The notes under the pieces are model-generated. The model did no database searches and was not told where the DNA came from. It saw only the letters and a list, made by a program, of their open reading frames with translations. From a virus, in IMG/VR virus record IMGVR_UViG_3300025450_000015, positions 64,001 to 128,000 of that record: a stretch of DNA of 64,000 nt. One strand, 5' to 3'. Positions 1 to 64,000 of this stretch are shown piece by piece. Every line of letters begins with the position of its first letter. Positions within the stretch are counted from its first letter, which is position 1. The translations under genes were made by a program, and so were the position numbers.

Positions 1-53
1 GTCAAAATTTGACTGTTTTTTGCCTATATCACCCCGTTTTTTTAACATAGGTG

Positions 54-59
54 TAAATA
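54..59 (+). promoter_or_regulatory. Putative late promoter core (TAAATA) for the head operon
   Basis: TAAATA lies 39 nt before the ATG at 99, with an SD (AGGAG) in between. The same hexamer precedes many structural genes here and matches the 3' part of the T4 late promoter TATAAATA. Confidence 0.6.
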
Positions 60-98
60 TTACACAGCCTTGTATCTATAACAACAGGAGAATTTAAC

Positions 99-1166
99 AT
101 GACTGACCGTGCTCAATTTGAAGCCATGCTTGAAGCGTTAATCAATGACGACCAACAAGCGGCAAAAGAAATATTTCATAATATCGTAGTAGGCAAAAGC
201 CGTGAAATCTACGAAGAACTACTAGCAGAAGACTTTGGTATTGCTGGTACAAACAAAAAAGATTCCGGAAATCCATACACAGAAGAGATGGAAGAAAAGG
301 ATATGGAAGAAGAAAGCTCCGAAGATGACGGGGAAGACAAAGAAGAAAACCCATTCGGCGGCGATGATGCAGAAGATGATGCAGAAGATGATAGCGATGA
401 TGCAGAAGATGACAGCGATGATGCAGAAGATGACGCAGAAGATGATATGGATGACGCAGAAGATGACGCAGAAGCTATCGATCAAGATGCAGGCGACATG
501 GAAGATCGCGTAATGGATCTAGAAGATGCATTAGAAGATCTAAAAGCAGAATTTGAACAGCTATTGGCTGGTGAAGAACACGAAGAAGAAAACGAGCCAG
601 GTATCCATGGTGATGGCGCTCCAATGCACGATTTAGGTGCTGAGATGGGTGGTGACATGGGTAGTGACGATGATCATGAAATGGGCGGTTTAGATGAACT
701 AGCTCACATCATGGAATACGTTAACAAGATCGGTGCTCCATACGAATCAGGCAAAAACATTGCTGGTTCAACAGAAGGCGCACACGTTGGTGCTCAAGCT
801 GGTTCAGTTACAAGTAACATGAACAAGAAAAGTTCAATCGACGGACACATGGTAAACAACATGGGCGGCACTTCAGAAAACATTGCACAGAATCACGTAG
901 AAGTAAAAGGTGATGCTGGTACAAGAGCCGGCGGAACCAAAGGTGGTTTAGCTGATCCAAGCAATCCAAAACCATTAATCGGTGATACAATGAACCGTCC
1001 AGGTGGCGATGCTGGTAAGAAAGCGTTCCGTGATCGTCAAAATGGTTATGGTGGTGTAGACAGCAATGGCAATCAGAAAAAAGCACAAGGTAAAGAAGTA
1101 GGTGCTAAAGATTCTAATGGCCGTGGCGAAAGCAACACACAAAGCGTTTTACGTGCTCGTAAATAA
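99..1166 (+). CDS. Acidic prohead core protein (T4 gp67-like N-terminus)
   Basis: Lies immediately upstream of the prohead protease. It has a helical N-terminus (LEALINDDQQAAKEIFHNIV) resembling gp67-type core proteins, an extremely D/E-rich middle and a Gly/Asn-rich C-terminus. Confidence 0.6.
   Translation: MTDRAQFEAMLEALINDDQQAAKEIFHNIVVGKSREIYEELLAEDFGIAGTNKKDSGNPYTEEMEEKDMEEESSEDDGEDKEENPFGGDDAEDDAEDDSDDAEDDSDDAEDDAEDDMDDAEDDAEAIDQDAGDMEDRVMDLEDALEDLKAEFEQLLAGEEHEEENEPGIHGDGAPMHDLGAEMGGDMGSDDDHEMGGLDELAHIMEYVNKIGAPYESGKNIAGSTEGAHVGAQAGSVTSNMNKKSSIDGHMVNNMGGTSENIAQNHVEVKGDAGTRAGGTKGGLADPSNPKPLIGDTMNRPGGDAGKKAFRDRQNGYGGVDSNGNQKKAQGKEVGAKDSNGRGESNTQSVLRARK
361..474 (+). repeat. Coding tandem repeat (GATGAYGCAGAA, encoding DDAE units)
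   Basis: Imperfect 12-21 bp tandem units encode DDAEDDAEDDSDDAE within the core protein. Confidence 0.85.
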
Positions 1167-1187
1167 TTAAAAGAGACTATTAAAAGT

Positions 1188-1817
1188 ATGTCTTTATACC
1201 TCCGAGAGAATCTCAGTTTCAACGAAGCAAAAATGATCGTTGAATCTGATGACAAAGATGGGAAAAACTTGTACATGTCCGGGATTTGCATCCAGGGCGG
1301 TATTAAAAACGCCAACCAGCGTGTTTACCCTGTTAATGAGATTGGCAAGGCTGTTAAGACCCTTAACGATCAGATTCAAAACGGTTATTCAGTTCTCGGA
1401 GAAGTGGATCATCCAGATGATCTAAAAATTAACCTGGACCGTGTGTCACACATGATAGTTAATATGTGGATGGACGGTCCTAATGGTTACGGGAAGTTGA
1501 AAATACTTCCAACACCAATGGGACAACTAATCAAGACGATGCTAGAAAGCGGAGTCAAGTTAGGTGTTTCAAGTCGCGGATCCGGAAACGTCAAAGATGA
1601 CGGATCCGGTGAAGTATCAGATTTTGAGATTATCACAGTAGATATGGTAGCTCAACCTAGTGCTCCTGGAGCATATCCCACACCAATTTATGAACACCTG
1701 ATGAATAATCGCGGTGGTCTAAGTGCCTTGCGTATAGCGGAAGAGGTGAAAGGGGATCCTAAGGCACAGAAATATCTCAAAGAGAGCTTATTAGCGATAA
1801 TAAGCAGACTCCAATAA
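1188..1817 (+). CDS. Prohead core protease (T4 gp21-like)
   Basis: Motifs NANQRVYP, GEVDHP, VSHMI, GVSSRGSG and DMVAQPSAPGA; positioned before the scaffold and capsid genes. Confidence 0.95.
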   Translation: MSLYLRENLSFNEAKMIVESDDKDGKNLYMSGICIQGGIKNANQRVYPVNEIGKAVKTLNDQIQNGYSVLGEVDHPDDLKINLDRVSHMIVNMWMDGPNGYGKLKILPTPMGQLIKTMLESGVKLGVSSRGSGNVKDDGSGEVSDFEIITVDMVAQPSAPGAYPTPIYEHLMNNRGGLSALRIAEEVKGDPKAQKYLKESLLAIISRLQ

Positions 1818-1830
1818 CAAGGAGAATCAT

Positions 1831-2943
1831 ATGTTGGATGCACTAAAAAGTTTATTTGAAAACAATGTGATTTCTGTAGAGATTAAAGAGTCAATTGAGA
1901 AGGCGTTTGAAGCTAAGGTTAACGAAGCTAAGGAAACAGCCGCTCAACAATTACGTGAAGAGTTTGCACAAAAATATGAACACGATAAAGCAACAATGGT
2001 TGAAGCAATTGATCGTATGATCACTGATCAACTAGCTGTTGAAATCGTAGAATTTGCCGATGATCGCAATCAATTAGCTGAGATGAAAGTCAAGTATGCT
2101 AAGAAGATGAAGAAAGATGCCGAGATGATGAAGGAATTTGTTACTCGTCAACTAGCTCAAGAAGTTCGTGAACTTCATGAAGATCAAGTAAGAATGGCAA
2201 ATAAGTTTGGCGTGTTAGAACAATTTGTAGTTGAGGCTCTAGCTCAAGAAATTACAGAGTTTGGTCAAGACAAGAAGGATTTAGCAGAAACTAAAGTTCG
2301 CTTAATCCGTGAAGGTCGACAAGAAATCAAGAAGGTAAAAGAGCAATTTGTAACTCGTGCCGCTAAGATGGTTCAAGGTGTTGTAAGCGAAGGACTACGT
2401 TCTGAAATTACATCATTAAAAGAAGACATCGAAACAGCTCGTCGTGCAGATTTTGGTCGCAAGTTATTTGAAGCTTTTGCTCACGAATATCAAGCGTCTT
2501 ACCTAAATGAAAAATCGGAAACATCTAAATTACTCAAGGTTATAGACCTGAAAGATCAAGCTATGCAAGAGGCCGCTAAGGCAGTCGTACAAGCTGAGCA
2601 AATCCTAGAAAGTAAAGATGCAGAGATCCGTGCTTTGAAAGAAGCTAAAGAAAGAAAAGAAATCATGAGTGAATTGTTGGCGCCACTTAACAGTGAGCAA
2701 AAGCAAATCATGAGCGAGTTGATGGAGTCTGTGAAAACAGAACGTCTAAACGAAAGTTTTGAAAAGTACTTGCCAAGCGTTATCAATGGTAATGTTAGCA
2801 AGACTCCGCAGAAGAAACAGGCACTAGTAGAGGCTAAAGAAATAACCGGAAATAAGATTTCCAACAACCAAAATAGCAGTGGGTTAGATGGTGACAGTAG
2901 CAATATTGTTGACATTCGTAGACTTGCTGGACTAAAATTTTAA
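1831..2943 (+). CDS. Prohead scaffolding protein (gp22-like)
   Basis: E/K-rich coiled-coil protein between the protease and major capsid genes; SD GGAG; C-terminal DIRRLAGL. Confidence 0.85.
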   Translation: MLDALKSLFENNVISVEIKESIEKAFEAKVNEAKETAAQQLREEFAQKYEHDKATMVEAIDRMITDQLAVEIVEFADDRNQLAEMKVKYAKKMKKDAEMMKEFVTRQLAQEVRELHEDQVRMANKFGVLEQFVVEALAQEITEFGQDKKDLAETKVRLIREGRQEIKKVKEQFVTRAAKMVQGVVSEGLRSEITSLKEDIETARRADFGRKLFEAFAHEYQASYLNEKSETSKLLKVIDLKDQAMQEAAKAVVQAEQILESKDAEIRALKEAKERKEIMSELLAPLNSEQKQIMSELMESVKTERLNESFEKYLPSVINGNVSKTPQKKQALVEAKEITGNKISNNQNSSGLDGDSSNIVDIRRLAGLKF

Positions 2944-2955
2944 GGAGAAATTTAA

Positions 2956-4131
2956 ATGTCAGAACTATTAACAGGACGTTGGGCAGAAACTAAGGAAGCC
3001 CTATTAGAAGGCTTACAAGGCACAAAAAAATCAGTAATGGGTGTAACCCTAGAGAATACTCGCAAGTATTTGATGGAATCTCCAACTGCTGGTGCCACTT
3101 CTGCTGGTAACGTTGCAACTTTAAATCGCGTGATTCTTCCAGTAATCCGCCGCGTTATGCCTACCGTTATTGCTAACGAATTAGTAGGTGTACAACCAAT
3201 GACTGGTCCAGTAGGACAGATCCACACATTGCGTGTGCGTTATAGTGATACATCAACTGGTGCTAACGTACTAGCTGGTGAAGAGGCATTGAGCCCATTC
3301 AAGATTGCTAGTGCTTATTCTGGTAACGCTAACGACGCTTTTGCTAAGGCAGCTTCAACAGCTACTTTAGAAGGTGTTGCTGGTAACCGTTTAAGTATTC
3401 AAATCTTGAAGCAAACTGTTGAAGCAAAAACACGCAAGCTATCAGCTCGTTGGACATTTGAGTCAGCACAAGATGCTCAAGCACAACAAGGTATCGACGT
3501 TGAAGCAGAAGTAATGGCTGCTTTAGCACAAGAAATTACAGCTGAAATCGACCAAGAAATTATTTCTTCATTGATTTCTTTAGCTGGTACTGCAACACAA
3601 ACTTTTGACCAGTCACAAGTTTCTGGTACTGCAACATTCGTAGGTGACGAGCATGCCGCTCTAGCTGTTCAGATCAATCGCGTAAGCAACTTGATCGCTC
3701 AAAGAACACGTCGTGGCGCTGGTAATTATGCTGTTGTAAGCCCATTTGCATTAACAATTCTACAATCTGCTACTACTTCAGCTTTTGCTCGTACAACAGA
3801 AGGTACATTTGAAGCACCTACAAACACTAAGTTTGTTGGTACATTAAACAATGCAATGAAAGTGTATGTTAACAGCTACGCACAAGATGCTACACCAATC
3901 CTTATCGGATACAAAGGTGCAAGTGAATCAGATGCTCCTGCATTCTATTGCCCATATATTCCTTTAATGAGTTCTGGTGTTGTTCTTGACCCATCAACAT
4001 TCGAACCAGTCGTTTCATTCATGACACGTTATGGTTATGTTGAGTTGTCAAACACTGCATCATCTCTAGGTAACGCCGCTGACTATTTAGGTCTAGTTGC
4101 TATCACTGCCGCTAACGTTAAGTTCAGCTAA
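2956..4131 (+). CDS. Major capsid protein (T4 gp23-like)
   Basis: Motifs VGVQPMTGPVGQI, AKTRKLSARWT, EITAEIDQEII, IAQRTRRGAGN, FYCPYIPL and FMTRYG; strong SD AAGGAG. Confidence 0.97.
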   Translation: MSELLTGRWAETKEALLEGLQGTKKSVMGVTLENTRKYLMESPTAGATSAGNVATLNRVILPVIRRVMPTVIANELVGVQPMTGPVGQIHTLRVRYSDTSTGANVLAGEEALSPFKIASAYSGNANDAFAKAASTATLEGVAGNRLSIQILKQTVEAKTRKLSARWTFESAQDAQAQQGIDVEAEVMAALAQEITAEIDQEIISSLISLAGTATQTFDQSQVSGTATFVGDEHAALAVQINRVSNLIAQRTRRGAGNYAVVSPFALTILQSATTSAFARTTEGTFEAPTNTKFVGTLNNAMKVYVNSYAQDATPILIGYKGASESDAPAFYCPYIPLMSSGVVLDPSTFEPVVSFMTRYGYVELSNTASSLGNAADYLGLVAITAANVKFS

Positions 4132-4161
4132 TCTGATAACCAAGAGGTTAATTAGTAAATT

Positions 4162-4191
4162 AAAAAGTCCACTTCGGTGGACTTTTTTTTT
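4162..4191 (+). terminator. Rho-independent terminator after the major capsid gene
   Basis: AAAAAGTCCAC-TTCG-GTGGACTTTTT: a cUUCGg hairpin followed by a T9 tract. Confidence 0.92.
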
Positions 4192-4201
4192 CGGTAAATA
4201 T

Positions 4202-4792
4202 ATGATGACTACCACACAATTTTATAATCCGCAAACAGTTACAAATGTTAATGTATTAAATGAAATCATTAATACTCCTAGTATTGATTGGCAGTTTAAT
4301 AAGATTATATCAGAAAATAATTATGCAACAAGCAAACAACCGTTGTATACCATTAGTGGTATGTGGATGGAAAAGTTTCTTAGTAATACAAGTCAACTGT
4401 GGCTGACTAATTTAAAAATTCCATTGAAGGCAACCGCAGTACAGGGTATAGAATTTAAATTAAATCTTTTACGTGCAGGACGAATTGAAGATTTAGTAAT
4501 ACAATTAACACTGGGAGGTAATCTTATTGGAAATAATTATGCCAGTTTAATTAATCCTGTACAAAGTAATATGTATACAGGTGGAGGTCCTAACGATATT
4601 CCGCTAGTACCTGTGGGTGATTTTAATATATATGGCGGTCCTGCAGATTTATGGGGTACAACTGGGCTTACAGCGGCCAACATTAGTGATCCTACATTTG
4701 GAGTTGTAATTAGTTTTAAAAGCAACAGTATATACCCTCACAGAGACACAGCTTATATAGATCAAATAGGTGTAAGAGTTACCTACGCATAA
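4202..4792 (+). CDS. Hypothetical virion-associated protein (start at ATG 4202 or 4205)
   Basis: The track ORF 4097-4792 overlaps the capsid gene and its terminator. In-frame ATGs at 4202 and 4205 follow TAAATA at 4195-4200. Confidence 0.7.
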   Translation: MMTTTQFYNPQTVTNVNVLNEIINTPSIDWQFNKIISENNYATSKQPLYTISGMWMEKFLSNTSQLWLTNLKIPLKATAVQGIEFKLNLLRAGRIEDLVIQLTLGGNLIGNNYASLINPVQSNMYTGGGPNDIPLVPVGDFNIYGGPADLWGTTGLTAANISDPTFGVVISFKSNSIYPHRDTAYIDQIGVRVTYA

Positions 4793-4804
4793 ATACATAG
4801 TAAC

Positions 4805-4862
4805 AACTCACATGGGGTGAGTTTTATGCAGAAATCCAACTGCGTACGGCCTAGAACGCCGT
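4805..4862 (+). ncRNA. Candidate structured 5' leader (three adjacent hairpins)
   Basis: AACTCAC/GTGAGTT, TATGCAG/CTGCGTA and ACGGC/GCCGT stems lie between TAAATA (4790-4795) and the SD of the 4886 gene. Confidence 0.5.
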
Positions 4863-4885
4863 GTTTTTCATAAGGAGAAAACAAA

Positions 4886-6397
4886 ATGGGACGTCCTCTT
4901 AATAAAAAGTACTTTGGCTCACGTAATGCGTCAGCATCAGGTACATATAGCCGCTCTGCCGCAGTTGATGCCGGCATTGGTGGTTCAAATATTGCAAGTC
5001 TTGCAACAGGCGGTACACTAACAGGTTATACATCTGGTGCTCCAAGTTTATCAATCTTTGGTCCACAACTTGCTAACGGTGTACAAGCTACGGCAGTTGC
5101 AGTTTTAACAGCCGCAGCCGCAAGCATAACAAGTGGTGGTACAGGTTATCCAGCATCAAGTACATTTACAGTTTCAGTAACTGGTACAAGTGCTCAAGGC
5201 GGTGGTACAGCAGTATTGAACGTTACAACAAACGGTTCTGGCGTTATTACAACAGTTAACTCAGTAACTTCTGGCGGTACATGGACTGGCGCAACATCAG
5301 GTGCAACAGCTTTAACGGCAGTTGGTAGTACATTTACATCGGCCGCTACATTCACACTAACATCATTCACAATTACAAGTTATTCATTAACTAACAACGG
5401 TGGTGATGGTTATTTAGATTCTGCAGATACTAAGACTATGAGCATCACAGCAACTGACGGTAGTGGTAACATTACAGTTAGTTCGATTGATGAAATGATT
5501 GTTGGTATGAAATTTACACCAAGCCAATCAATCGGTGGGTTAACAGGTAGTACAGCTTACTATATCAAAACTGCTAACACAGCAACTAAAGTAGTTACAG
5601 TAAGTACTTCAGTTACTGGCGCAGGTGTTGGTACAGCCGCATCAACAACATCACAACCTAACAGTGCCGCATTGGCCGCAGTTAGCCAAACAGCCGGTCA
5701 GTTAACATATACAGCAACTACAACAGCTCTTCCAGTAGGAACAGCGATTGCAGTAACAGGTACACTAAGTGGTAACTTAACAGGTGTAACAAGCGGTACA
5801 ACATATTATGTTAGCTCAGCAGTTGCTCCAACAACTACAGCAGTTACATTAAGTACATCACTAGCAGGTGCTCTTGCCGGTACAGGTACTGTAACAGTTG
5901 GTGGTTCAACATCAACTGGTTTGACATTCACTTATACTGTAAGTGATTCTGTAACAATCGCTGGTTACACTCCAGTTGTAACATTAAGTTCTGGTTCAGC
6001 TACAGCTACAGCTACATTAGCCGCTCAAGTAACAAGTGGTTACACAGGACGTTACGAGCAGATTATTGCTAACGCCAACATTGGCGGAACATTGTATACC
6101 GATTGTGACATCATCAAACAAGAAGGTTCACGTACATTCCGTGTTATCCAACAAGGTGGTACATTCCCAGGTACATTGTGCAGGCTAACAGCAGTTGCTG
6201 AAAGCAGTTTGACTTCAGGTCAAATGGCAATCATTGCTACTGACAGTGCTGGTGGTATCTATGCTGTATCTAAGTTAACAAACCGTAAGGCATACTTAAC
6301 TCCAATTTCAGGTACACAGTTTACTACTGGACAAGCGGCACAATGGAATTTAACAACTCCGACCGCTAACGTTTCAGTAACACTAGATAACGCTTAA
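4886..6397 (+). CDS. Thr/Gly/Ser/Ala-rich virion structural protein (decoration or fibre)
   Basis: Strong SD (TAAGGAG), beta-rich composition, repeated GxTYY modules, its own promoter motif and a downstream hairpin. Confidence 0.7.
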   Translation: MGRPLNKKYFGSRNASASGTYSRSAAVDAGIGGSNIASLATGGTLTGYTSGAPSLSIFGPQLANGVQATAVAVLTAAAASITSGGTGYPASSTFTVSVTGTSAQGGGTAVLNVTTNGSGVITTVNSVTSGGTWTGATSGATALTAVGSTFTSAATFTLTSFTITSYSLTNNGGDGYLDSADTKTMSITATDGSGNITVSSIDEMIVGMKFTPSQSIGGLTGSTAYYIKTANTATKVVTVSTSVTGAGVGTAASTTSQPNSAALAAVSQTAGQLTYTATTTALPVGTAIAVTGTLSGNLTGVTSGTTYYVSSAVAPTTTAVTLSTSLAGALAGTGTVTVGGSTSTGLTFTYTVSDSVTIAGYTPVVTLSSGSATATATLAAQVTSGYTGRYEQIIANANIGGTLYTDCDIIKQEGSRTFRVIQQGGTFPGTLCRLTAVAESSLTSGQMAIIATDSAGGIYAVSKLTNRKAYLTPISGTQFTTGQAAQWNLTTPTANVSVTLDNA

Positions 6398-6406
6398 TAA
6401 ACTCAA

Positions 6407-6424
6407 TGGGGACTTCGGTCCCCA
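6407..6424 (+). terminator. cUUCGg hairpin (weak terminator or mRNA 3' stabiliser)
   Basis: TGGGGAC-TTCG-GTCCCCA with no clear U-tract afterwards. Confidence 0.6.
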
Positions 6425-6437
6425 ATTAGGATTCTAA

Positions 6438-7688
6438 ATGACAAGAGTTGTAAAAACAAACCAAGGCGATTACCACGTATTAGTTCAAAATGGTGGGACA
6501 ATTATTCTTGACCCTACTAGTTCTGGTCAAGTAACAGTCACTGGCAATCTTGTTGTTAATGGTACAACTACTACAATTAATTCGAGTACTTTAAACGTTG
6601 AAGTAAACGTATTACAAATCAATGCAGGACTAACTACTAACGGAATTCCTAGTGCATTAAGTTATCAATCTGGATTACAAATAGATAGGGGTGTTGCACA
6701 AGCGGCAGAATTATTATTTGATGAATCAGTAAGACATTATGATCCAACAACTGCTATAACTGCAACAAGTTATACTGCAACAGGATCAGCAGTAACATTT
6801 AATTTTTCAACACAGAGTTCTGTACCATTTCCAGTGGCTTCAAACGGAAGTACTGGATCTACCATTGTAGTTGCAGGGTTTACACCTTCAACATATAACG
6901 GAACATATACAGTAACAGCATGTACTACTAGTTCTGTTACATTTGCCAGTGCTGTGACTGGAACTATTACAACATTAGGTACTATCACTTTAAACAAAGG
7001 TGGTACATTTAAATTACAAACTGCTGACGGATCTTTGAGCGGATTAGAATTAAGAACAATCACAAGTGACGGAAATAATACTTTAATCATTGACATGCAA
7101 AGAGGAGCTCCTACTTTGCGTTTGGCTAATAGTACAACAGCCGCAGGAGTTCCATATTATCAACGTGTGTTAAGTGGTGACGATATTCCAAACGTGCAAT
7201 GGGTACAAACTTATATCGCATCTAACTATACATTAGGTTCAAGTACACCAGGTACTGCTACAGTTCAAACAATCCAACAGCCAGTCGGCGTTGCTATTGG
7301 TTCAGCCAATAGTGCTATTCAAGCGACCAGCTCAGGTCTTTTATTCCAGATAGCTGGTAGCACAGTCGTTACTATTAACAGTACAGGTGCTGTTTTAGGA
7401 AATTTATCAGTTGGATCAACAGCTAATCCTAATACTATTTCAAACTCTACCAATGCTAATTTAATTTTAACAACACAAAGTTCAACTTATCCTGTAGAAA
7501 TTAATGCAGTTGCTCAGTTGGACAACCAAGCAAGCACTCCTACTTATACTAGTGGTGGTACAAAATTATATTCTAGTACTACAATTGGCCCAGGAAGAAC
7601 TGGATTGTATTTGGTCAATTCTACCGTACAAACCGCAGACGAATTAATTAGTAGAAACCGAGCAGTACTGCTAAGTATTTTACTATAA
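6438..7688 (+). CDS. Tail/baseplate structural protein
   Basis: VTGNLVVNGTTTTINS fibre-type motif, SGLQIDRG, and an internal VAGFTPSTYNGTYTVT module. Confidence 0.7.
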   Translation: MTRVVKTNQGDYHVLVQNGGTIILDPTSSGQVTVTGNLVVNGTTTTINSSTLNVEVNVLQINAGLTTNGIPSALSYQSGLQIDRGVAQAAELLFDESVRHYDPTTAITATSYTATGSAVTFNFSTQSSVPFPVASNGSTGSTIVVAGFTPSTYNGTYTVTACTTSSVTFASAVTGTITTLGTITLNKGGTFKLQTADGSLSGLELRTITSDGNNTLIIDMQRGAPTLRLANSTTAAGVPYYQRVLSGDDIPNVQWVQTYIASNYTLGSSTPGTATVQTIQQPVGVAIGSANSAIQATSSGLLFQIAGSTVVTINSTGAVLGNLSVGSTANPNTISNSTNANLILTTQSSTYPVEINAVAQLDNQASTPTYTSGGTKLYSSTTIGPGRTGLYLVNSTVQTADELISRNRAVLLSILL

Positions 7689-7697
7689 GGACATAAC

Positions 7698-8036
7698 ATG
7701 CCATTAACATCACAGATAATCGGAACAACAAACACAACAGTTTATACTAGTACCGTAACTAGTCCTCAAATTGGTAATGCTATTACTTGTATGATTGTTT
7801 GCAACACAAGTGGATCAACTGCATCAAATTTAACATTGTATGCAGTTCCTAACAATGGCGGATCAGTAGGTACTGCTAGTACTTCTAATATGATCATTAA
7901 TGCTCTTGCAGTGCCTGCGGGTGAAACTGTAAGTTTAGATCAAGAGAAATTAGTTTTGAGTTCAAACGACACAATCGTAGCAGTTAGCAGTCAGGCTAGC
8001 ACTTTGAATATAACCATAAGCACATTGCCAGTATAA
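7698..8036 (+). CDS. Small virion beta-sandwich protein (paralogue of 12613 and 36618)
   Basis: 112 aa with the pattern YT...I.CNT...L...EKLVL...D.I...SS; coupled to the next gene through TAATG. Confidence 0.65.
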   Translation: MPLTSQIIGTTNTTVYTSTVTSPQIGNAITCMIVCNTSGSTASNLTLYAVPNNGGSVGTASTSNMIINALAVPAGETVSLDQEKLVLSSNDTIVAVSSQASTLNITISTLPV

Positions 8037-9241
8037 TGAGATTTCTTAAACAACAAACTCTTAGTCGTCGTGCAATTTTTGATACTACTGTATATTCAGA
8101 TACAGCAAATGCCAACGTCTATATAAGTCCTACCGGTGCAGGAAGCCTAGTACTTCCTAACGGCACAACTACACAACGTCCAGGTAGTCCAACATCTGGT
8201 ATGATGCGTTATAATACAACAACTAACGAAGCAGAAATTTATCAAGGTAGTACGTGGAGAGCTTTGCGTTTTAAAGAGGCTACACAAATTGTTCAACAAA
8301 ATTTAGGTGCTGGAGATAGTTCTAGTACATACTTTGGACCTTTGAATCCAGTATATTACAATCCAACAAATAAATCAAGCGATGTTACAAACTTTGGTGC
8401 ACAAAATGTTTTAGTCTATGTTGAAAACATTCCTCAGTTGTCAGGTATCAATTATACAGTTGTTCAAAATCCTACAATCATAGATGGAACTTATACACCA
8501 ACATTGAGTGTGGCTGCACCAAGTGGTTCGACAACATTATATTTTAATACAAGTGCTAATGCATCTGGTGCAAGTTGGTCAGGTAGTGTGGCAACATTAA
8601 CCTTTACTGGTTATTCATGGGTACCGTTTGCAGTTGGTGCAACTATCACTGTGACAGGATTTACTCCAAGCGGATACAACGGAGTCTTTACAGTAACAGC
8701 TAGTACAAGTTCTAGTGTTAGCTATGCATTGGCAAGTAACCCTGGAGCAGGAACAGTACCGGGAACAATTACAACTAGCGGAACAACTAATGGTTATGCA
8801 ACGTTTGTAGCAAGTCAAAGTACAACTGTAACTGCTGGTTCATTTATTCTAGGAACAACTTATACAATTACTTCAGCAGGTACTACAAACTTTACATTAA
8901 TTGGCGCGGCTAACAGCAACGTTGGTACAAGTTTTGTGGCAACTGGCGTAGGTAGTGGTACAGGTACCGCAACAACTGTTACTGGAGATATATCTGGAGC
9001 AACAGTAACAGGTACAAATATTCAAGCAAGCACTATAATAACAGCATTCACAACAGATCCAAACACAGATGCATTGACCAGTATTACAATCAACAAAGCA
9101 ACTACAACAAGCACATTGGCAGTTAATACACAAATTACAATTACTAGTTCAAGTACACTTGAGTCTGGTTATTATTTGCAATTTACTGCACCAGTACCTT
9201 ACGGAAAAACAGTTATTGCATTACTTGGCTTTGACCAGTAA
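8036..9241 (+). CDS. Tail/baseplate structural protein
   Basis: LPNGTTTQRP...GMMRYNTTT..EIYQGSTW fibre-base motif and an internal ITVTGFTPSGYNG module. Confidence 0.7.
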   Translation: MRFLKQQTLSRRAIFDTTVYSDTANANVYISPTGAGSLVLPNGTTTQRPGSPTSGMMRYNTTTNEAEIYQGSTWRALRFKEATQIVQQNLGAGDSSSTYFGPLNPVYYNPTNKSSDVTNFGAQNVLVYVENIPQLSGINYTVVQNPTIIDGTYTPTLSVAAPSGSTTLYFNTSANASGASWSGSVATLTFTGYSWVPFAVGATITVTGFTPSGYNGVFTVTASTSSSVSYALASNPGAGTVPGTITTSGTTNGYATFVASQSTTVTAGSFILGTTYTITSAGTTNFTLIGAANSNVGTSFVATGVGSGTGTATTVTGDISGATVTGTNIQASTIITAFTTDPNTDALTSITINKATTTSTLAVNTQITITSSSTLESGYYLQFTAPVPYGKTVIALLGFDQ

Positions 9242-9254
9242 TTAGGAGCCTACC

Positions 9255-10319
9255 ATGGGGCGAGAACTAGGTAGAATTAGCGGTCCGTTATTATCGGACA
9301 ATTTATTACGTAACGGTAATAACCTCGCCATTGACACTCAAGTTTTGTTTTTAGATGTTAATAACAAACGTGTCGGATTTAATACAACTACACCAGTTAA
9401 CGATCTTTATACTCCTACTGCAATAGATTCGGTCGGATTAACAGTTGATTCTACTGCCGACCTTGGCAATTTTGTCATTAGTACAAATAATATTCAAAAT
9501 GCTGTTGGCAATATTACTGTTAGTGGAACAACGGTTACTCCTGGTTTAACTACAAATAACCTATATTTACGTAGTAATATTATTGGTAATAATGTTGCAA
9601 ATGACAACATTAATATTACTGCGAACGGTTCAGGGTCAATCAATTTATCTAACGGAAATTCTAGTGTTCAAGTTACAGTGAGCGGAAATTTACATGCTAC
9701 TGGAAATGTAACTTTTGATGGAAATTTAACTTTAGGTACTAGCAATAGTAACACTATCAGTTTTACAGGCGAAATTAATAGTAATATTTTACCATCAACT
9801 ACTAACACCTATACGCTAGGATCTAATACAAATCAATGGAACAATGTTTATACAAATTCTTTTAGTGTAGGATCTACTACAGTTCCTACAACATCTGCTA
9901 CTACATTTAATGGCGGACAATTAAGTTTTAATGGTAGTACAATTACTAATACTACAGCCAGTACAAACACACAAATTTTGCCTACTGGTACTGGTATAAT
10001 TAGCCTAAACGGCACTCAGTTTACAGCAGTAAATCAAAATAGTATTACAAATCCATCGACGGGTGCGTTTCAATTTGTTCCAACGAGTAACGGATATTTC
10101 CAGTTTGGCGGTACGGATGGGGTAGCAATTCCGGCAGGAACAACAGCCCAAAGACCATTCAACGCTACTATAGGAATGATAAGATTTAATACAACTTTGG
10201 GCTATGGGGAATTTTTTAATGGCGGATCCTGGCAAGCCATTGGCGGAGCCAGTGCTACCCTAAGCCTTTCTCAAGTACAAACTATTATGCTTACAGATGC
10301 CATAATATTCGGCAGATAA
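9255..10319 (+). CDS. Tail fibre-like structural protein (paralogue of 10462)
   Basis: GRISGPLL.DNLLRNG N-terminus; IPAGTTAQRP..GMIRFNT..EFFNGGSW C-terminal motif. Confidence 0.7.
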   Translation: MGRELGRISGPLLSDNLLRNGNNLAIDTQVLFLDVNNKRVGFNTTTPVNDLYTPTAIDSVGLTVDSTADLGNFVISTNNIQNAVGNITVSGTTVTPGLTTNNLYLRSNIIGNNVANDNINITANGSGSINLSNGNSSVQVTVSGNLHATGNVTFDGNLTLGTSNSNTISFTGEINSNILPSTTNTYTLGSNTNQWNNVYTNSFSVGSTTVPTTSATTFNGGQLSFNGSTITNTTASTNTQILPTGTGIISLNGTQFTAVNQNSITNPSTGAFQFVPTSNGYFQFGGTDGVAIPAGTTAQRPFNATIGMIRFNTTLGYGEFFNGGSWQAIGGASATLSLSQVQTIMLTDAIIFGR

Positions 10320-10354
10320 TAACCCAAAAATTAAAAACAGCTAAATACATTGAT

Positions 10355-10447
10355 TACGAAAAATGACCAATTTTTCGTATGGTTAAACAGTGGTAAACCC
10401 GCTAAGAGCGTCCAGCTGAAAAAGTGGTTAACCGTGAAACACGGGGT
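10355..10447 (+). ncRNA. Candidate structured RNA leader
   Basis: After TAAATA (10342-10347) come a perfect 10-bp stem TACGAAAAAT/ATTTTTCGTA, a GGTTAA/TTAACC stem enclosing CGCT/AGCG, and CCGTG/CACGG. Confidence 0.5.
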
Positions 10448-10461
10448 ATACGGGAGCGTAA

Positions 10462-12609
10462 ATGGCTGTTGGTCGAATTTCAGGTCCGCTCTTAAAGGAT
10501 AATTTGCTTCGTAACGGGGTCAATTTAGCCTTTGAGACGAGCCTTCTCTATTTGGATGTTAATAACAGCCGCGTGGGCATCAACACCGCCACGCCCACTA
10601 ACGATTTGTCAGTTAATGGGACAACCCGTACTACCAATTTATACATTAGCGGATCAAGTACACTAGGTAATATTACTGTTTCTGGCAGTACAATTTCAAG
10701 TACTAACGGTACAATTACATTTACACCTAGTGGTGGCACTCCATCAGTTAACATGACAACTGCCAACATTGGCGATTTGTCACTTAGTGGAAATACTATC
10801 AGTAGTATTAATACTAATGAAGCAATTAATATTACAGCCAACGGAACTGGTGTTATTAATCTTAACAATAATGTATTGGTAAATGGTAATTTGCATGCAA
10901 CTGGCAATATTACAGCCGACGGAAACATTAATCTTGGTGCCGCAACAAACGATACTATTACTTTTACAGGTGAAGTTAATAGTAATATTTTACCATCAAC
11001 TACAAACACATATAATTTAGGCGCAAGTAATTTAACTTGGGCAAACGTTTATACAGCAGGATTAACAACCAGCACATTTAATGCTACAACATTAAACACA
11101 ACTACATTTAATACAAGTAATTTAATAATTTCTGGAAGTACTATTCAAGCTACTGGAACCAACACTAGCATCTACTTTAACTCAACAGGTTCAGGCGGTA
11201 TTGTATTTGGAAATTTACAATTTACTAATAATACTCTTACAAATATTAGTCCCAATGCTGTAACACAATTTACACAAACTGTTAGCAATGCCAGTTTTGT
11301 AGGAACTATCACACCTGGTACACCAATTGCTACAAGTTCTACTATAACAGGTTCTGTATTGACATTGGCAGTTGCTCCTTTCTGGCCAGCAGGCGGAAGT
11401 ATTGCAATGACAGGTAGTCCACAGTATCTAAGCATGAGTCCTGGATTAATTCTTGGTACAGGTGCATATACTGCCGAAGCATGGTTTTATATGACCAGCG
11501 GCACTAGCGGAGTAATTCTAGGCGGGTCAAATAATTATGGATATGGATTAATTATTAATTCATTAACTAGCATTACTACATCAACTTATAACACAACAAC
11601 TAATACATACACAGTTCCTACAATTAGTTTAAACACATGGAATCATGTGGCAGCCACACGTAACAGTAGTGGTATAGAGACTATATTTTTAAATGGAACA
11701 CGCTCAAGTAGTGGTACAACATCTAACAATTTAAATTATCAAGGATATATGTCTTTGGTAGGCGAACAAGGTAATACAAATTACTTTAAAGGCAATTTGA
11801 CTAATATTAGAGTTGTAATTGGTAGCAATGTTTACGATCCAACACAGACAACCATCACCGTACCAAATACAACATTAACAGCCGTAGCCAACACAAAATT
11901 GTTATTAACAGCTTTAACACCAGGCGCATTTACAACAGATACTTCTGGTCCAAGCGGATATCAAACATTGACCAATAACGGAACTGCATTTGCAATAGCA
12001 ACTCCATATGCAAGCGGAACTCCTACACTAGTTCCTGGAATGTCTTTGTCAGGAACTGGCATTACAACCGGAACATACATAGTAAGTAATATATCAGGAA
12101 CTGGTTCAAGCTCTAGTAGTACATGGTACATCAGTTCAAATTATTCAAGTACTATTGCAATCGAAACCATTCTTGCAACACCAATCGTATTGAACGTAAC
12201 TAGTGTAAATAGTGGAACAATTATTCCAGGCATGGGTATAAGCGGAGGTAGTGGTGCTAACACAATTCTTGCAAATTCAGGTATTGTTGCCAATTTGTCA
12301 GGAACAGGCGGCACAGGAACTTATTATGTTGCACCAAGTCAAACTATAACTTCCGTAACTATTGCAGGAACAAGTCAAGGATATTTTCAATTTACCGGAA
12401 CAAACGGTGTTGTAATTCCAGTAGGAACCAGTGGCAACTATCCTATAACACTTTACGAAACAACAGGCATGCTTCGATTTAATACTCAACAACAATATGT
12501 TGAAGTATATAACGGATCAGGTTGGGGAAGTGTTGCAGGTAGTAGTTCAGGCGTAACAACAGCAACAGCAAATTCAATTGGCGCAGGTCTAGCGATCGCA
12601 CTAGGATAA
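10462..12609 (+). CDS. Tail fibre-like protein with a LamG/concanavalin A-like domain
   Basis: MAVGRISGPLLKDNL N-terminus; LamG-like segment YTAEAWFY...WNHVAATR...IFLNG...FKGNLTNIRV; C-terminal GMLRFNT..VEVYNGSGW. Confidence 0.75.
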   Translation: MAVGRISGPLLKDNLLRNGVNLAFETSLLYLDVNNSRVGINTATPTNDLSVNGTTRTTNLYISGSSTLGNITVSGSTISSTNGTITFTPSGGTPSVNMTTANIGDLSLSGNTISSINTNEAINITANGTGVINLNNNVLVNGNLHATGNITADGNINLGAATNDTITFTGEVNSNILPSTTNTYNLGASNLTWANVYTAGLTTSTFNATTLNTTTFNTSNLIISGSTIQATGTNTSIYFNSTGSGGIVFGNLQFTNNTLTNISPNAVTQFTQTVSNASFVGTITPGTPIATSSTITGSVLTLAVAPFWPAGGSIAMTGSPQYLSMSPGLILGTGAYTAEAWFYMTSGTSGVILGGSNNYGYGLIINSLTSITTSTYNTTTNTYTVPTISLNTWNHVAATRNSSGIETIFLNGTRSSSGTTSNNLNYQGYMSLVGEQGNTNYFKGNLTNIRVVIGSNVYDPTQTTITVPNTTLTAVANTKLLLTALTPGAFTTDTSGPSGYQTLTNNGTAFAIATPYASGTPTLVPGMSLSGTGITTGTYIVSNISGTGSSSSSTWYISSNYSSTIAIETILATPIVLNVTSVNSGTIIPGMGISGGSGANTILANSGIVANLSGTGGTGTYYVAPSQTITSVTIAGTSQGYFQFTGTNGVVIPVGTSGNYPITLYETTGMLRFNTQQQYVEVYNGSGWGSVAGSSSGVTTATANSIGAGLAIALG

Positions 12610-12612
12610 TAT

Positions 12613-12945
12613 ATGGGAACAGTATTTAAAAACGTATTAAACACAGGGCTAGGAACAACTCCTACAACAGTAGTAACAACTAACGGTAGTGCTACTACTA
12701 CTGTAATTGGCATGAGTTTAACTAACACAACATCTAGTATTATACAAGCTAGCGTACAGTTACAAGATACTGTGGCAGGTACTACAGCATATTTTATAAA
12801 CAATCTCACCATACCTCCCAATAGTAGTGCTAGGGTAATTACTGGCGGTGAAAAATTAAATCTAGGACCATTAACTTATGTTATAGTTACTTCAAATCTT
12901 GCTAGTAGTATAGATTTAGTAATGAGTTGGGTTGAGATCAGTTAA
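12613..12945 (+). CDS. Small virion protein (paralogue of 7698 and 36618)
   Basis: 110 aa: VIGMSLTN...IPPNSS...GGEKLNL...SIDLVMSWVEI. Confidence 0.65.
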   Translation: MGTVFKNVLNTGLGTTPTTVVTTNGSATTTVIGMSLTNTTSSIIQASVQLQDTVAGTTAYFINNLTIPPNSSARVITGGEKLNLGPLTYVIVTSNLASSIDLVMSWVEIS

Positions 12946-12956
12946 GGATAACTATT

Positions 12957-13337
12957 ATGGCATATACTATTGGTACAGAACTTAATTTAAATGACAGTTT
13001 AGGCGAAGGAAATCCTAGATATTTCTACGGACTACAACGTTTAGATGATGGTACTCTTTATTTTTATAAAATCGATCAGCTAACATCTGTCACAACTCTA
13101 ACTGTAAATGTTCCAGGTCCTAATACTGGAAATTTTGAACAGTTTGAGTACGGTGTCGATTTCTTCGACGGACGTTTGGCAACAGATCACAGTCGTCCTT
13201 ATCCTAATTTACAGTTTGATCAATATCGCTGGGATAATAAAAATTGTTATTATTTTTTAGATAACCAAGGCGAATTATGTGTTCAGATCAATCAGGTATA
13301 TAACTATACTGGCGCACAAACAATATCATTAGGTTAA
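12957..13337 (+). CDS. Hypothetical virion protein
   Basis: Clean ORF with SD inside the tail operon (RYFYGLQR...YDQ-type QYRWD motif); function not recognised. Confidence 0.6.
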   Translation: MAYTIGTELNLNDSLGEGNPRYFYGLQRLDDGTLYFYKIDQLTSVTTLTVNVPGPNTGNFEQFEYGVDFFDGRLATDHSRPYPNLQFDQYRWDNKNCYYFLDNQGELCVQINQVYNYTGAQTISLG

Positions 13338-13352
13338 TAGGAACATTATATA

Positions 13353-16300
13353 ATGGCACAAGAATTTAAAATTGGTAGATTACGTTTTATATGGTCAGGA
13401 GCATGGACTACTGGCACACAATATGCAAAAGATAGTGTTGTCGGTTATCAAGGAAAAACATATTCATGCGTAACACCTAATACAGCAAGTTCAAATTTTT
13501 ACACAGATCTTAATAATGGACTTTGGAGTCTAATTTTAGATGGTAAACAATTTGATGGTCCTTGGCAGACAAATACATTTTATAGTTTAGGTAATATTGT
13601 TATATTTGGTGGATTTGTTTACTATTGTACAACTCCTCATACTTCAACAGCATTTAAGAGTCAACAGTCTAACTGGACACAATATACTCAATACCCGCAA
13701 TGGTTATCAACATGGCAACCTAATACTGTTTATGGTGTCGGTGCTGTGGTACAATATGGTGGTATTGTTTATTCTTGTATAACTGGTCATACATCCACAG
13801 GTGCTTTGCAAGCCGTAGGCGCAGTTAGTACTGGAAGCCAAGTAACAATTACATTTACTCCTCAACCCGTTGTAATTTATGCAGTTGGTACAACTATAAC
13901 TTTATCAGGATTTAATCCTACAATTATTAATGGTACTTATACAGTTGTTTCTAGTACACAAAGTAGTGTAACATTTGCATCACAAATTACAATCAATGGT
14001 ACTATTGCAACTCCAGGTATCTCTACAGGTGTGTCGCAATTAGGACTAGAAGCCAATCAATCATCTTGGACAGTTCTAGATAGTAATTATAATTATGTTG
14101 GAGCATGGGCTGCCAATACAAGATATAAATTAAATGACATAGTGCAAGTGGGCGGAAGTTTATATGCCTGTACACAATACAATGTGTCTGGTATTGCATT
14201 TGCAACATCTACATATTGGATTGCTTATATTCCTGATCAACGATTTATTTCAGGATTTAACGTCGGTGTAACATACCAAATAGGAGACATTGTTACCTAT
14301 GGTGGCAATACATATATTAATAATACTGCTAGTAATAATAGCGGGTCCGCACCGTCAACTGACACAATAGACTGGACATTGCTAACACCAAATGGTAGTA
14401 GTCCGGTTGATTGGATTACAGGACAACTTTATCAAATTGGAACAGTGGTACGCAGACACGGTCTAGTATTCCAAGCTGTACAAGACAATACAAGTCAAGA
14501 TCCAGCATCCTATTCTACTTCGGGTATCACTTATAACAGCACAGGCAGTAGCGGAACAACTGTAAATCTTAGTTCAACATCTGGTGTTCAAGTAGGTATG
14601 ATAGCTCTAGGAGCTGGATTAACTTTAGGACAATCTGTTAATAGTATTATTTCTTCCCCAGTGGGAGTAACTTTAAATTATGCTCCTGATGGCACATTAA
14701 TTAATGGACAAAATATTAATTTTGTTGGAATCAATTATCTTTATTGGAAATTAGTAATACCAGGCGGCATTTGGTACGGACGTTGGGCATCTGGAGCATC
14801 TTACATTGTAGGAGATCAGGTAATATGGGGCAACACAACATACCAATGTGATCAAAATCATACAGCATCTAATGCCAATCGTCCAGACTTGGATTCATTT
14901 AATACCTATTGGAAAATTTTAGCAGTTGGTGCAAGAAAAGAAGCATTAACATCGCAAGGCGATATTGAAACATTTAGCAACGGTGCATATTCTAACATTG
15001 CCATCGGTACAAGTGGCTATACTTTACGTGCTACTAATAATAATCCGACTTGGAGTCAAATTAACGTTGTTCCAAACGTGTTTTATGTGTCAGCATTAAC
15101 TGGTATAGATGCGCCTGGCTATGGAAAAAACTGGGATCGCCCATGGAAAACTATTGCCTATGCGGCTGCCACAGTTGGTGCCGGCACACAAAACACCAAC
15201 ACAGTTGCTTTGATTACACAAAATAAATCTTGGATTCAAGCAGAGATGGTACAATGGGCACAGTATCAGATTAATAATAATATTAGTCCTTATAGTACAG
15301 CATACGCATTTAATTCAACTAAAGCGGCAAGAGATATTGGATTAATTATCGATGCCATCGCATACGATTTAGCTCGAGGTGGAAACAGTCAAAGTGTTGC
15401 AACGGCATTGGCTTATTTTGCATATGGATTGACAAGTACATTCTATAATACAGCAGTTGCGGCTGATATGCCATATTATCTTCCAATGTTAAACTACGCA
15501 TTGACATTATTAACCGATGCAATAACACAAACAACTCCAGCATACAACTATCAAGTATTAAACAGCGTATCTCCAGTCATTTATCAAAATACTTCTGGAT
15601 CAGCGGCAGAAGCTTCTGGCGCAAGTTCAGCAACAACATTGTTTAATTACATTTACAATGCGTTGGCTACACAAAGTACATCGTTGTTACCTGCACAAAA
15701 TAGTGGAGTGTCTTGTGTTATTAATGTTAAAACTGGAACATATCTTGAATCGTTACCAATTGTTGTTCCGGCAAACGTTTCTATTATTGGAGATGAATTA
15801 AGAGGAGTAGTAGTTCTTCCAAAAACAAGTATCCAAACAACTTGCACAGCAACTACTACAGGAACAAATTTAATTACAGTTACTAGCACATCTGGATTAG
15901 TAGATCAAATGCCAATTCAATTTGCAGATACTACTATTCTTACCACATCCATTTATACTGGGTTTGGTGGAATTACTCCAGGCCAGACATATTATGTAAT
16001 TGGGTCGACAATTACATCAAACCAATTTAGTGTAGCATTGAGTCCCACCACACAATTTATTGCAACAACAACTGCTAGTAGTCAGGTATTAACAGATGTT
16101 TCAAATATTATCGGCCTTGTGGTTGGTGCTACAATTACAGGTCCTGGTATACAAACAGGTACAACAATTACAGGTATAACTATTGCTCCTAGCAATTCTA
16201 GTTTGAATTCTATTTCAATTAGTTTACCAACGACTGTAACTGCAAGCAATGTATATTTGACATCTACTGGTGCAACATTATCTTTAACATCTGCAACAGG

Positions 16301-19300
16301 TACTATGACAGTATATGCAGGAGATTGTTTAAAAGACATGTTCCGTTGCCGCAATGGTACTAGCGTTCGTAATATGACATTGTCAGGTCTACAAGGAACA
16401 TTGTTGGCACCAGATGCAAATAATATTCAGCATCCAAGTGGTGGTGCTTATACAGCATTAGATCCAGGACAAGGTCCTAACGATTCGACAGCTTGGATTA
16501 TTCGTCGTAGTCCATTTATGGAAAATATTACAACATTTGGTAACGGATGTACAGGTAATAAAATCGATGGAACTTTGCATAACGGCGGTTACAAATCATT
16601 TACAAGTAACGACTTTACACAAGTTATTCAAGATGGCGTAGGCATTTGGTGTACAGGCCCCGGAGCATTGACCGAGTGTATTAGTGTGTTCTGTTATTTT
16701 GGATATACTGGTTATTTTGCTGAAGCAGGCGGTCGTATCCGTGCGGCCAACGGTAATAGTTCATACGGTAACTATGGTGTTATTAGTAGCGGATTTGATA
16801 CCACTGAAGTTCCTATCACCGGCACAGTTTATAATCAATCGAGCCAAGTACAGGCAAGTGTGCAAAGTAGTTTAGGTGCGGCAGCCCAATTGATTAAATT
16901 AAATTATGCAAATGCAGGTAGTGCATATAATACAACATCGACAAATATGTTGTACTATAGTAATAACTATCTTGGACCAAATTGGGTATCTGACGGAAAT
17001 ATTATTTTTGACAAAACTTTTGCCGCTCCGACCGGCAACATTGAAGCATACACAATGATTGGTACTGGTGGTACTGGTACTGGCTACATCTATCAAAATA
17101 TAACATTAAATCCAGCTGGAGCAAGTTATACTAATCTTCCATCTACAACAAATACGGGTACTGGTGGCGGAGCAACATTTAACGTAGTAGTTACTAGCAC
17201 AGGATATACTGTTTCTGTAAACTACGGAGGAACCGGATACGCCGCAGGCAATACACTTACAATTTCAGGTGCATTGTTAGGAGGACTATCTGGTCTTAAT
17301 AATTGTAATATCACAGTTAATACTGTAACAGGTAATGTTATTTCTTCGGTAGTTGCAACTGGAATTGTTCCAACAGGCAGTACACAAAGTTATACTGCTA
17401 GTGTTTATGTATATCAAGGAACTGCAACACAGCTTGATATCCAAGCAATCTATTCTGGATCTAGTACACGTACTAGTGCAATTAATTATAATTTTACTAC
17501 TAACACAATTACTCCAACTAATTCTAACGGTGGATATTTACCAACACAATTTGGTTCACAAGTTACGCTAGTTGCTGGTTGGTATAGAATATGGTTTGCG
17601 TTCAACGACACAGCCGGCCTAAACAACACATTACAACTAAGAATATATCCAAAAGGTATCAATGGCGCTGTAGGACTTTATAATTATTTGTATGGTGCTC
17701 AAGTTGAAATTTCTAAACCTACACTTGCTCCAAGTTTTTATATTGAAAATACTGGTGTAAGCCGATATAGTGCGTATGCTTATTATAATGTAACTGGATC
17801 AGGAACAGGTGCATTATTAATTGGAGATGAACTAAGATCTAATAGTGTATTCCAAACATTAGTTACATCAGGTGGCTCGGGATATTTGACAGCAGGTAAT
17901 AATGCACAAGGCGGAACAAATCAATACATTGTATTGGCTCAGTCTGATGTTAATCAACCAAGTAATTATATCGGTATGCGTGTGTTTATTCAAAGTGGTA
18001 CAGGTGCAGGCCAATACGGATATATGGCTACTTACAATACTACAAGCAAATTGGCATACGTATTAAAAGAATCATTTACTCCGTTACAGATTGCAAGTAG
18101 TAGTGCAGTAACCAGTGCTTTTACTTTATCAGCAAATTCAACAACTAGTTTGTTATATCTAAACATGCCAGTTCAATTTGTTCCAACATACTATACAACT
18201 ACTGTAACATCTACTTCTTTATCACAGACTACAGTAACTCAAGCTATTGGCGGAACAACTAATACACTTACATTAGCAAGTACAAATGGCTTGACTGTTA
18301 ACATGCCTATCATATTTTCAGCAGGATCTGGCGCAATTTTCAGTACCATTACAGCAGGATATCAATATTATGTCTATGCTATTTTAAGTTCTACAACGAT
18401 TCAAATTTCAACACAGGCATTTGGAACTGTTTGGCCGTTGACAAGCGGATCAGGAACTATGGTTATGAGTTTTACTTCGGGTAATAGTTATATCCAAGCC
18501 AGTACTACAAATATGGTTGTTAATTATCCTATAGCGTTTACAGGAACAGCTATCGGTGGACTAAGTATTGCTACTACATACTATATTAATGATATTATTG
18601 ACAGCAATGATTTTACAATTTCTGCGGCAACATTTAATATTACAGTCACAGGTACAGTAAACAATACACTACAATGTGCATCAACAACTGGATTGCAAGT
18701 TTTAAATCCAATTATATTCACTGCGCCTGCTATTGCTGGAAGTGGTATTGCTGATACAACAAAATATTATATTAGTTCTATAGTAGACCAAACAGATTTT
18801 ACTATATCTACATCAATTATAAACCAAACAGTATCTTCGACCAACGGAACAACTAATACTGTTGTGACATCTAGTACATCAGGATTTATAGTAGGACAAC
18901 CTATTATATTCACAGGTACTACATTTGGAAATATTTTAGCAGAAACAGTTTATTATATTTTATCATTGGCAGGCGATGGTATTTCATTTACTATAAGTCA
19001 AACACTTGGAGGCGGTGTATTTGGTGTAACCACCGGAACAGGCAGTATGAGTTTACGTACTTGCCCAACACCTTTAACATTTACAGCCGTTACTGGTAGT
19101 AGCATGGTAGGTGTAACAACTAGCAAGAAATTATCAGTTAATTTGGGAATTGGCTCAATGACTGGTACATTCTCTACTACATTGTTTGGCGGAATTAGTT
19201 CAGGAACAACTTACTATATTGCAAGTATACCAACACCTGGTAATGGCGGGACATTTACAGTCAGTACTGCAATAAACAGTGTCGGTGTAGTAGTTCCAAC

Positions 19301-21890
19301 TACAAAGAGTGGTACTATGAACTTAGCCGCAGTAGGCTGGGATCATGTAACATCTGGTTTTCCAATTGTTCCAAGTCTTGACTCTACATCAGTTTATTTT
19401 ATCGAATCGAGACCTGCATTTAGTAGTCCAGGGTTTACACAAGCAGTTGCAGGTTCAACTATCACATTAGCATCTGGTATATACTGGAATGCAATAGCTT
19501 ATGGAAATAATACGTTTGTAGCAATACCAAGTGCTAACGCTGTTGGAGCAACTTCGACAGACGGTAGCAACTGGTCGAATATGGTACTACCAAGTAGTGC
19601 CAGCTGGTCAAGTATTGCGTTTGGTAACAACTACTTTGTAGCAGTAAATTCTTCAAATGCCAACGTAATTTATTCAAACAATAATGGTTCTGGTTGGAGA
19701 ACCAGCACTATGCCAAGCAATTCTCAGTGGACACAGATTGCATATGGAAACGGAAACTTTGTAGCTATTGGCGCTAGCGGCACCACTAGTGCGTATTCAA
19801 CAAACTTTGGATTAAATTGGACTAACGGCCAGACTATTTCAACAGTAGCCGCAACTGGATTTACTGTTAGTGCAGGTACAGCTACCGTAGCTTTTGCTAC
19901 ACAACCTATTACACCTTTTGCAATTGGTTCAACTATTACACTATCTGGATTTACTCCTACTACAACAAGCGGTACAGTAAATGCTGTTAACACAACATTT
20001 GTAGTAACTGGTTGTACAACTAGCCAAGTACAATTTGCATTAACTGGAACATATAGTTCTGGAATTTTTGGAACTATATCCGGAGGAAATTCTGCTTACG
20101 GATTACCAATCAGCCAAACTTGGAACAGTTTAGCATACGGTAGTAATATTTTTGTTGCAATAGGTCCTGGATCTCTTACAGGCGCAAGAAGTGTTAACGG
20201 CGGCCAAACTTGGATATCAACTACATTGCCAACCGCCAGTGCATGGACTAGTATAGCATTTGGAAACGGCCGTTTCGTAGCAGTTGCCAATGACGGTTCA
20301 CTAGCTATATACAGTTTTGATGGTATAACATGGTATCAGTCTAATCAAACAGTAGTTGCAAGTAGTGTAAAATACGGACAAGGTGTTTTTGTAGCAGTAT
20401 ACAACGGATCCACAACTGCATACACCAGTGAAAATGGTTTAGATTGGACTCCAAGAACTGTCACAAATGATCTGTACACTTCCTTGGCATTTGGTTTTAC
20501 ATCGACCAACGTTGGAGTGTTTACAACATTAAGTCAACAAAGCACAGGTAGTTTAATATCAGCTGGTTGCAGAGCTAAAGGTAGACCAAGTATAAGTTCT
20601 AATACTTTAAATGGTGTAAGCGAATTTGAACCTGGTTCAGGTTATGTCACACAAACTATTTCATCTTTTGCTACTGCCGTAGTAGGAGCAGGCACTGCTG
20701 TATTAACTTTCTCAGCAACACAAACAACAAATCCATTCCCTGCAGGTTCAACTATTGTAGTTACTGGATTTACTCCTACGGCTATTAACGGAACTTATAT
20801 TGTAACTAATTCTTCTACATCATACGTGGCTTATTCGTTGTCAGGATCTTTTAGTTCTAGCATAAACGGATCAGTTTCTTCAAGCGTAACAATTACATTT
20901 ACAGATCCAAACGTAACTAGTTTGGCTACAGTAACTCCTCGTGTAAGTAACGGTACATTAGGAGGTCCAACATTTGTTAATAAGGGGGCTGGATATAGTA
21001 ATACAACAACACAGGTGGCAATTACAGGTAACGGATATGCAGATACATTCCAAACTGGATTAACTATTGTTATTAATAATTTAAGTTTGTTACCAAGTCA
21101 GGGATCAAACATTCAGTTTGCCGGTAATAATTCACAGGCTTATAAGATTACCAGTGCAGTCGCAGTATATGGAACAGTTGCTCCAAATATTCAAGCAAAC
21201 ATTTCAATAAGTCCAGCAATGACATTAGCATTAAGTCCTGTCAACGGAGCTGTAGCGACTATTCGTCAAAAATACAGTCAATGTCGTATTACAAATCACG
21301 ACTTCCTATATATTGGTTCTGGGGATATAGTAAACTCATTATATCCATTAACAAATGACAGTGAATTAATTGTTAACAATCAAACAGTTGAAGTTAATTT
21401 TGGGCGTGTATTCTTTTCATCAACAGATCAGGACGGTAACTTCAAAGTTGGTAACTTGTTTGGTGTTCAACAAGCAACGGGTATCGTTACATTAAGTGCT
21501 AGCCAGTTTGGATTAACAGGATTGAGTACATTGAGCTTGGGTGGTATTAGCGTAGGCGGATCAGCCACTATTGTACAACAGTTTAGCACAGATGGCGCAT
21601 TTACCGCTAATAGCGACAGTATTATCCCAACACAAAGAGCTATTAGAACTTACTTGGCTAGTCGTTTAAGTCAAGGTGGATCAAATACCTATACCGGACA
21701 AATGACAGCCGGTACAGTTGTAGTTGGTGGCGCACAGTATATTCGTTCAAGTATTCCTAACGGACAAGTAGGATCATCCGTTAAAATGTTGAATAAAGTG
21801 TATGTAGATGCCTACGGAGTAGACGGAAATATGATAGCTTTAGACTTCTTTATGAACAATAGTATACATAGAAGCTCAAGTCAGCAATAA
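13353..21890 (+). CDS. Giant tail fibre/baseplate protein (2845 aa)
   Basis: N-terminal W..Y..GD.V.Y.G..Y.C repeats (CBM5/12-like); YVS..G.D...PWKTI and SIIGDELRG beta-helix-associated motifs; W.SIAYGN..FVA propeller-like repeats; C-terminal HDFLYIG...STDQDGNFKVG. Confidence 0.8.
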   Translation: MAQEFKIGRLRFIWSGAWTTGTQYAKDSVVGYQGKTYSCVTPNTASSNFYTDLNNGLWSLILDGKQFDGPWQTNTFYSLGNIVIFGGFVYYCTTPHTSTAFKSQQSNWTQYTQYPQWLSTWQPNTVYGVGAVVQYGGIVYSCITGHTSTGALQAVGAVSTGSQVTITFTPQPVVIYAVGTTITLSGFNPTIINGTYTVVSSTQSSVTFASQITINGTIATPGISTGVSQLGLEANQSSWTVLDSNYNYVGAWAANTRYKLNDIVQVGGSLYACTQYNVSGIAFATSTYWIAYIPDQRFISGFNVGVTYQIGDIVTYGGNTYINNTASNNSGSAPSTDTIDWTLLTPNGSSPVDWITGQLYQIGTVVRRHGLVFQAVQDNTSQDPASYSTSGITYNSTGSSGTTVNLSSTSGVQVGMIALGAGLTLGQSVNSIISSPVGVTLNYAPDGTLINGQNINFVGINYLYWKLVIPGGIWYGRWASGASYIVGDQVIWGNTTYQCDQNHTASNANRPDLDSFNTYWKILAVGARKEALTSQGDIETFSNGAYSNIAIGTSGYTLRATNNNPTWSQINVVPNVFYVSALTGIDAPGYGKNWDRPWKTIAYAAATVGAGTQNTNTVALITQNKSWIQAEMVQWAQYQINNNISPYSTAYAFNSTKAARDIGLIIDAIAYDLARGGNSQSVATALAYFAYGLTSTFYNTAVAADMPYYLPMLNYALTLLTDAITQTTPAYNYQVLNSVSPVIYQNTSGSAAEASGASSATTLFNYIYNALATQSTSLLPAQNSGVSCVINVKTGTYLESLPIVVPANVSIIGDELRGVVVLPKTSIQTTCTATTTGTNLITVTSTSGLVDQMPIQFADTTILTTSIYTGFGGITPGQTYYVIGSTITSNQFSVALSPTTQFIATTTASSQVLTDVSNIIGLVVGATITGPGIQTGTTITGITIAPSNSSLNSISISLPTTVTASNVYLTSTGATLSLTSATGTMTVYAGDCLKDMFRCRNGTSVRNMTLSGLQGTLLAPDANNIQHPSGGAYTALDPGQGPNDSTAWIIRRSPFMENITTFGNGCTGNKIDGTLHNGGYKSFTSNDFTQVIQDGVGIWCTGPGALTECISVFCYFGYTGYFAEAGGRIRAANGNSSYGNYGVISSGFDTTEVPITGTVYNQSSQVQASVQSSLGAAAQLIKLNYANAGSAYNTTSTNMLYYSNNYLGPNWVSDGNIIFDKTFAAPTGNIEAYTMIGTGGTGTGYIYQNITLNPAGASYTNLPSTTNTGTGGGATFNVVVTSTGYTVSVNYGGTGYAAGNTLTISGALLGGLSGLNNCNITVNTVTGNVISSVVATGIVPTGSTQSYTASVYVYQGTATQLDIQAIYSGSSTRTSAINYNFTTNTITPTNSNGGYLPTQFGSQVTLVAGWYRIWFAFNDTAGLNNTLQLRIYPKGINGAVGLYNYLYGAQVEISKPTLAPSFYIENTGVSRYSAYAYYNVTGSGTGALLIGDELRSNSVFQTLVTSGGSGYLTAGNNAQGGTNQYIVLAQSDVNQPSNYIGMRVFIQSGTGAGQYGYMATYNTTSKLAYVLKESFTPLQIASSSAVTSAFTLSANSTTSLLYLNMPVQFVPTYYTTTVTSTSLSQTTVTQAIGGTTNTLTLASTNGLTVNMPIIFSAGSGAIFSTITAGYQYYVYAILSSTTIQISTQAFGTVWPLTSGSGTMVMSFTSGNSYIQASTTNMVVNYPIAFTGTAIGGLSIATTYYINDIIDSNDFTISAATFNITVTGTVNNTLQCASTTGLQVLNPIIFTAPAIAGSGIADTTKYYISSIVDQTDFTISTSIINQTVSSTNGTTNTVVTSSTSGFIVGQPIIFTGTTFGNILAETVYYILSLAGDGISFTISQTLGGGVFGVTTGTGSMSLRTCPTPLTFTAVTGSSMVGVTTSKKLSVNLGIGSMTGTFSTTLFGGISSGTTYYIASIPTPGNGGTFTVSTAINSVGVVVPTTKSGTMNLAAVGWDHVTSGFPIVPSLDSTSVYFIESRPAFSSPGFTQAVAGSTITLASGIYWNAIAYGNNTFVAIPSANAVGATSTDGSNWSNMVLPSSASWSSIAFGNNYFVAVNSSNANVIYSNNNGSGWRTSTMPSNSQWTQIAYGNGNFVAIGASGTTSAYSTNFGLNWTNGQTISTVAATGFTVSAGTATVAFATQPITPFAIGSTITLSGFTPTTTSGTVNAVNTTFVVTGCTTSQVQFALTGTYSSGIFGTISGGNSAYGLPISQTWNSLAYGSNIFVAIGPGSLTGARSVNGGQTWISTTLPTASAWTSIAFGNGRFVAVANDGSLAIYSFDGITWYQSNQTVVASSVKYGQGVFVAVYNGSTTAYTSENGLDWTPRTVTNDLYTSLAFGFTSTNVGVFTTLSQQSTGSLISAGCRAKGRPSISSNTLNGVSEFEPGSGYVTQTISSFATAVVGAGTAVLTFSATQTTNPFPAGSTIVVTGFTPTAINGTYIVTNSSTSYVAYSLSGSFSSSINGSVSSSVTITFTDPNVTSLATVTPRVSNGTLGGPTFVNKGAGYSNTTTQVAITGNGYADTFQTGLTIVINNLSLLPSQGSNIQFAGNNSQAYKITSAVAVYGTVAPNIQANISISPAMTLALSPVNGAVATIRQKYSQCRITNHDFLYIGSGDIVNSLYPLTNDSELIVNNQTVEVNFGRVFFSSTDQDGNFKVGNLFGVQQATGIVTLSASQFGLTGLSTLSLGGISVGGSATIVQQFSTDGAFTANSDSIIPTQRAIRTYLASRLSQGGSNTYTGQMTAGTVVVGGAQYIRSSIPNGQVGSSVKMLNKVYVDAYGVDGNMIALDFFMNNSIHRSSSQQ

Positions 21891-21892
21891 GA

Positions 21893-21898
21893 TAAATA
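21893..21898 (+). promoter_or_regulatory. Putative late promoter core (TAAATA)
   Basis: Intergenic GATAAATA between the two giant genes, followed by SD GAGGA. Confidence 0.55.
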
Positions 21899-21924
21899 TT
21901 AATAGACCAGAGGAATGAAATAAG

Positions 21925-24900
21925 ATGGCACAGTTTAAATTAGGTAGAATTAAGTTTGTTTACCAAGGTACATGGACTACAGGAACCGGATATGTTGTAG
22001 ATGACGTCGTTACAGTCGGCGGCAGAACTTATATTTGTACAACAAGTAACACAGCAAGTGCTACTTTTGCAACAGATTTTAGTTCAGGGTACTGGAGTGT
22101 AGTTGCAGACGGAAGTCGATGGACTGGTAACTGGACAAATAATCAATACTATCTTGTAAACGATCAAGTATTATATGGCGGAGTTGTTTATCTATGTACG
22201 ACTGCTCATACTAGTGCTTCTTCTACAGCTACCATAACACCAACAGCCGCAACTGCTAATGGTACTACAGCAACACTTACATTTACAGCATTAAGTTCAA
22301 ATATTCAACCATTTTTAGTTGGTGCAAGTATAACTGTTTCAGGATTTTCAGCACAAACTGGATTTAACGGAACATTTACAGTAACAGCATGTACAGCTAC
22401 TACAGTTAGTTATGCTCTTGCTCAGTCATTGACTGGTACCGTAATGGGTACTGTTAGCGGTACAGGCACCCTAGGACTTGAAGTTAATCAAAGTAACTGG
22501 ACATCATTTGCCAGCAGTTTTAACTGGACAGGTGCATGGACAATTAATACACGTTACAAATATAATGACTTAGTAAGCTACGGTGGTTTAAATTATATTT
22601 GTAATACAGCTCATGTTAGTGCAAATACAACTACACTTGGATTAGAAGCTAATCAAAGTTCATGGACTGTATTCAATACAGGAGTAGCATATCAAGGACT
22701 TTGGAACGGTAACAGTACACATTATCGTATTAATGATATTGTAAAATACGGTGCAAGTCTTTGGATTTGTACAACAGCACACACTAGTTCTGGCACATTT
22801 GCCTCAGCAAACTTTAGTGTTTTTGTTAATGGTTTAGAATATGTGTCAGGCGGAAATAATGCTTGGGTCGGTTCTATCACATTAACTGCGGCTAGTGCAT
22901 CAGGCGGTACTGCAACATTATCTTTTGCTACACAATCTGCTATACCATTTGCAGTTGGTCAAAGTATAACAGTCAGTGGAGTTACACCAAGTTCATTTAA
23001 TGGTACATTTATCGTAACTGGAACTCCAACAACAACTCAAGTATCGTATGCATTGGCTGGATCATTGACAGGATCGGTCTTTGGTACTGTTGCCGCTAAC
23101 TATGTTACAGGCGACATCGTTTCTTACGGCGGAAATTTATATACTGCAATAGCAAGTAACACAGCTACCACACCTAGTACAGGCACAGCCAGCTGGCAAG
23201 TTTTCAGTACAGGTTTTAGTTTCCAAGGTGATTGGTCAGGTCTTACAAGTTATAAAATTGGACAAGTAGTTCGTTTAGGTGGCTATACATATATGGCCAT
23301 GGCAGATAATGCACAGCAAACTATTATTGCTAATCAAACATCTAGCGGTAGTAATTCTGTAAGTGTTTCAGCAACAGGTAGCTTGGTTGCAAACTTGCCA
23401 ATTGTATTTTCTGGTACAAGTTTTGGTAACATTGTATCTGGTACAACATACTATGTCGGTACTATCATTGATAGTACACATATCACATTGCTTACAAGTT
23501 CAGGCGGTTCAACACTTGCAGTAACTAATGCCACAGGATCATTAACTGGTACAACACAAAGTCAACCTCCGTTCAGTACATATTGGACTCGACTAAATGC
23601 AGGTATACGCTGGAACGCTGGAACAACTCAGTCTTATAATGGATTAAGCGGAACAAATATAACAGCCGCAGGTTCAGGCGCACAATTTAACGTAACAACA
23701 AGTGGAACAACATATTCGGTAACTGTTAAATCTGGATCACAAGGTACTGGTTATAGTGCAAGTACAACATTAAAGATTTTAGGAACACAAGTTGGCGGTA
23801 TCAGTCCAGCTAATGATATTACTATTACTATAACAGGTGTAACTGCTGGTGCAATTAACTTATCAAGCGGTATTACATGGACTGGTTATAGTGTTACTTG
23901 GATTACTGCATCAAACTATGTTTTAGGTGATGTAGTTTATTTTGGTGCAAACAGTTATATTTGTGTGTCTGCACATACTTCTGCATCTGGTAATCGTCCA
24001 GATGCAGACACAACTGGCACATACTGGAATTTATTAGCTAGCGGTGCTGAAAGTGCTGTGTTAACAACACAAGGTGATTTAGCCTATTACGGAACAAACG
24101 GTCCTACTCGTTTACCAGTTGGTACCGACGGACAAATTTTACGTGTTGGCGGAACAATTCCATCTTGGGCATATTACGGACAAATTAATAATATTGTTTA
24201 TGTTAGTTCAACTACTGGTGTGGATTCCTTAGGAGCCAGTCAAGGTACAACTATTGATAAACCATGGGCAACTATTAGATATGCGTGTTATCAAATTGAA
24301 AATGGTTATTTAAATACTAATACCACAGGATTATTATCTATTAATAAACAATTCATGTTGAAAGAAATCAACAACTATGTTTATTATTCATACAGTTTTA
24401 ACGTAACAGGTACGTCAGTTCAAACAATTACAGTAGGCGGTACTAGTTCAATAGCACAGACTGTGACCACCAATATGTATTCTGGAATGCCTATTGTGTT
24501 TACACAAACATCAGGTAATATTGTTGCAGGTACAACATATTTTGTTGCTCAAGTGATAAATTCAACTTCATTTAATATTGCAACAACCTATGCTAACGCA
24601 ACTGCGGCAAGTCCTACATTGTTTACAGTAGGCACAGGTTCTGCAAACATCGGTACTTACAGTTACAATCAAGCTAAAACAGAACGCGATACCGGAACAG
24701 TTATTGATGGTTTGTTATTTGATATCGGCCGTGGCGGCAACTACAAAACAACAACTAATGCATTGGCATATTTTGCAAATTCCACAACCTTTGCAACTAA
24801 TGTGAATGCATATGATATTCCTCCATTTGTATCAGCATTGAATTATTTGAATACATTAGCAACAAACTATGTATTAACAAACACATCGGCCGCAGTAAGC

Positions 24901-27900
24901 TATCAAAGTACAGTATGGCCAGGTGTAACTATTACTGGTGCTAGCGGTACTGGCGCAGTTGCAACAATTACATTTGCAACACAACCTTATGTTTATCCTG
25001 TTGGACAATTTATTACAGTTGCAGGGGTCAACCCAAGCGGATATAACGGCACATACATTGTTGTTGCAAGTACATTAACAAGTGTAAGTTATGCAAGCAC
25101 AACAACTACTTCTTATGTAAGTGGCGGTACAGTTAACGTTGCACGAGCAACACAACAAATCAATACAGGATATACAGCAGAACTTACTGGTGTTGCAAGA
25201 GTAGCTAATTTAATTTCAATTATCACTAGCCCACTGACTCTTGGTTATACAACAAACGTACAGCCAGCGGCTACACCAAACACAACTATTTTTGTTAAGA
25301 CAGGAACATATAATGAAGTACTACCAATTGTAGTTCCATCATACACTTCTATTATCGGTGACGAATTACGTGGTACCGTAGTTCAACCAGCAGGTCCAAA
25401 TTTGAATATGATTAATGATAAAACAAGATCAATCAATTCGTTAACACGTATTCAAAGTTTAATTCCAAATTTATTACAAAATACTGCAATTACACCAACA
25501 TCGGGTAATACTCAGTATTTGACTGTAACAGGTGCAAGCGGTACTGGTTCTGTTGCAACATTAACTTTTGCATCACAGACATCTGCACCATTTAACGTAA
25601 ATCAATATATTACTGTAACTAGTGTAAACCCTTCTGGTTATAACGGAAGTTACATTGTAACTGCTGTAACAACTAATAGTGTGAGTTATACTTCCACTAC
25701 TTCTGCATCTTATGTAAGTGGCGGAGTTGTAAGTGGCCAAGCTACTGGATTACCAGCAGGCGATGTAGGAAGCACAACCGTAGTTAATCAAATTAACACA
25801 AGTGTTAGTTTAATTAATGATATGATTTATAACGGTCTTCCAAAGACTCCTGCAATCACTATCCCACAATTAACTGGATACAATACAAGTTATCTAGTAG
25901 GATTTGGATACGGTATAACACAGATTCAAAATAACTATTTGTTTATCAAAGCAGAAATTGCCGCATATCTAAATACATATTATAGTAGCGTGTGGACAAC
26001 ATTTGGCGGTACAAACCAAACAGAAACATTACGTGATATCGGTTTCGTATTAGATGGCCTACAGTACGATATGACTTATGGTTGTAATAATCAAAGTATT
26101 ATTAATGGTAGCTCTTATTACAGTTTACAAATTCCACAAATCTTAGCATCATACAATGCCGCAACTGTTGGAGCACTACAACGTTTACAAGCAATTATCA
26201 GTCAGATAGTTACAGGTACAAGTGTAACAGCAACAAGCGGTAACTCTGTAACGCAGTCAACTGGCGGTTCAGCAGGTTCAGCCGCAGCCGCAAGTTTTGC
26301 CGCAGGCCGCGTTGGTGATGTAATTTACTGGTTACAAAATGCTACAAGTAATGCAACTACATTAACACTAGTCGGTAGTGTGAGTGGTACAACTTTAACT
26401 GTTACTTCAGGAACAGGTAATGGAATTTATATTGGTTCTATGTTAACTGGTACAGGTGTTGTGGCAGGTACATATATTGTTAATCAATTAACAAGTTCTG
26501 CAAGTGCAACAGCGGCTACAACATTAGCCAGCGGAGGATCAGCTGGTACTAATACATTTGTGGTTTCAAGTGCAACAGGTATTGCGGCAGGACAATTAAT
26601 TACAGGTACTAACCTTCCAGCTGGATCTTATGTTAGCTCATCATATATTAGCGGAACAAGTATTACCGTAGTTAATGCGTTTGGTGCTCCACAAAACTTT
26701 ACGTCAACTGGCGGTACAGGTGCATACTTATTCTATCCAGCTAACGGTGCAGGTACTTATACGTTGAGTACTAGTGGCAATACTGGTACAACATTTACAG
26801 CATTGTCAACATTCACACCAGTAACAAGCGGTGCGTATGCCTTAGTAACCAATCAATACTTACAAACAGCATATAATAATTTAATTGCAAGACAAACCGA
26901 AATTGCAAGCGATGCTCAAGTTTGGGTTCAAAAATATTATCAAGCATATCCAATCAGTCAATCATTAACTCAACGCGATGCTGGTTATATTGCATTGGCA
27001 TTAGCTTGGGATGTTTTATTTGGTACTAACTTTAATAGTATTGCATGCGGTCGTGCATTTAATCGTTTAAACGCAAGTGCGTTGGCATTAGTGGCAAATA
27101 CAAACCAAGAATTGAATGCAACAACCGGTGCAATAACATTTATTGGATTTAAAGCAAAACAAATTGCAAGTGCAGGTTCGACAGTTCAAGCACAAACATT
27201 GATTGATGATATCGTAACTAAGATCAATGGACAAGTAGCGTTTAATACTGTTGGTTCAGCAATTCTTGCAGGTACACAGACTATTGCCTATGGTACAGCA
27301 GACGTAATTACTGTAACAACATCGGGCGGTACAGCTACATTCTCAGTATCGTTGACTCCAGCAACTACTGGACAAACTATCACATACATTACTGCTGGTG
27401 GTTTAGCAACATTTAGTAGTGCTCAAACATTAGTTAAAGGTACATCTGTTACTCTTGCGGCAGCCGCAGGCGGTATGTCAGCAGGCACATATTATGTAAC
27501 AACTGGTGTAAACAACAGTTTTACTGTAAGTTTATCTAGCAGTTATGCAAATGCAGTGGCGGGAACACCTGGTTCATTTACAGGTGGTACAGTTACTGGA
27601 GCAGTTGGCGTAGTAACTATTGGTACATACTATAATACTATCGCATCTGTAACAGTAACATCTGGTGGTAACTGGAACAACACAAGTTTATACAGTGCCG
27701 CACAAGCAACAACAACTACAAGTTCAGGACAAGGTTTAACATTGTCATTAGGATTTGTATCAAGTAGTTATTCAACTACAGTAGCTGGTGTACAAACATC
27801 TAGCAATATTGTAACACTTGGAAGTACAGCAGGTATGCCAACTAACATGCCAATTACATTCTCAGGTTTACCAGCTTTAGGTTCTGTAACAGCAACAGCT

Positions 27901-30900
27901 ACTACAACAACCAGCAATTTAATTACAGTTGCAACTACAACAGGCTTATCAGTTGGACAGCAAGTGTACTTCACAGGTACAGTATTTGGTAATATTGTTC
28001 CAAGCCAGTTATACTATATTGCAAGTATCCCAACACCTGGAACTAACGGTACAATTACTGTTAGTTTAACATTTGGTGGCGGTAATGTGGCATTGATATC
28101 AGCAACTGGTACAATGACAATGGCATTCAATAACGCAGGCGGACTATGGAATAATACTACATACTGGATTAATTCATTGCAATCTGCCGCAACATTAAGC
28201 ACATTGGCAATTACTAGTACAACAGGTGTATTCAGTTGTGCAACAAGTTCAGTAACATTAACAGTAGGACAGCCAGTTGTTATTACTGGTACGTTCTCAG
28301 CTGGTAGTATCACTGGTTATACTAGTGGTGCAACATATTATATTATTGGTAATCCAACATCAACAGCTTTCCAATTGTCAGCAACATTAGGCGGAAGTGC
28401 TGTAACATCAACAACATCAGGTGGAACAATTACTGGTATTACTGTAACAGTTCCTGCCGCAACATTAACATTGACCAACAGCTTTAAGAGTGGTACAGCA
28501 TACACAATTACTAATACAGTAACTGGTATGTCAGCTACAACCACTGCTGGAGCAACAGTGACATGGCCATATTTAAATAATCCAATGATTAATGGTTCAT
28601 TAACTTACAATGATAACGTTCTAACAATTCAAGGCACAGAAATTCTTCGTGCTAACATTCCATTCCTGGCCGCAGAAGCATCTGCTTATACAGTAGCAAG
28701 TTACGGCGGTACAGTATCCAGTATAACATCTGGTAGTGTTGTTAATACAAGTGGCGCACATAATTTATTAGTAAATGACCCAGTAGTGTTTACTGGTACT
28801 GTTGGTTCAAGCAATATTGTTGCTGGTACTACTTATTATGTTTTAACTGTGCCAAGCTCAACAACATTTACTATCAGTGCAACTCAATATGGCACAGGTA
28901 CACAAACAACATTTACATTAGCAACAGGTTCGTTAGGAAGTTTAACTGTAGGCTACTACTATAACTATGCTAAGTGTGTACGCGATACAACAAACTTTAT
29001 CAATGCGTTGATTTATGATATTAATTATACAGGTAACTGGAAATCAATGCGTGCCGCAGAACTTTATGTTAACGCGGTGGCAGGATCTACAACACAAAAC
29101 TTCTATCTAGTAAGAAATGCATGTGGTATTCGTAATCAAACTATGAACGGATTGACTGGTGTTTTAAGTACAGCAAATGCTTATGGAACACGTCGACCAA
29201 CAGCAGGTGCGTATGCAAGTTTAGATCCAGGCTTTGGACCAAACGATCAAAATGCATGGGTCTATGCACGTTCAACATTCGTACAAAATTGTACAATGTT
29301 CGGTTACGCTTGCGTTGGCGCCAAAGTTGACGGTGCATTGCATGCCGGTGGATACAAATCAATGGTTGCAAACGACTATACTTGTGTTATCGGCGATGGT
29401 ATCGGTTGGTGGACAACTGGAACAGGTTCATTATCAGAACTTGTTTCAGTGTTTAACTACTACAGCTACGCTGGATACATGAGTGAATTAGGAGGACGCA
29501 TTCGTGCTACTAACGGTAACAGTTCATATGGTACATACGGTGTAGTTGCCGAAGGTGTTGACACATTTGAAACTCCAATTTACGGTACTGTAAATAACAG
29601 AAGTTACGGACCTCAAGTTACTAACGTGGTTACAGATAGTACAACACAAATTTTACGTTTAGAATACGAAAATGCAGGTACAAACTACACCAATGCTATA
29701 CCAACAATTAGTGGATCAGGTTATAACATTCTTTCTTTTGCAGATGAGTTCCGTGATGCTGGTGTATTTGAATCACGTTTAATTGACTTAAACAATGGTT
29801 TAGGTGTTGGCGGTTCAAGTTATGTAAGTTCTGTTAACGTAGGCCAAGGCGGTGCAGTAGGTTATATTACTATTGCGGCAGCCGACGTAGCATTGACTGG
29901 TTCATATAACGGAATGAAAGTACAAATTACTGCTGGTACAGGTGTTGGACAATATGCGTCAATACTAACTTATACTAACGGTAGTAAAATTGCACAAATT
30001 ATTCGTACAACATTTGCAACCTTAACTGTTACCAGTTCAAGTACTACTGCATTAACTGTGGCAAGTACTGCAACATTATATGTTGGTATGCCAATTTACT
30101 TGAGTACAACCGCTACTAATATGAATTTGACTGCATATCAAGTTTATTATGTACAGGCTATTTCAAGTACAACTCAGTTTACACTAGCATTAACATCAGG
30201 CGGTTCTGCAATTACTGGTTTAACAGCAACTAGTGGACAAACAGTCAGCTTATATGCCGCTGGTTGGGATCATGTTGTACCAGGTACTCCTATAGTTAAC
30301 ACATTAGATTTAACTACAGCATATATTATTGAACCTTATGTTTCATTCACAGGTCCAGGTTATGCCGCAACAGCAAGAACATTACCAGCTACAGCAATCT
30401 GGTCAAGTATTACATACGGTGCTGGAAATTATGTAGCAATTGCCAATGGTAGTACATCGACTGCAATTAGCACTAACGGTAAAACATGGACTCCAGGTGG
30501 TGCATTAACAGCTTCTGCATTTACAAACGTTGTTTACGGTGGAGGTCAAAGTGCTGCCGCAACAGTAACACTAGGTGGATTTGGCGGATCTGGTGCTCAG
30601 TTGACAGCAGTGATTGGTACTGGAACAAGTTTAGGACAAGTAGTTGGAGTCAACGTAATTAACGGCGGTTACAACTATAATACTGCTCCATCATTATTGT
30701 TTACAGGTGGTGGCGGTACCGGTGCCCAAGGAACAGCAGTTGTTCTTAACGGAGTAATTCAATCAGTTATTATTACAGTTAATGGTTCTGGATATACTTC
30801 AGCACCGACTGTAACAGTTGTAACTAGTGCTATTACTGCGATTACTCCTATCACTTGGGGTAAAAATTATTTCAATAGCGGAAACGTTAGCGTAACAATC

Positions 30901-33900
30901 AGTGCTCCATTTAGTGGAACTGTTTGGAGTGGAAGTTCGAGTGCAACAAGTGGCTCATACTATTACTATTATAGTGGTGCAACTCAAGCTACAAACTATT
31001 ACCTAGCAACATCGAGCGGAACATTTTCATCAACTGCTCCAACGTTTACAACAGGTACAGGATCTGCAGGAACATATGGTGTGTCATTGACATTCGTAGG
31101 TACTGCCGCAACTGCAACTCCAACATTGACAGATTACGGTGTCAGCAGTTACACAATTACTAACATTGGTTACGGTTATACTGCAACTCCTACTATTACA
31201 ATATTAGATACTAGTGCTAAATTTGTTGCAATTTCTACAACAACTACAGCAACAGCTTATAGTACAGTAGCTAATTTAGGATCATCTTGGACTTCTGGTA
31301 ACGCACTTCCATCCGCTGGATTTAACAGTTTAACTTATGGTAACGGAATTTATGTTGCAGTTGGTTACACTGGAACAACATCTAATGCCAGTGCTATTAT
31401 TACATCTAGTCCAGACGGTGTTACATGGACTGGCAGAACAGCTCCAAGCGGTGCAACACAAGCGTTTACATCTGTGGCATTTGGCTGGACTGGACCAGGA
31501 TCTAGTGCAACAACTACAGGTATGTTTGTAGCTATCGCAACTAACAGTACATCAACAGCTTACAGTACTAACGGTTTAACATGGACTACTGGTGGTGCAT
31601 TACCGTCAGTTGCTAACTGGTCTAGCGTAACTTATGGTAACGGACGTTTTGTTGCAGTAGCCGCAGGTAGCAATATTGTTGCATACAGCAACAACGGTGG
31701 TGTAACTTGGTACTCAAGTGTAGCAAATAACGGTACATACTTACCATTAGCACAAAACTGGGGAATCTCATACGGAGAAGGACAGTTCTTTGCAACAGCA
31801 ACAGGACCAACTCCTACAATGACAGCTACTACTTCAAGTGGTAACTTGATTACATTAAGCAGTACAGCCGGTTTGAACGTAGGAAATACTATTGTTCCAA
31901 CAGCAGTGACTGAAACTACAGTGGCTAGTCAGACAATTAATGCAACAGCAATTGGATTGTCAACATCGTTTATTTCTAACGGTATTGCAGGCAACGCAGG
32001 TACAACATTAACTGCACCAGTTGGTTTAGGTCCGTTTGCACTAGGTATGTATTTGACTGGTTCAAATGTGACATCAGGAACTTACATTACTGGTAGCAAT
32101 ACATTTAATTCAACATCGTCAACGATTGCAGGATCTATATTGACCATTGGCGGTACAGTTACTGGTACTGGTACAACCAGTGCTTATAGTGTACAACCTG
32201 GAATGGCATTAACTGGCGCACAATTTAACACTACAAGTTCATACATTTGGAACACGTACTATCCAAGTGGTGTACAAACTGGTGTATTTGTACCAGCAGG
32301 TACAACTACTGGTGTAATTACAACAGGTAGTCAGTTGAGCGGTACAAATATAACTACTGGTGCTACTTATATTGTTTCAAATCCAACTACTTCAGGTAGC
32401 ACAATTACTGGAACAGCATCTCCAAGCACAGTAGTTACATTCAACGGTAGTGTTTCTATAGTTAACGGACAAGGTATTTTAACTGTGTCTTCAACACCAA
32501 GCGGTGTTGGTATTCAACCAGGTTATATTCTAAGTGGTACAGGTGTTACAGCTGGCACAACTATTGTTGCACCATACGGTTCATCAACAACTCCAACTAG
32601 CTCAACCGGTCAGTGGATTGTCAGCGTAGCAACAGTAGTTAGTTCAACTGCATTGACAGGCACACCATATGTACTTACAACAACTGGTACTATCAACAAT
32701 AATACATTAATACCAGGTATGGTATTGGCTAGTACAGGCGGTACTGGTACAATTACCGCTGGTACATATATTACTGGACAAATCAGTACTACAAGTAGTG
32801 CGGTAGGTACAGGTACAGGAGTAAGCGGAACAATTGGTACTACTACACTAGTAATATCTGGTTCATCGACTGGATTCGCTGTAGGACAATTAATTACTGG
32901 CGGTAGTTTGTTCTATAACACTTATGTAGTTGCTGTTTCAGTTGCAACCAACACAACAATTACATTAAGTCAGCCATTATATGCAACAATCGGTGGCGGA
33001 ACATACAACGGTTATATTCCTGGTACTGCTGGACAATACTTTATTAGCACTACTAGTTTAGTAACCAGTGTTACTGTAACCGGTAATGCATGGGTAGCTA
33101 ACACTGGCTCATTAGTTCCATCTACAACAATAACAGGCGGATTGACTGCTTATATTGCATATCAAAATACAAGCTCTGCAAGTGCAGTAGCAAGTCCAAG
33201 TTGGGCATCTGGTGGTACTATTGGTGCAAGTTCTTTTGTTGTTAATACTGGAACAGGTATCGTAGCAGGCCAATTAATTATTGGTACAGGCATCCCATCA
33301 GGAACAGTAGTAGCAAGTTCATATGTTCCTGGTAGTACAACAGTTCCATTAGCCGTGGGAGTCGCAGGAGGCGCGGCGGCAACTATTGCTGGGTCAAATG
33401 CTACTGGTACTTATAACTTCTATACAGCAGGCGGAACTGGTACATACACATTGAATACTAGTGCATTAACTATTTCAAGTGCTCAGACAATTGGCGGACA
33501 AAGCTGGACAATTACTCCAAGTCAAACAGCGGCAGCTGGTGCAATCACTGGTACACAAAATACAATTACAGTTGGAAACACAGCCGGTATGTCAGTGGGC
33601 GAACCAATAGTGTTTACGAGTAATATTGTTAGCACAACATTGACTACAACAGCCGCTACTGGTAACTTGTTAACAGTTGGTACAACTGTTGGTATGGCGG
33701 TAGGTGCTCCAGTCGTGTTTACAGCAGTGACCCAAACTGGTAATATTACTTCTACATCTAGTACTGGTAACACAATTACATTGAACTCAACTACTGGTTT
33801 AGTACAAGGTGAAACTATTGTGTTCACAGCAGTTAGTCAAACAACTACATTAACTGCTACAACTAACGGATCATTTACATTATCAAGTTCTAGTATTACT

Positions 33901-36597
33901 AACAGTATATTAACTGTTGGTACTTTGAGTGCAGGTACAATCACTCCAGGAGCTGTTATTTCAGGTGGTAGTATTCCTGCTGGAACATATATTATATCAA
34001 ATATATCTGGTAGTGGTAACGGTAGTACTTGGAACGTAAGTACAAGTTCAGGATTTACACAAACTAGTACAAGTATTACAGGTACATTAAACATTATCAC
34101 TGTTAACTCTAACAGCGGTATGTTAATTGGTGAAACATTTACAGTTGCTACTAACGTAGGTAACTTGATTTCAGGTAACACATATTATATTACTAAAACT
34201 ATTAGTACTAACCAGCTTGCTGTAGGTACTGTGTATGGTGCCACAAGTGATTTGACTTTAGTAACAACTACTGGTCAAAGTGTTAGCGTAACAGCTGGTG
34301 CGACATTAGGCGGCGGTAATTTAACAGCTAGTACTACATTCTATATCACTAGTGTAGCAGGCAGTAATATTACAATTAGTACAGTATACAATGGTTCATC
34401 GGTAACTATTGCTAACGGTACAGGTGTATGGACATTTGTAGCAGGTGCCGCTTTTGGTAGTATTACAAGCGGTACAACATACTACGTTACAAGCATTCCA
34501 ACTCCGGGTGTAAACGGTACAATCACTGTAAGTACAACTTATGGCGGTTCTAACTTAACTGTAACAAACGGAAATGGATCATGGTCAGTAACTGAAGGTG
34601 CAACATTTGGTGGATTAACATCCGGCTCGACATATTTCATTACTGAAATTGTTGGAAGTACACTAATATCAGTAAGTACAATTTATGGTGGAACCAATGC
34701 GGTAGTTACTAACGCTGGCGGATCTTGGACTGCACAAGCAGGTTCATTATTTGGTAACTTGATTTCAGGTAATACATACTATATTGCTAGTATTGCAGGC
34801 AATCAGATTACTGTAAGTGCAAGTAGTACTTTATCTCCAGTAATTACATTAGTTAATGACACAGGTGCATGGACAAGTACAATTGGTACAAACATCGCGG
34901 CAACAAGTTGGGACGGTATCAACTGGACACAGCAAACATTGCCAACATACGCAAGTTGGATCACTCCATCATTTGGTAATCCATTAGTTACAACAACTGG
35001 TTACACACCACTATGGGTAACCGCAAGTAACCAATCTGGTACAGTAGCGGCAAGTATTCATACCGGTGCAACACCGTTGGCACGTACAAAAGTAGCTAGT
35101 GGTGCTTTAACTGAAATACGTATGATTGAACCAGGCAGTGGATTTGCTAAAGGTGTTGTTACTGGAACTACGTATGTTGCTGGTACAACAGTTACCGTAA
35201 CAGCCGTATCTGGAAATTCAATTACAATCGGTGCAACCAATTTAACAATTGGCCAACCAATTACATTTGCTACTGGGTTTGGTAACGTAGTTGCAAACAC
35301 AACTTATTATGTACAAGTAACAAGTTCAGGTACAACACTAACTATCAGTTCAACTTATTATGGTAGTCCATTTAATGCAGGTACTGCAAGTAGCATATCA
35401 GTAGCTGGTACAGTTGGACCATTGAATTTAATTACTGTAGATCAAACAGAAAACATGTATAATCTACAACCAATTGAATTCAATACTGTAAGCTCTGGCG
35501 GATTAAGCACACAAACAACTTACTATGTAATTGGATCAACAATTCAATCTACTACATTCCAAGTTGCAACTTCATCTGCATTGGCAACAATTGGTACTAG
35601 TGTTACATTAACAACAAGTACTCCAACTGGTATGCAATATACAACAGGACCAACATTAACTATTACCGATCCTAACCAAGTTAACAAAGCACCAACTCGT
35701 GTACGTACAGGTGATGGTGTGTTAGGTAACCCAAGTTTCCCATGTCGTGGTGCTGGAAATGCAACAGCAACAGCAAGTATTACTGGCGATGGATATGCTG
35801 ATATCTACCAGAATACAGCATTTATTAACGTTGCTAATTTATATGCATTACCTGCCGCAGGTGCTAACGTACAGTTCAGCAGTATTTCTAACGCATGGTA
35901 CAAACTAGTTGCTACAAGTAATCAATTAGGACAAGCAGGTAACTATACTGCTACATTCCAAGTAAGTCCAAGTCTAACAACTTATCTTGCTCCACCGAAC
36001 GGTGCATTGATTACTACAAGATTGAAATACAGTCAAACACGTTTAACTGGACATGACTTCTTGTATGTTGGCTCAGGTAACCAAACACAAACTAACTATC
36101 CAAACGTTACTGATGCAAATGCAATTCAGGCTAACCAAACATATCCAAATATTGGTGGTCGCGTATTCTTTACATCAACTGACCAAGACGGTAACTTTAA
36201 CGTTGGTAACTTGTTTGGAGTTCAACAAGCGACTGGTACAGCTACATTGAATGCCAACGCATTTAACTTAGCTGGATTACAGAGTTTGACACTAGGTTCA
36301 GTAAGTTTAGGTGTAAATAGTGCAACGATTACGCAATTTAGTACAGATCCGTACTTTACTGCTAATAGTGACAATATTTTACCAACACAAAAAGCTATTA
36401 AATCTTACATCACAGCCCAAATTGGTGGCGGATCAAGTAGTTTGAACGTAAATACACTAACGGCAGGACAGATATACATAGCTGGTAATACTATTAGTAA
36501 CCTAAATGGTAATCAAATTTATGTTAGCAGTAAGATGCTGTTCACAGGCGGAATTGACGGTGCTCCTGTAGCTACCGTATTCTTCTTATCAAGATAA
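21925..36597 (+). CDS. Giant tail fibre/baseplate protein (4890 aa), paralogue of 13353
   Basis: Same anchor motifs in the same order as 13353 (FKLGRIKF, PWATI, IIGDELRG, GGRIRATNGNSSYG, GWDHV, GHDFLYVG, STDQDGNFNVG), with many more inserted Thr/Gly-rich modules. Confidence 0.8.
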   Translation: MAQFKLGRIKFVYQGTWTTGTGYVVDDVVTVGGRTYICTTSNTASATFATDFSSGYWSVVADGSRWTGNWTNNQYYLVNDQVLYGGVVYLCTTAHTSASSTATITPTAATANGTTATLTFTALSSNIQPFLVGASITVSGFSAQTGFNGTFTVTACTATTVSYALAQSLTGTVMGTVSGTGTLGLEVNQSNWTSFASSFNWTGAWTINTRYKYNDLVSYGGLNYICNTAHVSANTTTLGLEANQSSWTVFNTGVAYQGLWNGNSTHYRINDIVKYGASLWICTTAHTSSGTFASANFSVFVNGLEYVSGGNNAWVGSITLTAASASGGTATLSFATQSAIPFAVGQSITVSGVTPSSFNGTFIVTGTPTTTQVSYALAGSLTGSVFGTVAANYVTGDIVSYGGNLYTAIASNTATTPSTGTASWQVFSTGFSFQGDWSGLTSYKIGQVVRLGGYTYMAMADNAQQTIIANQTSSGSNSVSVSATGSLVANLPIVFSGTSFGNIVSGTTYYVGTIIDSTHITLLTSSGGSTLAVTNATGSLTGTTQSQPPFSTYWTRLNAGIRWNAGTTQSYNGLSGTNITAAGSGAQFNVTTSGTTYSVTVKSGSQGTGYSASTTLKILGTQVGGISPANDITITITGVTAGAINLSSGITWTGYSVTWITASNYVLGDVVYFGANSYICVSAHTSASGNRPDADTTGTYWNLLASGAESAVLTTQGDLAYYGTNGPTRLPVGTDGQILRVGGTIPSWAYYGQINNIVYVSSTTGVDSLGASQGTTIDKPWATIRYACYQIENGYLNTNTTGLLSINKQFMLKEINNYVYYSYSFNVTGTSVQTITVGGTSSIAQTVTTNMYSGMPIVFTQTSGNIVAGTTYFVAQVINSTSFNIATTYANATAASPTLFTVGTGSANIGTYSYNQAKTERDTGTVIDGLLFDIGRGGNYKTTTNALAYFANSTTFATNVNAYDIPPFVSALNYLNTLATNYVLTNTSAAVSYQSTVWPGVTITGASGTGAVATITFATQPYVYPVGQFITVAGVNPSGYNGTYIVVASTLTSVSYASTTTTSYVSGGTVNVARATQQINTGYTAELTGVARVANLISIITSPLTLGYTTNVQPAATPNTTIFVKTGTYNEVLPIVVPSYTSIIGDELRGTVVQPAGPNLNMINDKTRSINSLTRIQSLIPNLLQNTAITPTSGNTQYLTVTGASGTGSVATLTFASQTSAPFNVNQYITVTSVNPSGYNGSYIVTAVTTNSVSYTSTTSASYVSGGVVSGQATGLPAGDVGSTTVVNQINTSVSLINDMIYNGLPKTPAITIPQLTGYNTSYLVGFGYGITQIQNNYLFIKAEIAAYLNTYYSSVWTTFGGTNQTETLRDIGFVLDGLQYDMTYGCNNQSIINGSSYYSLQIPQILASYNAATVGALQRLQAIISQIVTGTSVTATSGNSVTQSTGGSAGSAAAASFAAGRVGDVIYWLQNATSNATTLTLVGSVSGTTLTVTSGTGNGIYIGSMLTGTGVVAGTYIVNQLTSSASATAATTLASGGSAGTNTFVVSSATGIAAGQLITGTNLPAGSYVSSSYISGTSITVVNAFGAPQNFTSTGGTGAYLFYPANGAGTYTLSTSGNTGTTFTALSTFTPVTSGAYALVTNQYLQTAYNNLIARQTEIASDAQVWVQKYYQAYPISQSLTQRDAGYIALALAWDVLFGTNFNSIACGRAFNRLNASALALVANTNQELNATTGAITFIGFKAKQIASAGSTVQAQTLIDDIVTKINGQVAFNTVGSAILAGTQTIAYGTADVITVTTSGGTATFSVSLTPATTGQTITYITAGGLATFSSAQTLVKGTSVTLAAAAGGMSAGTYYVTTGVNNSFTVSLSSSYANAVAGTPGSFTGGTVTGAVGVVTIGTYYNTIASVTVTSGGNWNNTSLYSAAQATTTTSSGQGLTLSLGFVSSSYSTTVAGVQTSSNIVTLGSTAGMPTNMPITFSGLPALGSVTATATTTTSNLITVATTTGLSVGQQVYFTGTVFGNIVPSQLYYIASIPTPGTNGTITVSLTFGGGNVALISATGTMTMAFNNAGGLWNNTTYWINSLQSAATLSTLAITSTTGVFSCATSSVTLTVGQPVVITGTFSAGSITGYTSGATYYIIGNPTSTAFQLSATLGGSAVTSTTSGGTITGITVTVPAATLTLTNSFKSGTAYTITNTVTGMSATTTAGATVTWPYLNNPMINGSLTYNDNVLTIQGTEILRANIPFLAAEASAYTVASYGGTVSSITSGSVVNTSGAHNLLVNDPVVFTGTVGSSNIVAGTTYYVLTVPSSTTFTISATQYGTGTQTTFTLATGSLGSLTVGYYYNYAKCVRDTTNFINALIYDINYTGNWKSMRAAELYVNAVAGSTTQNFYLVRNACGIRNQTMNGLTGVLSTANAYGTRRPTAGAYASLDPGFGPNDQNAWVYARSTFVQNCTMFGYACVGAKVDGALHAGGYKSMVANDYTCVIGDGIGWWTTGTGSLSELVSVFNYYSYAGYMSELGGRIRATNGNSSYGTYGVVAEGVDTFETPIYGTVNNRSYGPQVTNVVTDSTTQILRLEYENAGTNYTNAIPTISGSGYNILSFADEFRDAGVFESRLIDLNNGLGVGGSSYVSSVNVGQGGAVGYITIAAADVALTGSYNGMKVQITAGTGVGQYASILTYTNGSKIAQIIRTTFATLTVTSSSTTALTVASTATLYVGMPIYLSTTATNMNLTAYQVYYVQAISSTTQFTLALTSGGSAITGLTATSGQTVSLYAAGWDHVVPGTPIVNTLDLTTAYIIEPYVSFTGPGYAATARTLPATAIWSSITYGAGNYVAIANGSTSTAISTNGKTWTPGGALTASAFTNVVYGGGQSAAATVTLGGFGGSGAQLTAVIGTGTSLGQVVGVNVINGGYNYNTAPSLLFTGGGGTGAQGTAVVLNGVIQSVIITVNGSGYTSAPTVTVVTSAITAITPITWGKNYFNSGNVSVTISAPFSGTVWSGSSSATSGSYYYYYSGATQATNYYLATSSGTFSSTAPTFTTGTGSAGTYGVSLTFVGTAATATPTLTDYGVSSYTITNIGYGYTATPTITILDTSAKFVAISTTTTATAYSTVANLGSSWTSGNALPSAGFNSLTYGNGIYVAVGYTGTTSNASAIITSSPDGVTWTGRTAPSGATQAFTSVAFGWTGPGSSATTTGMFVAIATNSTSTAYSTNGLTWTTGGALPSVANWSSVTYGNGRFVAVAAGSNIVAYSNNGGVTWYSSVANNGTYLPLAQNWGISYGEGQFFATATGPTPTMTATTSSGNLITLSSTAGLNVGNTIVPTAVTETTVASQTINATAIGLSTSFISNGIAGNAGTTLTAPVGLGPFALGMYLTGSNVTSGTYITGSNTFNSTSSTIAGSILTIGGTVTGTGTTSAYSVQPGMALTGAQFNTTSSYIWNTYYPSGVQTGVFVPAGTTTGVITTGSQLSGTNITTGATYIVSNPTTSGSTITGTASPSTVVTFNGSVSIVNGQGILTVSSTPSGVGIQPGYILSGTGVTAGTTIVAPYGSSTTPTSSTGQWIVSVATVVSSTALTGTPYVLTTTGTINNNTLIPGMVLASTGGTGTITAGTYITGQISTTSSAVGTGTGVSGTIGTTTLVISGSSTGFAVGQLITGGSLFYNTYVVAVSVATNTTITLSQPLYATIGGGTYNGYIPGTAGQYFISTTSLVTSVTVTGNAWVANTGSLVPSTTITGGLTAYIAYQNTSSASAVASPSWASGGTIGASSFVVNTGTGIVAGQLIIGTGIPSGTVVASSYVPGSTTVPLAVGVAGGAAATIAGSNATGTYNFYTAGGTGTYTLNTSALTISSAQTIGGQSWTITPSQTAAAGAITGTQNTITVGNTAGMSVGEPIVFTSNIVSTTLTTTAATGNLLTVGTTVGMAVGAPVVFTAVTQTGNITSTSSTGNTITLNSTTGLVQGETIVFTAVSQTTTLTATTNGSFTLSSSSITNSILTVGTLSAGTITPGAVISGGSIPAGTYIISNISGSGNGSTWNVSTSSGFTQTSTSITGTLNIITVNSNSGMLIGETFTVATNVGNLISGNTYYITKTISTNQLAVGTVYGATSDLTLVTTTGQSVSVTAGATLGGGNLTASTTFYITSVAGSNITISTVYNGSSVTIANGTGVWTFVAGAAFGSITSGTTYYVTSIPTPGVNGTITVSTTYGGSNLTVTNGNGSWSVTEGATFGGLTSGSTYFITEIVGSTLISVSTIYGGTNAVVTNAGGSWTAQAGSLFGNLISGNTYYIASIAGNQITVSASSTLSPVITLVNDTGAWTSTIGTNIAATSWDGINWTQQTLPTYASWITPSFGNPLVTTTGYTPLWVTASNQSGTVAASIHTGATPLARTKVASGALTEIRMIEPGSGFAKGVVTGTTYVAGTTVTVTAVSGNSITIGATNLTIGQPITFATGFGNVVANTTYYVQVTSSGTTLTISSTYYGSPFNAGTASSISVAGTVGPLNLITVDQTENMYNLQPIEFNTVSSGGLSTQTTYYVIGSTIQSTTFQVATSSALATIGTSVTLTTSTPTGMQYTTGPTLTITDPNQVNKAPTRVRTGDGVLGNPSFPCRGAGNATATASITGDGYADIYQNTAFINVANLYALPAAGANVQFSSISNAWYKLVATSNQLGQAGNYTATFQVSPSLTTYLAPPNGALITTRLKYSQTRLTGHDFLYVGSGNQTQTNYPNVTDANAIQANQTYPNIGGRVFFTSTDQDGNFNVGNLFGVQQATGTATLNANAFNLAGLQSLTLGSVSLGVNSATITQFSTDPYFTANSDNILPTQKAIKSYITAQIGGGSSSLNVNTLTAGQIYIAGNTISNLNGNQIYVSSKMLFTGGIDGAPVATVFFLSR

Positions 36598-36617
36598 AAT
36601 AAAAACGGAGAAATAAC

Positions 36618-36956
36618 ATGGCAGGATCAGGAAATAAAGCAACGACACAATTGAACGCAGGTACACAGTCTACTTATTCGTTAATCTATACAGTACCAAC
36701 CGGTTACTACGGTGTTTATAACATTTCATTTACAAACACTACAGCTTCTGCGGCAACTATTAGATTATATATAGGTGCAAGTACTGCGGCATCTCAGGTT
36801 GCCAGTGAAGCATATGAATACTTAACAACAGTAGTTGGTTATGGTGTGTTTGAACGTACAGGAATTGTAATGGCAGCTGGTGCAAACATTGTTGCTAGCT
36901 CAAGCGTTGCTGGTGTAAACGTTAACGTTTACGGAATTGAAACATCGACATCATAA
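36618..36956 (+). CDS. Small virion protein (third family member with 7698 and 12613)
   Basis: 112 aa: YTVPTG...N...IRLYI...ERTGIVM..G..IV..SS...NVYGIE. Confidence 0.65.
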   Translation: MAGSGNKATTQLNAGTQSTYSLIYTVPTGYYGVYNISFTNTTASAATIRLYIGASTAASQVASEAYEYLTTVVGYGVFERTGIVMAAGANIVASSSVAGVNVNVYGIETSTS

Positions 36957-36978
36957 TTAGTATAAGAGAGAATAAAAC

Positions 36979-38949
36979 ATGGCACGTTATAATACATCGC
37001 TGGCAACAGAAATTGTTTCCGGAGCACAAACTCTGTTAACACCTGCACAAGGTGGTTACACAGAATTTCAAGGATCTGCACCGTACACGGTGGTTATCCC
37101 AGGACCAACATTATTTTTAGGACAGTCGCAAAGTTATTTTAACAACACTAGTGGTGTTGTTACACTTTCTGCTCCTAGCGGATATATTGCTGGTAGTCCT
37201 AGTTCTCCGGTGTTTAACGGACCAGGTGGTTCTAGTACAAACTTATTGGCCATGCCAGCAGGATCTAGTTGTATTATTGGATCTGATGGTACTAACTATA
37301 GTATAATTACATTCCCAGGCGGTAATCAATTTGGTATTAACGGAACTTTTTCAGCTGATTTGATTAGTACCAATACTGGTACCACCAATATCTACAATAC
37401 AAATACTCAGACAGTTAACTTTGCAGGCGCGGCAACTAGTATCAATATTGGTTCTAGCACTGGTACAACTACTATTAACAATCAATTGTTAGTAAAAGGC
37501 GGAACAGTTGTTCTTAACTCTAGTTCAGTACGTACAGAAGATAAAAATATTGAAATTGGATATGTTAATCCAGTTACTTATGGTGGCGGTACTGTTACAA
37601 CTATCGGTGGTGCGTTAGGCGGTAGTACAACATTTACAAGTATTACTGGTACAAAAGTAACTGGTGCAGGTACATACAGTGGTGTTGGACAATTTGCTAC
37701 AAGTGGTAGCGGATCGGGTGCAACTTTTAACATCACTACAACTGGGTCAGGTACAACTTATACTGGTGTAACTACAATTACATTGGTTAATCCAGGAAGT
37801 AACTATGCAATCAATGATACAATTACTATTGGTGGTAACTTACTTGGTGGTACTAATAGTCCTAACAACTTAACATTCACTGTAAGCAACGTTAACTACA
37901 GTCCTTGGATTGCAACTATTACCGGTATGCCCAACACTACCAACTTGGTAAACGGTCAAGCTGTTAGTGCAACTAACGGTACAGGTAGTTTAGGCGGCGG
38001 CGGTACAAGTTATGTAATAAGCAACATTGTAAGTGGAACTAGTATTCAGGTAACAGTAACAGGCGGCACAACTCCTGTAGCTGGTACAATTACAGCTATT
38101 ACTCCAGGTAGTGCTGATACATTTGCCAACGGCGGCGGCATATTATTATATGGAACTAGTAATCACACATTACAATGGGCAAGCAGTACATTAGGTCCAA
38201 CAAGCGGTGGCGGTAACCCAGCTTGGGTTAGTTCAGAAGGGTTGTATATCAATACTTCTAATACATTTGGTATTCAAAGTGGTAGCAACGTTAACTTTAA
38301 CTTATTGACCAACGGTCAAGCTACTGGTACTGTTAACATTGCAACCAACGCTGGTACAGGTAACTTGTTTACTGGAGCAAGTTCAGCAGTTAACATTGGT
38401 GCTAGCGGTGGTACTGCTACAATCAGCAACACTAACTTTACAGTTGGACAGTCTGGTGGTACAGTTACTTTTAACGGTATTACAACTTTCACAATGAATA
38501 GCGTAACAGCGTTTAACTTAACTGGCGGCGGTACAATGAATGCTGGTAGTACATATGGTTATTTTAGTTCGCTAGGCGTTGGTACTAACACTAACGGTGG
38601 TGGTGGTACAATTTATGCGGCAAACAACATTGTTGCTTACTACTCAGATGACAGATTAAAGACACGTTTGGGCAAAATTGAAGATGCTCTTGCTAAGTTA
38701 GAAACATTAAATGGTTTTTACTTTGAAGCTAACCAAACTGCTCAGGATTTGGGATATACTGTTCAACGTGAAGTTGGAGTTTCTGCTCAAGAAGTTAATG
38801 CAATCCTGCCAGAAATTATCAAACCAGCTCCAATCGACGCTAAGTACATGACAGTTCAGTACGAAAAGTTATTACCATTAGTGATTGAAGCAGTTAAGGA
38901 ATTGTCAAGCCAAGTTAAAGAATTAAAAGCACAGATTAACAAGGAATAA
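36979..38949 (+). CDS. Tail fibre with C-terminal intramolecular chaperone (peptidase S74) domain
   Basis: YYSDDRLK autocleavage site, then GVSAQEV..ILPE, YMTVQYEKLLPLVIEAVKEL and a terminal coiled coil. Confidence 0.9.
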   Translation: MARYNTSLATEIVSGAQTLLTPAQGGYTEFQGSAPYTVVIPGPTLFLGQSQSYFNNTSGVVTLSAPSGYIAGSPSSPVFNGPGGSSTNLLAMPAGSSCIIGSDGTNYSIITFPGGNQFGINGTFSADLISTNTGTTNIYNTNTQTVNFAGAATSINIGSSTGTTTINNQLLVKGGTVVLNSSSVRTEDKNIEIGYVNPVTYGGGTVTTIGGALGGSTTFTSITGTKVTGAGTYSGVGQFATSGSGSGATFNITTTGSGTTYTGVTTITLVNPGSNYAINDTITIGGNLLGGTNSPNNLTFTVSNVNYSPWIATITGMPNTTNLVNGQAVSATNGTGSLGGGGTSYVISNIVSGTSIQVTVTGGTTPVAGTITAITPGSADTFANGGGILLYGTSNHTLQWASSTLGPTSGGGNPAWVSSEGLYINTSNTFGIQSGSNVNFNLLTNGQATGTVNIATNAGTGNLFTGASSAVNIGASGGTATISNTNFTVGQSGGTVTFNGITTFTMNSVTAFNLTGGGTMNAGSTYGYFSSLGVGTNTNGGGGTIYAANNIVAYYSDDRLKTRLGKIEDALAKLETLNGFYFEANQTAQDLGYTVQREVGVSAQEVNAILPEIIKPAPIDAKYMTVQYEKLLPLVIEAVKELSSQVKELKAQINKE

Positions 38950-38952
38950 ACG

Positions 38953-39354
38953 ATGACAACTCCTTCAAGTCCTATTTATATTAGTCAAATTGACGGCGAA
39001 ATTGGACTGCCTAACAGCAGTCCATACAGCAATTTGAGTAATCTTAATGGATATGTAATTCCAGGACAACGTGATAGTTACCCAACTATGAACGAAATGC
39101 GTAACAGAGCATACTATCGTTCAAATAACAAGGGTAATTGCAACAACGGAAATTGTCCAAATAATTGTAATTGTGGTAACATTTGCTGTACAAACTGTTA
39201 TAATTGTAATAACATCAATTGCACAAATTGCGATGGTCAAAACTGGTTACAAAACAACTGTAATTGCAACTGCACTTACAACTGTAACATTAATACCAAC
39301 GTATATTATAACTGTAATTGTAACTGTAATTGTAACTGTAACTGTAACTGCTAA
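38953..39354 (+). CDS. Cys/Asn-rich small protein; putative fibre-tip adhesin and radical SAM substrate
   Basis: 21 Cys in residues 63-133, 19 of them in Asn-Cys dipeptides, ending in (NC)7. Residues 1-62 have no Cys and start MTTPSSPIYISQIDGEIG. SD AAGGA; 3 nt after the fibre stop. Confidence 0.8.
   Translation: MTTPSSPIYISQIDGEIGLPNSSPYSNLSNLNGYVIPGQRDSYPTMNEMRNRAYYRSNNKGNCNNGNCPNNCNCGNICCTNCYNCNNINCTNCDGQNWLQNNCNCNCTYNCNINTNVYYNCNCNCNCNCNCNC
39310..39351 (+). repeat. (AAYTGY)7 hexamer repeat encoding (Asn-Cys)7
   Basis: AACTGT AATTGT AACTGT AATTGT AACTGT AACTGT AACTGC, varying only at synonymous third positions. Confidence 0.9.
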
Positions 39355-39372
39355 TATACCACAAGGAATCTT

Positions 39373-40839
39373 ATGATTTTTGAAATACTGACAGAAAAGT
39401 TTGGATCAAACCCACCTGATCTAAGAACGTTCTTCTATGACAACGAAAAAAATGTCTTAAGCGATGAAACAGGATTCGTCTATGAGTATCCCGATGCTTA
39501 TGCAAATAATTTTGAAAATCGAGTACCATACAAACCATTTGATAAAGATCGTCCTTTAATTAAATCTCGCAGTACTAATCACGTAAAAATTCAACTAGGA
39601 TTAAGTTGTAATTATAGTTGTGATTATTGCAGTCAAAAATTTGTGGAACGCCCACGTGAAACTAATGCTAAAGACATTGAAAATTTTATGGAAATGTTTA
39701 AGACTTTAGAGTTTAACGAAGAAGACGGTTTACGAGTTGAATTTTGGGGAGGTGAACCTTTAGTTTACTGGAAGACATTAAAACCCCTGGCCGAAGCAGT
39801 AGCAGAATTTTTTAAAGATTGGAGAAAGAAACCAGTTTTTAGTATTATTACTAATGGTAGTATTTTAACAGAAGAAATCTGTGCTTGGCTATACAGTATG
39901 GAATTCCATGTAGCTATCAGTCATGACGGGCCAGGACAACATGTACGCGGACCAGATCCATTTGCAGATCCTAAGAAACGTGAAATTATTTTAGATTTAT
40001 ACCAGATTTTGCGTCCTTTAAATCGCATCAGTTTTAACTCAATGTTAAACAGACAAAATCTTAGTCGTAAAGCTATATTTGATTATTTTATTAATTTTAC
40101 AAATGATCCCAATGTTAGTTTAGGTGAAGGTACCTTTGTAGATGCATATGATGCCGATGGCCTACAACACAGTTTACAAACTAAACAAGATCATTTCGAA
40201 TTTAGAAAAATCGCGTTCGGAGAAATTTACGGATCTAACGGTGAAATCGGCTTTGGCAACATATTACAAAAAGTTGATAATTTCACAGAATCAGTATTGA
40301 CCCATCAGCAAGCAGACTATTTAGGTCAAAAATGCGGCATGGATGACGAAAGAACCGTTGCATTTGATTTAAACGGCAATGTAATTACTTGCCAAAATGT
40401 CAGTGCTATCGAAATTAACAAAAACGGAGAACCTCACTTAGGTGGTAAGATTACTGAGATCGAGGACGTAAAAATTACTACTAGTACACACTGGAGTAAT
40501 CGTGCAGAATGTCCAAGTTGTCCAGTGTTGCATATTTGTAAAGGTGCATGTATGTTCCTTTCAGATGAATTCTGGACTACAAGTTGCAATAACGCCTATA
40601 GCGATAACGTACCATTGTTTGCCGCAAGTATTGAAAAAATAACAGGTGGTTATGTTCCTTACCATATTAAGGGCAAAGGATTACCATTAGAGCGCCAAGA
40701 TATCTGGGGCGGTGTATTCAAACACGAAGAAGAAAAGAAAAAAATAATACCTATTAAGATTGTCAGTGAAAAAGTTGCTGTAATCGACAATGTCGAAGTT
40801 TACGGTAAGAGTTCCTTGATAAATACTGAACAGGAATAA
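39373..40839 (+). CDS. Radical SAM enzyme with SPASM domain (peptide/protein maturase type)
   Basis: CNYSCDYC (CxxxCxxC), FWGGEP, ITNG and ISHDG; full 7-Cys SPASM pattern C-x13-G-x4-C...CPSCPVLHICKGAC...C. Confidence 0.95.
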   Translation: MIFEILTEKFGSNPPDLRTFFYDNEKNVLSDETGFVYEYPDAYANNFENRVPYKPFDKDRPLIKSRSTNHVKIQLGLSCNYSCDYCSQKFVERPRETNAKDIENFMEMFKTLEFNEEDGLRVEFWGGEPLVYWKTLKPLAEAVAEFFKDWRKKPVFSIITNGSILTEEICAWLYSMEFHVAISHDGPGQHVRGPDPFADPKKREIILDLYQILRPLNRISFNSMLNRQNLSRKAIFDYFINFTNDPNVSLGEGTFVDAYDADGLQHSLQTKQDHFEFRKIAFGEIYGSNGEIGFGNILQKVDNFTESVLTHQQADYLGQKCGMDDERTVAFDLNGNVITCQNVSAIEINKNGEPHLGGKITEIEDVKITTSTHWSNRAECPSCPVLHICKGACMFLSDEFWTTSCNNAYSDNVPLFAASIEKITGGYVPYHIKGKGLPLERQDIWGGVFKHEEEKKKIIPIKIVSEKVAVIDNVEVYGKSSLINTEQE

Positions 40840-40852
40840 GGAATAGCAGATC

Positions 40853-41848
40853 ATGAATTTAACTCAAAATTTAATACAGTTTCAACATTCGCAGTTGATA
40901 GCACTAGATATAAAATTTACTGACACTGGATTTCAGTGGACAGTATTTGATGCCTATAAAAAATCAGAATTGCAGTTGGAATGGGCTAGTTTAGCAGATA
41001 ATACCGTTACTGCTAGAAAAGTAGCCGGAGTTAGATATCCAAGCCCTGCTGACGAATTTGCATGGGAAACAGAAACACATAGAGTTTATAGTCAAACTTC
41101 AGGAGTCTATCCTGGTGTAACAGCAGGAATTTCTGGAGAAATAAATTGGACAGATATTACCAACAATGAGGGATTTTCAGATCATGCTATTTTTGCAATC
41201 ACTCACCCAGCTGACCAAGTTACTGTAAGAAATTTAAATGTAAGATACGTTCAACAAACTGCTTTGAATACAAGAACAGGTATCCCATTATACAATTTAG
41301 TAGCCAATTCACAACTACATAAGAAAAATCCAGTTAGGGCAATGTCTTTGCAAAAGAATAGTCCTATGATTTTAATTTCTATTCCGTTTGCAGAAATGAA
41401 TCCATCAGATTGGAACATGATGGTTGCGTTGGGCGATAGCGATCCTGGCCTAGTAAGAATATCGTCAGGCGAACAATTCACAAATGTAATCACCGACGAG
41501 CTTGGCAGAATCGTATATACTATGCCAAAAGTTTATTTTACAAATAAGACTGCTACTGTCAGCCCAGACGGCTATGTCGATTTACCGTTTTACTTAGGAA
41601 CTCCTACCGATTTAAATCCCCCAGCAAAAACAAGCTCTGAGCATGGATTGCCTATAACGGATCACAATGCAACTATATATTTAAAAACTACGGCAGGTCA
41701 CTTGAATAAACAACAAGTACAAACAGTCAACGGTGTAGGAACTGTTCGTTTAATTGCAACACATCTTGTTCCAGGTGACACTATCACAGTAAGTTGTGGT
41801 TTTCAATATTGGTCAGGATCAGACGACTGCGTTATAACCGTACAATAA
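40853..41848 (+). CDS. Hypothetical protein with possible C-terminal Ig-like domain; radical SAM cassette partner
   Basis: 13 nt after the rSAM stop; beta-strand-rich C-terminus (IYLKTTAGHL...GTVRLIA...GDTITVSCGF); TAAATA at 40820-40825 upstream. Confidence 0.65.
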   Translation: MNLTQNLIQFQHSQLIALDIKFTDTGFQWTVFDAYKKSELQLEWASLADNTVTARKVAGVRYPSPADEFAWETETHRVYSQTSGVYPGVTAGISGEINWTDITNNEGFSDHAIFAITHPADQVTVRNLNVRYVQQTALNTRTGIPLYNLVANSQLHKKNPVRAMSLQKNSPMILISIPFAEMNPSDWNMMVALGDSDPGLVRISSGEQFTNVITDELGRIVYTMPKVYFTNKTATVSPDGYVDLPFYLGTPTDLNPPAKTSSEHGLPITDHNATIYLKTTAGHLNKQQVQTVNGVGTVRLIATHLVPGDTITVSCGFQYWSGSDDCVITVQ

Positions 41849-41855
41849 GGTTTTT

Positions 41856-43058
41856 ATGAAAATAGGCATTATAGGTAGTGGTACCGCCAGCGCCGTTTCA
41901 TTACTTGCAATTTTTGATAAATTTAAATTCCATAGATGCAAACACATAGATGTGTATTGCATATACAATCCTGACATTCCTGTAACTACTGTGGGCGAAA
42001 GTACTAGCCCTATAATGCCTAGTTTACTTTATCATGCTATTGATTTTTCTGTTACTGAAGAATTAAAAGAGTTCGATGGTACCCTTCGCTGGGGTACTCG
42101 TTACTACTGGGAAGATATTAATGATAAAAATTTCCTAGTAAGGCATGGACATACAGGATTGCATGTCAACAGTGAAAAATTTAGCGGATTTGTTATCAAC
42201 AAACTTGATAAATTATACGATAATTTTTTTCAAATACACGGTAATGTCTCAGACATAACACAAGATCATACTCACGTATCGATATTAGTCGACGGAGTGC
42301 AACATAAATTTGACTATATCATCGATTGTAGAGGATCACCGTCGGCCGAAGAAATGGATAGTGGACTATACGAATTTCCAAAATTTGAAACAGTTAACTC
42401 AGTAATACTATTTCCTGACTTTAAAGAGTATAACGAAGATTTAACAAGTGCATATCCACATGACGACGGCTGGATGTTTGGAGTACCATTAACTCATCGT
42501 AAAGCCTTTGGTTATCTATATAATAAAAATATAACAACTCAGGAAGAAGCGATTGAAAAATTTTCTAAATTAAAAAATATTGATGCTAGTAAATTAAGAA
42601 AATTTAGCTGGAGACAGTATTATAAAAAAGAAGCAATGAATGGACGCATATTATCCATGGGTAACAGACTATATTTTCTTGAACCTGCACAAGCATTGCC
42701 GTTACATTTTTATATAAATTTGTCTGTAGAGTTTATTGAAACATTAATTAAAGGTACTAATTTACAAACACCGCATTTTAATAGAGGAATTAATACTTCT
42801 TATCTTAAAAGTATGGAAGATATGTTGAATTTAGTTGCACTAAACTATGTAGGTCCTTGCAAAAAAGATACGCCTTTCTGGAATACAGTCACAGCACTGG
42901 CTAAAGAACGTTTACAAACATCGGAAAGATTTCAAAAATATGTAAGATTGTGTCAGCAGACTGGAGAATACGAGCAGTATTGGGCACACAATTCAGCCTT
43001 GATGAAAGAATATATCGAAGGCTTTGATATTAAACTAGATCAACTAAGTCAAATATAG
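41856..43058 (+). CDS. Tryptophan-halogenase-family flavoprotein (atypical active-site motifs)
   Basis: IGIIGSGTA FAD-binding start, TVGEST, DYIIDCRG, GWMFGVPL..RKAFGYLY and GNRLYFLEP. Confidence 0.85.
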   Translation: MKIGIIGSGTASAVSLLAIFDKFKFHRCKHIDVYCIYNPDIPVTTVGESTSPIMPSLLYHAIDFSVTEELKEFDGTLRWGTRYYWEDINDKNFLVRHGHTGLHVNSEKFSGFVINKLDKLYDNFFQIHGNVSDITQDHTHVSILVDGVQHKFDYIIDCRGSPSAEEMDSGLYEFPKFETVNSVILFPDFKEYNEDLTSAYPHDDGWMFGVPLTHRKAFGYLYNKNITTQEEAIEKFSKLKNIDASKLRKFSWRQYYKKEAMNGRILSMGNRLYFLEPAQALPLHFYINLSVEFIETLIKGTNLQTPHFNRGINTSYLKSMEDMLNLVALNYVGPCKKDTPFWNTVTALAKERLQTSERFQKYVRLCQQTGEYEQYWAHNSALMKEYIEGFDIKLDQLSQI

Positions 43059-43479
43059 TTTGTAATTTGGTACGAATAGTTTTACTGTTAAAACTATTAC
43101 GTAGTCCTTGATGTAAGGGTTTAGGTGTGCGATCTACAGTAGTCCAAGCCCAACCAATGTGTTCGTCACTCAAGACAGGAACAAACTCGTTATCTATTAC
43201 ACACAAATAAGTATGAAAATTAAATACTTTATCGTTACTGACAAATGTTTCTAATGGGATTGTTTTAATTATTTTAGGCACTGCACCTATTTCTTCTTTA
43301 ATTTCGCGTTGAAGACCTTGCCAAGGTGTTTCACCTATGATGTTTGTCCCGCCGACTAATCCCCACGTGCCTTCGTGTTTACCGTGACTTTTTTGAAGTA
43401 ATAAAAATCGTTGTGTAGATTTAGCATAAAATAATGCACCACTACAAACTATTCTATCTTTTACAATATTATTTTCCAT
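43030..43479 (-). CDS. NUDIX hydrolase
   Basis: Complete Nudix box G-TNIIG-E-TPWQGLQ-REIKEEIG; LSDEH..WAW. Confidence 0.92.
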   Translation of the reverse strand: MENNIVKDRIVCSGALFYAKSTQRFLLLQKSHGKHEGTWGLVGGTNIIGETPWQGLQREIKEEIGAVPKIIKTIPLETFVSNDKVFNFHTYLCVIDNEFVPVLSDEHIGWAWTTVDRTPKPLHQGLRNSFNSKTIRTKLQTIFDLVDLV

Positions 43480-44924
43480 TGGCCCACACCATATTCACCT
43501 TCAAAGCTCTTGACCCATGCAACCCCGTTCCACAAGTACTGAACTCCAGTGTATATATTCGTTTGCCATACCATAGTGTCTGATTCTAGAGCGGCATGAA
43601 AAATAACTTGCCATACTGAACCAGTATATTCTATAATGTCATTAGCATTAGCTACTAAACTGCCCCATACGACAGCAGGATTTGTATTAGTCGTGTTGCC
43701 TATATCTTCAATAATTAGATAACGTGTACCTGCTATTGGGTTGTTAGGTGTATAAGTTTGAGGATTAATAATGGCATCAAAAGTACCAGGGCTGTTTGGT
43801 CGATAACTAGTAGCGGCATTGTAATCTTTTACATCTGTACTTAAAAATCCGTTACTATCAATTCCAGTATTGCTAGTCAATGTATCTGTATTATAATTAA
43901 TTTGTAAAATTGCAGGATTTGTAGGATTAATAGCAATAGTACCTATAACGTAAGTCCCATTTGGTTGCAACAAATACAACATACTAGAACCTGCAACATA
44001 TTTTCCGGGGAATAAATTGAATACACTTTCCCAACTTTGAGGATTACTGATCGGAGTAGGAATAGTCAACGTCGGTTCTGGAGGATTAACACCTCCTCCT
44101 GATTCTAACAAAGTTGCCTGGCCGTCGTATACTGCTATAGGAAATCCTGTAACTGTAACATTTTCAGTAGCAAGCAAATTGCTAAATGACGGACTAGTGC
44201 CATCAGATTGTAGTGCAGGATCTATTCCTAATCCTTCAACATACCCAGACGGATAAGTTCCTTCGGACCCATAGACACTTGTAATAATTTTTGTAATAAC
44301 ACCAAGATGTTTGACCTTAACTGGAGGACTAATCCAGATAGGAGAATCTAAACTTAATGTTGCTATATCAATAGGAGTATCATTGCCGACAGGAACTTGT
44401 CTACTATCCCAAACGATATCTCCTAAATTAAGAACTGATAAACTAGTCCAGTCAATATAGTTGTCTGTGGTTTGCAATTCTAAACTAGGGTTGAATAACA
44501 CTAGTATTTGTTCTAATATTTGTAATTTTTGATCAGTACTGCTAGTCCAAATATCGCATTTCATCTTTAATTGAAAAGGAGTAGGCATCAAGCGTTCAAC
44601 TGTATAATTACGTCCTTGATTTCCGGTATAATTATTTCCGTTAATATCTCTTTCGCGAAAATGCAACTTGCCTACATAAGTTTGATCAGCTAACCTATTT
44701 CTATCTAGTTCTAAACCAGTTACATACACACTTATACGTGGAATACTATTAACAGCATTTTCACTGTTTTGACGTATGATGCTGGCCACTTGACGATCTG
44801 CATCGCCGTACATTACGGGTACTTGATGTAGTGTTCCATCTCCATATTTGACCACAAAATTACTGAGCACTCGTATAGTTTGTGTCAAATATCTTCTTAC
44901 TTGTCCGTCATAAAACCACTGCAT
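43461..44924 (-). CDS. Tail completion/sheath stabiliser (T4 gp15-like) with C-terminal extension
   Basis: FYD..RRY, VPVMYG, PRISV, P.P+.L...DIW...DQ.LQILEQILVLFNP, WISPP; adjacent to the neck genes. Confidence 0.8.
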   Translation of the reverse strand: MQWFYDGQVRRYLTQTIRVLSNFVVKYGDGTLHQVPVMYGDADRQVASIIRQNSENAVNSIPRISVYVTGLELDRNRLADQTYVGKLHFRERDINGNNYTGNQGRNYTVERLMPTPFQLKMKCDIWTSSTDQKLQILEQILVLFNPSLELQTTDNYIDWTSLSVLNLGDIVWDSRQVPVGNDTPIDIATLSLDSPIWISPPVKVKHLGVITKIITSVYGSEGTYPSGYVEGLGIDPALQSDGTSPSFSNLLATENVTVTGFPIAVYDGQATLLESGGGVNPPEPTLTIPTPISNPQSWESVFNLFPGKYVAGSSMLYLLQPNGTYVIGTIAINPTNPAILQINYNTDTLTSNTGIDSNGFLSTDVKDYNAATSYRPNSPGTFDAIINPQTYTPNNPIAGTRYLIIEDIGNTTNTNPAVVWGSLVANANDIIEYTGSVWQVIFHAALESDTMVWQTNIYTGVQYLWNGVAWVKSFEGEYGVGQWKIIL

Positions 44925-46384
44925 TATAGATCCGCCCTAGGTTTGAGAGCAGTTGATAAACTTGATCGTTGTGCATCTCGTGTATTATATAGTGTAACTG
45001 TCCATTGACCAGCAGTAGGTATGGTTTGTTGCGTGTTGTTTATAGTTGGCAATGTGATTCTTAAACAAGTTGTTTGTATTCCTGCTGGACTTGTATACAA
45101 ATATGAACTATACATTGTCGGATAATCACTTAATGCATATTCTAATTGCGTTACACCAAATTTAAATACTACATAAGGAATAGCATTGTTTGTTGCATAC
45201 AATATTCTAGTATTGATTTGTGTGTCGCCCAGTGCTAATGAAATCACATCACTTGATACTTGATCATTATAGGTATAATTTGTATTGTTGATAAAGCCAG
45301 TTTTTAATGTTGATCTTGTATCATTATTAGTCATATTCATTCTAACCGCATCTTCTACTTTAATCCATGCACTGCTTGGTCCGTCAAAACGAAATAATCT
45401 GTTAGGTAAGAAATCTGTTCTCAAGAAAAAATCATCTGTGCCTGGGTTTTCGGGAAATTGTATACCAAACCCAAATGCATTACCATTGGCAGGATACCCA
45501 TTACCAATTAAATATCCTGTGTATCCAGGACGAACTGGTTTAGCATTGTTTTCATTAGCAAGATAATTGATTTGGCTTGCATCTAATGTAGTTTCGTCAG
45601 CAGTCTCTAGTAAGGGTTTTCCAGTGGTTGGATCTACAGCCAAGGTGTAGAATTGTCTAGTTTCATATCCGCTCATAGGAGAATCTGCTTCTGCCTGTGC
45701 AACTATTTGTTGATTAATTTCCATCTCTTTGTTGAATGTACTCAACAAGTCTTTAAGAGTAACGTTAGCTCCAACAATTGGATCGCCATTGGCATCTGTA
45801 GCGGCTTGATTAAAAATTGATTGAAATTGTTGTTGATCGTTGATACGTTTAAGTTTTAATCTATATAGATGCGGAAACCACGTAACACTAAATCCTTCAC
45901 TTGCACGGCCTACATCGGTAACTTGATAATATCTAGGTAAACTTACATCAAAATCGTTTAGAGCAAAATCGTCACGTAGATGCGGCAATTCTAAAACATC
46001 TCCGCTAATAGGTTTACGTCCAATAGTTTTAATAATGTCATTAATATGAACAGTCATATACAACGTATCGTTATCAATAAACAATCCAAATTGACTTAAA
46101 TTAAAATCAATATTCTGTACGTTATACATGCCTCTAATTCTATACACTTCAGTTTCATACTTACTATCGCGATTTTCTAAAAAAAGCAAATCTTGAATGT
46201 TAGTAACATTATCATTTGGATAAAATGGCTGTTCGGCAGTGGCATTGGCTTCCTGGGTATTTGCACCCAACAATTTGTGCCAATAAACATCGGTTCCACC
46301 TACTGTGAACATTTCGCTAGCTTGACGATCTATAAATTGATAGTCGTTGCCTTTTTCTGGTTTGTATAAGGATAATCGTGGCAT
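44924..46384 (-). CDS. Neck/head-completion protein (T4 gp14-like)
   Basis: GTDVYWHK, LSQFGLFI.ND.L.+..H, GRKPISGDVLELP; located next to the gp13- and gp15-like genes. Confidence 0.72.
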   Translation of the reverse strand: MPRLSLYKPEKGNDYQFIDRQASEMFTVGGTDVYWHKLLGANTQEANATAEQPFYPNDNVTNIQDLLFLENRDSKYETEVYRIRGMYNVQNIDFNLSQFGLFIDNDTLYMTVHINDIIKTIGRKPISGDVLELPHLRDDFALNDFDVSLPRYYQVTDVGRASEGFSVTWFPHLYRLKLKRINDQQQFQSIFNQAATDANGDPIVGANVTLKDLLSTFNKEMEINQQIVAQAEADSPMSGYETRQFYTLAVDPTTGKPLLETADETTLDASQINYLANENNAKPVRPGYTGYLIGNGYPANGNAFGFGIQFPENPGTDDFFLRTDFLPNRLFRFDGPSSAWIKVEDAVRMNMTNNDTRSTLKTGFINNTNYTYNDQVSSDVISLALGDTQINTRILYATNNAIPYVVFKFGVTQLEYALSDYPTMYSSYLYTSPAGIQTTCLRITLPTINNTQQTIPTAGQWTVTLYNTRDAQRSSLSTALKPRADL

Positions 46385-46389
46385 ATTGA

Positions 46390-46409
46390 TATTTATCGTT
46401 AGCTAAATA
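46390..46409. promoter_or_regulatory. Back-to-back divergent late promoter cores
   Basis: TATTTA (minus-strand TAAATA) at 46390-46395 and TAAATA at 46404-46409, within the 43-bp gap between divergent neck genes. Confidence 0.65.
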
Positions 46410-46427
46410 TAGTAAGAGGACAAAAAT

Positions 46428-47213
46428 ATGGACGATTTGCCATCAAGTACGCAAAGCAATTCTACTCAAGAGCGAAATAAAGTGTTTGATTATATCAAAA
46501 CTATGCTGGGTGACGGCATGATTGATGTAGAGCTAGATAATAAACATCTAGAAATTGCGTTAGATCGTGCATTAAACCGCTATCGTCAACGTAGTCCAAA
46601 TGCTGTAGAAGAAAGCTATTTGTTTTTAGAACTAATACAGGATCAAAATGAATACAGATTACCTGACGAAGTTATTACGGTACGTCAGGTATTTCGTCGT
46701 GCTATCGGTTCCCGTACCGGTATTGGTGCTGGCGGCACATTATTTGAACCATTTAATTTGGCCTATACAAATACCTATTTAATGTCAGGTAGTATGATGG
46801 GCGGTCTAGCAACTTATGATGCGTTTGCTGGATATCAAAAGTTAGTAGGTCGTATGTTCGGTAGCTATATTGAATTTTTATGGAAACCAACTACGCATAT
46901 TTTAAATATTTTACAACGTCCTTTTGCCCAGGGTGAACAGATTCTTGTTCAAAGTTATAACTATCGTCCTGATTGGGTTTTACTACAGGATGTCTATGCT
47001 AAACAATGGTTAAAAGATTATGCACTTGCCACCGCCAAAGGTATGCTAGGGGAAGCTCGTAGCAAATTTGGTAGCATTGCAGGTCCTGGAAGTCCTATTA
47101 CTTTAAATGGAACCGCTTTGCTAACTGATTCAAAAGCTGAATTAGAAAAATTAGACAAAGAGATTGAGAATCTAATTTCTGGCGGAACGGGCTATTACTT
47201 TATAACTGGTTAA
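46428..47213 (+). CDS. Neck protein (T4 gp13-like)
   Basis: LGDGMIDVEL, WLKDYALATAKGMLGEARSKF and ITLNGTALL...ELEKL match the gp13-type pattern. Confidence 0.85.
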   Translation: MDDLPSSTQSNSTQERNKVFDYIKTMLGDGMIDVELDNKHLEIALDRALNRYRQRSPNAVEESYLFLELIQDQNEYRLPDEVITVRQVFRRAIGSRTGIGAGGTLFEPFNLAYTNTYLMSGSMMGGLATYDAFAGYQKLVGRMFGSYIEFLWKPTTHILNILQRPFAQGEQILVQSYNYRPDWVLLQDVYAKQWLKDYALATAKGMLGEARSKFGSIAGPGSPITLNGTALLTDSKAELEKLDKEIENLISGGTGYYFITG

Positions 47214-47221
47214 GAAATTTC

Positions 47222-47250
47222 TTGACCTTGTAATAAAACTGTTATATACT
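47222..47250 (+). promoter_or_regulatory. Sigma70-type promoter for the dNMP kinase gene
   Basis: TTGACC-N17-TATACT. Confidence 0.7.
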
Positions 47251-47272
47251 AGAGCTAATATTAGGGGGCTCT

Positions 47273-47983
47273 ATGATTATAGGTGTGTGTGGTTTTATTG
47301 GATCAGGCAAGGATACTATTGCTGATTATCTTACTAACTTTCACGGATTTAGACGAGAATCGTTTGCAAATTCATTAAAAGATGCAGTGGCACAAGTGTT
47401 TGGTTGGGACCGTACTATGCTGGAAGGCCGCACTAAACAAGCTCGTGAATGGCGCGAACAAGTAGATCCGTGGTGGGCAGAACGTTTAAGTATGCCAGAA
47501 TTAACTCCACGCTGGGTATTACAATACTGGGGTACCGAAGTTTGTCGCAAGGCTTTCCATGATGATATTTGGATTGCTTCATTAGAGAATAAACTACGCA
47601 ACTCAAAAGATGACATAGTTATTAGTGACTGCCGTTTTCCTAATGAAATTAAATCAATTAAAGATGCCGGCGGAATTGTTATTCGTGTAAAGCGTGGTCC
47701 AGAACCCGACTGGTATCGAGATGCCGCTGATATGAACGCTGGCGACAAATGTATAAATTGGATGCTAGCTAAAACTAGAATGGAAAAACTAGGAATTCAT
47801 GCTAGTGAAACTGCTTGGGTTGGAACTAAGTTTGATTATGTGTTTTCTAATGATAGTAGCATTGATGATTTATACGCTCAAGTAAAAACTCTCATAAATC
47901 CGGAACAAGATCCCCTTGCCGCCATTGAACACCTTCTCGATGAAGAACCCGTTGACAATTGGCGCACACAGTCTTTAAGTTAG
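47273..47983 (+). CDS. Deoxynucleoside monophosphate kinase (T4 gp1-like)
   Basis: GFIGSGKDT P-loop, FANSLKD, TPRWVLQYWGTE, ISDCRFPNE and HASE. Confidence 0.93.
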   Translation: MIIGVCGFIGSGKDTIADYLTNFHGFRRESFANSLKDAVAQVFGWDRTMLEGRTKQAREWREQVDPWWAERLSMPELTPRWVLQYWGTEVCRKAFHDDIWIASLENKLRNSKDDIVISDCRFPNEIKSIKDAGGIVIRVKRGPEPDWYRDAADMNAGDKCINWMLAKTRMEKLGIHASETAWVGTKFDYVFSNDSSIDDLYAQVKTLINPEQDPLAAIEHLLDEEPVDNWRTQSLS

Positions 47984-48218
47984 TTTGTTTACAATTATCT
48001 AAATTTCCATCAATGTGGAACACATTAAATACTTCTTTGTGCGGGCTTTTAAACCCGCATTTGTCGCAAGTATGTTTTAGTTTGTATCCAGCCTGCTGCC
48101 ATCTAGGCAGTTTGACACCTCGTAGGCAGTTACCGCACAGGCTTCTGTAATAAGTCTGTCCGTTTTTATAATAATTGATGGCTACCGGTGCCCTTCCGCA
48201 TGAACATAATGGTCTCAT
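47892..48218 (-). CDS. Zn-binding HNH-endonuclease-like protein
   Basis: CSCG, CGNC, CDKC and CANC pairs with HIDGNLDNCKQTNLKTVCANC; minus-strand TAAATA 4 nt upstream of the ATG. Confidence 0.75.
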   Translation of the reverse strand: MRPLCSCGRAPVAINYYKNGQTYYRSLCGNCLRGVKLPRWQQAGYKLKHTCDKCGFKSPHKEVFNVFHIDGNLDNCKQTNLKTVCANCQRVLHREGVQWRQGDLVPDL

Positions 48219-48322
48219 ATTTTATTTAAGCCTTTTTAGAGCCTTTTTGTAGGCTTATATAAGCATTGATTTACCAAAATGCCATAAATACATTAAGAAC
48301 ATGTACTCATGGAGATAACACA

Positions 48323-51300
48323 ATGGCTCAATTAAGTTCACCTGGAATTAGCGTAACCGTAGTTAACGAATCGTTCTACACGCCTTCTGCACCAGGTACC
48401 GTACCCCTTATCGTAGTTGCTACTCAAGCAAACAAAATGAATTCAGCTGGAACAGGTATTGCTCCAGGCACACTAGCGGCAAATGCTGGAAACGTATACC
48501 TGTTGACAAGTCAAGCAGACTTAGGCGCAACATTTGGTGTACCATACTTTCAAACAGATGCTAGCAACAATCCTATCAATGCAAGCGAAATTAATGAATA
48601 CGGTCTACAAGCCGCTTACAGTTTCTTAGGTGTTAGCAGTCAAGCATACGTTGTTCGTGCCAATGTTGATACAAGTCAATTAATTGGTTCAGCATCAGTT
48701 CCAGTAGGACTTCCATCAAATGGTACATACTGGTGGGATACTGCAACAACAAGTTTTGGTGTTTTCCAATGGAACGCAAGTGCAGTTACAGCAACTAACG
48801 GTCAAAGTTTTGTAGTACAAAATCCAGCAGTAATTAACGCAGGATCTGGTCTATACAATACTGGAACTTTTGCTCCAAATCCAAGTTTTGGTGCTGTCGG
48901 TAGTTATGCAGTTGTAACAGCTACAACACTAGCTCAGTTATGGTACAAACAATATAATACTGCCAACGACGGCACAGGTGGAGCATCCGCCGCCGCAAGC
49001 ACAGCTGGCACATGGGTACAAGTTGGTTCAACAGCTTGGGCCGCAAGTATGCCAACTGCTACAAGTACAGTAGCATCCACAGCCGCAACAGTTAGTAGTA
49101 GCGATACATTAATTGTTAATGGATACACAGTAACTGGTGCAACAACATACGCTGGATTAGTAACAGCATTAGGTTCACATGTATCTGGTGTAACAGCAAG
49201 TGTAATCAACGGTTATTTGAATTTATATTCAACAGGTGCTAACATTGTATTAAGTGGTACACTAACCAGTACAAACAAAATTATTGCCGCTGGGACATAC
49301 TATGCTCCTACAGTGACTATTGCTCCACACTATCAAGTTCCTAACTATGGTTCTTATACAAATTCAGGTAGTGTTAACGGTTACCCAACTGGTTCTATCT
49401 GGATTAAAACAACTCCAGTAAACCAAGGTGCTAATTTTGACATCGAACTATATAATTCAACAACAGCAAGTTGGATTCGTCAAGCTGTAGGTCAGTTATT
49501 TGCAAGCAATCAAGCGGCAATGGCAACATTAGATCCAACAGGCGGCGGTATTAATATTCCAGTTGGACAAGTATATGTAAAATATAACGATGATGAAATC
49601 ACAAATCCAACTTATGTAAATTACAAAATTTATCAACGTTTATCAACAGGTATAACAAGTTCAACTAGTGCTATTATAACAAATAGTACATTTGGTTCAA
49701 GCTCATTTACATTTGCTCTTTCATCTAGCCAAGTTGGTTCAGCAACATTACCAAGTTATGTAACAGTTAGTTTTACAACAACTGGCAGTGCTAGCTCTGA
49801 TGCAAACGCATTGGCAGCCGCAATTAACACAGCAGTAGTTCCATTGGCAAACGTTGTGGCAACTGTAACAAGTACAAATCAAGTTACAATTACCCATACG
49901 CAAGGCGGTGACATTAGAATCCAAGACGGTACTAATTTACCTATTGGTAAAATATTTACTGTAGGAACTAATAATGAATTTTATGCTGATCCATCCGGAA
50001 CAGCAAACTACTATATCATTACTGCATGGGCGGCAGCCAATAGTAGCGGTACTGCATTGGTTACACCTAGTGCAACAGCACCTTCAACATTACCAGTTAA
50101 CGGACAATTATGGTATAATAGTTCAATCACTGATGTAGATATTTTAATCAATGATGGTACACATTGGAGAGGTTATACTTCAACTGCTGGTAAAGTTGTT
50201 GTTAACCAGGGTGTTGGATATACAAATAATTATACACAAACTGATGCTAACGGTCCAATCATTAGTTCAACACAACCAACTACTAACAGTACAGGCGGTG
50301 TACTACAACATGGTGATTTGTGGATTAATTCAAGTAATTTAGAAGCATGGCCAACAATTTATCGTTGGAATTTCTTAACAAAAGCATGGGTATTGATTAA
50401 CAACACAGATCACACAACTAGTAATGGTATCATATTTGCCGATGCACGTTGGAGCGATGAAACATTAAATGCAAATACTGTAAAAACTGGTGCTGATACA
50501 CTGGATTCGATTGCATTATTATTATCAAGCGACTTTGTTGACTTTGACGCTCCAAACGCACAATTATATCCAAAGGGAACTTTGTTGTATAATCTACGCC
50601 GTAGCAGTTTTAACGTTAAAAAGTACGTTTCAGGTTATGTAAACACACAAGCCTATAATACAAGCGTTACCGGTAACCCAGTAATGACTTACTATTATCC
50701 AGATCGTTGGGTAACAGATGCCGCTAATGATTATTTAGGTGTGGGCGTGTTTGGTCGTAAAGCTCAACGTGCTGTTGTTGTAGCGGCTTTAAATGCTACA
50801 ATTAACGCTAATCAACAAATTCGTAACGAAGATAGTGTTACATTTAACTTATTAAGTTGCCCAGGATATTTAGAAACAACATCCGCATTGGTTAATTTAA
50901 ATACTGGTCGTGGATTACTATCATTTATTGTAGCAGATGCTCCTGCACGTTTACCAAACGATGCAACAAGTTTAAGTAACTGGGGTAATAATACAAATAA
51001 TGCAACAGGCGATGGCGAAGTTGGTCTAGTTACAACAGATGCAAATACTGGTGTATATTATCCATGGGGCTATACAACAGACTTATACGGTAATGACATC
51101 GTTGTTCCTCCAAGTCATATCATGTTGCGTACAATCGCATTAAGCGATAATGTTGCTTATCCTTGGTTTGCACCAGCAGGTGTACGTCGTGGTGGTGTAA
51201 CAAATGCAAGTAGTGTAGGTTATGTAACTGCACAAACTGGTGTGTTTAATCCTATCGCATTGAATACTGGGCAACGTAACACATTAGCCACAATACAAGT

Positions 51301-51706
51301 TAACCCAATAACATACATTGGCGGTGTTGGACTTGTAGCATACGGACAATATACTCGTAGTTTAGTCGCAAGCAGTTTAAATCGTATCAATGTAGCACGT
51401 TTAGTAATTTACTTACGTTACCAGTTGAACGCCATTTCTAAACCATATGTATTTGAACCAAATGATACAATTACACGTAACGAAATTAAACAAGAAATTG
51501 AAAAATTGTTGCTTAACCTAACAGCTGAACGTGCCCTGTACGATTATATTGTTGTATGCGACACTTCAAACAATACTCCAAGCAGAATTGATGCTAATGA
51601 GTTGTATGTTGACATTGCAATCGAACCAGTTAAGTCTGTGGAATTCATCTACATTCCATTACGTCTTGAAAATACTGGCGCAATTGCCGGTTTAAGTGGC
51701 AAATAA
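48323..51706 (+). CDS. Tail sheath protein (gp18-like) with large insertions; start at 48323
   Basis: MAQLSSPGISV start after SD GGAG and TAAATA (48285-48290); C-terminal PWFAPAGVRRG, RINVARL, VFEPND, VCDTSNNTP and IEPVKSVEFIYIP. Confidence 0.95.
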   Translation: MAQLSSPGISVTVVNESFYTPSAPGTVPLIVVATQANKMNSAGTGIAPGTLAANAGNVYLLTSQADLGATFGVPYFQTDASNNPINASEINEYGLQAAYSFLGVSSQAYVVRANVDTSQLIGSASVPVGLPSNGTYWWDTATTSFGVFQWNASAVTATNGQSFVVQNPAVINAGSGLYNTGTFAPNPSFGAVGSYAVVTATTLAQLWYKQYNTANDGTGGASAAASTAGTWVQVGSTAWAASMPTATSTVASTAATVSSSDTLIVNGYTVTGATTYAGLVTALGSHVSGVTASVINGYLNLYSTGANIVLSGTLTSTNKIIAAGTYYAPTVTIAPHYQVPNYGSYTNSGSVNGYPTGSIWIKTTPVNQGANFDIELYNSTTASWIRQAVGQLFASNQAAMATLDPTGGGINIPVGQVYVKYNDDEITNPTYVNYKIYQRLSTGITSSTSAIITNSTFGSSSFTFALSSSQVGSATLPSYVTVSFTTTGSASSDANALAAAINTAVVPLANVVATVTSTNQVTITHTQGGDIRIQDGTNLPIGKIFTVGTNNEFYADPSGTANYYIITAWAAANSSGTALVTPSATAPSTLPVNGQLWYNSSITDVDILINDGTHWRGYTSTAGKVVVNQGVGYTNNYTQTDANGPIISSTQPTTNSTGGVLQHGDLWINSSNLEAWPTIYRWNFLTKAWVLINNTDHTTSNGIIFADARWSDETLNANTVKTGADTLDSIALLLSSDFVDFDAPNAQLYPKGTLLYNLRRSSFNVKKYVSGYVNTQAYNTSVTGNPVMTYYYPDRWVTDAANDYLGVGVFGRKAQRAVVVAALNATINANQQIRNEDSVTFNLLSCPGYLETTSALVNLNTGRGLLSFIVADAPARLPNDATSLSNWGNNTNNATGDGEVGLVTTDANTGVYYPWGYTTDLYGNDIVVPPSHIMLRTIALSDNVAYPWFAPAGVRRGGVTNASSVGYVTAQTGVFNPIALNTGQRNTLATIQVNPITYIGGVGLVAYGQYTRSLVASSLNRINVARLVIYLRYQLNAISKPYVFEPNDTITRNEIKQEIEKLLLNLTAERALYDYIVVCDTSNNTPSRIDANELYVDIAIEPVKSVEFIYIPLRLENTGAIAGLSGK

Positions 51707-51717
51707 GGAGAAATTAA

Positions 51718-52353
51718 ATGGCAATCGCGGCACTATCAAATTTTACAGTACCACTAGCAAGTGATCAAAGTGCGGCTTCACAGGGCATGCTAATGCCTAA
51801 GTTGAAGTATCGTTTTAGAATTAACTTTGAAAACTTTGGTGTAAGTACTCCAACAACAGAACTAACAAAACAAGTTGCTGAAGCGGCTCGTCCACAAGTT
51901 GAATTTGAAGATCAAAAGATCGATATCTACAACAGTATTATTCATTATGCTGGCAAACCTAAGTGGAAAGCACTTACAGTTAAATTGCGTGATGATGTTA
52001 CTGGTGCAGTTAGCAAATTGGTCGGTGAGCAGAACCAGAAACAGTTTGACTTTTTTGAACAAAGTTCAGCGGCAGCGGCTGGTGATTACAAGTTTACAAT
52101 GCGTATTGAAATGTTAGACGGCGGTAACGGTTCTAATGTTCCTAACGTTTTAGAAACTTGGGAATTGTATGGATGTTATGTACAACAAACTAACTGGCAA
52201 GATTTAAAATACAGCGAGCAAGGTCCTGTAATGATTGATCTAACAATCCAGTTTGATAATGCAGTACAAACTGATCCAGTTCCTGCAATTGGTGCTCCTA
52301 AATCTGTACAAAAATCAGGTGCAAGTAGCGGTCATAACGCATTAGGTTCATAA
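51718..52353 (+). CDS. Tail tube protein (gp19-like)
   Basis: Follows the sheath gene; PKLKYRFR, YAGK.KW..LTV.LRDD, WELYGC and LTIQFDNA. Confidence 0.9.
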   Translation: MAIAALSNFTVPLASDQSAASQGMLMPKLKYRFRINFENFGVSTPTTELTKQVAEAARPQVEFEDQKIDIYNSIIHYAGKPKWKALTVKLRDDVTGAVSKLVGEQNQKQFDFFEQSSAAAAGDYKFTMRIEMLDGGNGSNVPNVLETWELYGCYVQQTNWQDLKYSEQGPVMIDLTIQFDNAVQTDPVPAIGAPKSVQKSGASSGHNALGS

Positions 52354-52360
52354 TAAAAAT

Positions 52361-52381
52361 GCCTACACACGTAGGCTTTTT
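52361..52381 (+). terminator. Rho-independent terminator after the tail tube gene
   Basis: GCCTAC-ACAC-GTAGGC followed by TTTTT. Confidence 0.8.
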
Positions 52382-52429
52382 ATTGACTATTCATTATGTA
52401 CGTAGTTAATTATTTAAATAAATAATACT

Positions 52430-53425
52430 ATGAGCTTTACATCTAACCGTAATTTACAAGCAAGTAACCATCTTTTTTTTAAAGATTGGCGCCACGCCTA
52501 TAACACCTTTGTAACTGATCAATTCAGATTAGCGCCTAAAAGTAAATTTTTATTCCATGTTGCATTTGGCATCGATAATTCTACAGTTTATAATTTAAAT
52601 TTAGTACAGCGTTACGGAAAAGAAATTAACTTGATGGTTAAAAGTGTTGATTTACCCCATTTCACAGTCAAGACTGACATGGCAAATCAATACAACAGAA
52701 AGAAAAATATTCAGTTCATACATGAACCCATGGAACTTGGAATAAAATTTCATGATGATAATATGGGACTGATTAATGCCCTGTGGCAAAATTATTACAA
52801 CTATTATTATGCTGATCCAACTAGTGCAACTATACCCGGAGCATACAATAGAACTGCCACTAAAAACGCAAATTATATTCCGACAGCATACGGATTAGAC
52901 AACGGTAGTACAGTTCCTTTTTTTAAGTACATTAAGATTTATCAAATGGCTAGACACGAATATGTACAATATACCCTAGCTAATCCTATTATCACTAGTT
53001 GGAATCATAATAAATTAGATTACAGTCAGCCAGGTACGCATGATTTTGATATGAAAATCAAATATGAAGCTGTAAGTTATAGTGTAGGAGCAGTATCCGA
53101 AGATAGCCCCGAAGGATTCGGAGAAGGGCATTATGATCACAGTCCGAGTTCTTTAAAAGGTATCAATCCAGATCCTAGTGTGCCAAATCCCAGTTTTGTA
53201 GAATCTTTAAATGTTAAGGGCAATGCGGCAAGTTTCCTTGACAGTGTGATTACACAGATTAATTCCTATCAAAACACACAACAACCAATTAATTCGAATG
53301 GTACTATGGGAATTATTGATTCAACTTCCAATAATAATGCAGGTGGGTTGAGTGGTTACAACTTTCCACAAAGTAACGATAACGATAACACAACCCAAGC
53401 TACCCAACAAAAACCAGGAGGATAA
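52430..53425 (+). CDS. Tube-like baseplate/tail-tube initiator protein (gp48/gp54-type)
   Basis: PKSKFLFHV, VKSVDLP, NQYNRK, IKFHDD and MKIKYE form a tube-fold pattern. Confidence 0.65.
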   Translation: MSFTSNRNLQASNHLFFKDWRHAYNTFVTDQFRLAPKSKFLFHVAFGIDNSTVYNLNLVQRYGKEINLMVKSVDLPHFTVKTDMANQYNRKKNIQFIHEPMELGIKFHDDNMGLINALWQNYYNYYYADPTSATIPGAYNRTATKNANYIPTAYGLDNGSTVPFFKYIKIYQMARHEYVQYTLANPIITSWNHNKLDYSQPGTHDFDMKIKYEAVSYSVGAVSEDSPEGFGEGHYDHSPSSLKGINPDPSVPNPSFVESLNVKGNAASFLDSVITQINSYQNTQQPINSNGTMGIIDSTSNNNAGGLSGYNFPQSNDNDNTTQATQQKPGG

Positions 53426-53428
53426 TAT

Positions 53429-53794
53429 ATGATAGGAAATTTACCTTCGGCAACACAAAGCGGACCAACAAATGTTAAAACATTTTTTGATACGTATTAT
53501 AATACTCCTGTAAGTTTTCCAGCGGCAGAGATCGACGCAACAATCGCATTTTTTGTCAAGCGTGGTTTTGATTATGCAGGTGCAAGTAGTACGGCAATTA
53601 TATTATTAAATCAATCTAGAGTAGAAAACGTCAGTGTGTTTAGTTTGTTAGATAAACTAAAAAGTTTAACTGATGTGCAACTTAGCCAAGTGGTTGCACA
53701 GGTATTAAATGCTTACAGAGAAAAAACCAGTCTATTAGGTTTTAGAACTGCTCAAGTTACTGACACGTTTGAATCACGTAACATATTAGTATAA
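53429..53794 (+). CDS. Hypothetical protein
   Basis: Clean ORF with SD GGAGG between the tube-like and gp4-like genes. Confidence 0.6.
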   Translation: MIGNLPSATQSGPTNVKTFFDTYYNTPVSFPAAEIDATIAFFVKRGFDYAGASSTAIILLNQSRVENVSVFSLLDKLKSLTDVQLSQVVAQVLNAYREKTSLLGFRTAQVTDTFESRNILV

Positions 53795-53795
53795 T

Positions 53796-54224
53796 ATGGC
53801 TAAATTTGCACGTGGAAAATTCACCATGAAACATCCAGAAAAGTATGTAGGTACTAAAACGCCTACTTACAGATCGAGTTGGGAATGGAGTTTTATGAAT
53901 TTCTGCGACAACAACGAAAATGTGCAAAAATGGGCAAGTGAAGCTGTGCAGATTCCTTATAGAGATCCGCTAACTGATAGACAAACAGTTTATGTTCCTG
54001 ATTTTTTTATACAGTATGTAGACCGACATAATCATGTCCTTACAGAACTAATTGAAATTAAACCAGCTAGCCAAACTATACTAGAACGTGTGGGCAAGAA
54101 CAAGTACAACCAAGCACAGTTTGTTAAAAATCAAGCCAAATGGGCTGCCGCTGGACTATGGTGTAAACAACAAGGTATTAAATTTCGTATCCTTAATGAA
54201 AATGATATCTTCAGTCAAGTTTAA
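53796..54224 (+). CDS. Head completion nuclease (T4 gp4-like, TnsA-type fold)
   Basis: YRSSWE, WASE..IPY, YVPDF, IEIKP and NQAKWAAA. Confidence 0.9.
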   Translation: MAKFARGKFTMKHPEKYVGTKTPTYRSSWEWSFMNFCDNNENVQKWASEAVQIPYRDPLTDRQTVYVPDFFIQYVDRHNHVLTELIEIKPASQTILERVGKNKYNQAQFVKNQAKWAAAGLWCKQQGIKFRILNENDIFSQV

Positions 54225-54238
54225 GCATAAGTAATAGT

Positions 54239-54721
54239 ATGACTAAAAAACTTGAAGAAATCCTAAATCTTCCCGATAGTAAAAAAATCGTTAAACAGGA
54301 AGAAAAAGCACAAGCCAAAGCTGAACTTGCTCAGCCATTCCTTCGCGACATGAGTGAGTTTGATAAAATCTCAGCCGCGTTACCAGCGGTAAAAGGTCTA
54401 GGCGATATTGCCGATAATGAACTGGACGAACTAGCACAAAAAGCAAAAGATGCCTACGAAGATATCATGGATTTAGGCATGAACGTTGAAGCTAGATACA
54501 GTGCCAGATTGTTTGAAGTAGCCGCAGGTATGTTAGGACACGCTATCAGTGCTAAAAGTGCCAAATTAGATAAAAAGCTAAAGATGATTGATCTACAGCT
54601 CAAGAAACAAAAGTTAGACCAAGATACTAACGGTCATGATGAAGGTGTTACGATTCCAGGCGATGGAGTCATTATTTCGGATCGTAATAGCTTGTTAGAG
54701 AAATTAAAGAATTTAAAATAA
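54239..54721 (+). CDS. Probable terminase small subunit
   Basis: Helical 160-aa protein (YEDIMDLG..VEAR...FEVA...DRNSLL) near the terminase large gene; T4 gp16-like size and pattern. Confidence 0.6.
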   Translation: MTKKLEEILNLPDSKKIVKQEEKAQAKAELAQPFLRDMSEFDKISAALPAVKGLGDIADNELDELAQKAKDAYEDIMDLGMNVEARYSARLFEVAAGMLGHAISAKSAKLDKKLKMIDLQLKKQKLDQDTNGHDEGVTIPGDGVIISDRNSLLEKLKNLK

Positions 54722-54742
54722 ATATAGTACTAGGATCAGACT

Positions 54743-55378
54743 ATGAAATCATACAAAGAATATTTGACCGAAAGCAAAAAAGTTTACGAATTTAAAGTAA
54801 AAATTGCTGGAGATCACCCAGATAATGCTGTTGAGCAAATCAAAGGCTCTTTGAGCCAATTCCACGTTACTAAAGTTAATAAAGGAATTACAACACCAAT
54901 TCAAGAACGTCACAGCGAATTTCCAGAGCACAAAAATGTTGGTATGACTATCTACGATGTTACTACAGATTATCCTGCAACTAGTTTACAAATTCGCGAT
55001 ATGGTTGCAACTGGCCTAGGCGTTACCCACAGCCACGTAATTGTACGCAACATGTGGGAAGAACGTGAACACGAAATTAATCACGAACACGATGAAAAAA
55101 CTGGTAAAGCAGTTGGCGGAACTACTCAAGATCCTAGTGATCACAGCGACCTAGTTAACGACAAATACAAGTATGACTTGTTAAAAGAACTAGGTAAAGA
55201 AAAACACAACATGACACAAGTTAAAGGATTTAATGATCAAATTCTTGCTGAAAAAATGCCAGGTGTCGCAGAAGAATATAGAAAAGTTAAAGAATTTAAC
55301 ACAAACAAACCAGGGACAACTAGTACCATTGGTACTAAACAAAATAAACTCCCTAAATTGCCTAAGGGGACAAAATAA
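54743..55378 (+). CDS. Probable internal head protein with capsid-targeting-like N-terminus
   Basis: N-terminus MKSYKEYLTE resembles the T4 internal-protein targeting sequence MKTYQEFIAE; TAAATA at 54719-54724. Confidence 0.6.
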   Translation: MKSYKEYLTESKKVYEFKVKIAGDHPDNAVEQIKGSLSQFHVTKVNKGITTPIQERHSEFPEHKNVGMTIYDVTTDYPATSLQIRDMVATGLGVTHSHVIVRNMWEEREHEINHEHDEKTGKAVGGTTQDPSDHSDLVNDKYKYDLLKELGKEKHNMTQVKGFNDQILAEKMPGVAEEYRKVKEFNTNKPGTTSTIGTKQNKLPKLPKGTK

Positions 55379-56661
55379 TGCAACTATACGATTTAATGGC
55401 AAAATTAAAAAAGATTGAAGAAGGTGTTGAGCCACCAAATCATTACGGTGGTCAAGGACCAGAAGGTGCTAAATTTGACCTTTATATGCAACAACGTAAA
55501 AATCAGTTAGCGGCTCAGAAACCAAAAGAGGAAAGTGTTGAAGAATGTGGTGAAGGCCCACTTCCAATGATTGCACATGCCCAACAAAGTCAACAGGACA
55601 ATGTTTCGATGAATGTTACTATGTCTGGTCAAGGATCTGGCGGTATTAAAGATCTGATGAGTATTCTACGTAATATTGAAAATGGTTCAAGCGAAAAAGA
55701 ACCAGCTATGATCATTGGTAAAGATTCCAGCGAACACGATCATGAAGAGCCTATGATGGGTGATATGGTTGCAAGTATGTCTGCCGAAGAAGGACAAAGC
55801 GATATGAGTCCTCTTACAACAGATGAACGTGGTATGGAAGAAGAATTTGACGACGATGAAGAAACTTACGGTAATAGTGCTCAAGGATCAGCAGGTCATC
55901 ATGTTCACGGTGTAGATGCTGTAACATTCAGCGGAGATGATATGAATAGTAAGGGTAAGATTAGTCCTATTCAACGTGCAGTTGGAACTAACCCATTACG
56001 TGAACCAAGTAATTTTGATGAAAGTCTAGTTAATAAACTTTCAGCAATGTACGAAGAAGTTAAACAAAAATCAATGAGCCGCAAAAGTGAAAAAATGTCT
56101 AAAAAAGATGTAAAAGAAAACGCTCATCACGATGATGATGAAGAGAAAAAGATTCGTCACCTAATGCGAAAATACGGTTGGAGTCATCAAGAAGCACTAG
56201 AGCATTATCACTATGAAGAACATGATCCTAAAGATTATGAAGACATGGAAGAATCTGCTAAATGGCGTGATCCTAAATACAAAGGCCAATTGTTTACTCA
56301 AAAGAAAGGCGACAGTGATGATTACGATAGCATAGATTACGGATACGGTATAAAAGAAAGACCTAAAAAAGATCCAGGTCAAAAACGATCTACATTTGAC
56401 AGGGATACTGTATGGACAGATCCATTAGATACTAGAAGTAATTTACCTAAGCATCACAACGATCCTGAGAACTGGGGGCATGGTAGTATTTCTAGTAAAG
56501 GCGACTCAAAAGGAAAACTTACGGCCGATAGAAGAAAGCGTATGAAAAATGATATTCGAGGAAGTTTAGGACAACACCATACTCCAACCTTACCAGAACA
56601 GATGAATGAAAGTAAAGAATTAAATGCTATGCTAGCATTAAACAAAAGATTAAACGGTTAA
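55378..56661 (+). CDS. Acidic low-complexity protein, probable prohead core/internal protein
   Basis: Rich in E/D/H; C-terminal ESKELNAMLAL motif; TAATG coupling to the upstream gene. Confidence 0.55.
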   Translation: MQLYDLMAKLKKIEEGVEPPNHYGGQGPEGAKFDLYMQQRKNQLAAQKPKEESVEECGEGPLPMIAHAQQSQQDNVSMNVTMSGQGSGGIKDLMSILRNIENGSSEKEPAMIIGKDSSEHDHEEPMMGDMVASMSAEEGQSDMSPLTTDERGMEEEFDDDEETYGNSAQGSAGHHVHGVDAVTFSGDDMNSKGKISPIQRAVGTNPLREPSNFDESLVNKLSAMYEEVKQKSMSRKSEKMSKKDVKENAHHDDDEEKKIRHLMRKYGWSHQEALEHYHYEEHDPKDYEDMEESAKWRDPKYKGQLFTQKKGDSDDYDSIDYGYGIKERPKKDPGQKRSTFDRDTVWTDPLDTRSNLPKHHNDPENWGHGSISSKGDSKGKLTADRRKRMKNDIRGSLGQHHTPTLPEQMNESKELNAMLALNKRLNG

Positions 56662-56696
56662 GTTTCGTCGCAGTTAGCACCCTGTCCAAGGTGCCA

Positions 56697-56723
56697 AATA
56701 GACCCTCCGGGGTCTATTTTTTT
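56697..56723 (+). terminator. Rho-independent terminator
   Basis: AATAGACCC-TCCG-GGGTCTATT followed by a T-tract; a second hairpin GCACC/GGTGC lies just upstream. Confidence 0.88.
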
Positions 56724-56737
56724 GTGTAAATAAAGTT

Positions 56738-58339
56738 ATGGCAAAATCACTAGACGGCGTCTTAACAAAGAAGGCGCATACAAAAGAAAAATTTACAGAA
56801 CAACAAGTTCAAGATTTGTTGGAGTGTGCCAACCCCGAGACTGGCTATTTGCATTTTGCAAAACATTTCTTTCATATACAGCACCCTGTAAAAGGAAAGG
56901 TTAAATTTGAACCTTACAAATACCAAACAGGATTATTAAGTGCTTACCACAACTATCGTTTTAACATTAATATGTTGCCACGTCAAAGTGGAAAGACTAC
57001 TTGTGCATCAGCGTACTTGTTATGGTATGCTATGTTTCATCCAGATCAGACTATTCTAATTGCCGCACACAAATACACAGGCGCACAGGAAATTATGCAA
57101 CGTATTCGTTACGGATACGAATTATGTCCTGATTATATTAGATCAGGTGTTGTAAGTTATAACAAAGGGAGCATTGATTTTGACAACGGATCAAGAATTG
57201 TATCAGCTACTACTACTGGTAACACCGGTCGTGGTATGTCCATATCCTTATTATATTGTGACGAGTTTGCGTTCCTTCAACCTAACATTGCTGATGAATT
57301 TTGGACATCAATCAGCCCCACACTAGCAACTGGTGGACGAGCAATTATTACTTCAACACCTAACAGTGACGAAGATACGTTTGCTATTATCTGGAAAGAA
57401 AGTCAAGATTTCTTTGACGAGTACGGTAATGAAAAGGATGACAAGACTGGACGTAACGGGTTTCATGGATTTAAAGCCGATTGGTGGGAACATCCAGATC
57501 GCGATGACGAATGGAAGAAAACTGAGATGGGACGTATCGGTGAAGAACGTTTCCGTCGCGAGTACGGTTGCGAATTTTTAGTTTATGATGAAACCTTAAT
57601 CAGCAGTTTAAAACTTGCAGAATTAGTAGGACGAGAGCCTGCTTTTAAAATGGGTCAAGTGCGTTGGTATAAAAAACCCGAACCTGGACATGTTTATCTT
57701 ATAGCCCTGGATCCTAGTTTAGGTACTGGCGGCGACTACGGTGCCATCGAAGTGTTTGAAATGCCCAGTATGACTCAAATAGCCGAGTGGCAACATAACA
57801 TTACACCTATACAACAGCAGGTTAAAATACTTAGAGATGTTATCAAATACATAGCAGATGAGATAGGAGAAGATAGTTTTAATCAAATCTACTGGAGTGT
57901 GGAAAATAATACTGTGGGTGAAAGTGCCCTAGTTGTCATAGACAATCTAGGAGAAGAAACTTTCCCAGGGTTATTTTTAAGTGAACCCTTACGAAAAGGG
58001 CATGTTAAGAAATTCCGCAAAGGGTTTAATACTACATTTGGTACTAAAATTGCCACTTGTGCTAAAATTAAATACCTAATCGAAGAAGGAAAATGTACTA
58101 TAAACAGCCGTACTTTACTAAGCGAACTTAAAACTTATATTGCAAAAGGTACTACTTTTGCGGCCAAAGAAGGGCAACACGACGACCTAGTAGCGGCTTT
58201 ACTATTAATAGTACGTATGGCTATTGTACTGGCAGAATGGGATCCTAATGTATTTGATAGACTAAAAGTACATAGCGATTGGGCCGAAGAAGAAAATTAC
58301 GAACTACCCTTGCCTATATTCATATCTACGGGGATGTGA
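56738..58339 (+). CDS. Terminase large subunit (T4 gp17-like)
   Basis: Walker A PRQSGKTT, Walker B LLYCDE, TSTPN, FRREYGCEF, and nuclease motifs ALDPSLG and HDDLV. Confidence 0.97.
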   Translation: MAKSLDGVLTKKAHTKEKFTEQQVQDLLECANPETGYLHFAKHFFHIQHPVKGKVKFEPYKYQTGLLSAYHNYRFNINMLPRQSGKTTCASAYLLWYAMFHPDQTILIAAHKYTGAQEIMQRIRYGYELCPDYIRSGVVSYNKGSIDFDNGSRIVSATTTGNTGRGMSISLLYCDEFAFLQPNIADEFWTSISPTLATGGRAIITSTPNSDEDTFAIIWKESQDFFDEYGNEKDDKTGRNGFHGFKADWWEHPDRDDEWKKTEMGRIGEERFRREYGCEFLVYDETLISSLKLAELVGREPAFKMGQVRWYKKPEPGHVYLIALDPSLGTGGDYGAIEVFEMPSMTQIAEWQHNITPIQQQVKILRDVIKYIADEIGEDSFNQIYWSVENNTVGESALVVIDNLGEETFPGLFLSEPLRKGHVKKFRKGFNTTFGTKIATCAKIKYLIEEGKCTINSRTLLSELKTYIAKGTTFAAKEGQHDDLVAALLLIVRMAIVLAEWDPNVFDRLKVHSDWAEEENYELPLPIFISTGM

Positions 58340-58349
58340 TAAATATTAT

Positions 58350-60584
58350 ATGGACACAAATCTGAATAAAATAGCCAAGGACTTGTATGGAAAGATTGAA
58401 ACACGCTTTCCAGACATTAAAATTGGCGATGAAAATGCTGAAGTTTTAAGTAGAAAAGGCGATATTCCCAGAGCACGTTTTTTTGAATTTGAATACGAAG
58501 ACCGTGGTGTTAAACTTGGTAACGTAACAATTACATTGGACAGAGAAGACGGAGTAGTTGTACAAATTAGTGGAAGCCTAGCTGAAAAAAAACATCCAGG
58601 AGTTTTTAAATTTATTCGCGGATTAAGATCATTTGCCAAGGACAGACTATTAAATTTTGATATTCAAAACATAAACAAAGATCAATTAGACAAAAGAGAT
58701 TATGAGTTCCAAGCGAAACCCAAGGAAGAATTTACCATGATGGAAAGTAAAATGTACGGTACTGCTAAGATCAGTTACCAAGACCTCGGAGAGGCAAGAC
58801 TGGTAGTTAAACACAGTCAGCCAGTTAATACCGACCTAGCCGCAGGACGTACAATGCATATTGAATCTATCTATGTTGAGAATGCAGATGGTGAACGTTT
58901 TAAATATCCGTTTAAACATCTTGCAGGTGCCCGTGCTCTTGCAGAACATTTAAAACATGGCGGTATCCCTTATGATAGTATTGGTAAACATATTACAAGT
59001 TTATCAGAAGAGCTAGCACAATTACGCAAGTTTAAAGGTTATGTTGGTCGTAACGAAGCATTAAGTGAGGCAATGGGCGACATCACTAGTAAAGTTATGG
59101 AACGCATTGATTCTGTCAAAAAAGAAATTCAACAATTAAGCCGTACATCATACTACGAAGCATTTGTAGAATCATTTGAAGATCATGAAGAACAAATGAT
59201 TCCAGAGGCAGTAATGGATGATTGGATCGATAGATTAACTATCCGCACATTCAACGAAGAACTACGTACAGCATTTCCATACATCTTTAAACTAGTAAGT
59301 GAAAATGATATTCCTGTTAAAGAATTAACACCAGACGATTTATTAGACGAAGCAGGAAATCCTGTACAAGCGGCAATTGCAATTTCTAAAAAGGAATCAG
59401 GCAAATACAATAAAGAAGGTAAACGAATCAAAGAATCCCCAGAAGATCAATTCGAATCATTCATGAATCAACTTGTTGCTGAAGATGAAACAACACAACA
59501 AGGTGTTAATACATTATTCAGTACAATTCCAGAAATAAGATCACAAGCAGTTAAAAATTTAAAAGATAAAATCAGTCAAGGACTAAAGCCAGGAACCGAT
59601 GGTGTTAACGCGGCACTTACTTTAAAAGGTATTATCGACAGTGACAAATTTACTGAAAATTATTTAAAAGGTTTATCAGATAACGACAATATCGTTACTG
59701 TGTTAAAACAATATGTAAAAGATGTTGCCAACAATGATCCTAAAGCTGTTACATCTGGAAAAAATCCAGGAGCACAGGACGCCGCAAGAGAACTATTGGC
59801 AAGTAAAGAATTAGATAATATGAGTTCAGACGCAAGCACTCCTCCAGACATGGGTGCAGAACCAGCGGCTCCAGCTCCAGGTGGCGAAACTCCACCCGCA
59901 CCTGACATGGGTGCAGAAACTCCTCCGGCTCCAGGCGGTGAAACTCCTCCTCCGGCTCCAGGCGGTGAAACTCCACCCGCACCCGTAGCAGAAAGTGGAT
60001 TGCAAGCATATCTTGGTAATAAAAAATATGGCAAAGACGGTATGGATCAATTACGTCAGGCTGGGCGTGATCATGTTGGTTCAGACAAAATTGCCAAACT
60101 AAAAGCCAAATTAATCAAGGCAAGAGAAAGTGGTGCAGAGTTACATGACAAAGTAGATTTTGGTCATAAAGAAATGACATTGCATGACTGTATGAAACAG
60201 TTTAAGATTAATCCAATGGAGTGCGGATTCAAGTCTCCTACTATGAGTAGTTCAGTATCAGATGGTAGTAAATCACCAGGCGAGATGGAAATAGAAAGCA
60301 GTATTAGTGGATTCTGGAATAAAGACGCTCCAATGCACGAAGGAAATTTTACCATCGGGCCTACAAGAGTAATTACAAAAATTCTTAAAAGTTATAACAA
60401 CGGCGAATATCGTCATGCTAAACCGCATGATGTAAAAAAAGTTATTGCTAGAGTTAAACAAATGGATCCACCAAGTAGTGTTAAAGGTATAGAACATAAA
60501 CCTAATGCACACCCAACTAACATGCCATATTCAGTAGCAGAATCGGACGAACTGGCAAGAATTAAAAAATTGATAGGAATGTAA
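58350..60584 (+). CDS. Hypothetical head-associated protein with Pro-rich linker
   Basis: 744 aa; globular-looking N-terminal half (GERFKYPF..LAGARA.A.H), GGETPPAP repeats, and C-terminal ESDELARIKKLIGM. Confidence 0.6.
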   Translation: MDTNLNKIAKDLYGKIETRFPDIKIGDENAEVLSRKGDIPRARFFEFEYEDRGVKLGNVTITLDREDGVVVQISGSLAEKKHPGVFKFIRGLRSFAKDRLLNFDIQNINKDQLDKRDYEFQAKPKEEFTMMESKMYGTAKISYQDLGEARLVVKHSQPVNTDLAAGRTMHIESIYVENADGERFKYPFKHLAGARALAEHLKHGGIPYDSIGKHITSLSEELAQLRKFKGYVGRNEALSEAMGDITSKVMERIDSVKKEIQQLSRTSYYEAFVESFEDHEEQMIPEAVMDDWIDRLTIRTFNEELRTAFPYIFKLVSENDIPVKELTPDDLLDEAGNPVQAAIAISKKESGKYNKEGKRIKESPEDQFESFMNQLVAEDETTQQGVNTLFSTIPEIRSQAVKNLKDKISQGLKPGTDGVNAALTLKGIIDSDKFTENYLKGLSDNDNIVTVLKQYVKDVANNDPKAVTSGKNPGAQDAARELLASKELDNMSSDASTPPDMGAEPAAPAPGGETPPAPDMGAETPPAPGGETPPPAPGGETPPAPVAESGLQAYLGNKKYGKDGMDQLRQAGRDHVGSDKIAKLKAKLIKARESGAELHDKVDFGHKEMTLHDCMKQFKINPMECGFKSPTMSSSVSDGSKSPGEMEIESSISGFWNKDAPMHEGNFTIGPTRVITKILKSYNNGEYRHAKPHDVKKVIARVKQMDPPSSVKGIEHKPNAHPTNMPYSVAESDELARIKKLIGM
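59838..59985 (+). repeat. Coding repeats (TPPDMGAE / GGETPP(P)AP)
   Basis: Repeated CCTCCGGCTCCAGGCGGTGAAACTCC and GACATGGGTGCAGAA units. Confidence 0.85.
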
Positions 60585-60585
60585 C

Positions 60586-61245
60586 ATGAAAAAAATCACA
60601 GAACAACAATTAATCGAATCAGCCCGTAATCTACAAGCTAGATTGAAAGAAGGCGATGGTCCAGGAATCGTTTCAAAATATTTGGCGCATCCTGTAAAGA
60701 CTGTAGGATCTTGGTTTGGCGCGAACGATTATAGAAATGAAGACCGCAACGATCCTAATGGTAATGAAGGTCAAAAGGTTACAGTCGGGGATGCCAAAAT
60801 GTGGGGAAAACTAGGATGGCTCGGTGGTAACGGACAAACTGGAGCTATTAAAAATGCAGGAGAATGGTATACTACGCCTGATAACAAGCTAGTTCCTAGT
60901 GAAAACACTAATCTTGTATTAAACTTAGAAAGATTAGGAGTAAAATCACAAGGCAGAGATCCTAAAACAACTATTGATCCAAATAATTACAATGCAGGTT
61001 CTCCGACCACCCAAGCTGGTACTTATGATCCCGATACCGGAGTAGTAACTAGTGGATCTAATCAGACTAACAGCAGTGGCCAATATGTCGATGCTACTAA
61101 TAGTAAACCACAGACACAGCAAACTCAAAATCAGTCAAGCGGACAAACACAGAACCAATCAAATGGCCCAAAAGAAGGTGATCGAAAACAATCAAAAAGT
61201 GGTAAGGACATAATTTTTAGAAATGGTGCTTGGGAGTACTTATAA
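60586..61245 (+). CDS. Hypothetical, probable internal head protein
   Basis: N-terminal KITEQQLIES, a Gln/Asn/Thr-rich linker and C-terminal KEGDRKQSKSGKDIIFRNGAWEYL. Confidence 0.55.
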   Translation: MKKITEQQLIESARNLQARLKEGDGPGIVSKYLAHPVKTVGSWFGANDYRNEDRNDPNGNEGQKVTVGDAKMWGKLGWLGGNGQTGAIKNAGEWYTTPDNKLVPSENTNLVLNLERLGVKSQGRDPKTTIDPNNYNAGSPTTQAGTYDPDTGVVTSGSNQTNSSGQYVDATNSKPQTQQTQNQSSGQTQNQSNGPKEGDRKQSKSGKDIIFRNGAWEYL

Positions 61246-62303
61246 TGAGACAATGGATTGATTTACTGATAGAAGGTACAAAAGTACCAGCTGATGATTT
61301 ACCAGATAGCGGCACTCAATCGTCTAGTAAGAGAGTACCAGCTGATGATTTACCAGATAGCGGCACTCAATCGTCTAGTAATAGAGTACCAGCTGATGAT
61401 GCACCTTCTGGAGGCAATCAATCATCAACAAATACTGCTCCAAAGAAAAAAACTGGTCCAAAAAATCCTAATGTTAAGGCTCTACAAGATGAAATCGTCA
61501 AAGCTAGCGGCGATAACAAGATTTTTCCAAAGTATGGTGCAGACGGTATATGGGGAAATGAAACTGCTGGTGTAGTATTCAGCGATCCGAAATATATAGA
61601 AATTGCTAAAAAATATGCTGATACAATTCCTCAAGTTAAAAGTATTATGGATGCCAAGGGTGTTGCACAGGATATCGGAAAACGAACACAGGATAGTAGT
61701 GACCAATTAAACAAGCAATTTCCTAATTCATCAGCCCAGGCGGCAACTACAGGACAATCTAATTCATCAGCCCAAGCGGCAAACGCAACACCTGAACCTG
61801 TAGTTGATCAGGATGCTGGTGCAAAAGAAACTGCTAAAAAATTCGTTGATAACACTACAGCTCCGGCATATATTGACAGCAAAGATGGTATGATCAAGTA
61901 TATGGATTCATCTAGTAAACAACCTAAAATTATGCCAAGCGATTGGATTCCACAGTATGCCCCAGAATTAGATAAGGCTTTGAAAGATTTAAAAGCAGGA
62001 ACACCACAGACAACTAAATTTTTATGGTGGAACGTCAATAATGGGACAAAAGTTGATATCCGTGCGTTAGATGCATTAAGTCCTAATGCTAGTAATGGTA
62101 CTGGATTGAAGATGCCAAATACTAATACAATGAGTCTTGGACAGCAAACTCCATCGGCCGCTGATAATTCAAACGCAACTCAGCCTAATCCGTATAGTCT
62201 AGTTCCACCTAAACCGCAACTCAATCCACTCACAAAAGATGTACAAGAGTCAGTTGGATTTGACGAATTACAACGTTTGGTAAGTTTAGTACATCACAGA
62301 TAA
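61245..62303 (+). CDS. Protein with peptidoglycan-binding-like motif and N-terminal repeats (start likely 61245)
   Basis: TAATG coupling; VKALQ...YGADGIWGNET matches the PG_binding_1 pattern; C-terminal ESVGFDELQRLVSL. Confidence 0.6.
   Translation: MRQWIDLLIEGTKVPADDLPDSGTQSSSKRVPADDLPDSGTQSSSNRVPADDAPSGGNQSSTNTAPKKKTGPKNPNVKALQDEIVKASGDNKIFPKYGADGIWGNETAGVVFSDPKYIEIAKKYADTIPQVKSIMDAKGVAQDIGKRTQDSSDQLNKQFPNSSAQAATTGQSNSSAQAANATPEPVVDQDAGAKETAKKFVDNTTAPAYIDSKDGMIKYMDSSSKQPKIMPSDWIPQYAPELDKALKDLKAGTPQTTKFLWWNVNNGTKVDIRALDALSPNASNGTGLKMPNTNTMSLGQQTPSAADNSNATQPNPYSLVPPKPQLNPLTKDVQESVGFDELQRLVSLVHHR
61283..61400 (+). repeat. 51-bp tandem duplication (about 2.3 copies; 17 aa VPADDLPDSGTQSSS[KN]R)
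   Basis: Near-identical units start at 61283 and 61334, with a partial third at 61385. Confidence 0.9.
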
Positions 62304-62340
62304 TTCGAGTAAAATACTCATATTTCCAGCAAGATTTCAC

Positions 62341-62386
62341 TTGCAAACATAAATAAAAGTGCGTATACTTATGTATATGCACTTTT
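62341..62386 (+). promoter_or_regulatory. Sigma70-type promoter, TAAATA and inverted repeat upstream of the SSB gene
   Basis: TTGCAA-N17-TATACT (62341-62369); TAAATA at 62350-62355; AAAAGTGCGTATAC/GTATATGCACTTTT palindrome at 62355-62386. Confidence 0.65.
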
Positions 62387-62457
62387 TGTTTTATCAGGGT
62401 TGGTAAAACAATAATAGGCACATAAAAAAGCAAACAGGCTAACAATAGGAGAATATT

Positions 62458-63444
62458 ATGGCAACTTTAGCTGAAATTAGAGCAAAATTAAAATCATCTG
62501 AACAAAAAGGTTCAGGAGAACGTACAGGCGGAGATAAATCAATTTATCCGTTTTGGAATCTCAAAGAAGGCGGCGAATCTACACTTAGATTCCTACCAGA
62601 CGGCAACACAGATAACACATTTTTCTGGGTTGAACGTGCAATGATCAAACTTCCCTTTGCAGGTATCAAAGGCGAATCTGAAAGCAAAAACATCACAGTA
62701 CAAGTACCATGCGTTGAAATGTATGGCGACACTTGCCCAATCCTTACAGAAGTACGTGGTTGGTTCAAAGACCCAGCATTAGAAGACATGGGTCGTAAAT
62801 ACTGGAAGAAACGCAGTTATATTTTCCAAGGTTTTGTTGTTGAAGACGGACTAGGTGAAAAAGCTGAAGATCAACCAGAAAATCCAATTCGCCGTTTCAT
62901 TATCGGTCCACAGATTTTCCAATCAATTCGTGCGGCACTTGTCGATCCAGAGTTGGAAGATTTGCCAACTGACTACGTGCATGGCTTAGACTATCGCATG
63001 AAGAAAACAAGCAAGGGCGGATACGCTGACTACTCAACTTCTAGTTGGGCACGTCGTGAGCGTCCACTAAGCGATGCTGAAACTGCGGCCAAAGATAAAT
63101 TTGGATTATTTAACTTGACAGACTTCTTGCCTAAGAAACCAGGCGAAGTTGAATTGAAAGTTATGAAGGAAATGTTTGAAGCATCAGTTGACGGCGAGCC
63201 ATATGATATGGATCGTTGGGGTCAATATTTCAAACCAGCCGGTATGAGCCAAAATACTGGTGATCCTAACAAGGCAACTCCTAAAGCATCGGCTCCAGTA
63301 GCAGATGACATCGATGATGAAGAAACACCAGCTCCAGTGGCTAAGGCAGCACCTGCTCCTAAAGCTGAAGCTAGCTCAGATGCCGGCGGCGATTCACGTG
63401 CCCAAGACATCTTGGCAATGATTCGCAATCGTCAAAAGCAATAA
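62458..63444 (+). CDS. Single-stranded DNA-binding protein (T4 gp32-like)
   Basis: LRFLPD, CPI, KYWKKRSY, G.DY.+KK..KGGYADY..S, acidic Ala/Pro tail; directly before the recombinase gene. Confidence 0.92.
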   Translation: MATLAEIRAKLKSSEQKGSGERTGGDKSIYPFWNLKEGGESTLRFLPDGNTDNTFFWVERAMIKLPFAGIKGESESKNITVQVPCVEMYGDTCPILTEVRGWFKDPALEDMGRKYWKKRSYIFQGFVVEDGLGEKAEDQPENPIRRFIIGPQIFQSIRAALVDPELEDLPTDYVHGLDYRMKKTSKGGYADYSTSSWARRERPLSDAETAAKDKFGLFNLTDFLPKKPGEVELKVMKEMFEASVDGEPYDMDRWGQYFKPAGMSQNTGDPNKATPKASAPVADDIDDEETPAPVAKAAPAPKAEASSDAGGDSRAQDILAMIRNRQKQ

Positions 63445-63450
63445 ACACTT

Positions 63451-63496
63451 GGCTTGGGCCTCTGCAACCTAGTTGTACGCCCTAGTTATCTTTTTT
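63451..63496 (+). terminator. Imperfect hairpin plus U-tract between SSB and recombinase genes (attenuator-like)
   Basis: GGGC...TGCAAC-CTA-GTTGTA...GCCC followed by TCTTTTTT, just before SD AGGAG. Confidence 0.45.
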
Positions 63497-63510
63497 AGGA
63501 GAATTAACTT

Positions 63511-64000
63511 ATGGCTACAAAAGCCTTCGATCTATCGAAATTTAGAAAGACCTTGACCAAGAGTATCGATGGTCTTGGCGTTGGGTTTAACGACCCGACA
63601 GACTGGATTAGTACAGGCAATTATACGCTTAACTATCTAATTAGTGGCGATTTCCATCGAGGAGTTCCACTGGGTAAAGTTACTGTATTTGCTGGCGAGT
63701 CCGGTGCTGGTAAGAGTTTTATCTGTTCAGGTAATCTTATCCGTAATGCACAAAAAGATGGTATCTACGTTATTTTGATTGATAGCGAAAACGCACTTGA
63801 TGAAAAGTGGTTACACGATTTAGGTGTTGATACATCAGAAGAAAAACTTCTTAAACTCAACATGGCAATGATCGACGATGTTGCCAAAACTATCAATGAG
63901 TTTTGTAAAGAATACAAGGAAATGACTGACCGTCCGAAGGTCCTCTTTGTCATAGACAGCCTTGGTATGTTACTAACTCCAACTGACGTTAATCAGTTTG
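63511..64000 (+). CDS. uvsX: RecA/UvsX-like recombinase (truncated by window end; absent from ORF track)
   Basis: Manual translation from ATG 63511: MATKAFDLSKFRK...WISTGNYTLNYLISG...GKVTVFAGESGAGKS (Walker A)...IDSENALD...VIDSLG (Walker B). Confidence 0.92.
   Translation, partial: MATKAFDLSKFRKTLTKSIDGLGVGFNDPTDWISTGNYTLNYLISGDFHRGVPLGKVTVFAGESGAGKSFICSGNLIRNAQKDGIYVILIDSENALDEKWLHDLGVDTSEEKLLKLNMAMIDDVAKTINEFCKEYKEMTDRPKVLFVIDSLGMLLTPTDVNQF

Follow-up and report, generated by a model that had tools for sequence, protein, structure and literature searches.

The cassette considered here comprises five genes at positions 36979–43058 of a 64,000-nt stretch of viral DNA, which we will call the window (Table 1). 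As predicted from the sequence, they form a co-directional run on the + strand, separated by exactly 3, 18, 13, and 7 nt, and no terminator-like site is present on that strand in any of the intergenic gaps; within the genes themselves, the + strand has a single such site, in the fibre ORF. A scan of positions 36000–44000 gave four terminator-like sites in all, which is not above the 4.1 expected from shuffling. No copy of the T4 late-promoter box TATAAATA is present on the + strand in the cassette region, so the late expression that the prediction gave the operon is putative. Rfam yielded no match over 30–50 kb, and a megablast of the region as a whole found none among GenBank phages. The source is a giant freshwater phage, and the cassette ends its tail-fibre gene block.

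Table 1. Features of the cassette, in nucleotide positions of the window.
Feature	Position	Strand	Basis
Tail fibre with S74 chaperone, 656 aa	36979..38949	+	Pfam PF13884, PHROG tail-fibre families
133-aa fibre-type tip protein, presumed radical SAM substrate	38953..39354	+	ORF call, family alignment A3
Terminal (Asn-Cys)7 ladder	39309..39351	+	Imperfect AAY-TGY hexanucleotide repeat, synonymous variation
Radical SAM enzyme with full SPASM domain, 488 aa	39373..40839	+	PF04055, phrog_1802, TIGR04085
Partner protein, 331 aa	40853..41848	+	AF2 model; homologues in other loci
Halogenase-family flavoprotein, 400 aa	41856..43058	+	PF04820

The first gene had been read as an S74-chaperoned fibre, and the Peptidase_S74 profile is indeed found at residues 556–613 (E 2.7e-8; 34.4 bits against a cut-off of 22), aligned from its first position, alongside the matches to PHROG tail-fibre families. 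The profile starts at the Ser of the cleavage motif YY/SDDRLK, in which SDDRLK begins at residue 556, and the fibre is predicted to cleave itself before Ser556. The chaperone sits at the C-terminus, as it does in the fibres and spikes with S74 intramolecular chaperones of the endosialidase type.

The second gene encodes a small protein with 21 Cys, as originally counted, together with 38 Asn and 19 NC dipeptides. It can be divided into a Cys-free head (residues 1–62), conserved in the manner of a domain, and an Asn/Cys-rich domain (residues 63–133) that begins with the first Cys and ends in (NC)7. Among the 113 ORFs of at least 60 aa in the window, this is the only one to carry the (NC)n motif. 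C63, N65, N67, N81-C82, D94, Q100, N104-C105, N110-C111, and C121 are invariant in family alignment A3. The residue X that alternates with Cys in the repeat units is Asn in 64%, Ala in 20%, Asp in 12%, and Gln in <1%, and its being Ala in one-fifth of the units indicates that an Asn or Asp side chain is not required. AF2 gave no confident model of the monomer (pLDDT 45), the family profile found nothing meaningful among PDB sequences, and a search for longer proteins with the same N-terminal 60 residues found none, a result of little weight. A 78-aa ORF with 23 Cys at 8897–9133 on the − strand was considered as a second substrate and rejected as a shadow ORF antisense to a Thr-rich fibre gene.

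The third gene product is a radical SAM enzyme (PF04055, 34.8 bits against a cut-off of 29.5) whose CxxxCxxC motif, C79/C83/C86, the type that binds the [4Fe-4S] cluster for SAM cleavage, is invariant in seven homologues. The full SPASM motif previously assigned to it (C-x9-15-G-x4-C ... C-x2-C-x5-C-x3-C ... C, for two auxiliary clusters) is present as C321-x13-G335-x4-C340 ... C380-x2-C383-x5-C389-x3-C393 ... C405; all seven of its Cys are invariant across the same homologues, and the match to TIGR04085 reaches 30.6 bits against a cut-off of 27. The enzyme matches phrog_1802 (E 7e-62) and belongs to a phage-specific clade.

The partner protein had been listed as an unknown, and it has no Pfam, NCBIfam, or PHROG match. 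Its AF2 model (pLDDT 83, pTM 0.83) has a C-terminal domain, residues 225–331, that is predicted to be Ig-like, with VIA-align Z scores of 10–11 to the Ig domains of intimin, invasin, and GH2. The alpha/beta N-terminal part, residues 1–224, had no solved-fold match in fold searches that did not treat it as a separate domain, and the only structural relatives over the whole length are uncharacterized phage proteins. Searching PDB sequences with the partner profile gave nothing meaningful, and hhalign detected no relation between the partner family and four accessory families that take its place elsewhere (f224, JWF gp029, L026_219, and L010_246). The family is not universal, being present at 67 of 172 loci, and may supply an accessory or chaperone.

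The fifth gene was predicted to encode a halogenase-family flavoprotein. The family assignment stands (PF04820, E 1.3e-31, 110.4 bits against a cut-off of 21), with the FAD-binding GxGxxG kept as GSGTAS at residues 7–12, but the signature of a working halogenase has been lost. Alignment to RebH places R78 (TLRWGTRYYW) at the catalytic K79 and Gln (EPAQAL) at E357, and WxWxIP is replaced by WMFGVP. The same changes are common to the homologues at loci L006 and L008, to which the window protein is 65% and 52% identical, respectively, whereas 13 homologues at sister loci keep the catalytic Lys, WxWxIP, and EPLE. At all 11 loci with a canonical halogenase, the Cys-rich protein has Trp as its mature end, a feature absent from the other loci. 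The window flavoprotein has the fold and family of the flavin-dependent Trp halogenases RebH, PrnA, MibH, and VirX1, and RebH, the peptide-acting MibH (5UAO), and the viral VirX1 are among its PDB matches; it differs from them in having lost the signature and in having a presumed substrate that lacks a terminal Trp, and it is probably not a halogenase. Other tailoring enzymes accompany the clade too, with 2OG oxygenases present at 124 of the 172 loci.

If the radical SAM enzyme serves the Cys-rich protein, then the two should be found together in other phages and prophages, as the original prediction proposed. We counted a locus as paired when a same-strand protein with (N/D/A-C)n≥3, or a homologue of the Cys-rich domain, was encoded within about 5 kb of the enzyme. 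Among 80 distinct radical SAM loci with full flanks, 76 were paired, so homologues lacking a Cys-rich neighbour are the exception. The four others comprise L006, a script artefact; L058, which has a divergent 15-Cys protein; phage RSP15, whose fibre ends in NTNCQCGN; and L105, whose fibre may be disrupted. As background, the (N/D/A-C)n motif was found at radical SAM loci in 137 of 5846 ORFs on the + strand and in none of 6710 on the − strand. The reciprocal test, starting from the Cys-rich protein, recovered the enzyme at 73 of 74 loci, and at the single exception the contig ends 210 nt past the match. The pairing persists from 100% down to 34% identity of the enzyme and spans jumbo and T4-like freshwater phages (myoviruses), the siphovirus JWF, the Ackermannviridae phage RSP15, and lambda-like prophage tails in the Burkholderiales genera Limnohabitans, Polynucleobacter, and Burkholderia. 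That the clade is dedicated to (Asn/Asp/Ala-Cys)n proteins is strongly supported by these gene neighbourhoods.

The Cys-rich proteins of other phages also reveal where the repeat is likely to be located. The fusion partners of the domain or its repeat are S74 chaperones, Hint modules, annotated tail fibres, and fibres with collagen repeats. In prophages, (NC)n forms the extreme C-terminus of a tail fibre, with collagen triple-helix repeats in some (L116, L169), and such collagen-repeat fibres span 184–616 aa. At two loci (L029 and L065) an S74 chaperone is joined to the Cys-rich domain itself, the S74 profile beginning 2 residues past the repeat, and in both JWF gp028 and L102 the Cys immediately past the repeat is the first residue of a Hint domain. 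Because the repeat either ends collagen-repeat fibres or directly precedes a self-cleaving S74 or Hint module, it stands at the C-terminus of the mature fibre, as the presumed tip of the trimer. The view that the substrate is a fibre part and not a secreted peptide is thus strongly supported by these fusions and adjacencies.

Position within the cassette, taken with the fusions in other phages, suggests that the 133-aa protein is attached to the neighbouring S74 fibre; it may be part of the virion and may affect host binding. The order of genes recalls, in position only, that of the gp38-type adhesins, since the gp38 gene stands directly after the gene for the distal fibre, gp37, just as the small Cys-rich gene comes after the fibre gene here. 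We know of no S74 fibre or gp38 adhesin that has a ladder of Cys or comes with a radical SAM enzyme of its own.

Since the enzyme is almost never found without a Cys-rich, fibre-type protein, these phages very probably modify the fibre tip chemically, and thioether cross-linking is our best guess at the chemistry. We consider it likely, though by no means certain, that the cassette serves virion maturation, with the radical SAM enzyme turning the Cys ladder into thioether cross-links at the trimeric fibre tip. The ladder of the 133-aa protein would be the substrate of the adjacent enzyme, which would cleave SAM reductively and take a hydrogen from the residue adjoining a Cys; an auxiliary Fe-S cluster would hold the thiol of that Cys, and the thiol would then join the carbon radical. 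Repeated along the ladder, this would lock the tip through successive thioether cross-links. The Ig-domain partner may be a lineage-specific accessory that acts as a substrate-presenting chaperone or adaptor, and the flavoprotein is probably a halogenase derivative in which halogenation has been lost.

Instead of a thioether, the enzyme could introduce into the same Cys-rich tip formylglycine made from Cys, as anSME does, or a C–C cross-link, an epimerization, or the result of some other radical reaction at residues that flank Cys. The strongest family similarities of the enzyme in NCBIfam are to thioether-forming maturases (PapB, 1.2e-20; QhpD, 2.7e-19; CcpM, 4e-16), but it falls far under the cut-off of every named maturase family: 74.1 bits against 340 for the PapB family NF047865, of which it is not a member and to which only residues 72–188 align; 69.2 against 453 for QhpD (TIGR03906); 42.2 against 525 for the CrpC family (TIGR04463); 42.8 against 425 for the SCIFF maturase (TIGR03974); and 44.8 against 349 for anSME (TIGR03942). 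In NCBIfam, a full-length alignment was obtained with the anaerobic sulfatase maturase alone (residues 75–393, E 8.6e-12), and anSME also appears among the PDB matches. By sequence, the closest solved relatives are 8VPO (1.2e-11), which makes cyclopropylglycine, and 5WGG (4.5e-7), with the similarity limited to the N-terminal half of the enzyme. Against a different product, the substrate has no C/S-x-P/A-x-R sulfatase motif, and its invariant feature, Cys alternating with small residues that offer a beta-carbon, fits thioether systems. On this evidence, we regard a non-thioether modification of the tip as unlikely.

The ladder might also go unmodified, serving as a metal, Fe-S, or disulfide element of the trimeric tip while the enzyme acts on another target or delivers a cofactor or cluster. 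Cys at alternate positions of a trimeric beta-structure could provide the lining of an axial metal site, and metal-bearing fibre and spike tips are known: the tip of T4 gp37 is a His-Fe needle, and T4 gp12 and gp5 likewise bear metal. Metal binding needs no dedicated enzyme, however, whereas either of the two, enzyme or repeat, is almost never seen without the other; SPASM enzymes are overwhelmingly modifiers of peptides and proteins; and further protein-tailoring enzymes are present at these loci, namely the 2OG oxygenases and the halogenase that tracks the terminal Trp. This explanation is, to our minds, very improbable. We give hardly any credence to a phage-borne RiPP cluster, a moron making a diffusible bacteriocin or signal peptide from the 133-aa precursor, for despite the cluster-like layout (a Cys-free N-terminal part, a Cys-rich core, and a radical SAM/SPASM enzyme with tailoring enzymes) the cluster has no leader protease or exporter, the genes lie within a structural tail-fibre block, the conservation of the N-terminal head is that of a domain, and the same repeat belongs to fibres or directly precedes S74 and Hint modules elsewhere.

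Known systems provide precedents for thioether cross-linking of the ladder, as well as some differences to keep in mind. In NxxcA, NxxcB attaches Cys to the Asn beta-carbon and can also use Ala, Gln, or Asp (PMC9389541); these acceptors for its beta-thioether are the same set that alternates with Cys in the phage repeat. Both this pair and PapB/PapA, which yields freyrasin, are ranthipeptide systems and likewise place a radical SAM/SPASM enzyme beside its Cys-rich substrate, but their substrates are short secreted peptides that have leaders, whereas in the phage the presumed substrate is a protein of fibre type or the C-terminus of a fibre. For the phage enzyme, thioether formation, including the N-x-x-C beta-thioether reading proposed earlier, is a candidate chemistry only, and no RRE, a PqqD-like winged-helix element, was detected: residues 1–70, a short stretch, contain no Pfam or NCBIfam domain.

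SPASM enzymes can cross-link whole proteins too, as in QhpD/QhpC and CrpC/CrpA (PMC13692751), where thioether (ranthionine) links are placed on a folded or large Cys-rich protein and not on a peptide. CrpA combines a recognition part at the N-terminus with Cys repeats at the C-terminus, a beta-helix being predicted, and the accessory CrpB enhances its modification. The protein modified is a subunit of a cellular enzyme in the QhpD system and an archaeal protein in the CrpC system, not a virion fibre as proposed for the phage; the repeat units of QhpC and CrpA are C-x-x-Q/D or longer, in contrast to the alternating X-C of the phage. CteB, which acts on SCIFF (5WGG), and the RS-SPASM cyclopropylglycine synthase (8VPO) have the radical SAM core and SPASM domain in common with the phage enzyme; they carry N-terminal RRE domains, which were not detected in the phage enzyme, and act on peptides, and 8VPO forms C–C bonds.

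A wider proposal can be made tentatively, at somewhat less than even confidence: that in many unrelated tailed phages, a host-recognition fibre is completed by RiPP-type radical chemistry, in which a dedicated radical SAM/SPASM enzyme staples the C-terminal (X-Cys)n segments of the three fibre chains through thioethers, with 2OG hydroxylation and halogenation of a terminal Trp as further modifications by lineage-specific enzymes, and that the halogenase in the lineage of the window has been repurposed and no longer halogenates. If so, the fibre would be the first virion organelle to be cross-linked and tailored by enzymes.

Tail-fibre tips decide which bacteria a phage infects, and, to our knowledge, they are thought to be unmodified protein, self-cleavage and metal binding aside. 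In our search of the full-text literature, no paper was found that describes phage fibres as the target of a radical SAM enzyme. Direct testing is possible since the cultured phages JWF (gp028 to gp030) and RSP15 (ORF045-048) carry the system. If a widespread, dedicated radical SAM enzyme does act on fibre tips, it would be relevant to receptor-binding proteins and engineered phages that are made in hosts without the enzyme, and the Cys ladders would offer compact, naturally diversified scaffolds for protein engineering. RiPP-type cross-linking would then extend from peptides to the structural parts of viruses, and enzymatic post-translational chemistry would join virion assembly.

Starting from the radical SAM/SPASM enzyme of the window, we collected homologous loci from GenBank phages, IMG/VR contigs, and one genome per prokaryote species, which gave 154 distinct enzyme sequences (34–100% identity). 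A locus was counted as paired if either a same-strand ORF with (N/D/A-Cys)n≥3 or a protein homologous to the Cys-rich domain lay within about 5 kb. Such a partner was present in 76/80 loci with full flanks; among the four exceptions, locus L006 does possess a Cys-rich protein (missed through an exclusion rule), L058 has a divergent 15-Cys protein, phage RSP15 has a side tail fibre with a C-terminal NTNCQCGN, and the fibre of L105 may be disrupted. The reciprocal search, seeded with the Cys-rich family, found the enzyme in 73/74 new loci, the sequence of the remaining one ending 210 nt past the match. Across the loci collected with the enzyme, the (N/D/A-Cys)n motif occurs in 137/5846 plus-strand ORFs versus 0/6710 minus-strand ORFs, and within the window in 1/113 ORFs. 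The co-occurrence expected by the original prediction is, therefore, found in both directions, the enzyme homologues usually having a Cys-rich neighbour, and it is likely that the enzyme acts on the 133-aa Cys-rich protein.

The five co-directional genes of the cassette are separated by exactly the 3, 18, 13, and 7 nt originally read, and the gaps hold no terminator-like sites, again as proposed; around the cassette, the count of such sites is not above shuffled expectation.

Genes of the cassette in the window
Product	Position	Strand	Basis
S74 fibre, 656 aa	36979-38949	+	ORF
Cys-rich protein, 133 aa	38953-39354	+	ORF
Radical SAM enzyme, 488 aa	39373-40839	+	ORF
Partner protein, 331 aa	40853-41848	+	ORF
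Tryptophan-halogenase-family flavoprotein, 400 aa	41856-43058	+	ORF

The plus-strand gene run stops with the cassette; the genes beyond it, for a NUDIX hydrolase and a gp15-like sheath stabiliser, lie on the minus strand and run towards it. The NUDIX gene (43030-43479, −) shares its last 29 nt with the 3' end of the flavoprotein gene, and the same order of fibre-cassette, NUDIX, and gp15-like gene is also found in loci L003, L006, L008, and L016. Directly 5' of the cassette, a single 4890-aa ORF (21925-36597, +) with an abundance of Thr, Ser, Gly, and Ala and numerous 'VSYA...GTV' repeat modules presumably encodes a giant fibre or decoration protein. A 112-aa protein (36618-36956, +) that matches nothing but a PHROG tail-fibre family, and that weakly (E 2.2e-5), precedes the S74 fibre, a position kept in about 10 related loci. 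The source record is a 101.9-kb viral metagenome sequence with a completeness judged at 28%, which points to a jumbo myovirus, and the tail genes show distant likeness to those of Pseudomonas phage PA5oct and Sinorhizobium phage Phosso.

The fibre is S74-chaperoned as predicted, with Peptidase_S74 at residues 556-613 and the cleavage motif YY/SDDRLK. The 21 Cys residues reported for the next protein are accompanied by 38 Asn and 19 Asn-Cys pairs; every Cys lies beyond residue 62, and the C-terminal end is (NC)7, its codons forming an imperfect AAY-TGY repeat that varies synonymously. Elsewhere in the window, a 78-aa ORF with 23 Cys (8897-9133, −) is the antisense shadow of a Thr-rich fibre-like gene (8036-9241), a control indicating that, opposite a Thr-rich gene, a Cys-rich ORF can appear by chance; unlike it, the 133-aa ORF has no Thr-rich fibre-like gene on its opposite strand.

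The collected loci can be divided into three recurrent architectures. In type A, which includes the window, a 125-173-aa protein with a C-terminal repeat lies just 5' of the enzyme, whereas the type B protein, of about 300 aa, lies just 3', with the same Cys-rich domain followed by a domain of about 180 aa. This conserved second domain (L026 7468-8376 and about 40 similar loci) opens ...CSKIICAKLYDFGLM..., has a hydrophobic end and no Pfam matches, and may be another processing or anchoring module. The enzyme block 3' of the radical SAM gene in type B phage loci includes a fatty-acid-desaturase-family protein (PF00487, E 7.6e-11; L026 10471-11169). Type C, carried by Burkholderiales prophages and phages JWF and RSP15, has a lambda-like tail block in which the J protein is followed by a 184-616-aa fibre with (NC)n at its extreme C-terminus, and then by a homologue of the 331-aa protein, a 2OG-Fe(II) oxygenase, and the radical SAM enzyme. 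Some type C fibres (L116, L169) contain collagen triple-helix repeats, which form obligate trimers.

Loci L029 and L065 encode fusions of the window-type Cys-rich domain with an S74 chaperone, the S74 profile beginning two residues past the repeat (...NCNCACFW/SDD and ...NCNCDCLF/SDD), and the Cys directly after NCNCDCNCNCS is the first residue of a Hint domain in JWF gp028 and in its Burkholderia paludis homologue (L102). These last two proteins (L002 4799-6250 and L102 3733-5262, respectively) also match the PilV shufflon-like N-terminal constant region (PF04917) ahead of the ladder. Hint would be a self-cleaving module in the role filled elsewhere by S74 chaperones; two unrelated modules at the same spot suggest that, once a trimeric fibre has matured, the ladder is meant to form its free C-terminal tip. 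Together with these fusions, the lack of protease or exporter genes in the cluster makes a virion part more probable than a diffusible RiPP, in line with the virion component, rather than secreted peptide, first proposed. In the window the Cys-rich protein has a gene of its own, placed after the fibre gene; judged from that position and from the fusions elsewhere, it is probably a virion fibre tip.

The radical SAM enzyme has CxxxCxxC at C79/C83/C86 and, as claimed, the full SPASM motif (all seven Cys), these residues being invariant in homologues down to 45% identity. It exceeds the cut-off for the generic SPASM domain only and falls far below every cut-off of the PapB, QhpD, CcpM, CrpC family, SCIFF maturase, and anSME profiles. 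The nearest solved structures by sequence, 8VPO (RS-SPASM cyclopropylglycine synthase) and 5WGG (CteB), resemble its N-terminal half only. In GenBank the JWF and RSP15 genes are labelled just 'radical SAM domain-containing protein' or 'anaerobic sulfatase-maturating enzyme'.

As to the product, we lean toward a thioether. In favour are the SPASM domain, best family similarities to PapB, QhpD, and CcpM, the invariant Cys of the substrate, and the residue alternating with Cys, which is N in 64%, A in 20%, D in 12%, and Q in under 1% (123 unique proteins); NxxcB natively uses Asn as its beta-thioether acceptor and tolerates Ala, Gln, and Asp (PMC9389541). Some findings leave the thioether uncertain: the enzyme is a member of no characterised family, its sole full-length family alignment is to anSME, its closest solved relative forms C-C bonds, and the monomer model of the 133-aa protein was unusable.

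The 331-aa partner has no family match. Its AF2 model (pLDDT 83, pTM 0.83) shows an Ig-like C-terminal domain (residues 225-331; Z 10-11 against intimin, invasin, and GH2 Ig domains), the fold searches gave no solved counterpart for the N-terminal part, and over the full length its structural relatives are uncharacterised phage proteins only. Its family occurs in 67 loci (type C and the window lineage) and is unrelated to the proteins in its slot elsewhere. 2OG-Fe(II) oxygenases (PF13759, PF13640) accompany the enzyme in 124/172 loci, with none in the 64-kb window.

Halogenase homologues form two groups. The first comprises 13 sister sequences that retain WxWxIP, EPLE, and the catalytic Lys (T-x-K-x-G-I-K-F); the Cys-rich protein has a ...CxCxCW end in 11/11 halogenase loci with both genes visible (its Trp directly precedes the S74 cleavage site in L029), versus no terminal Trp among loci without a halogenase. 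In the second (window, L006, and L008), alignment with RebH shows Arg78 for Lys, Gln for Glu (EPAQAL), and WMFGVP for WxWxIP, and the Cys-rich proteins end in NC. The family assignment originally made for the flavoprotein stands, with the correction that the window protein probably does not halogenate. It is more conserved between lineages (65% and 52% identity) than the 331-aa protein (41% and 36%), which indicates a maintained protein; speculatively, it could replace the missing oxygenase.

Full-text literature searches gave no account of phage fibres being modified by a radical SAM enzyme. Whole-protein cross-linking by SPASM enzymes is known from QhpD/QhpC and CrpC/CrpA, CrpA having C-terminal Cys repeats, a predicted beta-helix fold, and a helper protein (PMC13692751); here the targets would be virus fibre tips. 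The pairing and the fibre contexts support the core of the original prediction, a dedicated radical SAM/SPASM enzyme for an (Asn-Cys)n fibre-type protein. The system, which is widespread, would be a case of RiPP-type or QhpD/CrpC-type cross-linking in which the modified proteins are virus fibre tips, with a putative thioether, a putative virion location, and a putative role in receptor binding.

Follow-up and report, generated by a model that had tools for sequence, protein, structure and literature searches.

An Asn-Cys-rich protein encoded directly after a phage tail fibre, and the recurrent linkage of its C-terminal tail to a radical SAM/SPASM enzyme

The tips of its tail fibres determine the hosts to which a phage can attach and the length of time it can persist outside the cell. 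To our knowledge, no chemistry is known from these tips beyond folding chaperones, self-cleavage, and bound metal ions. The 64,000-nt stretch of viral DNA analysed here (the window), in which a gene for a 133-aa protein rich in Asn and Cys lies between genes for a tail fibre and a radical SAM/SPASM enzyme (Table 1), raises the question of what such a protein does at this position and whether the enzyme acts upon it. The window is part of a 102-kb virus record that CheckV estimates to be ~28% complete, and its gp15-like and other structural genes place the virus among the T4-like myoviruses.

In order, the locus encodes a 4890-aa ORF, a 112-aa protein, the 656-aa fibre, the Asn-Cys protein, the 488-aa radical SAM enzyme, a 331-aa protein, and a flavoprotein of the halogenase family. 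The fibre carries a Peptidase_S74 chaperone at residues 556-613 (nt 38644-38817). The Asn-Cys gene follows the fibre stop after a gap of 3 nt and is separated from the radical SAM gene by 18 nt, as in an operon, and a search of the cassette for terminator signals gave none above chance.

Table 1. Features of the fibre and radical SAM cassette, with positions numbered along the window.
Feature	Position (nt)	Strand	Basis or remarks
656-aa tail fibre	36979..38949	+	Pfam PF13884, E 2.7e-08; PHROG tail-fibre families
133-aa Asn-Cys protein	38953-39354	+	ORF translation
N-module, residues 1-53	38953..39111	+	Cys-free; AF2 and homology to small proteins after S74 fibres
Asn/Cys-rich core, residues 54-119	39112..39309	+	Opens with the conserved junction Y-Y-x-x-N-x-x-G-N-C-N-N-G-N-C
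(Asn-Cys)7 C-terminal tail, residues 120-133	39310..39351	+	Translation, codons
488-aa radical SAM/SPASM enzyme	39373..40839	+	Pfam Radical_SAM; TIGR04085 SPASM above cut-off; phrog_1802, E 7e-62
331-aa protein without family	40853..41848	+	Homologue of Ralstonia phage RSP15 gp047, E 5.5e-10
400-aa flavin-dependent halogenase-family protein	41856..43058	+	Pfam Trp_halogenase, E 1.3e-31

The original prediction divided the 133-aa protein into a Cys-free part, residues 1-62, and an Asn-Cys-rich remainder, and the translation bears out this division. Cys is absent from the first 62 residues, and the 71 residues that follow include 21 Cys and 29 Asn (30% and 41%), with 3 Gly. The whole protein contains 19 Asn-Cys dipeptides, and its last 14 residues are (NC)7. 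Within the window, the Asn-Cys gene holds the only in-frame Cys-rich stretch inside a long ORF, and the whole virus record contains a single N-module protein and a single Asn-Cys array. Searches of Pfam, PHROGs, and NCBIfam assigned the protein to no family, and the protein alone had no match to PHROGs at E 0.01. Megablast of the 6-kb cassette gave no match, and tblastn against 50,697 phage records returned nothing for either the whole protein or residues 1-62, a result that probably reflects the low-complexity filter and the short length of the queries and does not equal absence.

As a repeat of this kind might be a product of slippage, the coding sequence was examined for selection. The (NC)7 codons are AAC or AAT and TGT or TGC in mixed order, and TRF describes the tail as a 6-nt unit with 88% matches. 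We compared the gene with that of a relative, L011, whose neighbouring radical SAM enzyme is 76% identical. About 59 of 68 synonymous sites had changed, which amounts to saturation, and dN was 0.12 in each half of the gene. Thus, the ORF is a real gene under purifying selection, and the combination of saturated synonymous sites and low dN rules out a non-coding repeat or a simple slippage artefact.

Homologues of the Asn-Cys protein are numerous in metagenomes, where we found at least 167 of similar length and at least 137 that are longer (>300 clusters), none of them labelled beyond "hypothetical protein". In an alignment of 88 members, nine columns are invariant, namely eight Cys and N104, and five further Cys are nearly so. 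Within the core, C63, C79, C90, C105, and C111 are invariant and C74, C82, C93, C103, and C107 are nearly invariant. Among 233 distinct members, the uninterrupted (xC)n run comprises 2-8 units, with a mode of 4, and the x positions are occupied by Asn (58%), Ala (20%), Asp (16%), and Gln (2%), which together account for ~96%. The conserved feature of the tail is therefore Cys alternating with a small or amide residue. The repeat number, which had been singled out for comparison among homologues, varies rather than being fixed, and slippage-type changes in tail length do occur between lineages. The proposal that selection on the protein, and not slippage, accounts for the repeat is accordingly upheld by the substitution pattern, but does not extend to the number of repeats.

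The longer members (234-466 aa) are fusions in which the tail runs directly into an S74 domain, a Hint domain, or a third domain, here called domain X. Of these, S74 and Hint are known as processing modules of fibre C-termini. Domain X is all-helical and has no assigned family; the sole matches, to NEL ubiquitin-ligase domains, were sub-threshold (Z 5-6), and the Atlas gave no match. We also looked for long fibres that contain the entire Asn-Cys core and found none. Since the Cys-rich part reached pLDDT values below 45 in two AF2 models, one of the 133-aa protein and one of a relative, no fold comparison was possible for this part.

For the N-module region (residues 1-60), AF2 gave a pLDDT of ~80, and of 84-92 in a relative. 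A profile built from ten N-termini of the Asn-Cys family and searched against 1.84 billion representatives recovered 116 proteins. Besides Asn-Cys proteins, these included many small proteins that lack Cys, which the whole-library profile search reached at E 1e-5 to 1e-3. In the Cys-free proteins, the module starts with M-T-L-P-x-S-G-x-I-S and ends with S-G-A-I-S-M-x-x-L-x-G-K. When the N-termini of the two groups were compared using hhalign, the probability was 98.7% (E 3.9e-16, 52 columns). In Pelagibacter phage HTVC008M, Vibrio phage PhiImVa-1, Burkholderia phage DC1, and one metagenome contig, the gene for the Cys-free protein overlaps the fibre gene or starts at most 13 nt from its end. 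The preceding fibres of the three phages carry a C-terminal Peptidase_S74 domain, and the preceding fragment in the contig has, when read by eye, a C-terminal end very similar to that of the S74 fibre in the window. The existence of this N-terminal module on small proteins encoded just after S74 fibres, which the original prediction had pointed to, is thus confirmed both by profile comparison and by position in four loci.

The phage proteins of this type (HTVC008M gp065, PhiImVa-1 ORF94, and DC1 gp58; phrog_26817 and phrog_26746) resemble the 133-aa protein in their N-terminal 50-55 residues, which are homologous, and in their position after an S74 fibre. They differ in that they have neither a Cys-rich part nor a radical SAM neighbour, and they are annotated only as hypothetical. 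The distal parts of the Cys-free proteins vary and match Pfam Gly_rich_2, match tail Collar, or are unassigned, a diversity to be expected of tip or adhesin proteins. A search of the N-module profile against PDB sequences gave a chance match only. These findings fit a docking role for the N-module, by which tip domains of various kinds would be attached to S74-processed fibres, and residues 1-53 of the 133-aa protein are probably a fibre-docking domain. An S74 fibre immediately precedes the Asn-Cys gene in the window and in 10 of 77 viral cassettes that contain both the Asn-Cys and the radical SAM gene; in five others, an ORF ending in S74 lies just before the radical SAM gene. As BLAST detected no recognisable S74 fibre within 5 kb in 57 of the 77, position supports docking to S74 fibres for part of the family only.

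The arrangement in the window invites comparison with the gp38 adhesin of T2 and S16. Like the 133-aa protein, gp38 is a small product encoded directly after the distal fibre, and it combines a short N-domain with a compositionally odd, variable C-terminal part (Pfam GP38, PF05268; Gp38_N, PF21721; PDB 6f45). S16 gp37 carries a self-cleaving C-terminal chaperone; the window fibre also ends in a self-cleaving chaperone, of the S74 type, and the Asn-Cys gene that comes next is in a gp38-like placement. The Gly-rich domains on some N-module relatives also recall gp38. When the AF2 model was compared with the PDB using VIA-align, the sole chain at Z of at least 2 was 6f45_D, a weak match to gp38 residues 2-46 (Z 2.7, rmsd 2.0 over 45 residues). 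Foldseek against the PDB returned nothing below E 5, hhalign against S16 gp38 gave a probability of 0.2%, and the Pfam Gp38_N profile matched none of the 88 Asn-Cys members at E up to 10. The C-terminal Gly-rich receptor-binding domain PF05268 was likewise unmatched in the 133-aa protein and the 88 members. There are also differences in kind. The distal part is Asn/Cys-rich in the 133-aa protein and a polyglycine sandwich in gp38, and a radical SAM gene lies beside the former, whereas gp38 has no modifying enzyme. A trimer is suggested by the S74-fused Asn-Cys relatives, but gp38 has been described as a monomer (PMC12032242). We conclude that gene arrangement makes gp38 a fair analogy, but any homology to its N-domain would be based on the single match at Z 2.7, which Foldseek, hhalign, and Pfam failed to reproduce.

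The 488-aa enzyme contains the CxxxCxxC motif at residues 79-86 and further Cys at positions 321, 340, 380, 383, 389, 393, and 405. This set is conserved in 11 homologues and comprises a full SPASM complement. The best NCBIfam matches are to thioether-forming maturases (PapB, QhpD, CcpM, and SCIFF). Since the matches to named families all score well short of the respective cut-offs (74 bits against 340 for PapB, 69 against 453 for QhpD, 43 against 425 for CteB, and 45 against 349 for anSME), the enzyme constitutes a SPASM family of its own, represented by phrog_1802.

To survey the linkage between this enzyme and the Asn-Cys family, we used an alignment of the 11 homologues as query, which yielded at least 567 IMG/VR contigs and at least 189 loci in bacterial genomes. 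Among the best 80 IMG/VR loci, an Asn-Cys-family gene adjoins the radical SAM gene in 77; contig ends truncate the remaining three. Both gene orders occur. The Asn-Cys gene comes first in 29 loci, 28 times as a stand-alone gene and once fused to S74; the enzyme comes first in 48, and in 47 of these the Asn-Cys protein is fused to domain X. In five further metagenome loci, an Asn-Cys gene, in some cases of the S74- or Hint-fused form, also lies beside the radical SAM gene.

The best 80 of the bacterial loci derive mostly from freshwater Burkholderiales, such as Limnohabitans and Polynucleobacter, and only five contain an Asn-Cys-family gene. Instead, 63 contain a same-strand ORF in which an (xC)n run reaches at least three units, and the proportion rises to 51 of 52 when only loci with 3.8 kb or more of upstream DNA are counted. 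In a reverse-frame control, such runs appeared in 5 of 80 loci, and in none of 80 when at least two NC units were required. For 55 of these 63 loci, no more than five residues separate the end of the run from the stop, with typical endings N-C-N-C-N-C-N-C-D-C-Y-C and Y-N-C-N-C-D-C-N-C-C. These tailed ORFs encode proteins of 190-620 aa that lack both the N-module and the core. Of ten that we sampled, seven match PHROG tail-fibre families, one of them with collagen triple-helix repeats, and an eighth continues from the tail into a Hint domain.

Two cultured phages contain related arrangements. The fibre of Achromobacter phage JWF carries NCNCDCNCNCSC (N-C-N-C-D-C-N-C-N-C-S-C) directly before a Hint domain, and a radical SAM enzyme, 46% identical, is encoded two genes downstream. 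The side fibre of Ralstonia phage RSP15 ends in NCQCGN two genes before a radical SAM gene, although with only two Cys this is a weak case. Across the linked loci, enzyme identities range from 34 to 100%, and the partners fall into three unrelated protein contexts.

The (NC)n tail is the sole element common to the Asn-Cys family, the JWF fibre, and the prophage tail fibres that lie beside the radical SAM gene. As the tail is shared by all partners of the enzyme, it is most likely the substrate or the recognition site. It had been suggested that the N-terminal domain doubles as an enzyme-recognition leader. Since the enzyme pairs with fibres without an N-module, and the N-module is widespread without the enzyme, the N-module is not a dedicated leader; the tail-only fibres in bacterial loci rule out this role.

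On balance, we think it somewhat likelier than its alternatives taken together that the 133-aa protein is a fibre-tip component that docks through its N-module and carries a Cys tail on which the radical SAM enzyme acts, most likely by introducing thioether cross-links. The N-module would dock the protein on a fibre, here most likely at the tip of the 656-aa fibre, which would be exposed once the S74 chaperone cuts itself off, and the Asn/Cys-rich core and (NC)7 tail would then form the outermost part. The downstream enzyme would use the alternating-Cys tail as its substrate, or at a minimum recognise it, and most likely would join the sulfur of Cys to a carbon atom of the Asn, Asp, or Ala residues in between. 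A tip cross-linked in this way would be rigid and redox-insensitive and could be made in the reducing cytoplasm. In relatives, self-cleavage of S74 or Hint after the last Cys would leave the modified tail as the free C-terminus of the mature protein. The 331-aa protein may be a recurrent helper or partner, and 2OG-Fe(II) oxygenases and the halogenase-like flavoprotein may act as optional tailoring enzymes. The virion location of the 133-aa protein, the action of the enzyme on the tail, and the thioether chemistry are what we infer from these genomic patterns.

Several considerations make thioether formation the most likely chemistry. One is that the enzyme core is closest to thioether-forming SPASM enzymes. 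As in NxxcA/NxxcB, PapA/PapB (ranthipeptides), and SCIFF/CteB, a Cys-rich candidate substrate is encoded beside a SPASM-type radical SAM enzyme. A second consideration is that NxxcB joins Cys to the β-carbon of Asn and also accepts Ala, Gln, and Asp (PMC9389541), the same residues that alternate with Cys in the (xC)n tails. A third comes from QhpD, which cross-links a whole protein subunit, QhpC, that a halogenase-like flavoprotein then tailors (PMC7876137). The window cassette resembles QhpC/QhpD/QhpG in combining a SPASM enzyme with a halogenase-like flavoprotein, and QhpD is the second-best NCBIfam match, although the quinohemoprotein amine dehydrogenase context is absent. Lastly, self-cleaving S74 or Hint domains directly follow the last Cys in relatives. 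The likeness to thioether RiPP systems has limits. Their substrates are short, leader-guided peptides, whereas the partner here is the C-terminal tail of proteins of 130-620 aa that are mostly of fibre type, and Cys is spaced as C-x-C rather than as NxxC or CxxxD. Unlike those systems, the cassette has no detectable RRE, protease, or exporter: Pfam and NCBIfam reported no RRE-type family in the enzyme, and scans of four cassette genes with Pfam and PHROGs revealed neither a peptidase nor a transporter family.

Formylglycine-type oxidation is a possible alternative chemistry. The sole family and PDB match that covers both the radical SAM and SPASM parts (residues 75-393) is anSME, which resembles the present enzyme in acting on whole proteins without a leader, and the JWF GenBank record (KP202971) labels its homologue anSME. 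The product of anSME is formylglycine rather than a thioether, and there is no sulfatase near the 488-aa enzyme. The anSME target motif, C/S-x-P/A-x-R, does not occur in the 133-aa sequence.

An alternative, which we regard as unlikely, is that the Cys-rich part is a metal-binding element in which alternating Cys, lined up on one face of a strand and gathered in the fibre trimer, chelate metal ions along its axis and the radical SAM enzyme has some other or auxiliary role. The His-x-His iron sites in the T4 gp37 needle offer a parallel, and a Cys content of ~30%, the strict C-x-C-x-C spacing, and the location of the tail at the C-terminal end of trimer-type fibres, beside collagen repeats or an S74 chaperone, are all consistent with chelation, as is the inability of AF2 to fold the core without ligands. 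However, metal binding leaves unexplained why the tail is accompanied by a radical SAM/SPASM enzyme in 77 of the best 80 viral loci and in 51 of the 52 bacterial loci with sufficient upstream DNA. Moreover, no metallothionein family in Pfam matched any of the 88 members at E up to 10, and the core contains four Tyr and one Trp, whereas classical metallothioneins are free of aromatic residues.

Less probable still is that the 133-aa protein, and the N-module family with it, assists assembly or tip maturation without being kept in the virion, so that the Cys-rich part would act inside the cell. Genes just 3′ of fibre genes often encode assembly chaperones, and one Gly-rich N-module protein weakly matches the PHROG category "tail fiber assembly" (E 0.0023). 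The virion proteome of Burkholderia phage JC1 lists no N-module homologue (gp58), but neither does it list the preceding fibre, gp57 (PMC9144972). The fibres upstream already have an intramolecular chaperone, and N-module proteins carry domains of receptor-binding type (tail collar, Gly_rich_2). In prophages, JWF, and RSP15, the tail belongs to the fibre polypeptide itself. These three observations argue against a helper that leaves the particle.

A classical RiPP precursor, in which the N-terminal 60 residues serve as leader and the Cys core is freed as a toxin, signal, or metallophore, is highly improbable. The bipartite layout, with a Cys-rich C-terminal part beside a SPASM maturase, suggests such a precursor, and a cyanophage radical SAM maturase has been read as an antibiotic synthesis gene (PMC12801897). 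This reading is at odds with the many N-module proteins that have no radical SAM gene nearby, with the enzyme's occurrence beside tail-only ORFs that are mostly tail fibres among those sampled, with the lack of a protease or exporter family among the scanned cassette genes, and with relatives that fuse the tail to fibre-type S74 chaperones. We give equally little credence to a disulfide ladder formed after lysis, with the gene order reflecting co-transfer without shared function, for although the oxidising milieu outside the cell would oxidise 21 Cys and Cys-laddered β-helices occur in insect antifreeze proteins, linkage that persists in three unrelated protein contexts, with either gene order, and over the full range of enzyme identities is hard to explain without function.

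Returning to an enzymatically modified fibre tip, the idea can be widened. That phages widely tag their receptor-binding fibres with C-terminal (Asn-Cys)n tails, which a dedicated radical SAM/SPASM enzyme turns into a covalently cross-linked or otherwise chemically altered tip, has in our judgment slightly less than an even chance of being correct. Our literature search turned up no account of the Asn-Cys family, of the tail motif, or of a connection with radical SAM enzymes. The closest published remarks are that pelagimyophages differ in the radical SAM cassettes of their host-recognition cluster (PMC7029224) and the antibiotic reading of the cyanophage maturase mentioned above. The pairing of a radical SAM/SPASM enzyme with a Cys-rich substrate is known, and the new elements are the candidate fibre-protein substrates, the C-x-C tail motif, and the phage setting. 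The enzyme family, which occurs in at least 567 viral contigs and at least 189 bacterial loci, has a near one-to-one tie to fibre-type proteins that end in alternating Asn-Cys, so that chemical remodelling of the tip may be routine among phages. If so, a structural protein of the virion would for the first time be known to undergo RiPP-type enzymatic maturation, and radical SAM enzymes would gain a new class of protein-level substrates, likely with a new cross-link topology, the C-x-C ladder. Tip modification would then span aquatic T4-like phages, siphoviruses, RSP15 (an Ackermannviridae record), and many Burkholderiales prophages, and would offer a handle on the host-recognition modules of uncultured aquatic phages. 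Since the cultured phages JWF and RSP15 carry simple versions, the idea is directly testable.

The other cassette genes recur to differing extents. The 400-aa flavoprotein matches RebH, PrnA, and the phage enzyme VirX1 in the PDB, and halogenase-like genes are present in ~18-20 of the 77 viral cassettes; 2OG-Fe(II) oxygenase genes are present in ~54-57. By analogy with QhpG, a conserved aromatic residue before L-Q should track the halogenase-like gene, but its presence does not. The 331-aa protein matched no family in searches that included Pfam, PHROGs, and NCBIfam, and it has no detectable relation to the 215-aa protein that is its counterpart as partner in the other type of cassette. Homologues of the 331-aa protein occur in 37 of the best 80 bacterial loci, directly after the (NC)n-tailed fibre in the five loci inspected, making this protein the third recurrent member of the module.

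Fusion of the Asn-Cys tail to an uncharacterized domain, domain X, was the commonest form of the Asn-Cys family in IMG/VR, accounting for 47 of the 77 viral cassettes recovered from the best 80 loci. Domain X, which was found in the relatives but not in the window, comprises ~170 aa and begins C-S-K-I-I-C-x-K-L. AF2 modeled it as an all-helical domain (pLDDT ~90) followed by a long hydrophobic C-terminal helix. Two far longer viral proteins in BFVD, one of which carries the name DUF4815, resemble this model (46% identity over ~200 columns). Comparison with the PDB returned NEL ligase domains at Z scores of 5-6, which is below noise. We also noted a shorter variant that begins C-C-V-V-A-T-E-L.

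A different fusion, of 364 aa, was encoded directly 5′ of the rSAM gene on the viral contig L043. As this protein contains the N-module, a Gly-rich domain, and an Asn-Cys core, Gly-rich and Asn-Cys distal domains can share one chain.

Many cassettes also carry candidate tailoring enzymes. Genes for 2OG-Fe(II) oxygenases (PF13759, TIGR02466 family) were present in ~54-57 of the 77 viral cassettes, and in Ralstonia phage RSP15, gp046, in which an H-x-D...H pattern was discerned by eye, adjoins the rSAM gene. Hydroxylation directed at Asn or Asp would be one possibility. The halogenase-family protein of the window is short (400 aa, compared to 510-550 for RebH and PrnA), and its similarity to these enzymes is limited to residues ~100-375; it also matches the cyanophage enzyme VirX1.

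A module that pairs the rSAM with an (NC)n-tailed fiber occurs commonly among freshwater Burkholderiales genomes (L114-L193), the carriers being Limnohabitans, Polynucleobacter, Comamonadaceae, and Rhodoferax. Some assemblies contain several copies; one Burkholderiaceae MAG has four loci. The 331-aa protein of the window, which is homologous to RSP15 gp047 (E = 5.5e-10), has homologues in 37 of the best 80 of 189 bacterial rSAM loci. In the five loci printed, the homologue directly follows the (NC)n-tailed fiber. Searches of the Atlas with the 331-aa protein gave weak Ig-like leads only, and no family or fold could be assigned.

In the window, the fiber module is preceded by a single ORF of 4890 aa. 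At the equivalent position, the related contig L006 carries an ORF that spans 3367 aa or more and weakly matches CBM_5_12.

Locations of features in the window and its relatives
Feature	Location
4890-aa ORF	window 21925-36597
331-aa protein	window 40853-41848
Halogenase-family protein	window 41856-43058
2OG-Fe(II) oxygenase genes	L003:10789-11974; L034-L113
Domain X examples	P0142 residues 124-299; L049:6456-7376
364-aa fusion	L043:311-1405
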